DNA from: Pseudoalteromonas translucida KMM 520
Lineage (GTDB): Bacteria > Pseudomonadota > Gammaproteobacteria > Enterobacterales > Alteromonadaceae
Length of the DNA stretch: 32,000 bases
Direction of reading: 5' to 3'
NCBI RefSeq assembly: GCF_001465295.1
Contig: NZ_CP011035.1
Span: forward strand, 90,001-122,000
Positions 1 to 32,000 of this stretch are shown piece after piece. How positions within the stretch are numbered: position 1 is the stretch's first letter; the number at the start of each line of letters is the position of its first letter. The position numbers and the translations under genes were made by a program. The notes beneath the pieces are model-generated. The model searched no databases. It was not told where the DNA came from and saw only the letters and a list, made by a program, of their open reading frames with translations.

Positions 1-1
1 T

Positions 2-532
<531 letters not shown>

Positions 533-556
533 CCTTATCTGCAGGTAAATAAACAC

Positions 557-587
557 AGGGGAGTATTAATTACTCCCCTATTTTTTT
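557..587 (+). terminator. rho-independent terminator of katG
   Basis: Perfect 9-bp stem aggggagta (557-565) / tactcccct (571-579), a 5-nt loop, then T7 at 581-587. Confidence 0.8.
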
Positions 588-683
588 GGGGCATAGTTCC
601 TTAAAAGCCATGTTTGCATAAACAGAAAAGAATGGGAGTAAATAACCAGACCTAAAACATATGGTTCATGGCATTATTAACTC

Positions 684-721
684 CTCTAAAAGCGCAGCGC
701 CTCATAACCTCTTTGTGAGTT
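684..721. repeat. about 38-bp intergenic repeat (family C), first copy
   Basis: ctctaaaagcgcagcgcctcataacctctttgtgagtt recurs almost identically at 12944-12980 (ctctaaagcgcagcgcctcataccctctttgtgaatt). Both copies are intergenic. Confidence 0.7.
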
Positions 722-772
722 AATCATTTAATGAGGCTATTGCCCGCAACTCGAAGCGCAAATAACAAGCAC

Positions 773-804
773 AAAAAAACGGCGCTAAAGTTAGCACCGT
801 TTTT
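773..804 (-). terminator. probable rho-independent terminator of ybiT (minus strand)
   Basis: Stem 779-787 / 792-800, 9 bp, with one position that is a G-U wobble in the minus-strand RNA. A7 at 773-779 gives a U-tract on the minus strand. It lies 36 nt downstream of the ybiT stop. Confidence 0.6.
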
Positions 805-839
805 ACTTAATACTTAAATAAAGTACTTAAAACCTGTTA

Positions 840-2441
840 TTACGCTACTTTTTTCTCTTCACAACTGGCTAGGTATTCGTCAAACGAGCCTTGAAAGTCG
901 ATTACTTGCTTATCTTTAATATCGATAATACGCGTAGCAAGTGACGATACAAACTCACGGTCATGGCTTACAAAAATAAGCGTACCTTGGAAGTCTTTTA
1001 ACGCATTGTTAAGTGCTTCAATGGCTTCCATATCCATGTGGTTTGTAGGCTCGTCCATTACGAGTACGTTAACGTCTTGCATCATTAACTTACCAAATAA
1101 CAAACGGTTTTTTTCACCACCTGAACAGTTACGCGCTTTTTTGTTTGAATCGTCTGCTGTAAACAACAAACGGCCTAACATGCCACGTACCATTAAATCG
1201 TTGTGCTTAGCTGTGCGCCACTGCGACATCCAATCAAACAAAGTTAAATCGTTGTCAAAATCTTTAGTGCTGTCTTGCGGGCAATAACCAAAAGTAGCAT
1301 TTTCAGACCACTTAACTTCGCCCTCTAAGCTTTTAAGCTCGTCTACTAAACAGCGTAAAAAGGTGGTTTTACCCACACCATTTTCGCCAATTACTGCAAG
1401 CTTAGCGCCGGCTTCAAGTAATAAGTCGCCGCCAGAGAACAACATTTCGCCATCAAAGCCATGGCCAATTTTGTTAACTTCAAGCGCTTGGCGATACATT
1501 TTTTTACCTTCGTCAAAGCTCAGCGAAGGGCTCATACGGCTTGACGATTTAACTTCATCAAGTTTAATTTTATCCATTTTTTTAGCACGCGAACTTGCTT
1601 GTTTCGCTTTAGATGCGTTAGCACCAAAACGGTTAACAAAGTCTTGTAGTTCGTCAATTTCAGCGCTCTTTTTCGCGTTTTCAGCAAGTAATTGCTCGCG
1701 TTGTAGGCCAGCGGCTTCTAAAAACTTCTCGTAGTTACCAGGGTAAATACGCAGCTCGCCGTAATCAATATCGGCCATGTGTGTACATACCGAGTTTAAA
1801 AAGTGACGGTCATGCGAAATAATAATCATGGTACATTTACGCTTGTTAAGCTCGTTAGCAAGCCAGGTAATTGTATGAATATCCAAGTTATTGGTAGGCT
1901 CATCGAGTAGCAAAATATCAGGGTTTGCAAACAACGCCTGTGCTAAAAGCACACGTAGTTTCCAGCCTGGCGCTACGTTTGCCATTAAGCCATAATGAAA
2001 TTCTTTATCGATACCCGCTTCTAGCAAAATTTCTTCAGCGCGGCTTTCTGCCGTGTAACCGTCCATTTCTGCAAATACGCTTTCTAGCTCAGCTACTTTC
2101 ATGCCATCGTCTTCGCTCATTTCTGGCAAAGAGTAAATACGTTCGCGCTCTTGCTTTACTTTCCAAAGCTCCACGTCGCCCATAATTACAGCGTCAACTA
2201 CGCTAAATTCTTCAAACGCAAACTGGTCTTGGCTTAGGTTACCTACTTTTAACCCTGGAGTAATAGATACATTACCCGCACTTGGCACAAGTGCCCCGCT
2301 TAAAATTTTCATGAAAGTCGACTTGCCGCAGCCGTTAGCGCCAATTAAACCGTAACGGTTACCGTTACCAAATTTAGCTGAAATGTTTTCAAACAACGGC
2401 TCTGCGCCAAACTGCATCGTGATATTTGCGGTGGAGATCAA
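840..2441 (-). CDS. ybiT: ABC-F family ATPase (energy-dependent translational throttle family), YbiT orthologue
   Basis: 533 aa with two ABC cassettes: Walker [10 protein letters not shown] and GENGVGKTT, signatures [13 protein letters not shown]-type, Walker [12 protein letters not shown] and [11 protein letters not shown]. It is collinear with E. coli YbiT as I recall it (..[37 protein letters not shown]..). A TTG start is implied by N-terminal conservation. Confidence 0.9.
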
Positions 2442-2599
2442 AAAAATGTAATCCTAGAAAAAGTACTGACAGGGATAGGCTGCAGCAAAACGCCACAAAC
2501 AAGAACCAGACAATAGGGTAAATTAGCTGGCGAATTATACAGATCCAAAGCCAAAGATGAAAGGTAAAAGAAACTTAAAAAATAGCCAGTAGAGCAAGA

Positions 2600-2750
2600 G
2601 CCGGTTTTAGATGTCAGGCTTGAGGTTTTAGGTAAAAATTAACCAAGGTTAATGTACAAGAGTAAGCGGGAGTTTACTTCGTGCTTATGGGCGAGCTTGC
2701 TGACGCGAAAAGCGCAGCTTTTAATGTGTAGGCACGATTATACATCCGGA
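2600..2750. repeat. mosaic intergenic repeat (family B), copy 1
   Basis: The modules gttttagatgtcagg, gcgggagtttacttcgtgct and agcttgctgacgcgaaaagcgcagcttttaat recur in the same order at 22975-23100. Single modules recur at 17655, 19490, 25937 (reverse complement), 31888 (reverse complement), and in the tails of the repeats at 11391-11430 and 11735-11775 (reverse complement). Confidence 0.65.
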
Positions 2751-2993
2751 TTAATTTAAACGTGTTGTGTGGGTTTTTAAATTTAGTAATAACAAAAACT
2801 TGTACTTAATTGTTTAAAAGTTAAGGCTAAATTTACATAATTGTAAAAGCAGGCGCGTATTAATGATAACGGCGTAGTTTTTATTGGTTATATAACTAAT
2901 AAGCCTATATTTATTTTTACCAATCAGGTAAATTGTTTTAAATGAATACTAACTTAATAATACGTTAGTTATTAACAGATAAACCAAGGAGCG

Positions 2994-3599
2994 GTGTGTC
3001 TCGTGTCAAACTCCACACTTAGTTACTACAATCAAAACGCACAAAGCTTTAGTGACTCAACCCTAAATGTTGATATGTCAGTGCTGTATGCTGAATTTTT
3101 GCCACATGTTACCGAACATGGTCATATTTTAGATGCAGGCTGCGGCAGCGCCCGCGATGCTGCTTATTTTAAACAGCTTGGTTTTACTGTTAGCGCGTTT
3201 GATGCCAGCGAACAACTTGCTGCATTAGCAAGCAGCTACTTACAGCAACCCGTCGACGTTAAAACCTTCCAACAGCTAGATTGCGTTAATAAATACGATG
3301 CTATTTGGTGCTGCGCTAGCTTATTGCACGTGCCAAAAGCTGAACTTCTGCAGGTGTTTTTAAACCTACAAAATGCACTAAAACCCAATGGGGTTTTGTA
3401 TGTATCGTTTAAATATGGCGACACAGAGCGTGTGCATAATGGCCGTGAATTTACCGATTTAACTGAAAATGGTTTAACGCATTTACTTAGCCATACGCAG
3501 TTAAAAGCGATTAAACAATGGCAAAGTGTTGATCAGCGCCCAGAGCGCGAAAGTGAAGTTTGGCTAAATGCGCTGATTAAAGTAGTACACGTTTTATGA
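2994..3599 (+). CDS. class I SAM-dependent methyltransferase (small-molecule/Methyltransf_11-12-like, not a canonical DNA MTase)
   Basis: 201 aa. Motif I is ILDAGCGSARDA, followed by an acidic residue at the end of beta2 (VSAFDAS) and post-motif YDAIWCCASLLHV..LKPNGVLYVSF. There is no (D/N/S)PP(Y/F/W) or PCQ/ENV DNA-MTase motif. GTG start at 2994 (AGGAG at 2986-2990), or the in-frame GTG at 3003. The stop overlaps the next start (ATGA). Confidence 0.8.
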   Translation: MCLVSNSTLSYYNQNAQSFSDSTLNVDMSVLYAEFLPHVTEHGHILDAGCGSARDAAYFKQLGFTVSAFDASEQLAALASSYLQQPVDVKTFQQLDCVNKYDAIWCCASLLHVPKAELLQVFLNLQNALKPNGVLYVSFKYGDTERVHNGREFTDLTENGLTHLLSHTQLKAIKQWQSVDQRPERESEVWLNALIKVVHVL

Positions 3600-5134
3600 T
3601 TGGAGCAATGCAGCAACAGCTCGACTTTATTGCGTATATTCAACGAATGTTAGTTGAAGGGGACTTTAGCGCAACTTATAAGTTTGCCTTGCTGCATGCT
3701 ATTGCCGATGTATGTGTAGAACAGCCGTTATTGTCAGATCAAAGTGAATTAGTAATAGAGTTACCTACACTTGCCGATAAATTAATTACCTTATATTGGC
3801 ATCATGCAATGCCGTTTCCGTCAGAACATACCGGTGAAAGCGCTCTACTTTTGCAAAACACAGGCGCGCAATCAAAAGTGATTAGCGTATTGTTTGAATG
3901 CCAACAAAACAATATTCGTAATTTACGCCAGCTAAAGCAAAGTTCATTTTACAAACCGACTTTTAATGCAGCTATGGCAACATTGAAAAGTGGTCCGCTT
4001 TGGCGTTTACAAATACTTGCCAAACAAGAAGAATGCTTTTTATACCCGCACACTAAAAACACTAAATTCATTACCTTAAATGCAGGTATCGCCAGTTGCT
4101 TTAGACGTTTTTATGATTTAGTAGTGTACTTAGCTAAAAATGCGTGGCTGCAAAAAATTCAAAGTATAAAGTACAACCAAACACTTATTGGCCCGCAAAG
4201 CCAACTGCACGACTTTTTATTTGGCTTTGATCGTAACGCACTCACAAAAGCAAAACCTGTGTTAGTAGAGCTGCAATCAAACTCATGCTTTTATTGCCAA
4301 AAGCCAATGAAAAACGATATTGAGGTCGATCACTTTATACCGTTTTCCCGCTACGCAAACGATCTTGGCCATAATTTTGTGGCTGCGCACCGCACATGTA
4401 ATAACAATAAGCGCGACTTTTTAGCTGCGCAGCAACACCGTGAGCGTTGGCAAAAGCAAAACTTGGTTGTTAACAGCCAAATTATTAATAATGAGCTAAG
4501 TGCGTATTTTCACTGCGATGCAGATAAGTCACTCGCAGTAAGCAATTGGGCGTATCAGGTGGCACAAGCCAACAACGCTAAATTATGGCTTGGAAATAAA
4601 GACCATTTTGAGCAAGCAAAACCAACCGCCGATATAGTGGCTTTCCCGCAAGCAAAACAAACAGAGTTAAATCAAGTTGCAGAGCCTGTTATTAGCTTAA
4701 AATCAACTGATGATGCGCTAAAGCTGCCGTATTTCCCCAATATTAAAATTGCTTGTGGGCATTTTAAAACAGGGGATGAGAGCGACATAGAATTAATGGA
4801 TGCGCCACTTGGTGCAGGCAAGCTCGATCCGCAAGTACACTTTTTAGCGCATGCATGGGGTAACTCAATGAATGGTGGTAAAAATCCGATTAACGATGGC
4901 GATTTACTGTTACTTGAGCTTATAACACCCGATAAAGCGGGATCGCTACGCGGCCAAATTGTCGCGATTGAGCGAGATGATATAGGTGGTGACGGGCAGT
5001 ATTTACTGCGTAAAGTTAATAAATTACCTAATGGGCAATATGAGCTAATCGCTCAAAACCCAGATTATGAAGTAATGATTGCTGATGACAGCATGCGAAC
5101 ATTCGCACGGTTTAAGCAAGTGGTTGTGGAATAA
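3596..5134 (+). CDS. three-module protein: unassigned N-terminal domain + HNH nuclease motif + C-terminal S24 (LexA/cI/UmuD-like) peptidase domain
   Basis: 512 aa. The HNH motif is at nt 4286-4420: CFYCQKPMKNDIEVDHFIPFSRYANDLGHNFVAAHRTCNNNKRDF (CxxC..DH.IP..N..H..CN..K). The C-terminus aligns by eye with lambda cI/LexA: GNSM (Ser424, nt 4865-4867) ..INDGDLLLLE.. GQIVAIE.. YLLRKV (Lys473, nt 5012-5014) ..NPDY. The upstream IKIACGHF (Cys387-Gly388, nt 4754-4759) resembles the (A/C)-G self-cleavage site. Confidence 0.8.
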   Translation: MIGAMQQQLDFIAYIQRMLVEGDFSATYKFALLHAIADVCVEQPLLSDQSELVIELPTLADKLITLYWHHAMPFPSEHTGESALLLQNTGAQSKVISVLFECQQNNIRNLRQLKQSSFYKPTFNAAMATLKSGPLWRLQILAKQEECFLYPHTKNTKFITLNAGIASCFRRFYDLVVYLAKNAWLQKIQSIKYNQTLIGPQSQLHDFLFGFDRNALTKAKPVLVELQSNSCFYCQKPMKNDIEVDHFIPFSRYANDLGHNFVAAHRTCNNNKRDFLAAQQHRERWQKQNLVVNSQIINNELSAYFHCDADKSLAVSNWAYQVAQANNAKLWLGNKDHFEQAKPTADIVAFPQAKQTELNQVAEPVISLKSTDDALKLPYFPNIKIACGHFKTGDESDIELMDAPLGAGKLDPQVHFLAHAWGNSMNGGKNPINDGDLLLLELITPDKAGSLRGQIVAIERDDIGGDGQYLLRKVNKLPNGQYELIAQNPDYEVMIADDSMRTFARFKQVVVE

Positions 5135-5136
5135 TA

Positions 5137-5408
5137 ATTGTAGCTGCGATTTTATCTCGCGCTCATAAATTGTTTTTTGCGTGAAGATTTAAAGGGTTTA
5201 AAAACCTCTATTTGAGGTTTTATCGCCGTGGGATCACACTTTATCTTCAACTTACGTTATTGATGTGAACGTAACCAGCGTAGATAGGCCATCCATGGCC
5301 AAGCTACGCTTTTTACAGCATTGCCGAAAGGGATTTAGGTACTTGGAGTTTGTCGGGAACAAAATTCCACCATGCTGTAAGCACTCACCATCAACTAAAT
5401 TTAATTTT
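5137..5408 (-). repeat. structured intergenic repeat (family A), left copy, inverted relative to the copies at 10673-11775
   Basis: By-eye alignment of 5224-5405 with the reverse complement of 11455-11650 is near-identical over long blocks (gaacgtaa.cagcgtagataggccatccatggccaagctacgcttt; gggatttaggtacttgga.tttgtcgggaacaaaattcc). The outer part 5137-5223 parallels the reverse complement of the 11650-11775 tail (aattgtag...ctcgcgct). It contains the 32-nt two-tier hairpin at 5278-5309 and the hairpin at 5201-5221. Confidence 0.75.
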
Positions 5409-5544
5409 TGATTACATATAGTTAGGTGTATTTATTTATGAACGCATGCAGGAGTTGAAGTATATTGGTTAGTAATTGTTTATTAAGTATTAGTAAATTA
5501 CTTTCTCTTAGAACTTGTTATTTTTTAAAATTAAGGAATATTTT

Positions 5545-7470
5545 ATGTTAACGTGGATTATAGATGAGCTGACCCAAAGAAGCCGACGAGGTAGAAAGTC
5601 GTTGGTTAATAATTTTAAGGTTGAAGGCTGGGCTGATGGGTATATTTTTATACGTGAGTTATTCCAAAATATTTTGGATAACCGTATTAATCCAAGTGAA
5701 CCAGCAAAAGTATTTATAAACTTTGAAAAAATAAAAACTACCGAAGCAATTAAACAATATCAGATGCTCGTTAAGCCAATACATAAGCATTTAAATGCAT
5801 CAGAAACTAATTATTCTGGTATTTCCGAAAACCCTACAATGTTGGTTATAAGAGAAGAAGGGACTACTGGCTTTAAAGGTGAATATACTGATAGTGATGC
5901 AGAGAATAGCGATTGGGCAAACTTTTTTTTTGGGGAAGCATTAGAAGCTAAATCAGGGGCTAAAAACGGAAGGGCAGGCCAAGGAAAGATAATTTATTAC
6001 ATGTTGTCACAATTAAGGTGTGTCTTTTTAGTTACTAAAAGAGCTGAGGATGGAAAACTACTTTTAATGGGCAATATTAATTTATCAAGAACTCATAAAT
6101 GTGAAGATAAAAGTTACGAGACTTTTGGTTTTTGGGCAAATAATAAAAGTGAACAGCCTTTACCATGTGAAGATGAAGAGTATATTAAAGAGTTTTGTAG
6201 AAATTTCGGTGTAGATATATCTACATTGGATAGTGGAAACGTATATTTTATACCCCAACCATCAGAAGAATTAACAGAGAGTATTATTATTCAAGCATCT
6301 GTCCATGACTTCTATTTTCCTATTTTAAGAAACAGGCTTGCAATAGAAGTTGGCAGTAAACTTATAAATAAAAATAATCTTATCTCAATTGCAAAAGCAA
6401 ATTCACACAAGTTTACAGATAAATATGACTATGCTCCATCCTCTGAATTTTTAGACTTTGTAGAGCAGTGTATTAACTTAAAAATACTTTCACCTGTAAA
6501 AAATGTTCGGTGGAGTGGAAGTGAAGATAGTTTCTATAACATTTATGATGAGCAAACAATAAAGGAAATAAAGAAAAAATTTGACAAAGAAAAAATAGTA
6601 GCTATTCAGGTACCCATATATATTTCCGAAAAAAATGGAAATAACTATACTGAAAATCTTTATGTGTACCTTAAACGTTCTGAAGTAATTGAGCAAACAG
6701 AAGAAGCTTTTATCAGGACTGATTTATTTATAGCAAAAGAAAGACGATTAAGAATTCACACAGGTAAAAATGCTTTTGGTTTGGTTGTAGCTGATGAAAG
6801 AAGCCCTAATCTGGCTGAGTTCCTTGCAAATGCAGAAGAAGCTTCTCACTTAATATGGAGTGCGAAAGAGAGTAAGGTTGAGGATAAATATAAAAATATT
6901 AAGAATACTTTAGCTAAAGTCCGTCAATCATTACCTAAGTTATTCAATCTTTTACTGGATGATGAGGAAAGTGAGGATAGGGCATTTCTTGTAGGTTTAT
7001 TATCTGTTCCAGTTGATGAGAAACTCTCAAGAAAGAAAAAGAAAAAAAAGAAAAATATAGATAATAAAGGAGGCGAAAACCCAGCTCCTACAGAGCCTAT
7101 TCCTAGTAAATTGCCAATGATTATTCTTTCAGACCTTCCTGATGTGAATGGTTTTATGGTTTCCCCTACTGAGTATATCAAAGAGCAAGATGTGCCTTTC
7201 GAGATAGAGTTAACTGCAGCTTTTGATAATGTTTTATCGGAAGGTAATCCACTAAAGCTATATACTCATCTAGACTTTGACTTTTCAGCGTTGAATCAAT
7301 TTAAAGTATATGAGAATAATTGTGAAGTGATATCTGCTGACTTGAACAAAATATTTTTAAAAGTAAACAGCAATGATTTCAAGTTTTCTATATCAGGATT
7401 TAATAGCAGCGTACCATTGAAAGTCAAATACAGAATAACTCAAGAAAATGATAAGGATATTGAGCTATGA
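5545..7470 (+). CDS. GHKL/Bergerat-fold ATPase-like protein (MORC/Hsp90/sacsin-like N-terminal domain) with an unassigned C-terminal half
   Basis: The ORF is open from TTG at 5515. ATG at 5545 is preferred (AAGGA at 5532-5536, 8-nt spacer), giving 641 aa. N-box IRELFQNILDN (E-x3-N-x2-D, nt 5653-5682); G1-like box VIREEGTTGFKG (nt 5854-5880); G2-like box NGRAGQGKIIYY (nt 5968-6000). The stop overlaps the next start (ATGA at 7467-7470). Confidence 0.72.
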   Translation: MLTWIIDELTQRSRRGRKSLVNNFKVEGWADGYIFIRELFQNILDNRINPSEPAKVFINFEKIKTTEAIKQYQMLVKPIHKHLNASETNYSGISENPTMLVIREEGTTGFKGEYTDSDAENSDWANFFFGEALEAKSGAKNGRAGQGKIIYYMLSQLRCVFLVTKRAEDGKLLLMGNINLSRTHKCEDKSYETFGFWANNKSEQPLPCEDEEYIKEFCRNFGVDISTLDSGNVYFIPQPSEELTESIIIQASVHDFYFPILRNRLAIEVGSKLINKNNLISIAKANSHKFTDKYDYAPSSEFLDFVEQCINLKILSPVKNVRWSGSEDSFYNIYDEQTIKEIKKKFDKEKIVAIQVPIYISEKNGNNYTENLYVYLKRSEVIEQTEEAFIRTDLFIAKERRLRIHTGKNAFGLVVADERSPNLAEFLANAEEASHLIWSAKESKVEDKYKNIKNTLAKVRQSLPKLFNLLLDDEESEDRAFLVGLLSVPVDEKLSRKKKKKKKNIDNKGGENPAPTEPIPSKLPMIILSDLPDVNGFMVSPTEYIKEQDVPFEIELTAAFDNVLSEGNPLKLYTHLDFDFSALNQFKVYENNCEVISADLNKIFLKVNSNDFKFSISGFNSSVPLKVKYRITQENDKDIEL

Positions 7471-8270
7471 AATTGAGTGGAATTCATACAACAAATCCAA
7501 CAAAAAGACTAAAAATCCCAAGTGATAAAATTAGTATTACTTTACATACTGACTCAGATGGTAATGAAGCTTTTGAGTTAGACTTAGTATTATTATCAGA
7601 TGTTATATTGGGAATGAATTTACAAGATGTATCTGCAAAAGTTAGTTTATATGCTTATTCTTCTAATGCTGAGCAAGAGTATGAGCTAGGAACAGTATCA
7701 AGTTTTAAAAAGCCATCAAACCTATTACTAGAAGAGCTGGACTTTGCTTCACTTAAAGGGTTTAGGTTGATAATCTTTAATGATGCTCAACAGATAATCG
7801 CGAGTAATGAAACTCTTAAGTATCGCTCAAATGATGAGCCAGAAGATGAAAACTCACTTCTAAATGTAGAGCTTCTAGATCTTGGACAGAGAATTTGGAA
7901 AGTTAAACTTTCTGATGATACCAACCCTATTTTGGTATTAAACAAATCAATTCCAAACATTAAAAATGTAGTAAAAGACAATTCAGGTATTCTTGGCTGT
8001 ATACTTCCTGAACTAACAAAAGAATGTATTGTTCATTTAGCTTTTAATAAAGCCGCTGATATATATGATAAAAGTTGTTGGCAGTACAATTGGGGGAAGT
8101 TTTTGGAGTCATTCGGAATACAATTCGAAAATATACCTGACTTACTTGAAGAGCCTAGAGAGTATTACTCATTATTAAACACTATCGATGATTTATTAGA
8201 AAGTTACTGTTTTCAGAAAAAGTTTGCTAGTAAATTTGCAAAAGATATAGGAGTAGCAATAAATGATTAA
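7467..8270 (+). CDS. hypothetical protein, 267 aa (operon gene 2)
   Basis: Long ORF in an AT-rich, stop-codon-rich context. There is a 4-bp overlap with the upstream gene and an 8-bp overlap with the downstream gene. I recognised no motif. Confidence 0.68.
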   Translation: MKLSGIHTTNPTKRLKIPSDKISITLHTDSDGNEAFELDLVLLSDVILGMNLQDVSAKVSLYAYSSNAEQEYELGTVSSFKKPSNLLLEELDFASLKGFRLIIFNDAQQIIASNETLKYRSNDEPEDENSLLNVELLDLGQRIWKVKLSDDTNPILVLNKSIPNIKNVVKDNSGILGCILPELTKECIVHLAFNKAADIYDKSCWQYNWGKFLESFGIQFENIPDLLEEPREYYSLLNTIDDLLESYCFQKKFASKFAKDIGVAIND

Positions 8271-8997
8271 TATTTCCGTTTTTAATGAGTTCGGACTTCA
8301 AATCTTTAGAGAGTATATAGAAAGTAAAGGGCTTAAAGAGTTACCAAAAGATATTTTGATAGGTGAACAGTATTCGCAAGTTATTTCAAATGATATTTTT
8401 CTTGATGAGTCAAAAAGTTTTGAAGATAGATTAATGATGGCAAAGTACCTTGATGAAACTGTATCGGCAAATATCTTTGATTTATTCGATAATAAACCAG
8501 AATTTTGGAGTTGGATTTGTTGCTTATATATTGAACAAATAATTCAGAATGGTAAATTTAGTAAACCAGAACACTATATTTATATGCCTGGTAGAATAGT
8601 CTACAGACATTCTGTTGCAACGCCTGTAAGGCTATATAGGCAGCATGGCCATGATATTTCTAGAATGCTTATCAGTAATAAAATGCATGTGTGGGGCGAG
8701 CTAGCTGAGCAAATTAATGGGCGTCAATACTTAACTCGTTCAAAAAAGTTACTTAATTTCATTTGTAATTTATATTATGACAGAAATAAAGATAGCTTAA
8801 AGCCTAGTACTGGCTCTAAAATTTCTAGTAAATTATTAAAAAATGGAGAAAGATCAAGAGCTGGTGAAGGAGGGGCAAGAAGAGTTGCTTTACAGCTAAA
8901 AAGGTTATCACTTAATTATAAAGTAGATGCAATGGATGTAACTAGCATTAATTCCCTTTTACCTTCTGAATATGAAAAGTTTATAAGTAATAATTAA
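8263..8997 (+). CDS. hypothetical protein, 244 aa (operon gene 3), with a basic C-terminal segment
   Basis: AGGAG at 8246-8250 lies upstream of ATG 8263. The start overlaps the gene-2 stop (ATGATTAA). I recognised no motif. The C-terminal third is K/R-rich (KNGERSRAGEGGARRVALQLKR). Confidence 0.68.
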   Translation: MINISVFNEFGLQIFREYIESKGLKELPKDILIGEQYSQVISNDIFLDESKSFEDRLMMAKYLDETVSANIFDLFDNKPEFWSWICCLYIEQIIQNGKFSKPEHYIYMPGRIVYRHSVATPVRLYRQHGHDISRMLISNKMHVWGELAEQINGRQYLTRSKKLLNFICNLYYDRNKDSLKPSTGSKISSKLLKNGERSRAGEGGARRVALQLKRLSLNYKVDAMDVTSINSLLPSEYEKFISNN

Positions 8998-9004
8998 GTA
9001 GAGG

Positions 9005-10546
9005 CTAATCAAGCCCTCTTTCTGAAAGGGCAATGATTACCCCCCCAATCTGCTGTGCCAAATACGGTGGCACAGCATTACCTACCTGCACATACTGGTT
9101 AGTTCTCGTCCCTTCGAAAATATAATTATCAGGAAATGTTTGTATACGTGCGGCTTCACGTACGCTTAAACTTCTGCACTGCTGTGGGTCATAATGAACA
9201 AAGTAATGCCCATCTTTTGAGATATGGCTTGTGACTGTCGTTGCATATTTATTGGCAACTTGAACCCTAAATCGATCTGAATGTGTTCCAGTATTCCAAT
9301 TAGCATGGGCCGGGGCTAGTTCTTGTGGGAAATGACGAGATTTAGGTGATAAACCTTGGATTTTTGCATATGCTGCACAGTATGAGTAACGTAGTAAGTC
9401 ATCAACCATATGGCCTCTAGTTTCATGATTTAGAACTACTTTAAGGCTTGGATCGATATACCAAGATTTTAAAGGCTCTGGCATGATAGGAGCTTTGTTA
9501 CTTAAAGCTTTCTCTTTTCTTGTTAAGCCTATTTTTGGTAAAAGGTTCAAGCTATTTGCTGATTCTTCATTAAATTGCTTTGTCAGAATTACTTTTAATT
9601 TAGCTGCATTTTTAGTAACAGCTGTTTCCCAATCTTTTGCATTATCTTTTTGTTTTGAAAAGCCGCTGCGTAAATTTGGTAAGTCACTAATAACTTGTTC
9701 TACGGTAACTTGGTGTTCGCATAGCTTTAGTGTTTCTGGGGTTGCTTTAATATCCTCACGTACACCTAGTAAAATTACACGATGCCTAGCTTGAGGTATA
9801 CCGTATTGCTCACAACGAATTAAAAAATCAGCAGAATCTTTGTATTGTGGGTCTTCTGGATTGTCAGCATCAACGACTAATGAATAGACTTTATATTTTG
9901 GAATTTTTTTGTGTTTTGTTACTGAGCCAGGGCTGCGCAAATCTTCTAATATTTGCGGAAACATGACTTGGCCGTTCACTTTTGCCGTAAGTATCCCTCT
10001 TACATTTTCCATCACAAAAATATCAGGCTTCGCTAGGCAAATTACTTCTAAGTACTCTTTGTATAAAAAGTGGCGAGCATCATCTTCTGCTATGTAACTT
10101 TTGTTACCAGCATTTCGTGAACGTCCTGCAAGTGAATAGGCTTGGCATGGAGGGCCGCCGATTAGAACTTTTGGGCCTTTATGCTTTTTGACGAGTTCCT
10201 TTATGCGTTTATGGATTAGCTTATTGTCTTTGCCTAGTTCTTTTGCACCATTTAGAGTTTCTTTATTGGCTTCTGTTGCAACATCAGGATGGAGCTTGAA
10301 TAACTCATCTCTTGTAATTTCACCATGTAGATAACGATAGTAATTATTTAATGACTGAGATTTGGTTTTGAGTGTACGATAAAACGCACGAGTTGTTAAA
10401 GTTTGATGAGCATGGACATCCTTCTCAACAGAAATACCTATTTGAAAAGGTAATTTACCATCAGAAGTTTGAGCCGCTGAAATTCCTTCCCCAAGCCCAC
10501 CAGGGCCAGCGAATAAATCAATGACCAGAATTTCACCGTTTACCAT
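9005..10546 (-). CDS. dcm: DNA (cytosine-5)-methyltransferase
   Basis: All canonical C5-MTase motifs are present in order: I DLFAGPGGLGEG, II SVEKD..A..T, IV GGPPCQAYSLAGR, VI FVMENVRGIL, VIII QARHRVILLGV, IX REAARIQTFPDNYIFEG, X VGNAVPPYLA. 513 aa. Confidence 0.93.
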   Translation of the reverse strand: MVNGEILVIDLFAGPGGLGEGISAAQTSDGKLPFQIGISVEKDVHAHQTLTTRAFYRTLKTKSQSLNNYYRYLHGEITRDELFKLHPDVATEANKETLNGAKELGKDNKLIHKRIKELVKKHKGPKVLIGGPPCQAYSLAGRSRNAGNKSYIAEDDARHFLYKEYLEVICLAKPDIFVMENVRGILTAKVNGQVMFPQILEDLRSPGSVTKHKKIPKYKVYSLVVDADNPEDPQYKDSADFLIRCEQYGIPQARHRVILLGVREDIKATPETLKLCEHQVTVEQVISDLPNLRSGFSKQKDNAKDWETAVTKNAAKLKVILTKQFNEESANSLNLLPKIGLTRKEKALSNKAPIMPEPLKSWYIDPSLKVVLNHETRGHMVDDLLRYSYCAAYAKIQGLSPKSRHFPQELAPAHANWNTGTHSDRFRVQVANKYATTVTSHISKDGHYFVHYDPQQCRSLSVREAARIQTFPDNYIFEGTRTNQYVQVGNAVPPYLAQQIGGVIIALSERGLD

Positions 10547-10672
10547 AACTTTACTACTAAATAATTAAATGACGTAGGATGATACCAGGCTTATACATGG
10601 TCTTAAAGTTTTAAATAGCAGTACTACTGCTAATAGAGCAAATTAGCAACACTATTAGAAGTTTAAACACAG

Positions 10673-10925
10673 AAGCTGAGATAATTCCCCGTGATCACGC
10701 CCGAAATTGAAATAATGATGAGTAATTTACAGCATGGATGCTGTTGAAAAGCGTAGTTTGGCCACGGATGGCCTATCTACGCTGATTACGTTCATATCAT
10801 TAATTTGAATTGAGGAAGTAGTGTGATCCTCGGGGCGCCGTGGGGTTCCAAGGGGCGGTCGGCGGTATCCACCCCTTGGTTGCCATCGCCAACGCGATAT
10901 GTATAAATAATTTGCAATTAAAAAA
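10673..10925 (+). repeat. structured intergenic repeat (family A), right copy R1 (internally shorter)
   Basis: It shares with R3 the blocks gctgaga.aa..cc-gtgatcac.cccgaaattgaa.taatgatgagtaat, the 32-nt hairpin (10751-10782), gattacgttcatatcattaatt, gtgtgatcctcggggcgc, hairpin 2 (10848..10879), ggttgcc.tcgccaacgcga and tttgcaattaaaa. Confidence 0.75.
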
Positions 10926-10995
10926 TCGTATCACGATTTAAATTTTGTTCAATTACTTGCGTAATTAACTGCTCGTAAATACCAATCTGCTGCAT
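10918..10995 (-). pseudogene. 25-codon ORF stub (MQQIGIYEQLITQVIEQNLNRDTIF*), a possible 5' remnant of a larger gene truncated at the R1 repeat
   Basis: ATG at 10995-10993 is preceded by GGGAG (reverse complement of 11004-11008). The stop TAA (10920-10918) lies inside the conserved repeat module tttgcaattaaaa. Whether the stub is a real remnant is uncertain. Confidence 0.25.
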
Positions 10996-11149
10996 TAAAG
11001 CCACTCCCTGTTTGCGAACATTCAGTTTACTAAAATACGGTACAGCTACAAGTATTAATCGTCTAAGTTACTAGTAATTAAGTATAAACGTGTGAGTTAA
11101 GTACTAGGCGAGCGAGTAATTAAAGGATGATGCTAAGAAACCCTCCCCT

Positions 11150-11435
11150 TCAACTTCACCTGAAAACACATAATTAATGAGTAATTACCTCGCATGGAGG
11201 CGAGGAAAGCGATGCTTGCACATGGATGTGCTTTCATCGCGTTTACGTTCATATTAATTTAGTGTTTAAAGATAAGTGAAATTGAGGGGCGCTGTGGGGT
11301 TCCAAGGGGCGGTCGGCGCTTTAATTTGGTAAAGAGCGCCCCTTGGTTGCCGTCGCCAACGCGATATATAACTAATATTTGCAATTAAAAGCTCAAGCGC
11401 GAGGTAAACTCCCGCCTACAATTTGAAGGCTGACG
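11150..11435 (+). repeat. structured intergenic repeat (family A), copy R2 (sequence-divergent, structure-conserved)
   Basis: It has the same module order as R1/R3. Its hairpin 1 (11219-11250, gcgatgcttgcacatggatgtgctttcatcgc) differs in both arms yet still pairs. Hairpin 2 is at 11302-11346. The tail gcgcgaggtaaactcccgcctacaat is the reverse complement of a family-B module. Confidence 0.7.
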
Positions 11436-11439
11436 CTGA

Positions 11440-11775
11440 GACAACACTCCGTGATCACACCCGAAATTGAATTAATGATGAGTAATAAGCTGCGCATGGC
11501 GGAATTTTGTTCCCGACAAATTCCAAGTACCTAAATCCCTTTAGGCAATGCGCGATAAAGCGTAGCTTGGCCATGGATGGCCTATCTACGCTGATTACGT
11601 TCATATCATTAATTACAATTGAAGAAACAGTGTGATCCTCGGGGCGCTGTGAGATTCCAAAGAGAGACCAGCGTTTGCCTTTCTTTGGTTGCCGTCGCCA
11701 ACGCGACATATAACTCAAATTTGCAATTAAAAGCCTAAGCGCGAGGTAAGCCCCTGCCTACAATTTAAAGGTTTC
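11440..11775 (+). repeat. structured intergenic repeat (family A), copy R3 (longest; best match to the left inverted copy)
   Basis: See the alignment with 5137-5408. Hairpin 1 is at 11560-11591 and hairpin 2 at 11657-11688. Confidence 0.78.
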
Positions 11776-11851
11776 GGGCTTAGCGCAATGAGGCAATTAG
11801 TCATGCTATTCGCCTCATTATGTGAGGCGAATAATAATTGTATGTGTGGTA

Positions 11852-12832
11852 CTAAATTGCAAACTGAAAGGTTTGCGTTAGCAATGGCTGTATATTGGCA
11901 TTTTCCCTACGCTTTGGATCGATGCTAACAAATCCCCAAAATTCTAAAAAGCGATTGATGAATCGAGATTCAATCAGCCTGCCTAATAGCTTACTCGGGC
12001 TTGAGTATTGAGACGCTGGAGCGTGACTAAGTAACGCTGGGAATGCGGTAATGACTTCGTCAGTTAGTTGCTCGACCGAGGCATGTTTTTGTAGTCGCCA
12101 CAGCATAAATAGCCAAAATGCGCGCAGATCCACGCTATCGGTAAAGCTGTCGAAGTAACGCCAATTGTATTGCATGATGGCGGCTTCGAGCATAGGGAGG
12201 TAAAAAGCATTAATCCCCTGGGTTTGATACAGCTTTTGCGCCGATTTTTTAATATGAAAATGGCCACTTTTATAGTAAATAATACCGGCAACATCAGCCA
12301 AAGTACGCGTGTAGTGTAGGGCGTTAAACTTATCTTCGTTACTGCCTGAAAATTCACTAATACTGATATGGATAGGGTATTTAGAAACAGCAAAGTTAGG
12401 TAGTAGCTCAGAGGCTTGCTTGACTAATTTAGCAGGTAAATTGCCTTTAGCCGTTGCTTTAATTGAGCCGCCTTGTTGCATGGCTTCAGTAAATATTAAT
12501 GCTAAATAGCTCATCACTGGGCTACTTGATAAATCTGCTGGAGTATTAAAAGTAACTTTTGTTAATTCATTGAACGGGGCATAGAGCCAATTAGATATTT
12601 GCGTTGGGCAAAGCCCGCAAAAATCACTATCGGCTTGGTTATTTCGCGCAGCTATTGTTTGTTCTGCAACAAGGTTTAGCTCATCTAAACTTAACTCTGG
12701 ATTCATGGCTAAAGTTTGCGTTATGTCATCAAATATTTGTGCATGCTGTTTAGTAGATGCAGTGTTCATACAACAATGTTTGTGCTTTTTGCCACTGCCA
12801 CATGGGCAGGGATCGTTTCGTCCTAGTTTCAT
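11852..12832 (-). CDS. SEC-C metal-binding motif protein (N-terminal SecA-C-terminus-like zinc motif; remainder unassigned)
   Basis: 326 aa beginning MKLGRNDPCPCGSGKKHKHCC, the classic SEC-C CxC..(C/H)C motif. The rest of the protein has no motif I recognise. Confidence 0.8.
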   Translation of the reverse strand: MKLGRNDPCPCGSGKKHKHCCMNTASTKQHAQIFDDITQTLAMNPELSLDELNLVAEQTIAARNNQADSDFCGLCPTQISNWLYAPFNELTKVTFNTPADLSSSPVMSYLALIFTEAMQQGGSIKATAKGNLPAKLVKQASELLPNFAVSKYPIHISISEFSGSNEDKFNALHYTRTLADVAGIIYYKSGHFHIKKSAQKLYQTQGINAFYLPMLEAAIMQYNWRYFDSFTDSVDLRAFWLFMLWRLQKHASVEQLTDEVITAFPALLSHAPASQYSSPSKLLGRLIESRFINRFLEFWGFVSIDPKRRENANIQPLLTQTFQFAI

Positions 12833-12943
12833 TTATTAGCTCGTTCTGCGCAATATGGGTTTAGTGTTACATCATTATATTTGTTAGTAAATAAAAGCTA
12901 CGAGCTGAGGGCTAACTGGAAACTGACCGTGGATTGTTATTTT

Positions 12944-12980
12944 CTCTAAAGCGCAGCGCCTCATACCCTCTTTGTGAATT
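12944..12980. repeat. family-C repeat, second copy
   Basis: Near-identical to 684-721. Confidence 0.7.
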
Positions 12981-13042
12981 TTTTACTGGCTGTTTACTTA
13001 CTTAAGAGCTTCAGCATAATTTTGCCGAAGCTCGAAGCCTGA

Positions 13043-13993
13043 TTAATACCGGCGGTTGCGATTGTGCGGTTGCTCAAATTGTGTTTTAGGCCCTAGCGGT
13101 ACTACGCCGGTGGGGTTAATAGTTTTGTGGCTGGCGTAGTAGTGTATTTTGGTGTATTCCAAGTCAATGGTGTCTTTAATACCCGGTACTTGGTACAGCT
13201 CAGTGACATAGTTATATAGGTTAGGGTATTCGCTAATTTTTTGCTGATTACACTTAAAGTGGCCATGATACACAGCGTCAAAACGCACTAAAGTAGTAAA
13301 TAAGCGCCAGTCGGCCTCGGTAATTTGCTCACCAACTAAGTAGCGCTGTTTAGCTAGGCGTTGCTCTAACCAGTCTAGGCTTTCAAATAATGCACGGTAA
13401 GCGCTATTATAAGCACTTTGCGTGGTGGCAAAGCCTGCTTTATATACGCCGTTATTTACTGTGTTGTAAATGCGCTCGTTTACGCTGTCGATTTCTGCTC
13501 GCAGTGCTTGCGGATAGTAGTCGTCGGTGTTGCCGGTTAGCTCGTTAAACGCGGTATTTAAAATGCGCATGATATTCGATGATTCGTTATTAACTATAGT
13601 ATGGGTTTTTTTATCCCATAAAATAGGAATAGTGGCGCGGCCTTCGTAATTGGCATCGGCTTTTAAATACAATTGGTAGGCGTAATTTAGGTTATAAAGC
13701 GGATCGCCGTGCTCACCAAATTCCCAGCCATTTTCGAGCATTTCGGGCTTTACTACGCTAAGTGTAATTACGTTTTCGAGTTGCTTTAATTTACGCATTA
13801 TCATGGTGCGGTGAGCCCATGGGCAAGCTAGCGACACATATAAATGGTAACGTCCCGCTTCGGGTTTAAATTGGCTATCGGCGGCGTTTGAAATTTGTTG
13901 GGTAAAGCGGCTTGCTTGGCGTTCAAACTTACCACCCGATTTTTTGGTGTCGTACCATTGGTCAACCCATTTTCCGTCTACGATTAATCCCAT
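13043..13993 (-). CDS. yqjG: glutathionyl-hydroquinone reductase (Xi/omega-like GST), YqjG orthologue
   Basis: Collinear with E. coli YqjG as recalled (MG..IDG.W.D.WYDTK..GGKF.R; RYHLYVSLACPWAHRT.IMRKLK; VNNGVYKAGFAT.Q.AY; HKTINPTG). I chose the start at ATG 13993 (AAGGAG 5 nt upstream) rather than the track start at 14038, which lies inside a 34-bp palindrome. Confidence 0.9.
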   Translation of the reverse strand: MGLIVDGKWVDQWYDTKKSGGKFERQASRFTQQISNAADSQFKPEAGRYHLYVSLACPWAHRTMIMRKLKQLENVITLSVVKPEMLENGWEFGEHGDPLYNLNYAYQLYLKADANYEGRATIPILWDKKTHTIVNNESSNIMRILNTAFNELTGNTDDYYPQALRAEIDSVNERIYNTVNNGVYKAGFATTQSAYNSAYRALFESLDWLEQRLAKQRYLVGEQITEADWRLFTTLVRFDAVYHGHFKCNQQKISEYPNLYNYVTELYQVPGIKDTIDLEYTKIHYYASHKTINPTGVVPLGPKTQFEQPHNRNRRY

Positions 13994-14023
13994 TATTAAC
14001 TCCTTAATGTGCTGTAAATGCAT

Positions 14024-14057
14024 AAACACACACCGCATAGCTATGCGGTGTGTGTTT
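14024..14057 (-). terminator. 34-bp perfect palindrome between yqjF and yqjG (terminator or attenuator hairpin)
   Basis: aaacacacaccgcatag|ctatgcggtgtgtgttt pairs perfectly from 14024 to 14057. On the minus strand it is followed by a moderately T-rich stretch (tttatgcattt). Confidence 0.5.
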
Positions 14058-14070
14058 TAAATAACCAATA

Positions 14071-14526
14071 TTACGCTTTGTTTAAGTTACGGTTAATTAC
14101 ATTATCAAGTGAGAATTTACCGCCACCTTGGATAACTAAAGCCAGTGTGATTGCTAATAGCGCTAGGCCAAATTCGTAACCGTTGTTGCTCATAAATAAG
14201 CCGTTATCAATGTGAGTGGTAAATATAGCCACAACCATAGTAATAGCCAGTACAAAGCTAGCAGGTCTTGTTAGTAGGCCAACAATTAAAAATAAGCCAC
14301 CAAAAAATTCTGCACTACCTGCCATTAAGGCCATTAAAAACCCTGGTGCTAGGCCAATTGATTCCATCCATTGTCCTGTGCCTTCTAAGCCATAACCACC
14401 AAACCATGCAAATAATTTTTGTGCACCGTGAGCGGCAAAAATAATACCTGCAATAACGCGCAGTGGTACTGCAGCCAGTGATTGTTCAGTTTTAGTGATA
14501 ACGTTAGCAATATTTTTAATAGTCAT
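14071..14526 (-). CDS. yqjF: DoxX family inner-membrane protein, YqjF-like
   Basis: About 151 aa with four predicted TM helices and DoxX-like sequence (RVIAGIIFAAHGAQKLF..FGG.GL.GT). It sits next to yqjG, as in E. coli. I prefer the start at ATG 14526 (MTIKNI...) over the track start at 14580. Confidence 0.8.
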   Translation of the reverse strand: MTIKNIANVITKTEQSLAAVPLRVIAGIIFAAHGAQKLFAWFGGYGLEGTGQWMESIGLAPGFLMALMAGSAEFFGGLFLIVGLLTRPASFVLAITMVVAIFTTHIDNGLFMSNNGYEFGLALLAITLALVIQGGGKFSLDNVINRNLNKA

Positions 14527-14628
14527 AATTTTTACCCTTATTGATGTTAAGTAAGTATGTTTAATTGAGTATGTAGCCATTGTAGTTGTTGTTTTGTAAT
14601 TAAATAATGCCTATTATTTGCTTAATAT

Positions 14629-14645
14629 GTTCAAATAATTTGAAC
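14629..14645. promoter_or_regulatory. 17-bp perfect inverted repeat, candidate LysR-type (T-N11-A) operator in the divergent promoter region
   Basis: gttcaaat-a-atttgaac is a perfect palindrome containing T-N11-A (tcaaataatttga). It lies between divergent yqjF and the LysR gene, 14 nt before ATG 14659. Confidence 0.45.
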
Positions 14646-14658
14646 AGTTGTTATTTGG

Positions 14659-15558
14659 ATGAAAAAAACCATGAGTACACCTCCTATTAGTATTGAAGCG
14701 TTACTGGTGCTTGACGCTATTGAGCATCGTGGCAGTTATGCGGCAGCCGCAGAGCAATTAAATAAAGTGCCTTCGGCGCTATCCTACATAGTACAAAAGC
14801 TAGAAGAGCAATTAAACGTGACTTTGTTTCAGCGTCAGGGGCGTCGTGCTGTGCTAACTCCTGCGGGCAAACATTTACTGACCGAGGGGCGCAAGTTGCT
14901 TTTGGCGATTAATTCATTGTCGGAGCAAACACAAACAATTGCGAATGGTTGGGAGCCAAAAATTCGTATTGCTTTGGATTCTATTATTGATATAAAACCG
15001 ATATTTACCAGTATAGAGCAGTTTTTAGCAGAACATAAAAATATTGAAATAGATGTACAAGAGCAGGTAATGAACGGCAGCTGGGAAGTGCTGATTGAAG
15101 ACAAAGTTGATTTAGTTATTGGCGCGCCGTCGCCAGTGCCGAACCAAAAAGGCATTCGCGCGGTTAAAATAGACGAGTATCAAAGCGTACTTGTGGTAAA
15201 TAGCACACACCCGTTAGCAACGCAGCAGCAACCTCTCGATATGAGTAGCCTTGCTCAGTACCGCAGTGTGATAGTACACGACTCTGCAGAGCAAGAAATT
15301 CCATGGTCGGCAAATATAATAGAGGGCACCCAGCGCTTTTTTGTTAGCTCTGTTGCGCAAAAAATTGCGGCTATTATTGCCGGTATAGGTATTGGTTATT
15401 TACCCAAGCGTTTAATTGAGCAGTATATAGTGTCGGGGCAGTTAGTGGAGGTAAAGCTAACCGATAAACGGCCTTGCCAAGACCTATTTATAGCCTGGAA
15501 AATAACTAATAAAGGTAAAGGGTTGCAACGACTTACCTCACTATTATTACAACCTTAA
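14659..15558 (+). CDS. LysR-family transcriptional regulator, YhaJ-like
   Basis: The N-terminal wHTH IEALLVLDAIEHRGSYAAAAEQLNKVPSALSYIVQKLEEQLNVTLFQR resembles E. coli YhaJ (LEALRVMDAIDRRGSFAAAADELGRVPSALSYTMQKLEEELDVVLFDR). It is divergent from yqjF. An alternative start is ATG 14671. Confidence 0.88.
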   Translation: MKKTMSTPPISIEALLVLDAIEHRGSYAAAAEQLNKVPSALSYIVQKLEEQLNVTLFQRQGRRAVLTPAGKHLLTEGRKLLLAINSLSEQTQTIANGWEPKIRIALDSIIDIKPIFTSIEQFLAEHKNIEIDVQEQVMNGSWEVLIEDKVDLVIGAPSPVPNQKGIRAVKIDEYQSVLVVNSTHPLATQQQPLDMSSLAQYRSVIVHDSAEQEIPWSANIIEGTQRFFVSSVAQKIAAIIAGIGIGYLPKRLIEQYIVSGQLVEVKLTDKRPCQDLFIAWKITNKGKGLQRLTSLLLQP

Positions 15559-15572
15559 CATTGCGCATTTAA

Positions 15573-15600
15573 AGCTAACAGCCGTGTATGGCTGTTAGCT
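15573..15600. terminator. hairpin between convergent LysR gene and nhaP2 (bidirectional terminator candidate, no strong T-tract)
   Basis: Perfect 11-bp stem agctaacagcc (15573-15583) / ggctgttagct (15590-15600) with a 6-nt loop. Confidence 0.5.
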
Positions 15601-15649
15601 AATAGCTGTAGTAAATATAATTTACTATTTAAAAGCTAAGGTAAGCCCT

Positions 15650-17377
15650 TTATTCGTCTAGGCTTTCATCTAGGGTAATTATAATACCAACGGTAATAAT
15701 ACGGTCACCAACCATTTCACAAATAGTGAGTTTTACGTCATCAAGCTCAATAAAGTCATCTACTTTAGGTAGGCTGTTTAGTGAGGTTTTTAGTACTTGT
15801 TCTAGCGTATCGTTTGGTTCAGCAGCAATATGAATATCGTAAGAATAGGCTATGCTGGCCACACTGGTATTGCCTTTAACTCTTAGCTCTTTTGCCGAAA
15901 GCTCGGTAATGTCTTGATCAATCGTGCTCGAAAAAACACAGTCAACAAACTCGCGCGTATGCGGTTTTAGTACCATAAATAGCTGATCGTCTGCTTGTAA
16001 TAACGTAGAGCCGCGTGGCGCAATAATATTATTATTACGGCTGATCATTGCCATTACTGTGCTATCGGGTAGTGCTAGTTGCGATAAACGACGGCCAACA
16101 GCGCGTGACATTTTGCCTATGGTGTATTCAACAATATCGGCGTCAACATCGCCTAAAGCAGTGATCTCTAGCGTGGCTGCGGGAGTTACTGGCGGTGGTA
16201 AAGTAAGTTTTAGTTTGCGGGCCATAAAAGCAAGCGTTGAGCCTTGCAGTGTGGCTGAAATTAACACCACAAAAAATACCACGTTAAAAATGAGTTCGGC
16301 GCCAGGTAGGCCAAACATAAGAGGGAATATTGCTAAAATAATAGGTACTGAACCGCGCAGGCCAACCCAAGACACTAAGGTGATTTCACGTGCTTTAAAG
16401 CCAAATAGCGCTAACACCGGAATAACCGCCAAAGGGCGAGCAATAAATATAAGCACTAATGCAATGATCAGTCCCTCAAACCACACATCTAATAACGAGG
16501 TTGGGTTTATTAATAAGCCCAACACCACGAACATGGTAATTTGACCTAACCAAGCTAACCCGTCGTGGAATAAAAACGTACTGCGCTGAAACACAAAGCG
16601 GCTATTGCCAATAACCACACCGGTAATAAATACCGCTAAAAATCCGCTACCACCAATGTTTGCGGTAATACCAAATGAGAGTAAACCACACGCTGCAACC
16701 AATACCGGATACAAACCAGTAGCGACTAATTGAATTTTATTAATTAATTTAACGGAGATCCAACCCACGGCTAAGCCGACTAATGCGCCTAAACCCATTT
16801 GTGATACAAACATGAGTAACAGGCCTGTGCCTAGCTTCATGTCGTTTACTAACACTTCGAGTAAGCCTACGGTTAAAAATATTGCCATGGGGTCGTTTGA
16901 GGCACTTTCTATTTCGAGGGTGGCTTTTAGTTTGGTGTTTAAATGAATACCGGCATTACGCAGCAGCGCAAATACGGCCGCGGCATCGGTTGAGCCTACA
17001 ATAGCGCCAAACAATAAGCCTTGTAGCAAAGGAATATCAAGCATGTATGCGGCAGCAACCCCAGTGACTGCGCTGGTAATAAGTACTCCAAGGGTGGCCA
17101 ATACGGAGGCGGGTTTCCAGACTTTTTTTATCGCTTTTAAGGGCGTTTGTAAGCCGCCATCAAATAATATCATCGCTAATGCGAGCGTACCTAAAGAGTG
17201 TGCCGCTGCAGCATTATCAAAAAATATGCCACCGGGACCATCTTCACCAGCGAGCATACCGACCATTAAAAACATTACCAGTACGGGCAAACCGAGACGA
17301 GCTGATAATTTACTGGATACAATACCCAGTAAAATTAATACCGCGGCTAACAATATTATTTGATCAATAAAAAACAT
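15650..17377 (-). CDS. nhaP2: K+/H+ antiporter NhaP2 (CPA1 family, CvrA-like) with a C-terminal TrkA-C-like regulatory domain
   Basis: 575 aa and polytopic. The N-terminus LGLPVLVMFLMVGMLAGEDGPGGIFFDN, plus GAIVGSTDAAAVF and LEIESASNDPMAIFLT, match E. coli CvrA/NhaP2 as recalled. Confidence 0.9.
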   Translation of the reverse strand: MFFIDQIILLAAVLILLGIVSSKLSARLGLPVLVMFLMVGMLAGEDGPGGIFFDNAAAAHSLGTLALAMILFDGGLQTPLKAIKKVWKPASVLATLGVLITSAVTGVAAAYMLDIPLLQGLLFGAIVGSTDAAAVFALLRNAGIHLNTKLKATLEIESASNDPMAIFLTVGLLEVLVNDMKLGTGLLLMFVSQMGLGALVGLAVGWISVKLINKIQLVATGLYPVLVAACGLLSFGITANIGGSGFLAVFITGVVIGNSRFVFQRSTFLFHDGLAWLGQITMFVVLGLLINPTSLLDVWFEGLIIALVLIFIARPLAVIPVLALFGFKAREITLVSWVGLRGSVPIILAIFPLMFGLPGAELIFNVVFFVVLISATLQGSTLAFMARKLKLTLPPPVTPAATLEITALGDVDADIVEYTIGKMSRAVGRRLSQLALPDSTVMAMISRNNNIIAPRGSTLLQADDQLFMVLKPHTREFVDCVFSSTIDQDITELSAKELRVKGNTSVASIAYSYDIHIAAEPNDTLEQVLKTSLNSLPKVDDFIELDDVKLTICEMVGDRIITVGIIITLDESLDE

Positions 17378-17962
17378 ATATTATTCTCATTTATAGCTAA
17401 GGGCTGGGTTAGGTCGTTATTGTAAATTACGCACTAGAGTATGGGATAGTAGTTACTCTGCTGCTAAGTATGAACTGGTTTTCATTTTAATAGGTAAAAT
17501 AATAAGCGATGTTAAACATGGGTTTGTTTACACAAAAATGTTTTTTAGCTTTTGATATTGTAGCATTATTTTCATTAAATAGGGAGGATCGGCGTCATAA
17601 ATAGCAGGTATCAGCGATCTGCTAAAAACTTGCCAAACTCAGTGTGAAAAGGCCGTTTTTAGATGTAATTTTAGCTCGCGCTTTAGGTTCAATATTCAAA
17701 GTGAGAGTTTTGCTTCACCTTACCTTTTAGCTTTTAACCATTTAAATTGTTTTTAAATTTGCACTTCGCCTTTGGGCACTATTACCACTTAGTAAAAGTG
17801 ATTTACACAATGAAGGGATTATTTATTAATTCATAAGAAATATAATGCTCTACTTATTTTTACTAGCACAGTAATCGTATGCTTAGGTTTAAGGCGCGAA
17901 AACAGCACTAGTAAAAAGCATCAGGGCAACGCCTGATTGACTGAATTATTACAGAGGTTTTT

Positions 17963-19480
17963 ATGACGTTATCCCTAACTCCACGCCTAACACAGTTAGC
18001 CAATGCTGATTTGATCCAATCATTGGCGCATATTAAAAGGGGTATAGAAAAAGAAGCTTTACGCGTAACTACAGACGGTTTATTGGCACAAAACCCTCAT
18101 CCGTATAGTTTAGGCTCGGCGCTGACTCATCCTCATATCACTACAGATTACTCAGAGTCGTTATTGGAATTTATTACGCCTGCAGGTGAAAGTATTGATC
18201 ACACACTCGACTTTTTACAACAATTGCACCGTTATACTGCCACAGAATTAACCGCACAACATATATGGCCAGCGAGTATGCCCTGTGCGCTTCAAGGTAA
18301 TGATAGTGTGCCCATTGCTCAATATGGTAGCTCGGTGCAAGGACAAATGAAGCACACTTACCGTCGTGGGCTAGATATGCGCTACGGGCGTATTATGCAA
18401 AGTATTGCGGGTATTCATTTTAATTTTTCATTACCAGATAGCTTTTGGCAGGGGTATCAAACTCTACAGGGTAACCAAGACTCGCTTGCAGATTTTCGCT
18501 CTGCTCAGTATTTTGCGCTGATCCGTAATTTTCGTCGCTATGGTTGGTTATTACTTTATTTATTTGGTGCATCTCCGGCGTTAAGCCGCTCGTTTGTTGA
18601 TGGCCGTGCGCATCAGTTAGCCAGTTTGGGCAACGATACGCTTTATATGCCTTATGCTACTTCGTTGCGAATGAGTGGTTTTGGCTATCAAAACGATGCC
18701 CAAGCGAGTTTAAATGTAAGTACCAATAGCTTAGCTGAATATAGCCGCGATTTAACACAAGCGCTTCACACGCCACATGCACCTTATACGCGTATAGGGG
18801 TTGAGGTAAATGGTGAAAAACGTCAGCTAAACGATAATATTTTACAAATTGAAAACGAATACTACAGTGATATTCGCCCTAAACGTGTTACTCACGCGGG
18901 TGAAACACCACTGCAGGCTATGAACGAGCGCGGGGTTGAATACATAGAAGTACGTAATCTCGATATTAACCCTATGTTGGCGCTAGGTATTGACGACACT
19001 CAAATTCGCTTTTTAGATACATTTTTACTGTTTTGCTTATTACAAGATAGCCCCGAAATTGGCGAGCAAGAACAACAGCGTTTAGCACGCAATCACACCC
19101 GTGTGACCGAGCAGGGGCGATGCCCTGATTTACTGCTAGAAACAGCTAATGGTGAGCTTAGTCGCAGTGCTTGGAGCGAACAGCTATTTGCAGAGTTAGA
19201 TGCTATAGCAGGGCTACTTGATCACGCTGATAGCGGCTACAGCGAGGCGATACAACACTATAAGCCATTATTACAACAGCCAGAGCTAACGCCATCAGGG
19301 CTTATGATGACGCAGCTTATCGCTAATAATCAGGATCACAGTGACTGGGTAGGGCAACGCGCCACTGAGCTCACTGCACAATGGAAAAAAATGCCACTGA
19401 GCGCAGCACAGAGCGATTACTTTAAACAGCTTGTAAGCTCATCACACGCAGAGCAGCAAAAGTTAGAGGGCAAGGTTTAG
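17963..19480 (+). CDS. gshA: glutamate-cysteine ligase
   Basis: 505 aa with GshA hallmarks: HPHITTDYSESLLEFITP, IAGIHFNFSLP, RNFRRYGWLLLYLFGASPA, VEYIEVRNLDINP. Confidence 0.92.
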   Translation: MTLSLTPRLTQLANADLIQSLAHIKRGIEKEALRVTTDGLLAQNPHPYSLGSALTHPHITTDYSESLLEFITPAGESIDHTLDFLQQLHRYTATELTAQHIWPASMPCALQGNDSVPIAQYGSSVQGQMKHTYRRGLDMRYGRIMQSIAGIHFNFSLPDSFWQGYQTLQGNQDSLADFRSAQYFALIRNFRRYGWLLLYLFGASPALSRSFVDGRAHQLASLGNDTLYMPYATSLRMSGFGYQNDAQASLNVSTNSLAEYSRDLTQALHTPHAPYTRIGVEVNGEKRQLNDNILQIENEYYSDIRPKRVTHAGETPLQAMNERGVEYIEVRNLDINPMLALGIDDTQIRFLDTFLLFCLLQDSPEIGEQEQQRLARNHTRVTEQGRCPDLLLETANGELSRSAWSEQLFAELDAIAGLLDHADSGYSEAIQHYKPLLQQPELTPSGLMMTQLIANNQDHSDWVGQRATELTAQWKKMPLSAAQSDYFKQLVSSSHAEQQKLEGKV

Positions 19481-19684
19481 CAAAAGACAGCTTTAGGTGT
19501 TGGCCTTTAGCTTTTAGATAGATGATACGACCCCGATAAAGTAAACCGCAACAGGGCCGTATCAAGGTCAACACGCCCTACCAAGCTTGGTACTTGGATT
19601 TACTTGTAGGTGCGGTTTTATATCGCATCCTTTACAATTAAGCCTTAATCCCCTGGCCGAAATTAATAAACCACAATAATAAAA

Positions 19685-19714
19685 GTAAACCCCGAATGGG
19701 GTTACTCACTTTTT
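19685..19714. terminator. bidirectional terminator candidate between convergent gshA and the low-complexity gene
   Basis: Stem aacccc / ggggtt with loop gaat (gtaaaccccgaatggggttac). T-runs are present on both strands (ctcacttttt on plus; acttttattatt on minus). Confidence 0.55.
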
Positions 19715-19761
19715 GAAACCCATATTGATATTTACCTAACTAATGTATAAAACCTGTAACT

Positions 19762-21312
19762 CTATTCTTTAGTTTGCATATTTTTAGCACGCTGCTCGGC
19801 TTCGATCAGGGCTTGAGATTTAGGTTCGCGTTTTTTCTGCGCTATTTCTGGCTTTTTAGTTGAATTTGGATCCCAGCTATCATCCAGCGATAGGTTGGCA
19901 AATGGGTTGCTGTTGTCTATTTGCACATTTTGCGCTTTAGGCTCAGCTATTGGTTTTGGCTGTTGGTTTGTATCTGCTTTTATTACAGGCTTTGCTTTAC
20001 TGCCTGGTAGCGGTGCATCGGGATCAAATGTACGCACTTCGGGCTCTTTAAATTCGGGCTCGGTATTAAATGAAGTTGCTTGCTCTGTGCTGCTGTTTAC
20101 AGGGGAGTGTATATTTGTTGTTGGTTGCTGCGCAATAATAGGCTCTGGGCTGATATTAGCGGGCTCAATTGTATTTTGAGCTGGCGTTTGATTATTAATT
20201 GCTGCTGGCGCTTGTTGAGTAACCTGTTGCTGACGCTGCTTTTTAGTAGGCAGTGGTGCATCGGGATCGAACATGCGTACTTCTGGCTCGGCAAAGTCGC
20301 TGGCATTTTTGATTCGCTCTAAGGTGTTTTTAGCCGCGGCTTCAAACTCCGCGGTATTGGGCTCTGGTTTTGTTTTGGGCTTTTCATTACTAAATGTTGT
20401 ATTGGCTGTTTTAGCTACGGTTTCTGGCTCGCTAGTACTTGCTTGTGGTTTTGCCAATGCCGCATCAATTTGCTGCATTGAAACCGGCTCAGCCGCAGGT
20501 TGTGCTGTTGTCGTATTTTGTATATTTACGGCGCTAGGGCTTGGCTTAACTGTCGATTTAACTGCCGATTTAGTTACTTGTTCAGTTACTTGTTTAGTAA
20601 CGGATGTGGTAGCAGCTGGGCTAGTTGGCAGTACTGTTGCCACATCAGAATTACTTTGTTTAGCTCGGCGCATGCGTACTAAAACCATTACCCCAATAAG
20701 TACTATTAGCAATAATAATAAGCTGGGTAGCAGTAGTGAGGCGGCGCTTTCGCTGTTTATTTTTGATACTGGCGCAGGTTTTACACTCGCTGGTTTTTGC
20801 GCAGCTGCGATGGGATCTGCGCTTACTTCTGTAGCGTTTGCCTGTGTACTTTCAGCCGCCGGATTTTTTATATCAGTGCTTTTTACATCCGAGCTTTTTA
20901 TATTGGCAACGGGTTCATCAGTCGTTACTTGGCTTGTTTGACTAGGGTTTGCTTGTGGCTCGGTATTAATACTAGCGGTATTGTTTGCCTCAGAGTGTGT
21001 TTTTAAAGGCTCAACAATAGGCGTTGGAATAGACTCAGTAACCGGCTCAGTAATAAGCTCACGCAGTGCGTTCTGGGGCTCTGGATCGTTAACAATAGTA
21101 TGCGGTTTTGGCTGGGTTGGTGTTACTACCGGCTTATTGCAATTTTTATTATAGTCGCGCGCGGCATTACGGTAGCTGCGGCCCGTTTTATTATTACTGT
21201 GCTGCTGCATTTCTTGTTTTATAAGTATGCACATAGCTTGGTTATAGGCTGCGCTATTAAAGCTATAAAATAGGGCAACACAAAGGGTCAGGCGTGTGAG
21301 TATTTTTATCAT
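19762..21312 (-). CDS. low-complexity P/T/Q/A-rich protein with a signal peptide, one central TM helix and a duplicated EPEVRxFDPDAPLP motif
   Basis: 516 aa. The N-terminal signal-like segment is MIKILTRLTLCVALFYSFNSAA. The TM segment is LLLPSLLLLLIVLIGVMVLV followed by RMRRAK. Two copies of EPEVR(M/T)FDPDAPLP are present. The long opposite-strand ORFs here are compositional artefacts. Confidence 0.7.
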   Translation of the reverse strand: MIKILTRLTLCVALFYSFNSAAYNQAMCILIKQEMQQHSNNKTGRSYRNAARDYNKNCNKPVVTPTQPKPHTIVNDPEPQNALRELITEPVTESIPTPIVEPLKTHSEANNTASINTEPQANPSQTSQVTTDEPVANIKSSDVKSTDIKNPAAESTQANATEVSADPIAAAQKPASVKPAPVSKINSESAASLLLPSLLLLLIVLIGVMVLVRMRRAKQSNSDVATVLPTSPAATTSVTKQVTEQVTKSAVKSTVKPSPSAVNIQNTTTAQPAAEPVSMQQIDAALAKPQASTSEPETVAKTANTTFSNEKPKTKPEPNTAEFEAAAKNTLERIKNASDFAEPEVRMFDPDAPLPTKKQRQQQVTQQAPAAINNQTPAQNTIEPANISPEPIIAQQPTTNIHSPVNSSTEQATSFNTEPEFKEPEVRTFDPDAPLPGSKAKPVIKADTNQQPKPIAEPKAQNVQIDNSNPFANLSLDDSWDPNSTKKPEIAQKKREPKSQALIEAEQRAKNMQTKE

Positions 21313-21381
21313 AAAGGTCAGTAGCGCTTAAGCATCAATAGTTTGATTTTAAGCGCTAATTTAAAATATATCTACTGTGGG

Positions 21382-22848
21382 CTACTCAATTACCATTAGA
21401 CTGCGATATTCGTCGTAGGCAAATTGATCGGTCATGCCGCTTATATAATCTTGAATTAACCGGCAGCGGTAATAAAACTCATAGGCGGTAAAGTGATCAG
21501 GCTCTTCTTGCATAGCATCTATGGCGTGCTGATAGCTGTTTAAGTGCTTTTTAGAAAGCTTTTTAACCAGTCGCGATTCTATTAATAAGCGCGAGTCGCC
21601 ATTGAGCGCACGTTTAAAATCGTCACTGCTTAATAATAGCAGTGGTTTGTAGCAATCGAGCAGGCCGTTAATAATACGATAGCCTTGTAGTTCGAGTTTT
21701 TCTACTTCTTTGTTCGAAAATACATACTCAAGCGCCACTTGTTTAAGGGTTATGGTGAGTGCGTGTAAATAGCTGCGATCCTCAAGTAGTGCTTGGTTAA
21801 AATCGCCATGATAAATGGGTTCTATATGTTTAATAAAGCGTTTAGCCGCATGATTAACTAACGGATGCAGCAGCGCTACGCGTAAGTATATAAAAAATTC
21901 ACTATTAAAATTATAAGGTTGTGCGCGGGCACGCTCAAGTGCGTAGTCTACGGCTTTATTTACAAAATCTTGATGTTGGCAGTCGTCGATAGTGAGGTTT
22001 ATAAGTACTTTTGTATAATGACTTTTAAGCTTTTGGCATAATAGCTCGGTGCTTATTATGTCTTTTTCTACGGCGTCTTCTATATCGGCTATGCAATAGG
22101 AAATATCATCGGCGGCTTCCATAATATAACTTGCGGGGTGGCGGCAATACGGCTGAATTTCAAGCTCAGTTTGTAGTGCCTCTACAAAGTTTTTTTCGCT
22201 GTAGTAGTAACCAACCTTTTTCATTAAATAGCTTTTATTTTGTGGTATCTCTTTTTTGTCGAGCGCTGCAGGGCGGGTATACTTTAAAATACCGGCACTT
22301 TGGCTGTAGGTTAAATTAAGTAATTGTAATGAATGAATAATACGTATGCCTTGGGCGTTGCCTTCAAAGCTGCAAATGTCGTGTGCTAGGCTTTTAAAAA
22401 CAACCCCAATACCAGAGTTAGGCTGTTTACAGCGCTCGGGCGTTACACTTGCTAAATTATTATTAAACCAATGGTTTATGGCGGCTTCACCAAAGTGACC
22501 AAACGGCGGATTGCCTATATCGTGCATTAGGCAGGCCATTTCAACTAGGCTTTCTAACGGCCGCTCTAGCTCGGTGAGCCCGTAGTCTTGCTGTTGCTGA
22601 TAACTTAGTGATGCAAAAATACGTTGTACTATAAAGCGCCCTACTTGTTGTACTTCTAACGAGTGGGTAAGGCGTGAACGTACCGCGGCGTTGCGCTCTA
22701 GCGGAAACACTTGGGTTTTTTGTTGTAGGCGACGAATAGCGGCGCTGTTTATAATTCGGCCCCGATCGCTCTCTAGTGCCATTTGTAAGTTAGCGGTAGT
22801 GCGATACATACGTGCGGGGGTTATTTTTTTACTAAAATCGATCATCAT
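21382..22848 (-). CDS. dgt: deoxyguanosinetriphosphate triphosphohydrolase (HD domain), Dgt orthologue
   Basis: ESDRGRIINSAAIRRLQQKTQVFPLERNAAVRSRLTHSLEVQQVGR and LMHDIGNPPFGHFGEAAINHWF are nearly identical to E. coli Dgt as recalled. I moved the start to ATG 22848 or 22845 (MMIDFSKK; AAGGA upstream) to match the E. coli N-terminus MAQIDFRKK. Confidence 0.9.
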   Translation of the reverse strand: MMIDFSKKITPARMYRTTANLQMALESDRGRIINSAAIRRLQQKTQVFPLERNAAVRSRLTHSLEVQQVGRFIVQRIFASLSYQQQQDYGLTELERPLESLVEMACLMHDIGNPPFGHFGEAAINHWFNNNLASVTPERCKQPNSGIGVVFKSLAHDICSFEGNAQGIRIIHSLQLLNLTYSQSAGILKYTRPAALDKKEIPQNKSYLMKKVGYYYSEKNFVEALQTELEIQPYCRHPASYIMEAADDISYCIADIEDAVEKDIISTELLCQKLKSHYTKVLINLTIDDCQHQDFVNKAVDYALERARAQPYNFNSEFFIYLRVALLHPLVNHAAKRFIKHIEPIYHGDFNQALLEDRSYLHALTITLKQVALEYVFSNKEVEKLELQGYRIINGLLDCYKPLLLLSSDDFKRALNGDSRLLIESRLVKKLSKKHLNSYQHAIDAMQEEPDHFTAYEFYYRCRLIQDYISGMTDQFAYDEYRSLMVIE

Positions 22849-22974
22849 CTTGTCCTTTTGTAAGCTGATGACAGGCATAGTTTTAGCGCATCGTCATAGG
22901 TTTTTCATTAATTTGGTTTAATCTATCAGTTTGTATCTTAAATTAATATATTGCTTTAAGATCGAATAACAAAG

Positions 22975-23100
22975 CAGGTTTTTAGATGTCAGGTAAAGAT
23001 TAGCCCAGTGCGGTGATTGTAGGTAGGCGGGAGTTTACCTCGCGCTGTTACTTTGTAGGCGCATAGCTTGCTGGCGCGAAAAGCGTAGCTTTTAATTTTT
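22975..23100. repeat. mosaic intergenic repeat (family B), copy 2
   Basis: See 2600-2750. Shared modules: tttttagatgtcagg, ggcgggagtttacctcgcgct, agcttgctggcgcgaaaagcgtagcttttaat. Confidence 0.65.
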
Positions 23101-23182
23101 AGCGCTTCAGTAGAGATGAGCCAAACGCGCTCATTTGCACACATATTTTATAAATAAACGTAATGTTAAACAGGGTATTAAA

Positions 23183-24403
23183 ATGAAACAGTGGATTATA
23201 AAGGCAATATCGGTTTGCCTTTTATTAGGGATGAGTAATGCGTTTGCCGCAAAAGAGCAAACTGTAGTACTTATATCAATTGATGGTATGCGCTGGGATT
23301 ATATAGAAAAACATGGTGCGCCTAATTTAAAAGCAATGGGTGAGCGCGGTGTTAGAGCGCAAAAGTTGATTCCGGTTTATCCTACTAAAACGTTTCCTAA
23401 CCACATTTCAATTATTACCGGCTTACTCCCTGTTAATCATGGCATTGTTGACAATAGATTTTGTGATAAAGCCCGTAATAATGAATGTTATAGCATGGGT
23501 AAAGGCTTTACCGATAGTACTTGGGTTAGCGGTACGCCGTTGTGGAACCTGGCTAAAATGCAGGGGCTTAAATCGGCGGTTTATTTTTGGCCTGAGTCGG
23601 ATGCGCGTTTTAACGGCATGACCCCTGATTACTATTTTCATTACTCGCAGCATAGTGACTACCAAGACCGGGTTGATCAAATCGTGCAGTGGTTAAGTTT
23701 ACCTAAAGCGCAGCGCCCACGGTTTGTGGCAGGTTATTTTTCATTGGTAGATAGCATGGGGCATAAATATGGGCCCGATGCGATTCAAACGCGCGATGCA
23801 GTTAAACAACTCGATGAGTTAATGGGGCAGTTACAAACACGTTTAAACAAATTAGATCAAGAAGTAAACTTAGTGATAGTGTCGGATCATGGTATGGCGC
23901 AGCTTGATCCAGCTAAAAGCATATTAGTTAGTAGTTTACCTAAAGATGACAACTTTTTAGTAAAAAACACTGGCCCGCGATTACTTATTTATACAAAACC
24001 AGAGGCGGTTAATGCCGATGTTGAGGGCTATAAAGCGCGTTTACAACAAGCAGCTAAAGGGCGTTATACGGTATTAACGGCTGAGCAGTTAGCGGGCTAT
24101 CATTATGATAAAGGCACCCGTGTAGGCGATATTGTAGTGCAAACAACGGCACCGGCAATATTTGCTAGTTCAGAAAAAGCAGGCCCTATAGGTACCCACG
24201 GTTATGCTTATACCGATGATATGGCTGCAACCTTTTTAGCTGTTGGCCCTGCGTTTAAAAAGGGCATGAGTATTGAGCAAGTTAATAACTTAGATATTTA
24301 TCCGGTGTTGGCAAAAATAATGGGGCTAAAACTACTCAGTAAAACCGACGGCGACGGTAAAAGCTTAATGCCCGCTGTGCAGCGAAAAATGATAGTACAT
24401 TAA
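23183..24403 (+). CDS. secreted nucleotide pyrophosphatase/phosphodiesterase (alkaline-phosphatase superfamily, NPP/ENPP-like)
   Basis: Signal peptide MKQWIIKAISVCLLLGMSNAFA. Motifs VVLISIDGMRWDY, YPTKTFPNHISIITG (catalytic Thr), DSMGHKYGP, VSDHGM and HGY. I prefer the start at ATG 23183. Confidence 0.85.
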   Translation: MKQWIIKAISVCLLLGMSNAFAAKEQTVVLISIDGMRWDYIEKHGAPNLKAMGERGVRAQKLIPVYPTKTFPNHISIITGLLPVNHGIVDNRFCDKARNNECYSMGKGFTDSTWVSGTPLWNLAKMQGLKSAVYFWPESDARFNGMTPDYYFHYSQHSDYQDRVDQIVQWLSLPKAQRPRFVAGYFSLVDSMGHKYGPDAIQTRDAVKQLDELMGQLQTRLNKLDQEVNLVIVSDHGMAQLDPAKSILVSSLPKDDNFLVKNTGPRLLIYTKPEAVNADVEGYKARLQQAAKGRYTVLTAEQLAGYHYDKGTRVGDIVVQTTAPAIFASSEKAGPIGTHGYAYTDDMAATFLAVGPAFKKGMSIEQVNNLDIYPVLAKIMGLKLLSKTDGDGKSLMPAVQRKMIVH

Positions 24404-24450
24404 TCTGTAGTCTAAAAATAACAGCTTAGGCTGTAAACTACATAATACCT

Positions 24451-24475
24451 AAGCGGCTAATTAGCCGCTTTTTTA
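24451..24475 (+). terminator. rho-independent terminator of the NPP gene
   Basis: aagcggcta-at-tagccgctt is a perfect 9-bp stem, followed by a 6-T run (tttttt, 24469-24474) whose first two Ts also close the stem. Confidence 0.8.
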
Positions 24476-24587
24476 TGCCTGTAAACTGACATGACTATTT
24501 TTCACTCAAATTAGACCTCTTGCTAATTGCAAAGTATTTAACCGCCACGTATGTTAAAAAATATAACAATAATAAATAGAGAAACTT

Positions 24588-25745
24588 ATGGCAGGGATTG
24601 ATCAGTTAGTTAGCCGTGTAATGGCAGGGTTGGTGGCCGTTATTATTGGTTTTACCAGCTCAGTAGCACTGATTTACCAGGTAGTTATTGTGCTTGGCGG
24701 TACGCCTGAGCTAGTAGCCAGCTGGATTTTAATGCTGGGCTTGGTAATGGGCAGCACCTCTATTATTTTATCGTATTATTATAAAGTGCCAATATTAATA
24801 GCGTGGTCGACCACGGGGGCTGCACTGCTAATTTCTACTGCCGATGGTTATAACCTAAATGAAGCTGTAGGGGCATTTATGCTCTGTGCACTATTGGTAT
24901 TTTTATCGGGAGTGACGGGCTGGTTTGAAAAAGTTATGAACCGTATTCCGAGTGAGCTTGCTTGTGCCATGCTTGCGGGAGTATTAGTTACTTTTGGCAT
25001 TGACGTATTTAACTTTATGAACGAATTACCGTTAATGATTGGCTTAATGGTATTAGTTTATTGTATAGGTAAACGTTACTTTGCACGTTTTACTATGTTA
25101 AGTGTACTAATAACCGGTGTGTTACTGGCGTGGAATATGGGCCATATTGATACCAGCAGCTTGCAATGGCAAGCCAGTAGTTTTGCTTATATAGCCCCCA
25201 GTTTTAATTTTCAGGCATTTATTAGTATTAGCATTCCTTTATATATAGTGACCATGACCTCACAAAACTTACCCGGTATTGCGGTACTAAAAGCCCATAA
25301 TTATAAAGCGCCTATTTCGGCGTCACTCAATGTAACGGGTTTTATTAATTTAGTAACAGCGCCATTTGGCACCTATTCAATTAATTTAGCCGCCATAACG
25401 GCTGCCATTTGTATGAGTGAAGATGCAGATAAAAACCCCGATAAACGTTATTGGGCGAGCATAGCCGGTGGTGTTTTTTATATTATTATGGCGCTGTGCG
25501 CAGCAACATTAGTGGCCGTAGTGGCCAGCTTACCGCAAGCATTAATTTTAGCCTTAGCAGGTATTGCATTATTTGGCACCATTGCGTCAAGCCTACAGCA
25601 AGCGCTGCACAGCTCACAATATAGCGAAGCCGCCATAATTACATTTTTAGTCACCGCGTCAGATTTAACTCTGTGGTCGGTAGGTTCAGCCTGCTGGGGA
25701 ATTATAGCCGGCGTATTAACGCTATTTATTATCCGTAAGGGTTAA
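24588..25745 (+). CDS. benE: benzoate/H+ symporter family (BenE/YdcO-like) membrane transporter
   Basis: 385 aa and highly hydrophobic (about 11-12 TM helices). The N-terminus ..AGLVAVIIGFTSSVALIYQ.. and overall architecture resemble BenE family proteins. Assigned from memory, not from a search. Confidence 0.7.
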   Translation: MAGIDQLVSRVMAGLVAVIIGFTSSVALIYQVVIVLGGTPELVASWILMLGLVMGSTSIILSYYYKVPILIAWSTTGAALLISTADGYNLNEAVGAFMLCALLVFLSGVTGWFEKVMNRIPSELACAMLAGVLVTFGIDVFNFMNELPLMIGLMVLVYCIGKRYFARFTMLSVLITGVLLAWNMGHIDTSSLQWQASSFAYIAPSFNFQAFISISIPLYIVTMTSQNLPGIAVLKAHNYKAPISASLNVTGFINLVTAPFGTYSINLAAITAAICMSEDADKNPDKRYWASIAGGVFYIIMALCAATLVAVVASLPQALILALAGIALFGTIASSLQQALHSSQYSEAAIITFLVTASDLTLWSVGSACWGIIAGVLTLFIIRKG

Positions 25746-25975
25746 AAGTAGGTTGTAGGGAAGCGATTAGGCGCTAGGTTTTAGGCGTATAAAAATTAAA
25801 AAATTCACCACTGGGTACTACTCCTTTGTGGTGAACTTTCACTTTGCTCCGTGCGCAAGGCACTAAGCAGACAAAAGGTTTTACTAAAAGTGCGATTAAA
25901 CTACAGCTACAGCAAACCTATCTTAGTCAGTTAATACCTAAAGCCTGATATCTAAAACCTACTCTTTTGCTGCCT

Positions 25976-26995
25976 TTACAACATTGGTTTTAATATATCA
26001 AACATGGCGTCTATGTGATCGTCTCGCTCGTTTAGTGCTGCAATGTAACGGTATTTTTCACCGCCAGCATGTTCAAATATTTCACGGTTTTCGCCCTCTA
26101 ATTCCTCGAGGGTTTCTAAGCAGTCAGCACTAAACGCAGGGCTAATTATGGCAATATCTTTTATGCCTTGTGCAGGAAAGCTTTCAAGCGTAGCGTCGGT
26201 ATAAGGCTTTAACCATTCTGCTTTACCAAAGCGGCTTTGAAAGGTGCTTATTACTTGGTCTTTATCAAGGCCAAGCTTTTCCACGACTAAGCGCGTGGTT
26301 TGTAGGCATAAACAGTGATACGGATCGCCTCGTTCTAAAAACAGTTTAGGCATACCATGGTACGAAAAAACGAGTTTTTGTGGCATGCCATTGGCTGCTA
26401 AATCTTCGCTAATACTGTTGGCTAACGATTCTATGTAACGGGTGTTTTTGTGATAGCCGTTTATAAAATGTAGCTCAGGAACCCAACGCCATTTACGCAG
26501 CACGTTTGATACCGCGTCAAAGGTTGAGCCCGTAGTTGGGCTTGAGTATTGTGGGTATAACGGTAATACAATTATGCGCGTAAGGCCTTTATCACGAAGT
26601 TGTTCCAGCCCAGCTTCAATTGAAGGATTGCCGTAACGCATAGCCATAACCACTTCGGTATTGGTATAGCCATGCTCTTTTAATAGCGCATTTAATTTTA
26701 GGCTTTGCTGGCGAGTAATGTGGGTAAGTGGTGAGCCGTTTTCGGTCCATATACTTTCATAAAGCTTGGCAGAGCGTTTTGGGCGAATACGTAAAATAAT
26801 ACCATGGAGAATAATCATCCATACAAAACGTGGTATTTCTACAATACGTGGATCTGATAAAAACTCACGTAAATAAGTACGCAAAGCGCTTGCTGTTGGC
26901 GCATCAGGGCTGCCTAAGTTGGTAAGTAATATGCCTGTTTTTTGATTGAAACGCCCATCATGGGGATTATCGGTAACGGCAGAGAATCGCGACAC
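25976..26995 (-). CDS. hemH: ferrochelatase
   Basis: KTGILLTNLGSPDAPT..LR.YLREFLSDPRIVE, VLPLYPQYSSPTTGS, SYHGMP, FQSRFGKAEWLKPYTD and SPAFSADCLETLEE match HemH. I prefer the GTG start at 26995 (AAGGAG 6 nt upstream) over TTG 27010. Confidence 0.92.
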   Translation of the reverse strand: MSRFSAVTDNPHDGRFNQKTGILLTNLGSPDAPTASALRTYLREFLSDPRIVEIPRFVWMIILHGIILRIRPKRSAKLYESIWTENGSPLTHITRQQSLKLNALLKEHGYTNTEVVMAMRYGNPSIEAGLEQLRDKGLTRIIVLPLYPQYSSPTTGSTFDAVSNVLRKWRWVPELHFINGYHKNTRYIESLANSISEDLAANGMPQKLVFSYHGMPKLFLERGDPYHCLCLQTTRLVVEKLGLDKDQVISTFQSRFGKAEWLKPYTDATLESFPAQGIKDIAIISPAFSADCLETLEELEGENREIFEHAGGEKYRYIAALNERDDHIDAMFDILKPML

Positions 26996-27489
26996 GTTAT
27001 GCTCCTTCAAGCAAAGTATTCAGAAATAACTATTAAGGCATAGTGTAACGAAAAAAAGCACTGTTTAGATCAATCATTTAGTTGTTTTAATTATAATTTA
27101 AAAAAATCAGCACGATTAGATACTTTGAGGTTGTTACTTTTTATGTAGAAACTAAAAAATGTTCCATTTTAGTGCACTGTAAACACCAGGTTACAGGCTG
27201 TAAAGCTAAGTAACCGCAGTTTGGCTGTAAAACGAGCAGTTTGCGAGTTGAAGACCAGTGTGAATAATACGTTAACTTTTTAATATTTAAAATAAAATGC
27301 TGAATTGTTGGTATTTTAATCGCTTTAAGGTGTTAATTTTCTATTTTGGAAGTTATTTGCATACATAGACTAATTATTTATGTGTTTTAGTATCTTTTTA
27401 TTTATATATGTTGCTAGGATGTTGTCAGCAAGGTTTGTATGTAACAACCTTTCATAAATTATAAGAACACACAAAACAGGGTCGTCACT

Positions 27490-30033
27490 ATGTCAACATA
27501 TCGTTTAAATACACTCGCTGTTGCCGTTGCTTTTGCTTTTAGTGCACCAAGCATTGTTAACGCACAAGAAGCACCGGTTAAAGCTGTAAAAAACATTGAG
27601 CAAATATCAGTATTGGGGTCACGCGTATCTAATCGTACTTCTACTGAATCTTCATCTCCTATTGATTTAATTGACGCGGACGATCTAAATAAAGGTGGCT
27701 TTACCGAGCTTGGGCAAAGCTTGCAAGCAACCGCACCTTCATTTAACTTTTCGCGTACGCAAGTTTCAGACGGCTCTGATTTATTTAGACCTGCTACTTT
27801 ACGTGGTTTACAGCCAGATCAAACATTAGTATTAATAAATGGTAAGCGTCGTCATAACCAAGCCATTTTTGGTTTAACAAGTACGGTTGGCGGTGGTTCG
27901 GCGGGTACCGATATGAATGCTATTCCGCTAGTTGCTTTAAAAGGTGTTGAAGTACTGCGCGATGGTGCTGCAGCACAGTATGGCTCTGATGCTATTGCAG
28001 GGGTTATTAACTTATCGCTTAATAACTCAACCGGCGTTACTACAGGTTATGTACAATATAGCGAAACAGGCGAAGGCGATGGCGAAACAGTATCGGTTGG
28101 TTTAAACCGCGGTTTTGATTTAGGCAGCGAAGGTGGATTTATTAATCTATCACTTGAGCACCGTGATGCCGAGGGCACTAACCGTGCAGAGCGCGATATT
28201 GGCGGTTCACTCGATGTAGCACCTGGTACGCTTTCTAAAGATGTACGCTGGAGCCAAGGTAATGCAGAGAGCGAATTTACCTCACTGTTTTATAATATGG
28301 CACTGCCAGTTGGTGGCGATAATGAGCTTTACTCATTTGGTGGCTATTCTGAACGTACCGCTTTAGGTAATGGTTTTTACCGAAACTTTGATGAAGCTGG
28401 TAAAAACGTAACTCAAGTATACGCAGATGGTTTTTTACCGCAGATTTTTAACGAAGCACAAGATATTTCAATTGCGCTTGGACTTAAAGGCGAAATAAAT
28501 ACCGACTGGGGATACGATGTATCGGCAGTGTATGGTGAAAACCAATACGATTTTACGTCGCGTAACAGCATTAATGCCTCGTATGCGGCAGAGTATGTTG
28601 CTAATAACCCAAATGCGAGTGACGCTGATATAGCGGCTAATGCGGGCCCAAGTGGTGGGTATTCAGGTGGCTTTCGCTTTGATCAAACTACAGTGAATGC
28701 CGATATTAATGGCATCATAGATATTGGTCGTAGTGAGCCTCTTTATTTGTCGTTTGGTGCAGAATATCGTAAAGAAAATTACGAAATAGTCCCAGGGGAA
28801 GAAGCTTCTTATGCGTGTGGCCTAGCTAACATGGATACCTCGTATCCGTCAGTTAACGATCCTAATCAATTTGCTGAGTGTGGTTTTCAAGCATATAACG
28901 GTTTGCGCCCTGAAGCGTCAAATTCACAAAGCCGCGACAGCTATGCATTTTATGTAGATGCTGAAACCATGATCACCGATGCATGGAACGTAAGTGGTGC
29001 ACTGCGCTACGAAGATTTCTCGGATGCAGGCGATGATTTAATTGGTAAATTAGCAACGCGTTATGAATTTAATGATGACTTTGCTGTGCGCGCTGCTGCA
29101 TCAACAGGCTTTAGAGCACCGTCGTTACAACAAAGTGGCTATACAGCGTTTACCACTAACTTAGGCTCAGACGGTACGTTAAGCCAATCGTTTACAGCAA
29201 CCACAGGTTCGGCATTTCCTTCTGCTTTAGGGGTTAATAGTTTAGAGCTAGAAACATCTAAAAACTTAAGCGCAGGCTTTGTTTATGATGTAACCAGCGA
29301 GCTTTCGTTAACGGTTGATTTTTACCGTGTAGAAATTAAAGACCGTATAACGCTAGGTAGTTTATTGTCAGCAGACGATGTGGCATTTAGTGCAGAGGCA
29401 GTTGCTGCATTACAAGCAACCGGTGCAGTGCAAGCAAACTACTTCTCAAACTCTTTAGATTCAACTACGCAAGGTGTTGATATTATTGCATCTTACCGTA
29501 CTGAACTGGACGGTGGTAACTTAGGTATTACTTTTGCGGGTAATCTAAACGAAACTAAAATTGATAATGTAAATGCAGCACCCGGTATTCCAAAAAATGT
29601 TGCGCTTGATGACATACAAAGCAGCTTTTTAACGGACGGCCAACCAGGTGAGCGTGGTACGTTAACCTTTGATTATGAGCGCGATGCTTATAGTTCAATG
29701 ATACGCTTTAACTACTTTGGCGAAACCGATGTTAAATATTTTGCTAACGACCATATTTCGTTACCTGGGTTTTTATCACCTACGGGTTCATTTAAGCCTA
29801 CCAGTACGGTTGAATCAGCAGTATTGGTTGATTTAAACGTGACTTACCAAATTAACGATACGTTTGCAGTATCGGTTGGTGCTGATAACGTATTTGACGA
29901 AACGCCAGATGAATTAGGTGATGATGAAGTACTTAACTTTATCTCTAATGGCGGATTTAAATACCCATTACGTGCCGTACCTTATGGTTTTGATGGCCGT
30001 ACCTACTATGCAAAATTAAGCTTTAGCTTTTAA
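27490..30033 (+). CDS. TonB-dependent outer-membrane receptor
   Basis: 847 aa. Signal peptide ending AFSAPSIVNAQE; plug domain (IEQISVLGSR, LRGLQPDQTLVLINGKRR, IPLVALKGVEVLRDGAAAQYGSDAIAGVINL); beta-barrel with C-terminal ...YYAKLSFSF. The substrate is unknown. Confidence 0.9.
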   Translation: MSTYRLNTLAVAVAFAFSAPSIVNAQEAPVKAVKNIEQISVLGSRVSNRTSTESSSPIDLIDADDLNKGGFTELGQSLQATAPSFNFSRTQVSDGSDLFRPATLRGLQPDQTLVLINGKRRHNQAIFGLTSTVGGGSAGTDMNAIPLVALKGVEVLRDGAAAQYGSDAIAGVINLSLNNSTGVTTGYVQYSETGEGDGETVSVGLNRGFDLGSEGGFINLSLEHRDAEGTNRAERDIGGSLDVAPGTLSKDVRWSQGNAESEFTSLFYNMALPVGGDNELYSFGGYSERTALGNGFYRNFDEAGKNVTQVYADGFLPQIFNEAQDISIALGLKGEINTDWGYDVSAVYGENQYDFTSRNSINASYAAEYVANNPNASDADIAANAGPSGGYSGGFRFDQTTVNADINGIIDIGRSEPLYLSFGAEYRKENYEIVPGEEASYACGLANMDTSYPSVNDPNQFAECGFQAYNGLRPEASNSQSRDSYAFYVDAETMITDAWNVSGALRYEDFSDAGDDLIGKLATRYEFNDDFAVRAAASTGFRAPSLQQSGYTAFTTNLGSDGTLSQSFTATTGSAFPSALGVNSLELETSKNLSAGFVYDVTSELSLTVDFYRVEIKDRITLGSLLSADDVAFSAEAVAALQATGAVQANYFSNSLDSTTQGVDIIASYRTELDGGNLGITFAGNLNETKIDNVNAAPGIPKNVALDDIQSSFLTDGQPGERGTLTFDYERDAYSSMIRFNYFGETDVKYFANDHISLPGFLSPTGSFKPTSTVESAVLVDLNVTYQINDTFAVSVGADNVFDETPDELGDDEVLNFISNGGFKYPLRAVPYGFDGRTYYAKLSFSF

Positions 30034-30053
30034 TATTTAGCTAAACAGTAACA

Positions 30054-30082
30054 AGCGCAGTTATTTACTGCGCTTTTTTTTG
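30054..30082 (+). terminator. rho-independent terminator of the TonB-dependent receptor gene
   Basis: agcgcagt (30054-30061) / actgcgct (30067-30074), then T8. Confidence 0.85.
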
Positions 30083-30245
30083 CCTTAATTTTATACTAAT
30101 AAGGGCAGTGAAATAGGGGGAAAGGGGGGGTGACATATTTTTTAAATAGCGCTTTAAATCACTTGCAAGCTTGTAAATTAAGCATACAATCGCCACTTAT
30201 AAGTAACATACAATCTATTTTATAATTAGTTGGTTTATAGGAAAA

Positions 30246-30449
30246 ATGATGACTAAAAAATCGAAAACAAAAACGGCCACTAACAGCGCCGTAGATACTG
30301 GCCGCGGTGTTATAAGGCACAATGCGTTGGCTGCACTGGTTACCTCTAAAGTGTTTAAACCACAAGTGGTTAAAGCTAAAAAAGGTAAAGGCTCTTTTAA
30401 GCGCAGCAACAAGCATTCAGGACAAGAGTCCTATTTAATCGCCGCTTAA
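30246..30449 (+). CDS. arfA: alternative ribosome-rescue factor ArfA
   Basis: 67 aa. GVIRHNALAALVTSKVFKPQVVKAKKGKGSFKRSNKH parallels E. coli ArfA [35 protein letters not shown]. The size is appropriate, and hairpins span the 3' end. Confidence 0.75.
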   Translation: MMTKKSKTKTATNSAVDTGRGVIRHNALAALVTSKVFKPQVVKAKKGKGSFKRSNKHSGQESYLIAA

Positions 30450-30562
30450 ATAGCTGTGATCAAATAGGGCTTTTAGTTAAAAATTAGGTGCTAGATAGGT
30501 TAAACAAATACTTTGGCTTTCAAAGCTAATCACTACCTAAGCTTGCTCTACCCCGCAAAATG

Positions 30563-30601
30563 AAAAAGCGGACTGACAGCCCAAATGGCCGACAGTCCGC
30601 T
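30563..30601 (-). terminator. rho-independent terminator of the VOC/cupin operon (minus strand)
   Basis: 9-bp stem agcggactg (30567-30575) / cagtccgct (30593-30601). A5 at 30563-30567 gives a U-run on the minus strand. Confidence 0.7.
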
Positions 30602-30641
30602 GTTATCATAACATAGGAGCTTGATGCTCAAATACTAGACG

Positions 30642-31025
30642 TTATGCTGCTTTAAAACAGTATACTGCAAGTTTGTTACCGTCTAAATCACGAGTATAAG
30701 CAGCGTAGGCATTTGGAGCCCAACCGCGAGTACCCGGTGCGCCTTCATCAGGGCAACCTGCAGCTAAAGCCGCAGCATGGAAAGCATCTATTGATGCACG
30801 ATCAGGTGCTTCAAAGCTAAGCATAGTGCCGTTACCCATAGTTGCAGGCTGGCCGTTGGCAGGTTTTAGTACAAAGAAAGACGGTGCGTCTACGCCCCAA
30901 ATTGAACCATTGTCATCTAAATCTGCAATGCGCTTAAGACCAATAATACTTAATACGTTGTCGTAAAAGGCGCGAGCCTTGTTTAAATCGTTTGTGCCTA
31001 CTGTTGTATGTGTGTATATACTCAT
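30642..31025 (-). CDS. VOC (glyoxalase/bleomycin-resistance/dioxygenase) family protein
   Basis: 127 aa. The N-terminal pattern MSIYTHTTVGTNDLNKARAFYDNVL and the size are typical of small VOC proteins. Confidence 0.75.
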   Translation of the reverse strand: MSIYTHTTVGTNDLNKARAFYDNVLSIIGLKRIADLDDNGSIWGVDAPSFFVLKPANGQPATMGNGTMLSFEAPDRASIDAFHAAALAAGCPDEGAPGTRGWAPNAYAAYTRDLDGNKLAVYCFKAA

Positions 31026-31053
31026 AGTGTATTCTCCGAAAATTTAATAAAAT

Positions 31054-31458
31054 TTATTTAGGTGTAAACATGCTATCTGCAGTGCGGTGTGCGGTATAAA
31101 CGGCTTCACCATCACTTTGAGCATCAAATATAACGGTAACATTAGGCGTGAAAAGTACAACGTCGCCTACTTCTGCTACATATTTATTGCCTTGTAAATC
31201 GCGCATCACAATTTTGCCTTTAGTGATTACTTTGTATTCTACAAATTCATAAACAAATTCGAATTCAACGCCAGGCTGCATAGCAAAAAAACCAACCGTT
31301 AAGCCGTTTGAGTTATCGGTGACTGTCAGCTCTGCCATCTGACTTTTTAAATCTTTAACTTCAAGCAAGCCCGCAAGATCGTTAAGTTTATAAGTGCCCG
31401 CTTTAAATAATTGAATGCTTGGCTCTTGAGCAAGTTTAGTGGTAACAGATTGAGTCAT
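31054..31458 (-). CDS. cupin-domain protein (EutQ/DUF861-like)
   Basis: 134 aa. The beta-rich C-terminal half (YEFVEYKVITKGKIVMRDLQGNKYVAEVGDVVLFTPNVTVIF) has a cupin-like pattern. It lies 28 nt upstream of the VOC gene, so the two are probably an operon. Confidence 0.6.
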   Translation of the reverse strand: MTQSVTTKLAQEPSIQLFKAGTYKLNDLAGLLEVKDLKSQMAELTVTDNSNGLTVGFFAMQPGVEFEFVYEFVEYKVITKGKIVMRDLQGNKYVAEVGDVVLFTPNVTVIFDAQSDGEAVYTAHRTADSMFTPK

Positions 31459-31922
31459 TATTGTGATCCTAATATGCTGTACTGAAACATCAGTATCTAT
31501 AAATTATGTGTTTTGTTTTAATGCTTAGCGTCAGTGCATTGCTGCTGTTTGACCCATGAGCCGTACTTTACATTGTTTATCACAAATGATAACCGGCATA
31601 AAAATCAAATAACTTTTACCTAGTGGTAACAATGTAGAAAAATTAAAGGTGGGGGAATAAATAGGTTAACGGTAATAAATTAAATATCAGCAAAGGCTCG
31701 CCAAGTAAGATATTGATAGTGGTAGGTAGAAATTTATTGGTGTGTGTTTGCGGTTACCAGCACACCAAACTGCGGTGCGGGCAGGCGGTGCGCGGTAGAG
31801 CTGGCATGAAATTAAAGCTTAATAAAAAAGCACGATGTAAAAATCGCACTTACAAGTAAACCCAAACACCGAGCTTGGCTAATCTCTACCTAAAACTTGA
31901 GACCTAAAGCCAGTACTTTCCC

Positions 31923-32000
31923 TTAAATTTTTGTTGTTGAATCTCGCACTAAAAGTTCGGGAGTGTAGTGCTTTATAATATCGCGGGTGTCGCCATTGCG
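31923..32000 (-). CDS. 3' end of an unidentified minus-strand gene (last 25 codons only)
   Basis: The reverse complement reads ...RNGDTRDIIKHYTPELLVRDSTTKI* in one open frame to the window edge. It is too short to identify. Confidence 0.3.
   Translation of the reverse strand, partial: RNGDTRDIIKHYTPELLVRDSTTKI

What the first reader, a model, noticed from the sequence alone, without database searches (positions are those of the whole stretch)
3596..5134. HNH nuclease fused to an apparently active LexA/lambda-cI-type self-cleaving (S24) domain: a possible DNA-damage-gated nuclease
Seen in the sequence:
- A central HNH motif with a CxxC zinc knuckle, the DH catalytic pair and N...H..CN..K (nt 4286-4420).
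- A C-terminal region that aligns residue-by-residue with lambda cI and LexA catalytic domains: GNSM (identical to the lambda cI Ser149 motif) at Ser424, a Lys473 in the LRK context 49 residues later, the hydrophobic DGDLLLLE strand, and ...NPDYEVM.
- About 35 residues upstream of the serine, IKIAC-GHF resembles the (V/I)-A-(A/C)|G self-cleavage site of LexA (Ala-Gly) and UmuD (Cys-Gly).

Established knowledge: S24 domains of LexA, UmuD and cI autocleave when stimulated by RecA-ssDNA filaments.

Inference: cleavage would separate the N-terminal HNH module (about 385 aa) from the dimerising S24 domain. Nuclease activity or localisation would then be switched by the SOS signal or by phage-induced DNA damage. 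I do not know of a characterised HNH-S24 fusion. The N-terminal 220 aa (..DFSATYKFALLHAIADVCVE..) are unassigned and could be the DNA- or modification-sensing module.
Basis: partly seen in the sequence, partly recalled or inferred. Interest (0 to 1): 0.75.

Follow-up and report, generated by a model that had tools for sequence, protein, structure and literature searches.

The report
HNH nuclease with LexA-like self-cleaving module
A Pseudoalteromonas gene does fuse an HNH DNA-cutting enzyme to a LexA/UmuD-type self-cleaving domain; the same unusual domain (arginine where the catalytic lysine should be) also sits on an unrelated family of restriction-like nucleases that share the same small partner methyltransferase, which points to an unstudied way of linking DNA-cutting enzymes to the cell's DNA-damage signal.

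Summary
The fusion is real. ORF 3596-5134 (512 aa) has an intact HNH motif and a C-terminal Peptidase_S24 domain. Its model matches only lambda cI, LexA and UmuD' structures.

Three independent alignments put invariant Arg472 on LexA Lys156, and K473 is variable. Ser424 and the Ala-Cys387|Gly388 site (aligned to the LexA and UmuD scissile bonds) are essentially invariant.

- The gene is the second gene of a conserved cassette with a small class-I SAM methyltransferase (ATGA overlap).
- The ~350 aa S24-less form is the commoner and inferred ancestral form; S24 is a swappable 3' module (26 of 80 species).
- The same Ser/Arg S24 subtype sits in SauUSI-like PLD-helicase nucleases, with the same methyltransferase adjacent or fused.

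Best reading: a cis-proteolytic, probably RecA*-responsive switch that detaches S24 from a stand-alone-type nuclease. This is untested. Whether cleavage turns the nuclease on or off is unresolved, and the Arg may slow or abolish cleavage. No publication describing it was found. I rate it a new variant of a known kind, of moderately high interest.

The parts
2994..3599 (+). Partner gene: small (201 aa) class-I SAM-dependent methyltransferase; its stop overlaps the nuclease start codon (ATGA at 3596-3599)
   Evidence: Pfam Methyltransf_25/23/12/11 and TehB. ATGA overlap read directly. A homologue sits directly upstream in 74 of 80 species loci, and a divergent small MTase in most of the rest. 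The same family is fused to, or adjacent to, PLD-helicase-S24 proteins. It has no DNA-MTase motifs. The nearest structure is the uncharacterised 3e23.
3596..5134 (+). Whole ORF: N-domain, HNH, linker and S24 module (512 aa)
3596..4240 (+). N-terminal domain (aa 1-215), strongly conserved, fold unassigned
   Evidence: No Pfam or NCBIfam hit. There are 947 representative clusters, mostly ~350 aa N-domain+HNH proteins. The AF2 model has pLDDT 68 and is helical. Foldseek against the PDB found no hit (best E 1.2).
4286..4417 (+). HNH (beta-beta-alpha-Me) nuclease motif, aa 231-274
   Evidence: Pfam HNH and HNH_4 above cutoff. Weak PADLOC and NCBIfam hits to Cas9, PtuB and IscB HNH regions only. Catalytic and zinc residues are invariant.
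4418..4630 (+). Conserved C-terminal extension of the nuclease (aa 275-345), shared with S24-less forms
   Evidence: Invariant W285, N289, C307, W318, A319, Y320, A323, W331 and F338 in both forms. tblastn homology of short forms ends at residue 341-363.
4631..4720 (+). Variable linker (aa 346-375); junction where S24 is present or absent
   Evidence: Indel-rich, unconserved columns in A1. The L031 short form diverges here, while the downstream DNA is conserved.
4721..5131 (+). S24 (LexA/UmuD/lambda cI-type) module including its cleavage-site strand (aa 376-512)
   Evidence: Pfam. Profile hits to UmuD and LexA. HHalign 97%. AF2 pLDDT 84.8 and Foldseek top 21 hits all cI, LexA or UmuD'.
4754..4759 (+). 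Cys387-Gly388: predicted scissile bond
   Evidence: Aligned to UmuD Cys24|Gly25 and LexA Ala84|Gly85. A-C-G is invariant in 91/91 fusion sequences, 76/76 other modules and 105/105 PLD-helicase proteins. The residues just after it (388-393) are the only low-confidence internal stretch of the model.
4865..4867 (+). Ser424: predicted nucleophile (G-N-S-M)
   Evidence: Aligned to LexA Ser119 and UmuD Ser60. Conserved in 90/91, 110/110 and 105/106 sequences.
5009..5011 (+). Arg472: occupies the position of the catalytic lysine (LexA Lys156)
   Evidence: Arg in 89/89 fusion sequences, 117/120 other modules (Lys in 3) and 103/104 PLD-helicase proteins.

Best explanation
The gene encodes the nuclease of a conserved two-gene cassette: a small class-I SAM methyltransferase plus an N-domain-HNH nuclease.

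In this lineage the nuclease has gained a C-terminal LexA/UmuD/lambda-cI-type S24 module that carries its own cleavage loop.

I propose that the module is a cis-acting proteolytic switch:
1. When the S24 core docks on a RecA-ssDNA filament, the loop ...K-I-A-C387|G388-H-F... is held in the active site.
2. Ser424 attacks the Cys387-Gly388 bond.
3. The 125-aa S24 core is severed from a 387-aa fragment. That fragment is essentially the stand-alone nuclease found in sister species.

The general-base lysine is replaced by an invariant arginine. Spontaneous autodigestion should therefore be very slow, which would make the switch tightly dependent on its trigger.

I lean slightly to a 'safety catch' direction, in which the uncleaved S24 restrains the nuclease and cleavage frees a stand-alone-type enzyme. 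The direction is not established.

Shown here: the fusion, the fold, conservation of the site and the Ser, the Lys-to-Arg change, the modularity, the methyltransferase partnership, and recurrence of the module on a second nuclease family.

Inferred: that cleavage happens, that RecA* is the trigger, and what cleavage does to nuclease activity.
For: - S24 fold and register.
- The best structural matches include cI, LexA and UmuD bound to RecA filaments (8gmu, 8trg, 8gmt).
- Near-absolute conservation of A-C|G, F390 and Ser424 across about 300 sequences in two unrelated nuclease families. This is hard to explain unless the loop engages the active site.
- Site-to-Ser spacing matches LexA and UmuD.
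- The cleavage product corresponds to the natural S24-less nuclease of 339-381 aa.
- S24 behaves as a discrete add-on module, with at least 6 gains or losses on the nuclease tree and a clean swap in L031.
- The same module sits on PLD-helicase nucleases with the same methyltransferase adjacent or fused. That pattern fits a portable regulatory domain for restriction-like effectors.
- No SOS box lies upstream in 74 loci, so any damage coupling would have to be post-translational.
- Established knowledge: the LexA Ser119/Lys156 dyad, the cleavable and non-cleavable loop conformations, and RecA* as co-protease (PMC3834820).
Against: - The catalytic lysine is replaced by arginine in more than 97% of this subtype. 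LexA K156A is non-cleavable (PMC3834820). From memory, LexA K156R is severely impaired at neutral pH.
- No experimental data exist for any member.
- RecA*-contact residues were not assessed.
- S24 is frequently lost, so it is dispensable for the cassette's core function.
- The methyltransferase lacks DNA-methylase motifs, so the restriction-like logic of the cassette is itself unproven.
- Nothing here shows which way cleavage changes nuclease activity.
Confidence: 0.4

Rival explanations
1. Off switch, as built-in restriction alleviation. The S24 module supplies something the nuclease needs, such as dimerisation for double-strand cutting, or (in the PLD-helicase relatives) the tether to the DUF3427 reader. 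RecA*-stimulated self-cleavage would remove it and could expose the fragment to degradation. The nuclease would be silenced while the damaged chromosome is repaired, when unprotected self sites arise.
For: - In the PLD-helicase-S24-DUF3427 proteins the cut would separate the nuclease-motor from its presumed target-recognition domain (DUF3427 as reader: PMC3141236, PMC6765204).
- LexA and cI are inactivated by the same cleavage, because the DNA-binding part is separated from the dimerising S24 domain (established knowledge).
- Proteolytic inactivation of restriction after recombination or repair is a documented need (EcoKI/ClpXP; PMC11109961).
Against: - The released HNH fragment equals the naturally occurring stand-alone nuclease, which is presumably functional.
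- About 970-aa PLD-helicase forms end with S24 and have no reader to detach.
- There is no evidence that S24 dimerises here, or that the fragments are degraded.
Confidence: 0.25
2. Non-cleaving S24. With Arg at the base position the domain is proteolytically dead. It would serve as a dimerisation domain and/or a RecA-filament docking domain that brings the HNH nuclease to RecA-coated ssDNA. The Cys-Gly loop would be retained as a bound pseudo-substrate.
For: - Lys is replaced by invariant Arg.
- From memory, non-cleavable LexA variants bind RecA* stably; PMC3834820 reports stable binding of the K156A C-terminal domain.
- From memory, phage P1 Ref is an HNH nuclease that cuts DNA in a RecA-filament-dependent manner, so RecA-targeted HNH cutting has a precedent.
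Against: - Ser424 and the small residues at the scissile bond are almost invariant. A pure docking or dimerisation role would not be expected to constrain the nucleophile.
- Arg rather than a random residue suggests that a basic group is still needed there.
Confidence: 0.2
3. Self-cleavage occurs but is unrelated to RecA*. It could be a constitutive maturation step, or be triggered by another cue such as the nuclease's own DNA substrate, the methyltransferase, or a phage factor. Another residue (for example invariant Lys429 in S-M-N-G-G-K, or His389 next to the scissile bond) would act as the base.
For: - Covariation within the subtype: members with the canonical Lys have G-G-N and C-G-A-F, whereas Arg members have G-G-K429 and C-G-H389-F.
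- K429 is conserved in 90/91 and H389 in 89/91 fusion sequences.
Against: - Lambda cI also has a Lys in the equivalent loop and still uses Lys192 (alignment).
- The covariation rests on a single phylogenetic split.
- All characterised close structural relatives are RecA*-responsive.
Confidence: 0.1

Closest known systems
LexA / UmuD / lambda cI (MEROPS S24 autoproteolytic domains, RecA* co-protease)
   Same: Same fold (Foldseek probability 1.00, TM up to 0.76). G-x-S-M nucleophile motif. Internal Ala/Cys-Gly site 35-37 residues upstream of the Ser. A Cys-Gly bond as in UmuD.
   Different: The general-base Lys is replaced by invariant Arg. The cargo is an HNH nuclease, not a helix-turn-helix domain or a polymerase accessory arm. 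The subtype carries signature motifs of its own (LPYFPxLKIACGHFKTG, SMNGGK, QYLLR-V-K).
SauUSI-type type IV restriction enzymes (PLD nuclease, SF2 helicase, DUF3427 reader)
   Same: A sister family with this exact S24 subtype has the SauUSI architecture plus S24, in the order PLD, helicase, X, S24, then DUF3427 when present (PMC3141236).
   Different: The window protein has none of these domains and shares only the S24 module and the partner methyltransferase. SauUSI itself is described without an S24 domain or a methyltransferase partner.
Restriction alleviation of EcoKI by ClpXP
   Same: Proteolytic control of a restriction nuclease, linked to recombination or repair so as to avoid self-cutting (PMC11109961).
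   Different: In EcoKI a trans-acting protease degrades HsdR. Here the proposed protease is a cis-acting domain of the nuclease, and the direction of control is unknown.
AmaNI-like HNH restriction enzymes with a fused caspase domain
   Same: A protease domain fused to an HNH restriction-type nuclease. The authors speculated that it regulates activity by cleavage (PMC6765204).
   Different: A different protease fold (caspase versus S24), a different position, and no link to RecA.
Phage P1 Ref (RecA-dependent HNH endonuclease; recalled from memory, not checked here)
   Same: An HNH nuclease whose action is coupled to RecA filaments.
   Different: Ref has no S24 domain and no self-cleavage. No homology was tested.
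Septu PtuB / Cas9 HNH domains
   Same: Weak HNH-region similarity (PADLOC E about 1e-6 to 1e-7).
   Different: The similarity is limited to the HNH region. There is no PtuA ATPase partner and no RuvC. This is not a member.

Membership tests
Peptidase S24 (LexA/UmuD/cI autoproteolytic domain) | S24 beta-fold | tested here: met
   Pfam PF00717 at 35 bits against a cutoff of 23.3. AF2 pLDDT 84.8, and the top 21 Foldseek PDB hits are all cI, LexA or UmuD'. HHalign 97%.
Peptidase S24 (LexA/UmuD/cI autoproteolytic domain) | Serine nucleophile in G-x-S-M | tested here: met
   Ser424 aligns with LexA S119. Conserved in 90/91, 110/110 and 105/106 sequences.
Peptidase S24 (LexA/UmuD/cI autoproteolytic domain) | Lysine general base (LexA K156 / UmuD K97 / cI K192) | tested here: not met
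Arg472 occupies this column by three methods and is invariant (89/89).
Peptidase S24 (LexA/UmuD/cI autoproteolytic domain) | Internal Ala/Cys-Gly cleavage site at the right distance from the Ser | tested here: met
   I-A-C387|G388 aligns with LexA V-A-A84|G85 and UmuD V-Q-C24|G25. Spacing is 37, against 35 and 36. A-C-G is 100% conserved.
Peptidase S24 (LexA/UmuD/cI autoproteolytic domain) | Self-cleavage at alkaline pH or with RecA* | not testable with these tools
   Needs biochemistry.
HNH endonuclease | Beta-beta-alpha-Me motif with catalytic His, Asn and metal ligand, plus a CxxC zinc pair | tested here: met
   Pfam HNH and HNH_4 above cutoff. C231, C234, D245, H246, N260, C268, N269 and K272 are invariant, and H265 is conserved in at least 90%.
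HNH endonuclease | DNA cleavage activity | not testable with these tools
   Needs biochemistry.
Classical restriction-modification system | Adjacent, co-oriented methyltransferase and nuclease genes | tested here: met
   ATGA overlap. The MTase is directly upstream in 74 of 80 loci, with a divergent MTase in most of the rest.
Classical restriction-modification system | The methyltransferase is a DNA methyltransferase (amino-MTase [DNS]PP[YFW] motif or C5 PCQ/ENV motifs, and a target-recognition domain) | tested here: not met
   No such motif in the window MTase, in 76 cassette homologues or in the fused versions. Only generic class-I and TehB-like profile hits. At 201 aa there is no room for a recognition domain. 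The substrate is unknown.
SauUSI-like type IV restriction enzyme | PLD nuclease + SF2 helicase + DUF3427 | tested here: not met
   None of these domains is present in the window protein. They occur only in the sister family that shares the S24 module.
Septu (PtuA/PtuB) | PtuB-type HNH next to a PtuA ATPase | tested here: not met
   Only weak HNH-region hits. The neighbours are a methyltransferase and a PDC-M33A-like gene, not PtuA.
SOS regulon member | LexA box (CTGT-N8-ACAG) in the promoter region | tested here: not met
   No perfect box in the window. There are 0 perfect boxes upstream of the cassette in 74 loci, no more than in random windows.

The most novel reading that the evidence does not exclude
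A previously unrecognised class of restriction-like systems. It would consist of a small non-canonical SAM methyltransferase plus a nuclease, either N-domain-HNH or PLD-helicase with or without DUF3427. The nuclease would be wired post-translationally to the RecA* damage signal through a specialised Ser/Arg S24 module. RecA filaments would then directly license DNA cutting (a damage- or phage-triggered nuclease) or cancel it (built-in restriction alleviation). Arg at the base position would be an evolved device to suppress leaky autodigestion.
Probability: 0.35. Interest if true: 0.8.

Novelty: new variant of a known kind. Interest (0 to 1): 0.65.

Why it matters
S24 self-cleavage is the core switch of the SOS response, but it is characterised only on repressors and on UmuD. 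If it also controls nucleases directly, that would be a new output of RecA*: protein-level control of DNA cutting with no transcription step. It bears on two open problems: how bacteria stop restriction or defence nucleases from attacking their own chromosome during repair, and how defence is triggered by infection-induced DNA damage. The natural Lys-to-Arg variant, conserved across hundreds of sequences, is also a ready-made test of what the general base contributes to RecA*-dependent versus spontaneous cleavage. The system is small (two genes), has natural S24-less controls in sister species, and can be tested directly.

Tried and rejected
- **N-domain identity.** No Pfam, NCBIfam or PADLOC family. 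The AF2 model has only moderate confidence (pLDDT 68). Foldseek against the PDB gave nothing (best E 1.2, TM below 0.25). It remains unassigned.
- **Homology between the N-domain and the 'X' domain of the PLD-helicase proteins.** Two short motif resemblances prompted the test, but HHalign gave 0.4% probability. Rejected.
- **Transcriptional SOS control.** No LexA boxes beyond chance in the window or upstream of the cassette in 74 loci.
- **Phage origin.** No homologue in 50,697 phage records.
- **Classical R-M reading.** The methyltransferase lacks DNA-MTase motifs, and its nearest structure is uncharacterised.
- **Literature.** Searches for an HNH-S24 fusion, for S24 in defence nucleases and for LexA K156R found nothing usable. 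Slilaty and Little 1987 is not held. The SauUSI paper contains no reader-deletion experiment that would fix the direction of the switch.
- **P0046 context.** The look-up found no record.
- **Active-site geometry.** The Ser424-Arg472/Lys429 distances could not be measured, because model coordinates are not exposed.
Full report
**1. The observation**

The window has an ORF at 3596-5134 (+) of 512 aa.
- Pfam places Peptidase_S24 on aa 384-498 (E 1.3e-8, 35 bits, cutoff 23.3). It places HNH and HNH_4 on aa 231-274, both above cutoff.
- G-N-S424-M and I-K-I-A-C387-G388-H-F are present.
- The closest database proteins (97% identity) are from Pseudoalteromonas.

**2. Register of the S24 active site**

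A profile of the C-terminal module aligned to full-length UmuD places LPYFPNLKIAC|GHF on UmuD FPLFSDLVQC24|G25F.

Against wild-type E. coli LexA the same profile aligns S424 with S119, R472 with K156, K473 with R157 and V474 with L158.

HHalign against a LexA/UmuD/cI alignment gives the same register at 97% probability. It also puts I-A-C|G on LexA V-A-A84|G85.

Three divergent members of the same S24 subtype carry the canonical Y-V-L-K-R-[VI] lysine in the column where this clade has Arg.

| Position | 91 unique HNH-fusion sequences | 123 same-subtype modules from other proteins | PLD-helicase proteins |
|---|---|---|---|
| A-C-G | 91/91 | 76/76 | 105/105 |
| F390 | 91/91 | 76/76 | 105 F, 3 Y |
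| S424 | 90/91 | 110/110 | 105/106 |
| R472 | 89/89 | 117/120 (Lys in 3) | 103/104 |
| K473 | 48/89 | 15/120 | Lys not among the commonest residues (L 33, V 31, R 15, T 6) |

The family has Ser plus Arg at the dyad positions.

LexA K156A is non-cleavable (PMC3834820). From memory, K156R retains only weak cleavage shifted to higher pH. I could not retrieve that paper.

**3. Fold**

An AF2 model of the module has pLDDT 84.8 and pTM 0.81. Its only low-confidence internal stretch is residues 388-393, directly after the putative scissile bond.

Its top 21 PDB matches are all lambda cI C-terminal domain, LexA or UmuD', at probability 1.00 and TM up to 0.76. They include the RecA-filament complexes 8gmu, 8trg and 8gmt.

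**4. S24 is an optional module on an older nuclease**

The homologue list splits into ~510 aa fusions and 339-381 aa forms that end just after the HNH region. Some short forms are up to 82% identical to the query over the shared part.

An exhaustive search with the N-domain finds 947 representative clusters, mostly ~350 aa.

In 80 species-level genome loci, 26 have S24. On a neighbour-joining tree of the nuclease part, S24 presence needs at least 6 state changes, and the inferred root state is S24-less.

L031 is a short form nested among fusions. It is homologous through residue 341 and then ends in a short alternative tail. The DNA after its stop matches the window's post-gene intergenic region at 88-98% identity, so this is a clean module swap.

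Cleavage at C387|G388 would therefore regenerate something very like the natural stand-alone nuclease.

**5. The partner methyltransferase**

ORF 2994-3599 encodes a 201-aa class-I SAM methyltransferase. Its stop overlaps the nuclease start as ATGA.

A homologue lies directly upstream, on the same strand, in 74 of 80 loci. In most of the remaining Shewanella loci, and in the weakly scoring Vibrio, Shewanella and Psychromonas loci, a more divergent small SAM MTase takes its place.

It has no amino-MTase or C5-MTase catalytic motifs. The same holds for 76 cassette homologues and the fused versions. It matches only generic and TehB-like profiles. Its nearest structure is the uncharacterised 3e23.

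So the cassette looks like a restriction-modification pair in layout, but the methyltransferase fails the test for a DNA methylase. Its substrate is unknown.

In more distant homologues the partner is a HIT-family protein, either fused or encoded upstream with a 4-bp overlap. In one Aromatoleum plasmid an SOS-response-associated peptidase gene follows directly.

**6. The same S24 subtype on a second nuclease family**

Searching with the S24 profile found the module after a different domain and before DUF3427.

Locus L008 has the same methyltransferase family directly upstream of a PLDc_2 + ResIII + Helicase_C gene. That gene runs, through an evident frameshift, into this S24 module.

A search with the reconstructed protein found many intact proteins:
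- about 970 aa: PLD, helicase, S24;
- about 1090 aa: the same plus a C-terminal DUF3427;
- about 1290 aa: the methyltransferase fused at the N-terminus.

The fused methyltransferase is the same family as the window's (E 5e-63).

In three genomes with unfused proteins (Thiodictyon, Arhodomonas, Thiohalomonas) the small methyltransferase gene sits directly upstream.

PLD-helicase-DUF3427 is the architecture of the type IV enzyme SauUSI, where DUF3427 is the presumed modified-base reader (PMC3141236, PMC6765204).

Methyltransferase, nuclease and Ser/Arg-S24 thus form a recurrent triad across two unrelated nuclease types.

**7. Context**

In the window the cassette is followed by two features:
- a low-GC (31-35%) three-gene operon whose first gene matches the defence candidate PDC-M33A;
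- a convergent Dcm/DrmMII-like C5 DNA methylase.

Related cassettes sit next to helicase/MZB genes, BREX, toxin-antitoxin modules, integrases, caspase/CHAT and HEPN genes.

No SOS box precedes the cassette. The family is absent from phage records.

**8. Mechanism**

The near-absolute conservation of the nucleophile and the scissile Ala-Cys|Gly, in about 300 sequences on two different cargo proteins, argues that the loop still engages the active site. It also argues that the module is a portable regulator.

The most economical reading is a cis-proteolytic, RecA*-responsive switch, with Arg suppressing leaky autodigestion.

The direction is open:
- The product equals a natural stand-alone nuclease, which favours release or activation.
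That would parallel restriction alleviation (PMC11109961).
- A proteolytically inert docking or dimerisation role remains possible because of the Arg.

None of this has been tested experimentally.

**9. Novelty**

Automatic annotations already label these proteins 'S24 family peptidase', 'HNH endonuclease' or 'helicase/HKD nuclease/LexA'. I found no paper that describes or tests the fusion.

It is a new variant of a known kind: an S24 switch on nuclease cargo, with a non-canonical dyad.

Noticed in passing
window 5236-5341 (-), 10677-10843 (+), 11137-11297 (+); L010, L011, L020, L028, L031, L034, L036, L060, L089, L040: TwoAYGGAY RNA (RF01731) elements. In 9 of 10 related Pseudoalteromonas loci, and in one Marinomonas locus whose cassette is 82% identical, a full-scoring copy (46-78 bits) lies 200-350 bp downstream of the HNH gene on the opposite strand, and nowhere else in those 13-kb loci. 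The window has a truncated sub-threshold copy at that syntenic spot (39.6 bits, gathering score 43) and two full copies about 5 kb further on. Together these bracket the low-GC island. The element is absent from the cassette loci of the other genera sampled: Rheinheimera, another Marinomonas species, Catenovulum, Bowmanella, Hahellaceae, Lacimicrobium, Vibrio, Shewanella and Psychromonas. It could mark an insertion hotspot or travel with the cassette.
   Followed up: partly
window 5515-8997 (+): A low-GC (31-35% against about 41%) operon of three overlapping ORFs (651, 267 and 244 aa). The first matches the PADLOC defence candidate PDC-M33A (E 2e-19). The other two have no family match. It is probably a horizontally acquired defence candidate.
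   Followed up: partly
window 9005-10546 (-): A 513-aa C-5 cytosine DNA methyltransferase (Pfam DNA_methylase E 3e-45; PADLOC DrmMII E 6e-98), convergent with the low-GC operon. It may belong with that operon as its modification component.
   Followed up: no
window ~7033-7060 (+): An A-rich tract (AAGAAAGAAAAAGAAAAAAAAGAAAAA) encodes a run of lysines inside the PDC-M33A-like gene. It is a possible slippage-prone site.
   Followed up: no
L091 5678-7782 (Aromatoleum aromaticum EbN1 plasmid 2); P0256, P0318: In distant N-domain-HNH homologues a HIT-family enzyme replaces the methyltransferase as the upstream partner (4-bp overlap) or is fused N-terminally. In Aromatoleum an SOS-response-associated peptidase (SRAP) gene follows directly. 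This is a second, independent hint of a link to DNA damage.
   Followed up: partly
L008 ~6850-6900: The PLD-helicase-S24 gene in this metagenome contig is split by a frameshift. The tail of the 728-aa ORF is out-of-frame, Arg-rich sequence. It is either an assembly error or a pseudogene. Intact orthologues exist.
   Followed up: yes
P0214, P0228, P0232 (alignment A3): A small divergent branch of this S24 subtype keeps the canonical Lys (Y-V-L-K-R-[VI]). It has G-G-N instead of G-G-K and C-G-A-F instead of C-G-H-F. This coordinated three-position difference could mean the catalytic machinery was rearranged in the Arg clade.
   Followed up: no
L023: A record titled Flavobacterium sp. W21_SRS_FM6 carries a fusion 64% identical to the gammaproteobacterial proteins, with the same methyltransferase. 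This could be horizontal transfer, or a mislabelled or contaminated assembly.
   Followed up: no

Follow-up and report, generated by a model that had tools for sequence, protein, structure and literature searches.

The repeats that bracket a low-GC four-gene cassette in Pseudoalteromonas translucida KMM 520 are paralogous copies of the TwoAYGGAY RNA (Rfam RF01731): two intact (R1 and R2), one with an insertion (R3) and one truncated (L). The structured unit is already known and is not new. We show that a covarying domain, made up of hairpin A and then a small CAAC/CAAG-loop hairpin, prolongs each unit in the 3' direction, and that the recovered Pseudoalteromonas copies sit in a single hypervariable island of anti-phage defence genes, which starts after a SAM-methylase/HNH gene pair. 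The window analysed here is the whole stretch of 32,000 nt from positions 90,001 to 122,000 of NZ_CP011035.1.

Repeat copies and family identity

Four copies of a 220–350 nt unit are present in the window, one on the minus strand (L) and three on the plus strand (R1–R3; Table 1), at the sites proposed by a first-pass annotation of the sequence. Inverted arms at 5231–5375 and 11494–11638 are 88% complementary over 145 nt, and a second inverted pair links 5231–5313 with 10747–10829 (83 nt, 84%). Direct repeat families D1–D5 and an alignment (A1) join R1, R2 and R3, while the hairpin 2 pattern CAYGGATGNNCTNTCNNCGC has exactly four occurrences in the window against 0.03 expected. R1 and R2 exceed the Rfam gathering score for RF01731 (43), as do copies in eight related loci. 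R3 falls below this threshold because of a ~55-nt insertion in place of the hairpin 1 loop; its hairpin 2 (11560–11591) and hairpin A (11657–11688) are present.

The L copy is a truncated relic: in the alignments its closing stem P1 is without the 5' strand, and the entire domain 2 (the CCAAGGGG domain) is missing. The fold of R1 has a minimum free energy of −86.8 kcal/mol and a z-score of −4.3; the z-score of L is only −2.2. Over 5231–5321, L is 97.8% identical to L-type copies of EB27, APC3691 and BSi20652. Its hairpin at 5201–5221 (aaaacctc...gaggtttt), initially equated with the CCAAGGGG hairpin of R1–R3, is not homologous to it and is instead the terminator-like hairpin that lies behind the complete unit in L-type copies from other genomes; 16 of these copies terminate in AAAACCTCGAATAGAGGTTTTT or a close variant.

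The TwoAYGGAY motif was defined by Weinberg et al. 2010 (PMC2864571) and, like the window units, has a closing stem around two hairpins with AYGGAY terminal loops. The 2010 seed alignment includes a copy from P. haloplanktis TAC125 (NC_007481.1/2620503-2620980) with identical flanks and the same 3' domain and terminator. The Rfam model ends after the closing stem, whereas the window units add a covarying 3' domain of ~70 nt and one subtype also adds the terminator-like hairpin.

Table 1. Features of the island segment of the window
Feature	Position	Strand	Basis or detail
Class I SAM methyltransferase, left border	2994–3599	+	Pfam
HNH protein with C-terminal S24-like domain, left border	3596–5134	+	Pfam; domain mosaic
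L copy, TwoAYGGAY relic	5142–5415	-	RF01731 39.6 bits, below gathering score 43
L, REP-like tail	5142–5166		
L, terminator-like hairpin	5201–5221		
L, closing stem P1, 3' strand	~5229–5241		
L, AYGGAY hairpin 2	5278–5309		
L, hairpin 1	~5315–5378		~45–55 nt insertion
Three co-directional cassette genes	5545–8997	+	641/267/244 aa
C5 cytosine DNA methyltransferase	9005–10546	-	Pfam DNA_methylase 3.3e-45; PADLOC DrmMII/MTase_II
R1, intact unit	10662–10925	+	RF01731 59.5 bits over 10677–10843
R1, closing stem P1, 5' strand	from 10687		
R1, hairpin 1			CAGC-AUGGAU-GCUG
R1, hairpin 2	10751–10782		ACGGAU loop
R1, domain 2	10832–10900		
R1, hairpin A	10848–10879		
R1, hairpin B	10885–10898		ATCGC-CAAC-GCGAT
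Remnant of PLD-helicase-DUF3427 defence gene, first 22 codons (MQQIGIYEQLITQVIEQNLNRD)	10925–10993	-	sequence against FUC4 protein
R2, intact, divergent subtype	11137–11365	+	RF01731 51.0 bits; alignment A2
REP-like palindrome with CTAC tetranucleotide (GCGCGAGGTAAACTCCCGCCTAC), between R2 and R3	11397–11419	+	
R3 unit	11422–11732	+	RF01731 30.7 bits, below threshold; alignments
Second REP-like palindrome, after R3	11739–11761		
Conserved right flank, start	11787–12832	-	contains SEC-C gene 11852–12832

Covariation and the 3' domain

The compensatory changes seen at first reading are real and persist across 30 related copies. GCGTAG/CTACGC is matched by GCGATG/CATCGC, GGCC/GGCC by GCAC/GTGC and, in hairpin A, CCAAGGGG/CCCCTTGG by CCAAAGA/TCTTTGG. 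Every stem of R2 is altered yet pairing is kept, with hairpin 2 at 11209–11240 (a correction of the earlier 11219–11250) and hairpin A at 11302–11346. In an alignment of the 30 copies (A2), 96.7% of cells are paired and both sides have changed in 28 of 59 pairs; none of 500 shuffles reached these values and slid controls pair at 34–43% only, which bears out the suggestion of selection on secondary structure. Helices 8 and 9, in the previously unmodelled 3' domain, covary in five and four pairs, respectively. Cells on the modelled strand hold 35 G-U against 16 A-C combinations.

Distribution and layout of the defence island

When 185,579 species genomes were scanned with a strict pattern, 26 real loci emerged, 25 in Pseudoalteromonas and one in Marinomonas. 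One to six unit copies were recovered per genome. Eight chromid records hold copies at one to four places each, and in the three complete replicons examined all copies fall within one hypervariable defence island. Its content includes PLD-helicase-DUF3427, ABC-3C, SIR2 with HerA, HATPase with Z1, DUF4420 and AIPR, ORC/CDC6-like with phosphoesterase, deaminase, NERD, AbiEii, HipA, Fic and C5 methylases. The SAM-methylase/HNH pair adjoins an L-type RNA in at least 11 genomes (tblastn, maps and annotated records).

When islands are set in a common orientation, minus-strand copies always precede plus-strand copies, without exception in 11 of 11 orientable genomes, so that 5' ends face inward and the copies point outward. 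Most copies diverge from the first gene of a defence module in a head-to-head arrangement, which a count from the maps gives for 32 of 42 non-tandem copies and their neighbouring gene; the genomes behind these head-to-head and orientation counts are not phylogenetically independent. The link between repeats and variable cassette is thus not coincidental, since outward copies around variable defence genes recur in many Pseudoalteromonas genomes. In the published descriptions of TwoAYGGAY that we found, neither the location in a defence island nor the outward orientation nor the existence of insertion variants is mentioned.

Defence-island hotspots and replacement flexible genomic islands are bounded by core genes. 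The locus described here resembles them in having core flanks of 95–96% identity with wholly different defence content between, and differs from the hotspot concept in that members of an RNA gene family are interspersed among the modules in fixed polarity.

The cassette and the history of the window

The low GC content noted for the cassette was upheld, at 30–32% (5501–9000) against ~40–45% in the flanks. The three co-directional genes gave no Pfam, NCBIfam, PHROG or PDB sequence match, and the first (641 aa) has a weak PADLOC match to PDC-M33A. Homology to metagenome modules begins at 5545, and the first gene likely starts at this ATG and not at TTG 5515. The C5 methyltransferase is convergent with these genes and is the fourth gene of the module. 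The same gene order is found in contigs L155 and L159–L161, where there are no TwoAYGGAY units, showing that the cassette is a self-contained module of three unknown genes and a C5 methylase that occurs elsewhere without the RNA.

Remains of an earlier arrangement lie between R1 and R2. The region 10922–11368 is 83–87% identical by blastn to the DUF3427 gene start and R2-type unit of FUC4, APC3691 and Z1A8; 10994–11136 is the upstream region of the gene remnant, whose domains were taken from Pfam matches of the intact homologue. From the methylase through R1 (9045–10900), the window is 86% identical in nucleotide sequence to EB27. The cassette and R1 have replaced the body of the PLD-helicase-DUF3427 gene in the window lineage, leaving 22 codons.

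In comparison with the close relative HL-AS2, identity jumps to 96% at the start of the right flank (11787) and the replacement breakpoints lie outside the units. The flanks are 95–96% identical and the units only 81–92%; therefore the latest replacement recombined through the flanks and not through the units. GAATAATAATTGTA, the sole direct repeat in flanking position, belongs to the conserved right core flank and is present in HL-AS2 too, though this strain lacks the left copy. Together with the occurrence of the same cassette in repeat-free contigs, the breakpoints leave no evidence for the earlier proposal that the repeats mobilize or invert the cassette.

Alternative explanations

Each unit may serve the module beside it as an RNA component or as a dedicated regulator (antitoxin, guide or activator), divergently transcribed from the module promoter and co-inherited with the module. 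The head-to-head copies, often ~140 nt from the neighbouring gene, are consistent with such a role, as is the travelling of the R2 type with the DUF3427 gene (FUC4, APC3691, Z1A8 and the window remnant) and of an R1-like unit with the C5 methylase (window and EB27). However, the modules next to the units work by unrelated mechanisms, and several copies either share the direction of their neighbours or lie beside relics. Tandem copies have no partner gene, and the window module is found in four other contigs without a unit. We regard this explanation as unlikely.

Decidedly unlikely is a role as attC-like DNA recombination sites, in which folded single strands would be recognized by a recombinase or nuclease, possibly the neighbouring HNH protein, that captures, excises or inverts defence cassettes. 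Like integron attC sites, the units are structured repeats that punctuate variable, promoter-poor modules, with structure better preserved than sequence. Also in keeping with this reading, they border such modules in many genomes, no convincing promoter was found for them and, in at least 11 genomes, the gene on their left encodes an HNH nuclease. In contrast to attC arrays, there is no IntI integrase and there are no conserved core sites at unit ends; each unit has three to four times the length of an attC site, and the repeats on the two arms are in inverted, not direct, orientation, an arrangement that would lead to cassette inversion and not excision. Junction positions also vary, with L cut within the unit and R1 fused to a gene at codon 22. 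The islands share no conserved integrase or transposase, and no methylase/HNH pair is seen in ASV78 (map) or BSW20308 (annotation), both of which have units and cassettes. The surplus of G-U relative to A-C cells favours an RNA on one strand, L-type copies end in a terminator-like hairpin and the same cassette exists elsewhere without units.

Cis-regulatory leaders, in which CsrA bound to the two GGA hairpins would control downstream translation, are very improbable. The Rfam type label of RF01731 is Cis-reg and a preprint (10.1101/2021.11.03.467129) treats TwoAYGGAY as a probable subset of CsrA-targeted 5' UTRs, but the gene on the 3' side of most copies is convergent rather than co-directional; in the window, R3 points into the 3' end of the SEC-C gene, as L does into that of the HNH gene. 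No GGA hairpin overlaps a ribosome-binding site, and the terminator-like end of L-type copies also argues against a leader.

Only the short tail (GCGCGAGGTAAACTCCCGCCTAC) is REP-like, and it is a separate element, independent of the 220-nt unit. These 23-nt tails (GCGCGAG...CGCCTAC) resemble REP/BIME elements in being imperfect, GC-rich palindromes that carry a CTAC/GTAG tetranucleotide and are found singly or paired at several intergenic sites. R2, R3 and L are each followed by a palindrome that ends in CTAC, and such palindromes are also found at unrelated intergenic sites in the window, including an identical element at ~23023–23045 on the minus strand, away from the island. These palindromes and the tandem and inverted copies might suggest a dispersed REP/BIME- or MITE-like family that flanks the cassette by coincidence or transposition, but this reading of the unit is already largely refuted and we give it almost no credence: the much longer unit, which the tails merely abut, is low-copy (one to six per genome, one locus in three complete replicons), has no terminal inverted repeats or target-site duplication, GAATAATAATTGTA belonging to the core flank, and no RAYT, integrase or transposase was found by domain search among the 20 largest window ORFs, as the first-pass annotation had stated. 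Of the three options in that annotation, small structured RNAs fit, as members of RF01731; the BIME/REP/MITE and cassette-mobilizing options do not.

Possible function of the RNA

The RNA is most likely protein-binding, presenting CANGGANG hairpin loops that match the CsrA/RsmA binding motif. There are two such loops per unit and more in insertion variants, which add GCAUGGAUGC, CAGGAA and CAGGGAU hairpins, and in tandem arrays. We take the loops CAUGGAUG and CACGGAUG to fit the CsrA/RsmE consensus known from SELEX and NMR work, and RF01731 belongs to Rfam clan CL00106, presumably the Csr/Rsm clan. CsrA binding has been proposed for the TwoAYGGAY family (PMC4333381). Like CsrB/RsmZ-type sRNAs, including Pf1, Pf2 and Pf3 of Pseudoalteromonas fuliginea (PMC9927453, PMC11882849), the units have GGA in hairpin loops fitting the CsrA consensus, several paralogues per genome and, in some copies, a terminator-like hairpin. 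They differ in GGA content (two hairpins per unit and about seven triplets in large variants, against 9–25 in Pf1–3) and in location, on the chromid within the defence island as opposed to chromosome 1.

They differ further in lacking a GacA box and a signal in published CsrA RIP-seq. Matches to the GacA/UvrY box upstream of units were at chance (16 found, 20 expected), no sigma-70-like promoter was found upstream of R1–R3 and conservation upstream of the closing stem extends for only ~25–40 nt. P. fuliginea BSW20308 has two intact large tandem copies (~816.6–817.5 kb of NZ_CP013139.1), at which the RIP-seq supplements (PMC11882849) report no sRNA or peak. These near-identical copies may have dropped out as multi-mapping reads.

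Overall, we lean towards a joint explanation in which the units do not belong to a mobile element but are small-RNA genes resident in the island, whose products most likely bind a protein. The inverted arrangement around the cassette would be a by-product of island layout; the bracketing therefore reflects island organization, not a transposon. Inverted repeats may persist better in this setting because a cassette between direct repeats would be lost by homologous recombination. Patches of homology for the duplication and shuffling of defence modules are probably supplied by the repeated 200-bp units, and the replacement of whole islands probably proceeds via their core flanks.

The repeats belong to an orphan RNA family

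The four repeat copies in the window (L, R1, R2 and R3; see table) are further members of a known orphan RNA family, TwoAYGGAY (Rfam RF01731), real and well structured, and they constitute no new mobile element. The first-pass annotation had described four structured copies with L inverted relative to R1-R3, and this was borne out by a repeat finder, by alignment and by comparison with Rfam. The repeat finder detected inverted arms of 145 nt that are 88% complementary and joined R1, R2 and R3 through direct repeat families; blocks in common were evident in a four-way alignment, and the hairpin-2 core occurs exactly four times in 32 kb where 0.03 occurrences are expected. GC content is 30-32% over 5501-9000 against 40-45% in the flanks.

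Coordinates and descriptions of the repeat units and associated features in the window
Feature	Position	Strand	Description
L copy	~5142-5415	minus	relic of unit
R1	10662-10925	plus	unit
R2	11137-11365 plus tail	plus	unit
R3	11422-11732 plus tail	plus	unit with hairpin-1 insertion
Inverted arms	5231-5375, 11494-11638		repeat-finder match
Hairpin-1 insertions	~5322-5372, 11502-11552		in L and R3
REP-like tail elements, 23 nt	5142-5166, 11397-11419, 11739-11761		abut units
REP-like elements off the island	~19606; pair at ~23023-23100		include sequence identical to unit tail
14-nt direct repeat	5129-5142, 11829-11842		around whole block
Start of DUF3427 gene	10925-10993	minus	between R1 and R2
HNH/S24-like protein	3596-5134		512 aa
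ORF with partial peroxidase domain	44-532		162 aa
Cassette gene 1	start ATG 5545		641 aa; weak PADLOC match to candidate PDC-M33A
Cassette genes 2 and 3			267 aa and 244 aa; no recognisable domain
Cassette gene 4			C5 methylase (clear assignment), convergent with the other three

Against the RF01731 covariance model, which has a curated gathering score of 43 bits, R1 and R2 score 59.5 and 51.0 bits and related loci 43.8-78.4 bits. L (39.6 bits) and R3 (30.7 bits) lie under the gathering score because an insertion replaces the hairpin-1 loop and because of truncation. R1 has the two adjacent AYGGAY hairpins characteristic of RF01731, with loops AUGGAU and ACGGAU; R2 has AUGGAG, whose final base departs from the consensus, and AUGGAU; in L and R3 only the second AYGGAY loop is retained. 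No closing stem (P1) is present in L, which lacks the 5' strand of P1 and the whole 3' domain (domain 2) and is a relic. The hairpin previously placed at 11219-11250 in R2 exists but lies at 11209-11240, and the left hairpin at 5201-5221, once taken as equivalent to the R1-R3 hairpin CCAAGGGG, is instead a terminator-like hairpin found 3' of the whole unit in many relatives.

TwoAYGGAY dates from 2010, when it was put forward as a candidate structured RNA, of unknown function, found in gut metagenomes, Clostridia and gamma-proteobacteria (PMC2864571). The original Stockholm alignment includes an entry from Pseudoalteromonas haloplanktis TAC125 (NC_007481.1/2620503-2620980) with the same downstream GC-rich domain and terminator as the units described here.

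Anatomy and covariation of the unit

A strict hairpin-2 pattern, run once against 185,579 species genomes, yielded 26 genuine loci, of which 25 are from Pseudoalteromonas and the remaining one is from Marinomonas flavescens, and these loci together with the window supplied an alignment of 30 distinct insertion-free copies. The unit is built of a long closing stem, a pair of hairpins with CAUGGAUG-type loops and a 3' domain outside the Rfam model, in which hairpin A (CCAAAGGGCGG...CCGCCCUUUGG) is followed by a small hairpin B (ATCGC-CAAC-GCGAT, with variants GUCGC/GCGAC and GCCAG/CUGGC).

This fold is well supported. RNAalifold predicted 55 pairs in the alignment, 27 of them with compensatory changes, and a 59-pair structure has 96.7% of cells paired and 28 pairs altered on both sides. 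Nine pairs are altered on both sides in helices 1-3, in line with the long covarying P1 of RF01731, where CCCCGUGAUCAC/GUGUGAUCCUCGGGG in R1 corresponds to CCCCUUCAACUUCAC/GUGAAAUUGAGGGG in R2. None of 500 shuffles attained the observed covariation values, and pairing fell to 34-43% when partners were slid by 1-3 columns as a control, such that the proposal that the hairpins are preserved by compensatory change now extends to 30 copies. R1 alone has a minimum free energy of -86.8 kcal/mol (z = -4.3). G-U cells exceed A-C cells (35 versus 16), a modest point in favour of this strand folding as RNA. A pseudoknot between GCGCCG and the hairpin A loop was considered; it shows two single compensatory events only (helix 7) and we make no claim for it. 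The covarying 3' domain is an extension of TwoAYGGAY past the Rfam model and is new information.

Two types of copy were distinguished. L-type copies are marked by a conserved leader, ATAAACACCAATCTACCAGCACACTCCAA, and have AAAACCTCGAATAGAGGTTTTT at their end, while R-type copies have another leader, lack the terminator and are often in tandem. In some copies hairpin 1 contains an insertion of 45-55 nt, and some also have a second insertion, of ~110 nt and within domain 2, contributing GCAUGGAUGC, CAGGAA and CAGGGAU hairpins. The hairpin-1 insertion, seen in L, R3 and a related locus (L030 15055-15105), takes the place of the first AYGGAY loop and folds as two small hairpins, both with UCCC, the complement of GGGA/GGA, in their loops.

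Mobile-element explanations

L, R2 and R3 share a tail (GCGCGAGGTAAACTCCCGCCTAC and variants), a GC-rich palindrome with CTAC at its end (GTAG on the opposite strand), which is a REP-like element abutting the units. Such elements occur singly or in pairs at island and non-island intergenic sites. A GacA box with a -10 element was considered for GGTAAACTCCCGCCTACAAT in the unit tail and rejected, as the REP-like palindrome is also present far from units and box matches are at chance.

The REP/BIME-like nature suggested in the first-pass annotation holds for these tails only: the short imperfect palindrome with GTAG/CTAC that defines a REP is found in them and not in the structured unit. Nor is the unit high-copy or dispersed, given the 26 loci in the genome collection, 1-4 unit places per complete chromid and the location of all copies within one island in the three replicons examined. 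The window contains no RAYT gene, as had been noted. A MITE-like origin fails because there are no terminal inverted repeats at the unit ends and the 14-nt repeat is no target duplication. This exact direct repeat, GAATAATAATTGTA, surrounds the whole block where 0.03 occurrences are expected; it was rejected as an att site or target duplication since the right copy is core flank that is also present in HL-AS2, a close relative, and the left copy is found at no other locus; the repeat is probably coincidental. An integron attC array needs a nearby IntI, direct repeats and conserved core sites, whereas the units lack this combination, are inverted between the arms and have junctions at varying positions. 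No integrase domain was found in the window or in the related unit-bearing islands examined; the sole one seen was on a contig (L158) that encodes a homologue of the 641-aa protein from the cassette and lacks an RNA unit.

A defence island with fixed polarity

ORF and copy maps of the fetched loci revealed a recurring layout in which a class I SAM methyltransferase and an HNH gene precede an L-type copy on the minus strand, after which there are variable genes and finally at least one plus-strand R-type copy. This layout is present in EB27 (six copies in 17 kb), FUC4, P. lipolytica, APC3691 and the window, and annotated complete replicons agree with it: HL-AS1 has one minus and one plus copy flanking an 11-kb cassette, HL-AS2 has one minus-strand and three plus-strand copies, and BSW20308 has two copies on one side and one on the other. 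Minus-strand copies precede plus-strand copies in all 11 orientable genomes, with 5' ends pointing to the centre. Of 42 non-tandem copies counted on the maps, 32 stand head-to-head with the gene next to them, often ~140 nt from the gene start. Neither count is phylogenetically independent. Defence or toxin-antitoxin genes occupy the intervals between copies and their surroundings: PLD-helicase-DUF3427, an ABC-3C system, SIR2 and HerA, HATPase_c_3, Z1, DUF4420 and AIPR genes, an ORC/CDC6-like ATPase with a phosphoesterase, a deaminase, NERD nucleases, AbiEii, HipA, Fic and HEPN/MNT-type pairs, and several C5 methylases. The polarity and the head-to-head pairing with defence operons suggest that the units may organise or regulate the island.

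No unit match was found in phage records. The Marinomonas flavescens locus (L027), from a different order of Gammaproteobacteria, has the methylase, the HNH gene, the L-type RNA and the DUF3427 gene as the same block, at 72-88% nucleotide identity, which suggests that part of the island was transferred between genera; a DDE transposase-like ORF adjoins the RNA.

History of the island in the window

Window positions 673-4588 and 11787-20000 match HL-AS2 at 95.3% and 96.1%, respectively. Between these flanks the content of the two genomes is wholly different and the RNA units are 81-92% identical, indicating that the units are part of the variable portion and that the latest replacement recombined in the flanks. 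The methylase and R1 (9045-10900) are 86% identical to EB27, whose remaining cassette genes differ, and 10922-11368 is 83-87% identical to the DUF3427 gene start and R2-type unit of FUC4, APC3691 and Z1A8. Between R1 and R2, MQQIGIYEQLITQVIEQNLNRD is encoded, the N-terminus of a PLD-helicase-DUF3427 gene with its first 22 codons intact. Together, these matches and this remnant point to an ancestor like APC3691, with an L RNA, then a minus-strand DUF3427 gene, then an R2 RNA. The DUF3427 gene body and the 5' end of L were replaced by the cassette together with R1, and the 22 stranded codons mark the right junction of this replacement.

The 512-aa protein left of L combines an HNH protein (residues 1-341; 78-89% identity to 360-367-aa homologues in five genomes and 67-68% in four others) with an S24 peptidase/LexA-like C-terminal domain, ~145 aa long and 88-91% identical to PLD-helicase C-termini of P. 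rhizosphaerae RA15 (L003), APC3691 and P. distincta. An accidental deletion fusion was rejected on finding the same architecture in BSi20652 (531 aa, C-terminal domain 81% identical); it is better described as domain shuffling. The S24-like domain seems to travel as a single block with the L-type RNA downstream of it. Exact-protein look-ups of two flanking genes gave no match. Further left, the 162-aa ORF, possibly what is left of a katG, matches part of a longer MMG007 region; in BSW20308 a full katG is present near the ABC-F gene.

The cassette

The three non-methylase cassette proteins have no sequence match in Pfam, NCBIfam, PHROG or PDB, and the 641-aa protein has only 12 homologues among 5.8 billion sequences. 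The same four-gene order (~640, 265 and 245 aa plus a convergent C5 methylase) occurs in four metagenomic or run-assembled contigs (L155, L159, L160 and L161, the last with an adjoining Vsr gene), none of which contains a TwoAYGGAY unit; no close relative was found in the plasmid/chromid collection. Occurrence of the module apart from the units indicates that the cassette is an autonomous, probably restriction-like module and that the RNA belongs to the Pseudoalteromonas island and not to the cassette. One possibility is that the module is an uncharacterised system, linked to methylation, for restriction or defence.

Function and the question of CsrA

Both unit loops fit CANGGANG, the CsrA/RsmE binding consensus, and insertion variants repeatedly add more such loops. 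These features favour a protein-binding RNA, for which CsrA is the obvious candidate. Binding of the family by CsrA was proposed in 2014, without experiments (PMC4333381), and we found no later functional work in the literature that mentions the name. On present evidence we regard CsrA binding as possible though rather unlikely.

Sponges of the CsrB/RsmZ type typically have seven or more GGA motifs, mostly in loops. The standard unit has two loop GGA motifs and the large variants of BSW20308 have ~7 GGA triplets; in tandem arrays of 2-3 units the motifs could add up if co-transcribed. The terminator-like hairpin AAAACCUC...GAGGUUUUU would end the unit transcript. Several results count against a classical Csr sponge. 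The GacA/UvrY box TGTAAGN6CTTACA (up to three mismatches) has 16 matches in the window versus 20 expected, a chance level, and both matches close to units correspond to the REP-like tails. A search for sigma-70 promoters upstream of R1-R3 found none. Pf1-3, the Csr sRNAs already established in Pseudoalteromonas, are encoded by other genes, located on chromosome 1, whereas the units are on the chromid in BSW20308. At the unit loci, the published CsrA RIP-seq tables for BSW20308 contain neither an sRNA nor a peak, although tandem near-identical copies may drop out as multi-mapping reads. This strain (P. fuliginea, NZ_CP013139.1 ~816.6-817.5 kb; L030 14975-15370 and 15530-15940) has two intact tandem 'large' units of ~400 nt, each with its own terminator.

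A metagenome scan with an Rfam-like consensus returned at least 120 loci, and none of 20 tested matched Rfam TwoAYGGAY or a Csr family. Tandem arrays of units with GCCAUGGAUGGC hairpins were seen in mostly GC-rich metagenome contigs, namely L131, L042, L135, L051 and L129 (~117-nt units) and L055, L122, L144 and L033 (GCCATGGATGGC ... GAAAATGCAGGAGCAATTTTC arrays). Those compared with Rfam gave no TwoAYGGAY or Csr-family match at gathering thresholds; these arrays may be unclassified Csr/Rsm-like RNAs or repeat families.

Implications

We favour, with some reserve, the reading that the units are resident small-RNA genes of a defence island and that the inverted bracket is a by-product of its layout. 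A stronger version, in which the units are functional organisers of the island through RNA coupling to a regulator and service as bookends for module exchange jointly, appears improbable. As RNAs, the units would tie the expression of the anti-phage modules beside them to a global regulator that binds RNA, CsrA for example, and as repeated outward-facing 'bookends' they would allow capture, duplication and swapping of unrelated modules without a dedicated recombinase. If true, this would give the orphan TwoAYGGAY motif a role in the plasticity of immune islands. What appeared to be a cassette with structured terminal repeats proves to be no new kind of mobile element. The confinement of TwoAYGGAY in Pseudoalteromonas to one hypervariable defence island and its fixed polarity there are new, and provide a concrete setting for a motif that has been an orphan since 2010.

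Follow-up and report, generated by a model that had tools for sequence, protein, structure and literature searches.

A GHKL ATPase operon convergent with a C5-methylase gene in Pseudoalteromonas translucida KMM 520: a candidate methylation-guarded defence module

Introduction

GHKL ATPases of the MORC and paraMORC groups were predicted in 2008 to be components of restriction-modification (R-M) systems linked to Dcm and Vsr (PMC2292703). The predicted operons are typified by SFII helicases together with RE-fold, HNH or HKD nucleases, and an ExxxH motif has been given for paraMORC2 (PMC2292703). A separate entry, PDC-M33, is held in PADLOC as an unvalidated guilt-by-embedding candidate, and no description of it was found in the literature searched.

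Multi-subunit C5-methylase R-M systems, and methylase-licensed systems, rely on effectors of the McrB-like AAA, PLD/B3, SNF2/DrmA-D, PglZ, BrxL or HsdR/Res kinds. The locus described here resembles BsuMI, NgoAVII/CglI, Type I/III, BREX and DISARM class 2 in joining a methylase to a putative multi-protein, ATP-dependent effector, and its methylase is DrmMII-like (PADLOC, 6e-98), as in DISARM class 2; PADLOC profiles detected none of the effectors listed above in the cassette. It lies on chromosome II of P. translucida KMM 520, in a defence island whose content varies between strains, within a window of 32,000 nucleotides (contig NZ_CP011035.1, positions 90,001 to 122,000). Judged from its sequence, the block is, with a probability of roughly 0.55, a restriction-like defence module acquired horizontally and guarded by methylation, with a putative ATP-driven complex of three proteins, g1, g2 and g3.

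Results

Layout and origin of the block

The three co-directional reading frames named in the initial annotation were recovered at the same coordinates (Table 1), with overlaps of 4 bp (ATGA) at the g1/g2 junction and 8 bp (ATGATTAA) at the g2/g3 junction. The tail-to-tail arrangement of g3 and the methylase gene was likewise confirmed, with 7 bp between their stops (8995-8997 and 9005-9007).

Table 1. Features of the block and its boundaries (coordinates within the window)
Feature	Coordinates	Strand	Length	Description
Left boundary repeat	5231-5411	-		Partial inverted TwoAYGGAY-like copy
AT-rich leader 5' of g1	5412-5544	+		Position held by g0 in relatives
g1 (PTRA_b0097)	5545-7470	+	641 aa	GHKL ATPase + S5/transducer-like domain + Lys-rich disordered linker + C-terminal beta-sandwich
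g2 (PTRA_b0098)	7467-8270	+	267 aa	Protein with N-terminal (H)TTNPT motif, no known family
g3 (PTRA_b0099)	8263-8997	+	244 aa	Confident model, no known fold
C5 cytosine DNA methyltransferase (ALS34633.1)	9005-10546	-	513 aa	Convergent with g3
Methylase promoter region	10547-10676	-		Includes right end of acquired block
Right boundary	10677-11740	+		Three direct TwoAYGGAY-like copies, GC-rich hairpin repeat after each

The suggestion that the block is more AT-rich than its flanks was borne out by G+C (32.5% in g1, 31.2% in g2, 30.9% in g3 and 38.9% in the methylase gene, versus 41-44% in flanking genes) and by GC3 (21-27% in all four cassette genes versus 36-47% in the flanks), although the 42-53% first quoted for the adjacent HNH gene was too high, the whole gene having 40.9%. 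Moreover, the clusters formed at 90% for g1, g2, g3 and the methylase contain the strain's own protein and at most one metagenome fragment, unlike the flanking genes, which are common to Pseudoalteromonas. The low GC3 relative to the flanks and these near-strain-private clusters point to a foreign origin. At the syntenic site of Pseudoalteromonas sp. HL-AS2, the cassette is replaced by SIR2, SLATT, DUF3427, NERD and AbiEii.

Relatives and co-evolution

A synteny set of 15 complete loci, the window included, was annotated with HMMs and tallied. All 15 have g1, g2 and g3 in this order, in reading frames that overlap or abut, g2 directly following g1 in each, at 19-80% identity to the window proteins or domains, and a C5-methylase is adjacent to the trio in 14; the expectation of a co-occurring trio with a conserved methylase neighbour therefore held. 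The remaining locus, L014 (Lentisphaeria), carries the trio and Vsr with only a methylase fragment and an HNH-like gene in its place, an arrangement that sits uneasily with killing of unmethylated self DNA by the trio. The trio is thus invariant, as its description as a three-gene unit implied, but most loci hold more than these genes: g0, a conserved gene of ~75 aa, precedes g1 in 9/15 loci, and Vsr lies near the trio in 9/15, while in six, the window among them, there is a trio with a methylase but no Vsr.

At E<=1e-3 the g1 family as a whole comprises 4,063 cluster representatives, of which 1,191 remain at E<=1e-30. Among the 150 representatives listed, most are full length, and g2, g3 and the methylase accompanied all five that were sampled. 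The module recurs in distant bacteria and probably in an archaeon. Only distant relatives were found on haloarchaeal plasmids, and searches of phage records and viral contigs gave none; both results count against a defence reading.

Across 12 loci, the trio's pairwise identities (g1 domains, g2, g3) correlate with one another at 0.85-0.95. The corresponding values are 0.15-0.46 for the trio against the methylase, and 0.15-0.35 for the trio against the methylase TRD, the last being an indirect test of matched specificity. For example, the window and L010 share 79% identity in the g1 GHKL domain and 47% in the methylase. These sequence comparisons indicate that the trio co-evolves tightly, whereas even closely related trios have exchanged methylase partners.

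Boundaries and state of the window copy

The inverted repeats initially said to bracket the block are real (5231-5375 versus 11494-11638, 145 nt, 88% complementary; and 5231-5313 versus 10747-10829), but they lie just outside the block as first delimited. They are also copies of a multi-copy, genome-wide element matching the Rfam TwoAYGGAY RNA, and so are neither cassette-specific nor unique cassette ends. On the left, RF01731 matches 5236-5341 of the minus strand at 39.6 bits, slightly below the gathering score of 43. The right boundary holds matches at 10677-10843 (59.5 bits), 11137-11297 (51 bits) and 11497-11635 (30.7 bits), together with direct-repeat families D1-D4.

DNA homology with L012 and L010 starts only at the g1 ribosome-binding site and, on the right, runs to ~10590 (conserved ATCATACCAGGC) before ending. 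The closest relatives (L012, L010 and L023) have both g0 and Vsr, which the window copy lacks; tblastn with g0 as query gave no match in the window. A simple, crude scan found no consensus-type promoter upstream of g1 (5412-5544, plus strand), and the same scan found a promoter-like site for the methylase, TTAAGA-16-TATCAT, at 10606-10579 of the minus strand. Because g0, Vsr and a recognisable promoter are lacking, the activity of the window copy is uncertain, and it may be weakly active or inactive.

It is conceivable, though unlikely, that KMM 520 carries a decaying remnant in which the methylase is active as an orphan-like Dcm and g1-g3 are silent or crippled, the g0 gene, Vsr and native upstream region having been lost by rearrangement at the flanking repeats. 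Repeats do abut both ends of the block, the breaks in homology fall exactly at the g1 ribosome-binding site and slightly past the methylase promoter, and the missing genes and one-sided promoter pattern would fit such decay. However, g1, g2 and g3 are full length with their invariant residues intact, the promoter scan was crude, and five other complete loci also lack g0, which suggests that g0 may be dispensable.

The encoded proteins

The methylase matches Pfam PF00145 (3e-45) and TIGR00675 (135 bits, cutoff 100.65). It had been credited with all ten canonical motifs; the six that were looked for were all found in an intact protein, namely I (FAGPGG, residue 12), IV (PCQ, 133), VI (ENV, 180), VIII (QARHR, 252), IX (463) and X (GNAV, 489).

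The N-box and G2-like GHKL motifs reported for g1 are present, and these and the G1-like motif were followed through 13 homologous sequences. In the N box (motif I, E-x3-N-x2-D), E38, N42 and D45 are invariant. The G1 box (motif II, D-x-G-x-G) is a variant, E104-E-G-T-T-G109-F-x-G112, with Glu for Asp and one residue more, in which E104, G109 and G112 are invariant; the G2 box (motif III, G-x2-G-x-G) reads G142-R-A-G145-Q-G147-K148, with G142, G145, G147 and K148 invariant. Also invariant are a DFD motif (D577-F-D579) and FLANAE-x2-SH, within which E431-x3-H435 (FLANAE-E-A-S-H) sits where the predicted transducer/S5-like domain ends. The AF2 model (pLDDT 77, pTM 0.70) agrees with these motifs, its Foldseek matches being Topo VI-B (3.5e-7, with that of M. 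mazei at the top), Hsp90-N (5e-4), Topo II ATPase (~7e-4), MORC3 (6.7e-3) and MutL (2e-2). As modelled, g1 has a GHKL fold, and ATP binding and hydrolysis are predicted.

The predicted GHKL plus transducer architecture likens g1 to the Topo VI-B, MutL and MORC clamps, but TM-scores are only 0.26-0.30 over the full length at 8-10% identity, and the module has neither the Spo11/Toprim partner nor the MutL C-terminal endonuclease domain of Topo VI-B and MutL. Judged by architecture, the resemblance is one of mechanistic analogy and not of membership. The MORC family proper was rejected for g1, since no Pfam HATPase-type model matched at E<=0.1 and the MORC S5 signature GhXhhpXXRhl was not seen by eye; the nearest stretch, F411-G-L-V-V-A-D-E-R, has its Arg out of register and unconserved.

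Genes 2 and 3 had been described as lacking any recognisable motif, and indeed neither product has a match in Pfam, NCBIfam, PADLOC, PHROGs or PDB (PDB sequences for g2). The conservation pattern of g2 shows the (H)TTNPT motif, and none of the conserved residues is acidic or catalytic. The AF2 model of g3 is confident (pLDDT 88.5, pTM 0.84) and found no Foldseek match (best E 1.5 in PDB and 3.8 in BFVD); W82, W84, H116, G203, R206, R207 and E236 are invariant. No Pfam or NCBIfam model covers g1, g2 or g3. A nuclease, helicase or other effector domain was not detected in them with Pfam, NCBIfam, PADLOC, PHROGs or PDB sequence profiles, nor a nuclease or other effector fold by Foldseek on the g1 and g3 models.

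The searches gave no nuclease fold or motif for the trio, which would suit exclusion of DNA without cutting. The g1 clamp, with g2 and g3, would load on unmethylated DNA and, MORC-like, compact it, trap it topologically or block its replication or transcription, leaving degradation to host nucleases or, at some loci, to accessory NERD-UvrD proteins. The clamp-type architecture and Lys-rich linker of g1 are consistent with this, as is the addition of NERD-UvrD genes in some loci only. It is nevertheless a decidedly unlikely reading: a missing recognisable nuclease is weak evidence, the ExxxH and DFD motifs of g1 are invariant, and the invariant His, Glu and Arg of the novel-fold g3 could form an unrecognised active site.

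Comparison with known systems

The MORC/paraMORC operons likewise link a GHKL + S5 ATPase to a cytosine methylase and Vsr, and are sporadic and laterally mobile. The E431-x3-H435 of g1, at the C-terminal end of its S5-like domain, is a further likeness, to paraMORC2 in particular. Most trio loci differ from MORC/paraMORC operons in lacking the SFII helicase and characteristic nucleases, and their partners g0, g2 and g3 have no known domains.

The description of the system as undescribed goes too far: the trio proteins are unannotated, but the GHKL-R-M linkage was already predicted in 2008 (PMC2292703), and g1 matches the PADLOC subunit A profile PDC-M33A at 1.9e-19. This match spans only the GHKL half of the window protein (residues 36-294). 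All seven diverse g1 homologues examined also match the profile (best 2.1e-29), whose length of 627 is similar to that of g1, and no PADLOC model matched g0, g2 or g3 sequences from the window and six other loci. PDC-M33 was rejected as the identity of the module, as subunit A alone was matched, and partially.

A classical Type II system would be recognised by a methyltransferase with catalytic motifs, which is present (PF00145 and the six motifs), and an endonuclease. No PD-(D/E)xK, HNH, GIY-YIG, PLD or half-pipe endonuclease was found by profiles on g1-g3 or by Foldseek on g1 and g3. A Type II pair with matched R/M specificity fits poorly, since methylase and trio do not co-evolve. No named defence system was found to match the composition, in agreement with the initial annotation and with a PADLOC run included.

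The homologues do sit in defence islands, as had been anticipated. One relative locus has a TIR neighbour on an ICE-like element, one has SMODS/SLATT/KAP neighbours, and some have a NERD-UvrD helicase directly 5' of g1, in one case with GmrSD_N as well. Vsr, where it lies in the same operon, directly follows g3 or the methylase (L015/L016, L025). E. coli MutL interacts functionally with Vsr (PMC2292703), and L014, the sole locus without a methylase, retains Vsr; g1 could thus be imagined as an analogue of MutL and, together with g2 and g3, as an aid to Vsr in very-short-patch repair of T:G mismatches from deaminated 5-methylcytosine made by the linked methylase. This is very improbable, given the six loci with trio and methylase but no Vsr, the frequency of Dcm-Vsr pairs beside any C5-methylase R-M system, the defence-island, NERD-UvrD and GmrSD neighbours that indicate conflict functions, and the failure to detect a mismatch-recognition domain.

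Discussion

In the proposed defence module, the C5-methyltransferase would mark host DNA, and g1, as a dimerising GHKL ATPase forming a clamp like Topo VI-B, MORC or MutL, would assemble with g2 and g3 (and with g0 in most relatives) into an ATP-driven complex. The complex would act on DNA without the mark, either cutting or blocking it. Candidate sites for the effector chemistry are E431-x3-H435 and D577-F-D579 in g1 and the invariant H116/E149/E236/R206-R207 cluster in the novel fold of g3.

The module is best read as methylation-guarded, restriction-like and ATP-dependent, and as a variant on the R-M systems linked to paraMORC in the 2008 prediction. With methylases exchanged between closely related trios, a Type II enzyme of matched specificity is a less likely identity for the trio than a generic motor/effector licensed by methylation state, by analogy with Type I, Type III or BREX logic; an exchangeable methylase is a likeness to Type I/III in particular. 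As a candidate new kind of restriction-modification-like defence, the module is credible from sequence. Points against a defence reading are the failure to detect an effector domain in g1-g3, a methylase that does not co-evolve, and the missing g0, Vsr and promoter.

More tentatively, and less likely than not, the module could represent a new class of ATP-dependent immunity in which a generic GHKL clamp with two or three partners of unknown fold (g0, g2, g3) reads an interchangeable C5-methylase mark and destroys or silences unmarked DNA through an active site unlike that of any known nuclease. Such a class, if real, would be widespread, numbering >1,000 clusters at 50% identity from bacteria and, probably, archaea too, and appears in no annotation resource.

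If the module restricts DNA, a large unannotated family (~1,200 representatives at E<=1e-30) would join methylation-based immunity. Its proteins lie outside Pfam, NCBIfam and PHROGs, PADLOC matches g1 only distantly (PDC-M33A), and one subunit, g3, has a confidently predicted fold without a match. The exchangeable methylase suggests that specificity can be reset by methylase swap, in a Type I/III-like manner, which is possibly useful in engineering. Finally, the module, if it acts as proposed, would provide an experimental handle on the 2008 prediction of prokaryotic MORC-like GHKL ATPases as R-M components, and would bear on the route by which eukaryotic MORCs acquired their action on chromatin, methylated or unmethylated.

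Organization and Composition of the Block

The four open reading frames of the initial annotation were confirmed, as were their junctions, with ATGA shared by g1 and g2, ATGATTAA shared by g2 and g3, and 7 bp between the convergent stop codons. Exact look-ups supplied the identifiers (see the table). The methylase scores above Pfam and TIGRFAM cutoffs; of the ten motifs originally claimed, the six checked explicitly, I, IV (PCQ), VI (ENV), VIII, IX, and X, were located. The reported AT-richness was borne out, with a G+C content of 31-32.5% in g1-g3 and 38.9% in the methylase versus 41-44% in the flanks. The four genes also look foreign at their third codon positions (21-27% G+C, versus 36-47% in the flanks).

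Features of the KMM 520 window (coordinates without prefix) and of the loci compared with it
Feature	Location	Strand	Identifier or remark
33-nt direct repeat	689-721; 12948-12980		94% identical, 12.3 kb apart
SAM methyltransferase/HNH-S24 pair	2994-5134	+	4-bp overlap
Flanking HNH-S24 fusion			PTRA_b0096
Inverted repeat, 145 nt	5231-5375 with 11494-11638		88% complementary
Second, shorter pairing	5231-5375 arm with 10747-10829		
TwoAYGGAY copy, left	5236-5341	-	Rfam RF01731
g1	5545-7470	+	PTRA_b0097, 'hypothetical protein'
A-rich tract with A8 run	7030-7055		within g1
g2	7467-8270	+	PTRA_b0098 (100% identical), chromosome II, 'hypothetical protein'
g3	8263-8997	+	PTRA_b0099, 'hypothetical protein'
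C5-methyltransferase	9005-10546	-	ALS34633.1
Conserved upstream segment	~10585-10600		
TwoAYGGAY copies, right	10677-10843; 11137-11297; 11497-11635	+	Rfam RF01731
Second repeat	10832-10923; 11286-11429; 11641-11771		
Flanking SEC-C gene			PTRA_b0101
516-aa ORF	19762-21312	-	internal direct repeats 20006-20056 and 20249-20299
dGTPase gene	21382-22878		
L004/L005, ICE-like element	1-3061		
L014, Lentisphaeria locus	5905-11501		
L026, NERD-UvrD region	1424-6996		distant relative
L028, NERD-UvrD region	521-3535		distant relative
L029 (HL-AS2), TwoAYGGAY copies	9474-9640; 9882-10048		inside variable defence island at syntenic site

Gene 1 as a Predicted GHKL ATPase

Sequence and profile searches of Pfam, NCBIfam, PHROGs, and PDB sequences returned no match for g1. 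Of the GHKL motifs noticed in the initial annotation, the N box (E38-x3-N42-x2-D45) and the G2 box (G142-x2-G145-x-G147-K148) are nonetheless present and invariant in an alignment of 13 homologues; at the G1 box, the invariant residues (E104...G109..G112) form a variant only. Further invariant motifs are F426-L-A-N-A-E431-x2-S-H435 and D577-F-D579. An AlphaFold2 model (pLDDT 77, pTM 0.70) has a GHKL domain (residues ~1-300) followed by a second domain of beta/alpha type (~300-470), a Lys-rich linker that is disordered (474-521), and, at the C terminus, a beta-sandwich. When compared to the PDB with Foldseek, its top match was M. mazei Topo VI-B (3.5e-7), together with the Hsp90 N-domain (5e-4), MORC3 (6.7e-3), MutL (2e-2), and Topo II ATPase regions (~7e-4, roughly 500 aligned columns over GHKL plus transducer). 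These matches support the predicted membership of g1 in the GHKL superfamily and, because the TM-scores are low, at the superfamily level only. Since Topo VI-B was the top structural match, a split Topo VI-A/Spo11-like partner in the trio was considered; it was rejected, as the fold of g3 is unmatched in the PDB and g2 lacks conserved acidic residues.

Because the linker is Lys-rich in most aligned homologues, the most distant one excepted, it is probably functional. Its SRKKKKKKKN stretch is encoded by an A-rich tract, the A8 homopolymer of which could be a slippage site.

Prokaryotic MORC and paraMORC1-5 GHKL+S5 ATPases have been predicted to be restriction-modification components linked to cytosine methylases and Vsr, and paraMORC2 was defined by an ExxxH motif conserved in the S5 domain's C-terminal portion (Iyer, Abhiman and Aravind 2008, PMC2292703). 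The invariant E431/H435 of g1 is exactly such a motif, making putative paraMORC2 membership a lead rather than a demonstrated assignment.

Genes 2 and 3

No motif had been recognised in g2 or g3 by the initial reading, and searches of Pfam, NCBIfam, PADLOC, PHROGs, and PDB sequences, whether with single sequences or profiles, were equally empty. Conserved features of g2 are a (H)TTNPT motif at the N terminus, LGE-x2-W, and a handful of prolines; its conservation pattern includes no acidic or His residues of the kind typical of enzymes. In g3, the conserved residues are W82, W84, Y114-R115-H116, E149-Q150, G203, R206-R207, and E236. Its predicted model is confident (pLDDT 88.5, pTM 0.84), and the predicted fold matches no known fold in the PDB and BFVD libraries (best Foldseek E-values of 1.5 and 3.8, respectively).

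Conservation of the Trio and its Methylase

A word-indexed search recovered only 13 relatives of g1, but the family proved far larger by exhaustive profile search, with 4,063 cluster representatives at E<=1e-3, of which 1,191 reach E<=1e-30. Relatives are mostly 600-670 aa in length, with a few shorter fragments, among the 150 matches listed. Twenty-eight loci were fetched and annotated using HMMs derived from the first set, and the 15 that were non-redundant with enough flanking DNA furnished the co-occurrence statistics (pattern-based genome and metagenome searches gave only two and eight loci, respectively). Hosts are varied and include, besides the gammaproteobacterium of the window, Hyphomicrobiaceae and Lentisphaeria MAGs, one alphaproteobacterial MAG, and a contig with an archaeal-looking context, Hjc and TrmB.

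By HMM annotation, g2 and g3 follow g1 in 15/15 loci, and a C5-methylase adjoins the trio in 14/15, whether convergent, upstream, or co-directional; the methylase-linked trio originally proposed from a single genome recurs elsewhere. A Vsr endonuclease gene occurs in nine of the 15, and g0, a conserved gene of ~75 aa with the consensus KF..LAE.RV.KAIK.I.LIGNLSN..NY.Y...KIF, immediately precedes g1 in nine. The methylase exception, a Lentisphaeria chromosome (L014), has Vsr, an HNH-like 251-aa gene, an intact trio, and a methylase fragment only. Farther downstream, at 1.5-4 kb, lie an N4/N6 methylase gene and one that is Type I S-like. Two distant relatives have a NERD + UvrD-helicase protein (1,004-1,321 aa) in place of g0 immediately upstream of g1, and one of them (L026) additionally has a GmrSD_N (DUF262) protein, suggesting that the trio can take on accessory nuclease-helicase modules.

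Among 12 loci, pairwise identity correlations between the g1 domains, g2, and g3 are 0.85-0.95, versus only 0.15-0.46 between the trio and the methylase. For example, the GHKL domain of g1 is 79% identical between L010, a close relative, and the window, but the methylase is only 47% identical (TRD 39%). Score strength against an HMM from the closer loci separates the methylases into two groups or more. Because of these correlations and groups, the trio is a single inherited unit and the methylase a replaceable partner. This argues against a Type II enzyme having a matched specificity of its own and favours an effector licensed by methylation state.

A test for depletion of the methylase's motif had also been proposed. 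A mononucleotide-shuffle test of the window suggested depletion of GGWCC, but the signal was lost under a Markov expectation, where no palindrome was convincingly avoided and the most negative, TATA (z ~ -3), is without cytosine. With 32 kb being too short, deriving methylase specificity from motif avoidance was rejected. Upstream of the methylase start, ATCATACC(A/C)GG(C/T) is the sole segment conserved in the window, L012, and L010; it includes a CCWGG or CCCGG site and overlaps a promoter-like -10 element. Autoregulation dependent on methylation is conceivable but entirely speculative.

A Trimmed Copy in KMM 520

The closest relatives by g1 identity are L023 (82%), L012 (75%), and L010 (73%). 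All three possess g0, with Vsr in addition on the far side of the methylase in L012; g0 is absent from the window, and Vsr was not found within its first 16 kb. Homology to L012 and L010 begins at the g1 ribosome-binding site and stops immediately after the conserved promoter-like element, ~45 bp upstream of the methylase start. No consensus-type promoter was found upstream of g1 in the window. The g1, g2, and g3 ORFs are nevertheless all intact. A partly decayed, possibly silent copy, in KMM 520 only, is rather unlikely and would be compatible with a defence role for the family.

Genomic Context and Flanking Repeats

In 90% clusters, g1, g2, g3, and the methylase are each represented by the KMM 520 protein and no more than a single metagenome fragment; many Pseudoalteromonas share the HNH-S24 and SEC-C genes of the flanks. 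Beside the same SEC-C/GST/DoxX/LysR/gshA block, Pseudoalteromonas sp. HL-AS2 has SIR2, SLATT, DUF3427, NERD, and AbiEii/AbiGii genes instead, along with TwoAYGGAY copies; the site is thus a variable defence island. Related loci adjoin TIR on an ICE-like element in one case and SMODS/SLATT/KAP in another. Beside the module, the ICE-like element of L004/L005 (AlpA, resolvase, TrwC relaxase) carries dCMP-deaminase-like, HMUDK_hel, and thymidylate-synthase-like genes and a TIR protein, a set reminiscent of pyrimidine hypermodification genes. Carriage by phage or plasmid was rejected, as phage records and IMG/VR viral contigs held no relatives and three haloarchaeal plasmids gave only distant GHKL-domain matches.

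The inverted repeats reported around the block are real, but instead of being the cassette's own ends, their arms are copies of an element matching the Rfam TwoAYGGAY RNA, with one partial inverted copy on the left and three direct copies on the right. These copies, which lie at the boundaries of the acquired cassette and also inside the HL-AS2 island, may mark recombination or insertion points for defence cargo. An integron cassette was rejected, as the repeats match TwoAYGGAY rather than attC and the left copy has the opposite orientation to those on the right. A second repeat comes after each right-hand copy, namely a GC-rich hairpin-like unit (GGGGCGCYGTGGGGTTCCAAGGGGCGGTCGGCG ... TTGGTTGCCRTCGCCAACGCGA) with a ~87-nt conserved tail, forming a composite unit of roughly 250-300 bp that recurs every ~340-460 bp. 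A 33-nt direct repeat closely flanks the variable region as a whole, with one copy downstream of an ABC-F gene and the other between the SEC-C and GST genes.

Elsewhere in the window, a class I SAM methyltransferase (weak PADLOC mad2 match, 1.7e-12) overlaps a 512-aa HNH nuclease fused to a LexA-like S24 peptidase domain. Conservation of this pair extends to other Pseudoalteromonas, and it may form a defence or toxin module of its own, linked to SOS. Finally, a 516-aa ORF without a Pfam match, the HL-AS2 counterpart of which is annotated as 'cell surface protein', adjoins a conserved dGTPase gene.

A Candidate Defence Module

Consistent with the earlier view that no named defence system fits, such an identity was rejected. 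PADLOC, Pfam, NCBIfam, and PHROGs searches with the trio and diverse g0-g3 homologues gave only a distant match of g1 to PDC-M33A, subunit A of a PADLOC candidate system (1.9e-19, confined to the GHKL half; 2.1e-29 at best across seven homologues). Unlike g1, g0, g2, and g3 match no PADLOC model, and PDC-M33 is an unvalidated candidate. Literature searches found no description of PDC-M33, the operon, or a GHKL/methylase defence system.

The block is best explained, at a probability of roughly 55%, as a methylation-guarded, ATP-dependent, restriction-like defence module, in which methylation would guard the host and the module would exert the ATP-dependent, restriction-like action. The operons of Iyer et al. 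typically include SFII helicases and recognisable nucleases (PMC2292703), whereas most loci here are without them. A MORC-like, nuclease-free exclusion mechanism is a doubtful alternative. A dedicated helper of Vsr-mediated repair is improbable. What gives the finding its strength is that obligate synteny, methylase linkage, and a defence-island context come together with a large unannotated family and one subunit whose predicted fold is unmatched.

Follow-up and report, generated by a model that had tools for sequence, protein, structure and literature searches.

A divergent GHKL ATPase as the predicted motor of a three-gene restriction-modification-like cassette in Pseudoalteromonas translucida KMM 520

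The first gene of a three-gene operon (genes 1, 2 and 3; Table 1) in a 32 000-nucleotide stretch of Pseudoalteromonas translucida KMM 520 DNA, here called the window, probably encodes an active paraMORC-type ATPase, predicted from sequence conservation and structural modelling to act as an ATP-gated clamp on DNA within a restriction-modification-like cassette. Given the invariant company of genes 2 and 3, and the C5 cytosine DNA methyltransferase (Dcm) gene at this locus, gene 1 most likely provides the motor of a restriction-like antiphage system. Judged by its modelled structure, gene 1 encodes a real and very divergent GHKL ATPase of the gyrase/Hsp90/MutL type. The large family to which it belongs is not covered by any Pfam or NCBIfam model and is always found with two small partner proteins and no recognisable nuclease.

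The ATG at position 5545 is supported as the start of gene 1 because the N termini of homologs P0001, P0002 and P0004 align there and because nucleotide homology to the nearest relatives begins exactly at this codon. A Shine-Dalgarno-like AAGGAA lies ~8 nt on its 5' side. Residues are numbered from this ATG throughout, while an initial annotation of the same DNA counted from an upstream TTG at 5515 and gave residue numbers that are higher by 10. The motif coordinates in that annotation were otherwise correct, but its nucleotide starts were 1-3 codons off on the 5' side.

Table 1. Coordinates of the cassette, the adjacent methylase and the predicted elements of gene 1 within the window.
Feature	Residues	Position (nt)	Strand	Remarks
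Gene 1		5545..7470	+	641 aa; predicted GHKL + S5-like ATPase, paraMORC/MutL/Topo VI-B-like architecture (ORF, AF2, Foldseek, PADLOC)
N box (motif I), IRELFQNILDN	36-46	5650..5682	+	E38 putative general base; N42 putative Mg ligand; D45 conserved
G1-like box (motif II), VIREEGTTGFKG	101-112	5845..5880	+	E104 (codon 5854-5856) in place of the canonical Asp
ATP-lid region and G2 box (motif III)		5938..6000	+	K136; GRAGQGK (G142-K148)
G2-like box, NGRAGQGKIIYY	141-152	5965-6000	+	
S5/transducer-like sheet-plus-helix module (probable)	~352-435	6598..6849	+	AF2 strands and helix; R391, ExxxH
Acidic stretch, LLLDDEESEDRA	469-480		+	
Disordered linker (predicted)	474-521	6964..7107	+	Tail of the acidic patch, K7 run and Pro-rich stretch; pLDDT <50
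K7 run	497-503	7033-7053	+	Followed by the Pro-rich stretch
C-terminal Ig-like beta-sandwich (predicted)	526-633	7120..7443	+	AF2, Foldseek
Gene 2		7467..8270	+	267 aa, pI 4.7; ATGA overlap of its start with the stop of gene 1
Gene 3		8263..8997	+	244 aa, pI 8.95; 8-nt overlap with gene 2
C5 cytosine DNA methyltransferase (Dcm)		9005..10546	-	513 aa, intact; convergent, 7 nt from the gene 3 stop

The fold of the gene 1 product was predicted with AF2 from 13 sequences, giving a model with a pLDDT of 77 and a pTM of 0.70. When this model was compared with the PDB using Foldseek, the first 41 matches were all GHKL ATPases (probability 0.82-1.00), with E-values of 3.5e-7 for Topo VI-B in an alignment spanning ~724 columns, 5e-4 for Hsp90, 6.5e-4 for the Topo II ATPase, 6.7e-3 for MORC3 and 2e-2 for MutL. 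The best named matches in BFVD were topoisomerase 2 and rIIA. The Foldseek TM-scores were low, at 0.26-0.39 overall and 0.26-0.30 for full-length comparisons; normalised to Hsp90 N-domain targets they were 0.39-0.52. This significant structural match agrees with the Bergerat fold that the initial annotation had proposed, and in the AF2 model the N-terminal domain of gene 1 does adopt that fold in three dimensions. The comparison with HATPase-type profiles that had been suggested at the same time came out negative. Gene 1 matched neither Pfam HATPase_c, nor HATPase_c_3, the Pfam model that covers MORC-type proteins, nor any NCBIfam model at E-values up to 0.1, and 60 of its relatives gave no GHKL-type Pfam match at E-values up to 0.01, the sole match being a spurious one to PRIMA1. 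Searches of PDB sequences by phmmer and hmmsearch with 1, 13 or 60 sequences of the family likewise returned no match. A check of the CD-search or HHpred type would probably have looked negative.

The nucleotide-binding motifs were assessed in an alignment of 150 family representatives, and their conservation across this set indicates more than chance resemblance. The N box reported initially is real: it follows the E-x-x-x-N-x-x-D pattern of the GHKL superfamily, and E38, Q41, N42 and D45 are each present in 146-147 of the 150 representatives, the remaining three being gapped at this point (145-147 when R37 is counted with them). In hhalign comparisons with single MutL and HtpG sequences, which aligned the N box alone and with low probability, the motif was paired with 'VVKELVENSLDAG' of MutL and 'FLRELISNASDA' of HtpG. 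The proposed G2-like box was also borne out, as the G-x-x-G-x-G pattern of motif III is present in G142-R-A-G145-Q-G147-K148, whose residues are invariant or nearly so. Across both glycine boxes, G109, G112, G142 and G147 are found in all 150 representatives, K148 in 149, K136 in 148 and T107 in 143. In the AF2 model the G1 box sits at the C-terminal end of a beta-strand (residues 98-105), and the pLDDT of the ATP lid (residues 132-145) falls below 50, which fits the mobility of such a lid.

The G1 box had been described as atypical, with Glu-Glu in place of the aspartate that contacts adenine. The box does carry glutamate, but only the first of the pair, E104 (E114 in the initial numbering), occupies the canonical position; E105 is not conserved across the family. 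The family consensus of this box is IEDFGTxGLxG, with a glycine spacing one residue longer than in the canonical D-x-G-x-G, and the column at position 104 holds Asp in 110 of the 150 representatives and Glu in the other 40. All 40 of the latter are the members closest to the query, at identities down to 23% (~23-25%). As read from this alignment, Glu104 defines a deep subclade, and its sister clade keeps Asp. The loss of the aspartate, together with the failure of GHKL profiles to recognise the protein, might be taken to mean that gene 1 encodes a degenerate or purely regulatory pseudo-ATPase, in which the change abolishes adenine binding and the protein is left as a scaffold or sensor. This reading is quite improbable. 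The other catalytic motifs and all remaining residues of the nucleotide site are invariant, the Asp-type sister clade agrees with it in both architecture and partners, and fixation of Glu104 in 40 of 40 subclade representatives at such low identity points to purifying selection on a carboxylate, and so to a conserved, conservative swap and not to decay. Glu104 would then be a subfamily-specific conservative replacement of Asp that is compatible with nucleotide binding and is not itself a mark of inactivation. Work on gene 1 would test whether Glu can take over from the Asp that binds adenine in the Bergerat fold and is supposed to be essential there.

Beyond the ATPase core, the half of the protein that had been left unassigned can now be divided, from the AF2 model, Foldseek and conservation, into four predicted parts, which are, in order, an insert of helices, a sheet resembling the S5/transducer domain, a disordered linker rich in Lys and Pro, and an Ig-like beta-sandwich. 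The second of these comprises strands at residues 352-362, 367-379, 386-396 and 409-416, followed by a helix at 421-430. Arg391 (codon 6715-6717) within it is found in 150 of 150 representatives, and directly after the helix there is an ExxxH motif (E431-H435, nt 6835-6849, within FLANAEEASH) in which E431 is conserved in 148 representatives and H435 in all 150. Foldseek alignments to the two-domain ATPase fragments of Topo II and MORC3 extend over ~470-510 columns. With this sheet and helix, the invariant Arg391, the ExxxH motif and the two-domain alignments, the earlier impression that there was no S5-fold and no transducer lysine is probably wrong. Residues 352-435 are probably an S5/transducer module, an assignment that rests on one AF2 model and on Foldseek matches of low TM-score. 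Gene 1 would accordingly fall in the GHKL+S5 class, with the ATPase modules of MutL, MORC/paraMORC and the topoisomerases. In that class an S5/transducer domain behind the GHKL domain contributes a conserved basic residue to the gamma-phosphate, a role that would suit Arg391.

The acidic stretch, the K7 run, the Pro-rich linker and the C-terminal beta-rich module that had been noted by eye were all located in the translation or the model, and a Lys-rich stretch is kept in position across the family consensus. The Ig-like sandwich is modelled with eight to nine strands at a pLDDT of 73-90 and carries a conserved DFD motif (577-579; D577 in 148 of 150 representatives) and GF(D/N) motif (618-620; G618 in 149 of 150). 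Further down the Foldseek list the matches were Ig-like domains, namely the CP2c DNA-binding domain, collagen adhesins and CTLA-4.

Genes 2 and 3, whose products are acidic and basic respectively, are obligate partners of gene 1 under strict operonic coupling. All three genes were found together in each of the 64 metagenome loci whose downstream sequence was long enough, and the Glu-type loci have them throughout, although in one of the latter (L005) gene 2 is truncated and gene 3 is not clearly detectable. Residues Y114, H116, Q155, Y171, K180, R207 and E236 of gene 3 are conserved, as is a Gly/Arg-rich loop, and its only invariant polar residues are H116, Y171 and E236. Profiles of up to 45 sequences for gene 2, gene 3 and a small upstream protein matched nothing in Pfam, PADLOC or the PDB, and no nuclease domain was found in any of the three cassette proteins with Pfam, PADLOC, NCBIfam or PDB profiles (38-45 sequences). 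The AF2 model of gene 3, built from nine close sequences, had a pLDDT of 40 and hence was not used. The three-gene layout is retained by distant relatives from Enterococcus and haloarchaea, where AIPR or Dcm is found close by, and the haloarchaeal protein also has the ExxxH motif, as 'AEPPEH'. Single-sequence comparisons of the second and third genes of these loci with genes 2 and 3 were not significant. The haloarchaeal third gene gave a hint that gene 3 might be Pfam DUF6339; the profile-profile probability was 9.9% only, and the link is not claimed.

Since the best structural matches of gene 1 are full-length Methanosarcina mazei Topo VI-B chains (PDB 9o8p and 9o0g; E-values 3.5e-7 to 1.4e-6 over 724-756 columns), which have the same order of GHKL domain, helical insert, transducer-like module and Ig-like C-terminal domain, the protein could be the B-like subunit of a type IIB-topoisomerase or Spo11-like cleaving machine, with gene 2 and/or gene 3 supplying the A subunit. 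This is very unlikely. Sequence identity to Topo VI-B is 8-10%, the full-length TM-scores are the low ones given above, and no detectable counterpart of the Toprim/5Y-CAP A subunit lies beside gene 1: within the sensitivity of sequence methods, genes 2 and 3 show neither a Toprim nor a winged-helix 5Y-CAP signal, both lack a conserved Glu plus DxD triad, and neither has a Pfam or PDB match, while the invariant polar residues of gene 3 are limited to the three named. Moreover, Dcm, Vsr and AIPR as linked genes suit restriction systems and not topoisomerases.

The methylase that converges on the cassette matched PF00145 (3.3e-45), TIGR00675 (3.9e-39) and a DrmMII-like model (5.6e-98), and is the presumed cognate modification enzyme of genes 1-3. 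Nucleotide homology to two related loci (L012 and L014) continues through to its end at 10546, and Dcm orthologs of 44-46% identity adjoin gene 1 homologs in other lineages. Thus a linked methyltransferase, as in a restriction-modification system, is present and is co-inherited in related lineages; sequence profiles gave no endonuclease for genes 1-3. Of 8 Glu-type lineages, 7 have a Dcm gene as neighbour, the arrangement taking three forms, compared with 8 of 21 Asp-type loci (Fisher p = 0.035); in the Asp-type loci an HhH-GPD glycosylase accompanies it in 5 and Vsr in 2. AIPR and HNH genes are nearby in some loci of the family. The cassette itself is an insert of low GC content, 31-33% compared with 41.6% elsewhere in the window, and its relatives are situated in defence islands beside TIR, ThsB, SMODS and AIPR genes.

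Two other readings of this neighbourhood were weighed. In the first, the cassette is not concerned with defence and gene 1 encodes a MutL-like accessory that aids Vsr or glycosylase repair of the T:G mismatches arising from deamination of Dcm-made 5-methylcytosine. Dcm, Vsr and HhH-GPD do recur beside the operon, and PMC2292703 considers an analogy to the part of MutL in mismatch repair and very-short-patch repair, but numerous loci lack Dcm, Vsr and glycosylase alike, and the mobile, low-GC character of the cassette and its setting in defence islands speak for a different role. In the closest lineages Vsr often accompanies the adjacent C5 methylase, whereas in the window Dcm has no adjoining Vsr. 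A repair function is hardly likely. In the second, the cassette is a defence or abortive-infection module that merely lies beside a solitary Dcm and senses some other feature of the invading DNA or of infection. Here, a methylase is missing from the two nearest genes in 13 of the 21 Asp-type loci, which lie beside housekeeping genes such as ThiI, CobS and PrpF; dependence on methylation is thus not universal. The Enterococcus relative has AIPR as its companion, with no methylase annotated over ~6 kb upstream and 3.4 kb downstream. The window gene, however, belongs to the Glu-type clade, with its significantly more frequent Dcm orthologs in three arrangements, and in L005 the Dcm gene and genes 2 and 3 have decayed together; methylation-independent action is accordingly judged unlikely for this cassette.

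Among described families, gene 1 most probably belongs to paraMORC2 (Iyer, Abhiman & Aravind 2008, Biol Direct 3:8; PMC2292703), the match being to the published description only. As there described, paraMORC2 proteins begin with a GHKL domain whose ATP motifs are intact, then continue into an S5-like domain with, as the hallmark of the group, ExxxH at its C-terminal part, a plan to which the predicted architecture of gene 1 corresponds. Like the gene 1 family, they are sporadic and laterally mobile; paraMORCs are associated with DCM and Vsr, and also with AIPR, nucleases and helicases, a neighbourhood that the Dcm, Vsr, HhH-GPD, AIPR and HNH genes counted above reproduce. On the other hand, paraMORC2 is described as mainly cyanobacterial and Gram-positive, whereas the present copy is gamma-proteobacterial, and the two obligate partners, the Ig-like domain at the C terminus and the G1 box of Glu type find no mention in the available part of that paper. 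Membership in MORC proper was rejected, as the S5 motif given there, G-h-x-h-h-p-x-x-R-h-l, is absent: the column eight before R391 holds E, K, S or D and no Gly. MORC/paraMORC-type GHKL ATPases were predicted in 2008 to be the motors of many restriction-like systems and the ancestors of the eukaryotic MORC chromatin silencers. Gene 1 would have in common with MutL and MORC, both represented among its Foldseek matches, the GHKL+S5 ATPase module. As in MutL, its C-terminal domain stands apart, joined by a Pro-rich linker that is long and flexible, although the endonuclease/dimerisation domain of MutL is absent.

To our knowledge, almost no MORC/paraMORC-type GHKL ATPase has been studied apart from the Shedu-type fusion. 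Work on gene 1 would show what a prokaryotic MORC-like clamp does. In that fusion, VcSduA of the paraMORC3 type, a GHKL ATPase is joined to a DUF4263 nuclease; the E27A substitution shows that the ATPase is needed for antiphage activity, and the GHKL domain is thought to gate the nuclease through a clamp-like middle domain (PMC12137116). The nuclease of VcSduA is fused and recognisable, whereas gene 1 has no identifiable nuclease and its effector is presumably a separate subunit.

By analogy with MutL and MORC, ATP binding would dimerise the N-terminal domains of gene 1, with E38 as the general base, N42 as the Mg ligand, E104 in contact with N6 of adenine and R391 as sensor of the gamma-phosphate, while the C-terminal part may hold the dimer and/or the partners together. 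The protein would close as a clamp that entraps DNA and is lined by the lysine-rich linker, and ATP turnover could then license an attack, by genes 2 and 3 or by the ExxxH motif, on DNA not carrying the 5-methylcytosine mark of the cassette, the adjacent Dcm protecting the DNA of the host. It is possible, if doubtful, that genes 1-3 instead form a self-contained and widespread immune machine of a biochemically undescribed kind. Such a machine would have a MutL/MORC/Topo VI-B-like ATP-gated clamp and, as effector, either a new nuclease fold (in gene 3 or at the DAExxxH of gene 1) or no nuclease, acting by MORC-style entrapment or compaction; the 5mC methylase would be optional self-marking and the Glu-type G1 box would reflect an altered nucleotide preference or altered kinetics. 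Establishing how genes 1-3 discriminate and disable DNA would fill a gap in the catalogue of restriction-modification and defence systems.

The gene 1 family comprises at least 4063 cluster representatives at 50% identity, nearly all of ~600-650 aa. The PADLOC model PDC-M33A (profile length 627) matched 60 of 60 relatives, with a best E-value of 8.8e-36, and the window gene at 1.9e-19 over residues 36-294 only, which is the GHKL part. PDC-M33 is likewise a three-gene cassette, known only as a phage-defence candidate (Payne et al., bioRxiv 10.1101/2024.01.29.577857). Membership in it was rejected, as protein A alone matches its model: genes 2 and 3 and their homologs matched no PADLOC model, its B and C partner models included, even at E-values up to 10. 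A match confined to gene 1 points to a related family in which the partners differ or have diverged strongly, and not to PDC-M33 as modelled. A literature search found no characterisation of the gene 1 family, and the names 'PDC-M33' and 'paraMORC2' were confined to their two source papers. Only 2 gene 1 loci were found in a collection of genome contigs, a phage collection had no homolog and a plasmid collection had distant homologs only.

Upstream of the cassette, HNH-S24 and SAM-methyltransferase genes were considered as components and rejected, since they are not conserved beside the closest relatives and a repeat element intervenes before gene 1. In those relatives a small gene of 74-76 aa precedes gene 1; it is missing at the window locus, and the window copy could be impaired as a result. 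Gene 2 is identical to PTRA_b0098, and the P. translucida KMM 520 copy of the cassette is compact and its host cultivable.

The window was found to come from chromosome II of Pseudoalteromonas translucida KMM 520, and g2, the first of the two partner genes downstream of gene 1, is 100% identical to PTRA_b0098, which is carried on a 757-kb contig. Judged from sequence comparison, the ATG at 5545 is the true start of gene 1, since the closest homologs have N-termini that align with it and since similarity at the nucleotide level to the two nearest relatives sets in precisely at this position. The N box, the G1-like and G2-like boxes, the acidic patch, the K7 run with its Pro-rich stretch and the beta-rich C-terminus listed in the initial annotation were all located in the translation. 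The residue numbers given there, counted from an upstream TTG at 5515, were too high by 10 and are corrected in the Table.

Table. Positions of the gene 1 operon, the neighboring methylase and the regions of the gene 1 protein
Feature	Window position	Strand	Gene 1 residues	Remarks
Gene 1 ORF	5545-7470	+		641 aa; Shine-Dalgarno-like AAGGAA upstream
g2	7467-8270	+		overlaps gene 1 by ATGA; acidic, pI 4.7
g3	8263-8997	+		overlaps g2 by 8 nt; basic, pI 8.95
C5 cytosine methyltransferase (Dcm)	9005-10546			convergent to g3; intact; 7 nt from g3
N box IRELFQNILDN			36-46	
G1-like box VIREEGTTGFKG			101-112	
G2-like box NGRAGQGKIIYY			141-152	
Acidic patch			469-480	
K7 run, then Pro-rich stretch			497-503	
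Beta-rich C-terminus			about 526-633	
GHKL domain			about 30-262	AlphaFold2 model
Helical insert			279-347	AlphaFold2 model
Four-stranded sheet			352-416	AlphaFold2 model; invariant Arg391 ends third strand
Helix after sheet			421-430	AlphaFold2 model
Long helix			452-470	AlphaFold2 model
Disordered segment			474-521	AlphaFold2 model; contains K7 run and Pro-rich stretch
Beta-sandwich			526-633	AlphaFold2 model

A word-indexed search returned only 13 relatives of gene 1. An exhaustive profile search recovered 4063 cluster representatives with E up to 1e-3, 1191 of these remaining at E up to 1e-30; almost every one is full-length at 600-655 aa. Gene 1 is a member of a large, uncurated GHKL family and no one-off oddity. 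In 150 aligned representatives, the (near-)invariant residues were R37, E38, Q41, N42 and D45 in the N box; T107, G109 and G112 in the G1 region; K136, G142, G145, G147 and K148 in the lid and G2 box; and R391, E431, H435, D577, G618 and F619 C-terminal to the GHKL domain. The family G1 consensus was I-E-D-F-G-T-x-G-L-x-G, with position 104 occupied by Asp in 110 proteins and by Glu in 40 (hereafter Asp-type and Glu-type).

The initial annotation had noted Glu-Glu in place of the usual G1 aspartate. In the alignment the first of these, Glu104 (its E114), is a clade character, while E105 is not conserved. Almost all of the 40 Glu-type proteins were among the top scorers against the profile of the window protein (two rank lower), and, as Glu is held down to 23-25% identity to that protein, Glu104 is best read as a conservative replacement retained across a deep subclade. 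It had also been suggested that the protein might be a degenerate ATPase, but this reading is disfavored by the retention of Glu104 together with the invariance of all other nucleotide-site residues. A change in nucleotide preference or kinetics is possible.

The fold was studied by profile and structure comparison. The profile match to GHKL by which the initial annotation had proposed to check it was not obtained from Pfam, NCBIfam or PDB sequences, whether the query was the single protein, a 13-sequence profile or a 60-sequence profile. An AlphaFold2 model built from the 13 homologs (mean pLDDT 77, pTM 0.70) was then the query in Foldseek, and the first 41 PDB matches were all GHKL ATPases, which supports a Bergerat fold. 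These included Topo VI-B of Methanosarcina mazei, aligned over about 724 columns at 3.5e-7; Hsp90 N domains, starting at 5e-4; fragments of the Topo II ATPase, at 6.5e-4 over about 500 columns; MORC3 (6.7e-3); and MutL (2e-2). Global TM-scores were low (0.26-0.30 for full-length targets and 0.39-0.52 normalized to Hsp90 N domains). Among viral structure models, the best named matches were topoisomerase 2 and rIIA. Profile-to-sequence alignment with hhalign placed the gene 1 N box on 'VVKELVENSLDAG' of MutL and 'FLRELISNASDA' of HtpG. Residues 132-145, between the G1 and G2 boxes, were predicted to be disordered; disorder is expected of an ATP lid. Gene 1 very likely has the GHKL fold with an intact catalytic set, and is probably an active NTPase. 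The core interpretation of the initial annotation was right, and the finding is judged to be real.

The C-terminal half, previously described as unassigned, was divided by the model into a helical insert, a sheet, helices, a disordered segment and a beta-sandwich, the weaker Foldseek matches of the latter being Ig-like domains. This order matches that of Topo VI-B (GHKL, H2TH, transducer, Ig-like C-terminal domain), and a resemblance to MutL is seen in the long flexible linker that precedes a separate C-terminal domain. In MutL, Topo II/VI, Hsp90 and MORC, the S5/transducer domain supplies a basic 'sensor' residue, for which Arg391 is, by analogy, the obvious candidate. An ExxxH motif, E431-H435 (in FLANAEEASH; family consensus FLGDAExPxH), directly follows helix 421-430, and the MORC-specific S5 motif is absent from gene 1. 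According to Iyer et al. 2008 (PMC2292703), ExxxH in the C-terminal part of S5 is the hallmark of the GHKL-S5 family paraMORC2, with which the gene 1 motif agrees. Assignment of gene 1 to paraMORC2 is slightly favored, and the family was probably anticipated on computational grounds in 2008.

Gene 1 is translationally coupled to g2 and g3. Conserved polar residues are few in g2 (N10, R100, D138 and N159), and g3 has conserved Y114, H116, Q155, Y171, K180, R207 and E236 together with a Gly/Arg-rich loop. Neither had a Pfam, PADLOC or PDB match, and the same databases gave no recognizable nuclease in any cassette protein. In the closest relatives (gene 1 73-75% identical), a conserved 76-aa helical, Lys-tailed gene lies 12-13 nt upstream of gene 1 (L012:931-1161 and L014:308-538, two loci holding gene 1 homologs). 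This gene, whose product has 74-76 aa in the close relatives, also occurs in loci L002, L004, L006 and L008, as well as in 12 of 73 loci of the Asp type. It is missing from the window (5135-5544), where homology begins exactly at the gene 1 ATG. Its product has no HTH and no Pfam, PADLOC or PDB match.

The partner genes lie immediately downstream of gene 1 in Glu-type loci L002/3, L004, L006/7, L008, L009, L012 and L014, and g1-g2-g3 was also observed in 64/64 of the Asp-type metagenome loci with enough downstream sequence (n = 80 in all). In the window, GC content is 31-33% for g1-g3, 39% for the methylase and 41.6% for the remainder, and the flanking genes are housekeeping. A Dcm ortholog adjoins the operon in 7/8 Glu-type lineages, placed convergently downstream, upstream on the same strand with Vsr, or divergently upstream. 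Among 21 of these Asp-type loci that have flanks of 2 kb or more in both directions, a C5 methylase was found in eight and none within two genes in the other 13. Linkage is higher in the Glu-type clade (7/8 vs 8/21, Fisher p = 0.035). Other common neighbors in these 21 were an HhH-GPD glycosylase just after the methylase (5), DEAD/ResIII helicases (3), HicB (3) and Vsr (2). In L020, L028, L033, L042 and L050, a co-directional Dcm is followed by the glycosylase (~225 aa), presumably a T:G mismatch glycosylase in the role Vsr plays elsewhere.

At the Glu-type locus L005 (ERZ26694059 contig, 8163-13481), Dcm is broken up into two ORFs (313 and 207 aa), g2 is cut to 201 aa and g3 is barely recognizable, its match not being significant. 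This copy looks decayed, and the joint damage to methylase and partners indicates that the cassette parts decay together. It adjoins SMODS and SLATT (CBASS-like), a KAP NTPase and a Fic gene. In L006 and L007 (JGI contigs, 1-21881), the cassette lies inside a mobile defence island with ThsB-TIR, a second TIR protein, Nmad2, AlpA regulators, a resolvase and TrwC/TrwB conjugation genes; a dCMP-deaminase/HMUDK_hel/thymidylate-synthase-like trio there suggests base hypermodification. On the Lentisphaeria chromosome (L009; 4905-6425, 12071-13816), Vsr and an HNH_2 endonuclease are immediately upstream of g1 and a fusion of an N6/N4 methylase with a nuclease domain of Mrr type is downstream, with no C5 methylase found within 7 kb.

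The three-gene layout is kept in more distant relatives. An Enterococcus faecalis plasmid carries AIPR followed by proteins of 639, 288 and 262 aa, and haloarchaeal plasmids carry a 620-629-aa protein, a 336-356-aa protein and DUF6339, with Dcm nearby. One haloarchaeal protein aligned to the family profile with 99.5% probability over 410 columns spanning the N box, 'VEDRNTTGLIG', 'GLGK' and 'AEPPEH'. DUF6339 sits at the g3 position, homology to g3 not being demonstrable. The Halobaculum (L098, 508-8876) and Haloplanus (L097) plasmid loci encode RHH, GHKL (620 aa), a 336-aa protein, DUF6339 and a SprT-like protein, then a convergent 677-aa 'ATP-binding protein' and a DNA cytosine methyltransferase. 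No homologs of gene 1 were found in the phage collection searched.

The PADLOC model PDC-M33A matched gene 1 (1.9e-19, GHKL part only) and 60/60 tested relatives (best 8.8e-36). PDC-M33 is a three-gene 'guilt-by-embedding' candidate (Payne et al., bioRxiv 10.1101/2024.01.29.577857). Identity with PDC-M33 as modelled was ruled out, as g2 and g3 miss its other models, and the cassette is instead a related family. The only experimentally supported defence GHKL found in the literature was VcSduA, a paraMORC3-type Shedu in which defence requires the ATPase and a recognizable nuclease is fused to it (PMC12137116).

One interpretation of these data, which we hold with moderate confidence, is that gene 1 acts as the motor of a cassette, restriction-modification-like or otherwise defensive, that also comprises g2, g3 and, in its clade, Dcm. 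By analogy with MutL, MORC and Topo VI-B, ATP would close an N-terminal gate, the lysine-rich linker and C-terminal domain would complete a ring around DNA, and hydrolysis, sensed via R391, would license an effector on DNA without the 5mC mark. Candidates for the effector are g3, g2 and the D/E/H cluster around ExxxH.

The cassette is flanked on both sides by the Rfam TwoAYGGAY RNA motif, at 5236-5341 (-) upstream and at 10677-10843 (+) and 11137-11297 (+) downstream. The two downstream copies scored above threshold (59.5 and 51 bits), and the upstream inverted copy just below it (39.6 bits, threshold 43). Over 107 nt, the arms at 5269-5375 and 11494-11600, which are inverted, show 93% complementarity, and the upstream element recurs, ~92% identical and unannotated, on chromosome II of other Pseudoalteromonas strains. 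It may be a repeat or insertion hotspot, instead of or alongside an RNA.

At 2994-5134 (+), the gene of a 201-aa SAM methyltransferase, which weakly matches PADLOC mad2, shares 4 nt with that of a 512-aa protein. The latter has an N-terminal region without assignment, an HNH nuclease motif (residues 231-274) and, at its C-terminus, an S24 peptidase domain similar to that of LexA (384-498). It may represent a nuclease module of its own, triggered by damage or RecA; it is not conserved beside g1 homologs, and PDB sequences gave no match to it. A 516-aa ORF without a Pfam match, at 19762-21312 (-), lies in a stretch where AT skew (-0.34) and GC skew (+0.17) are unusually strong.
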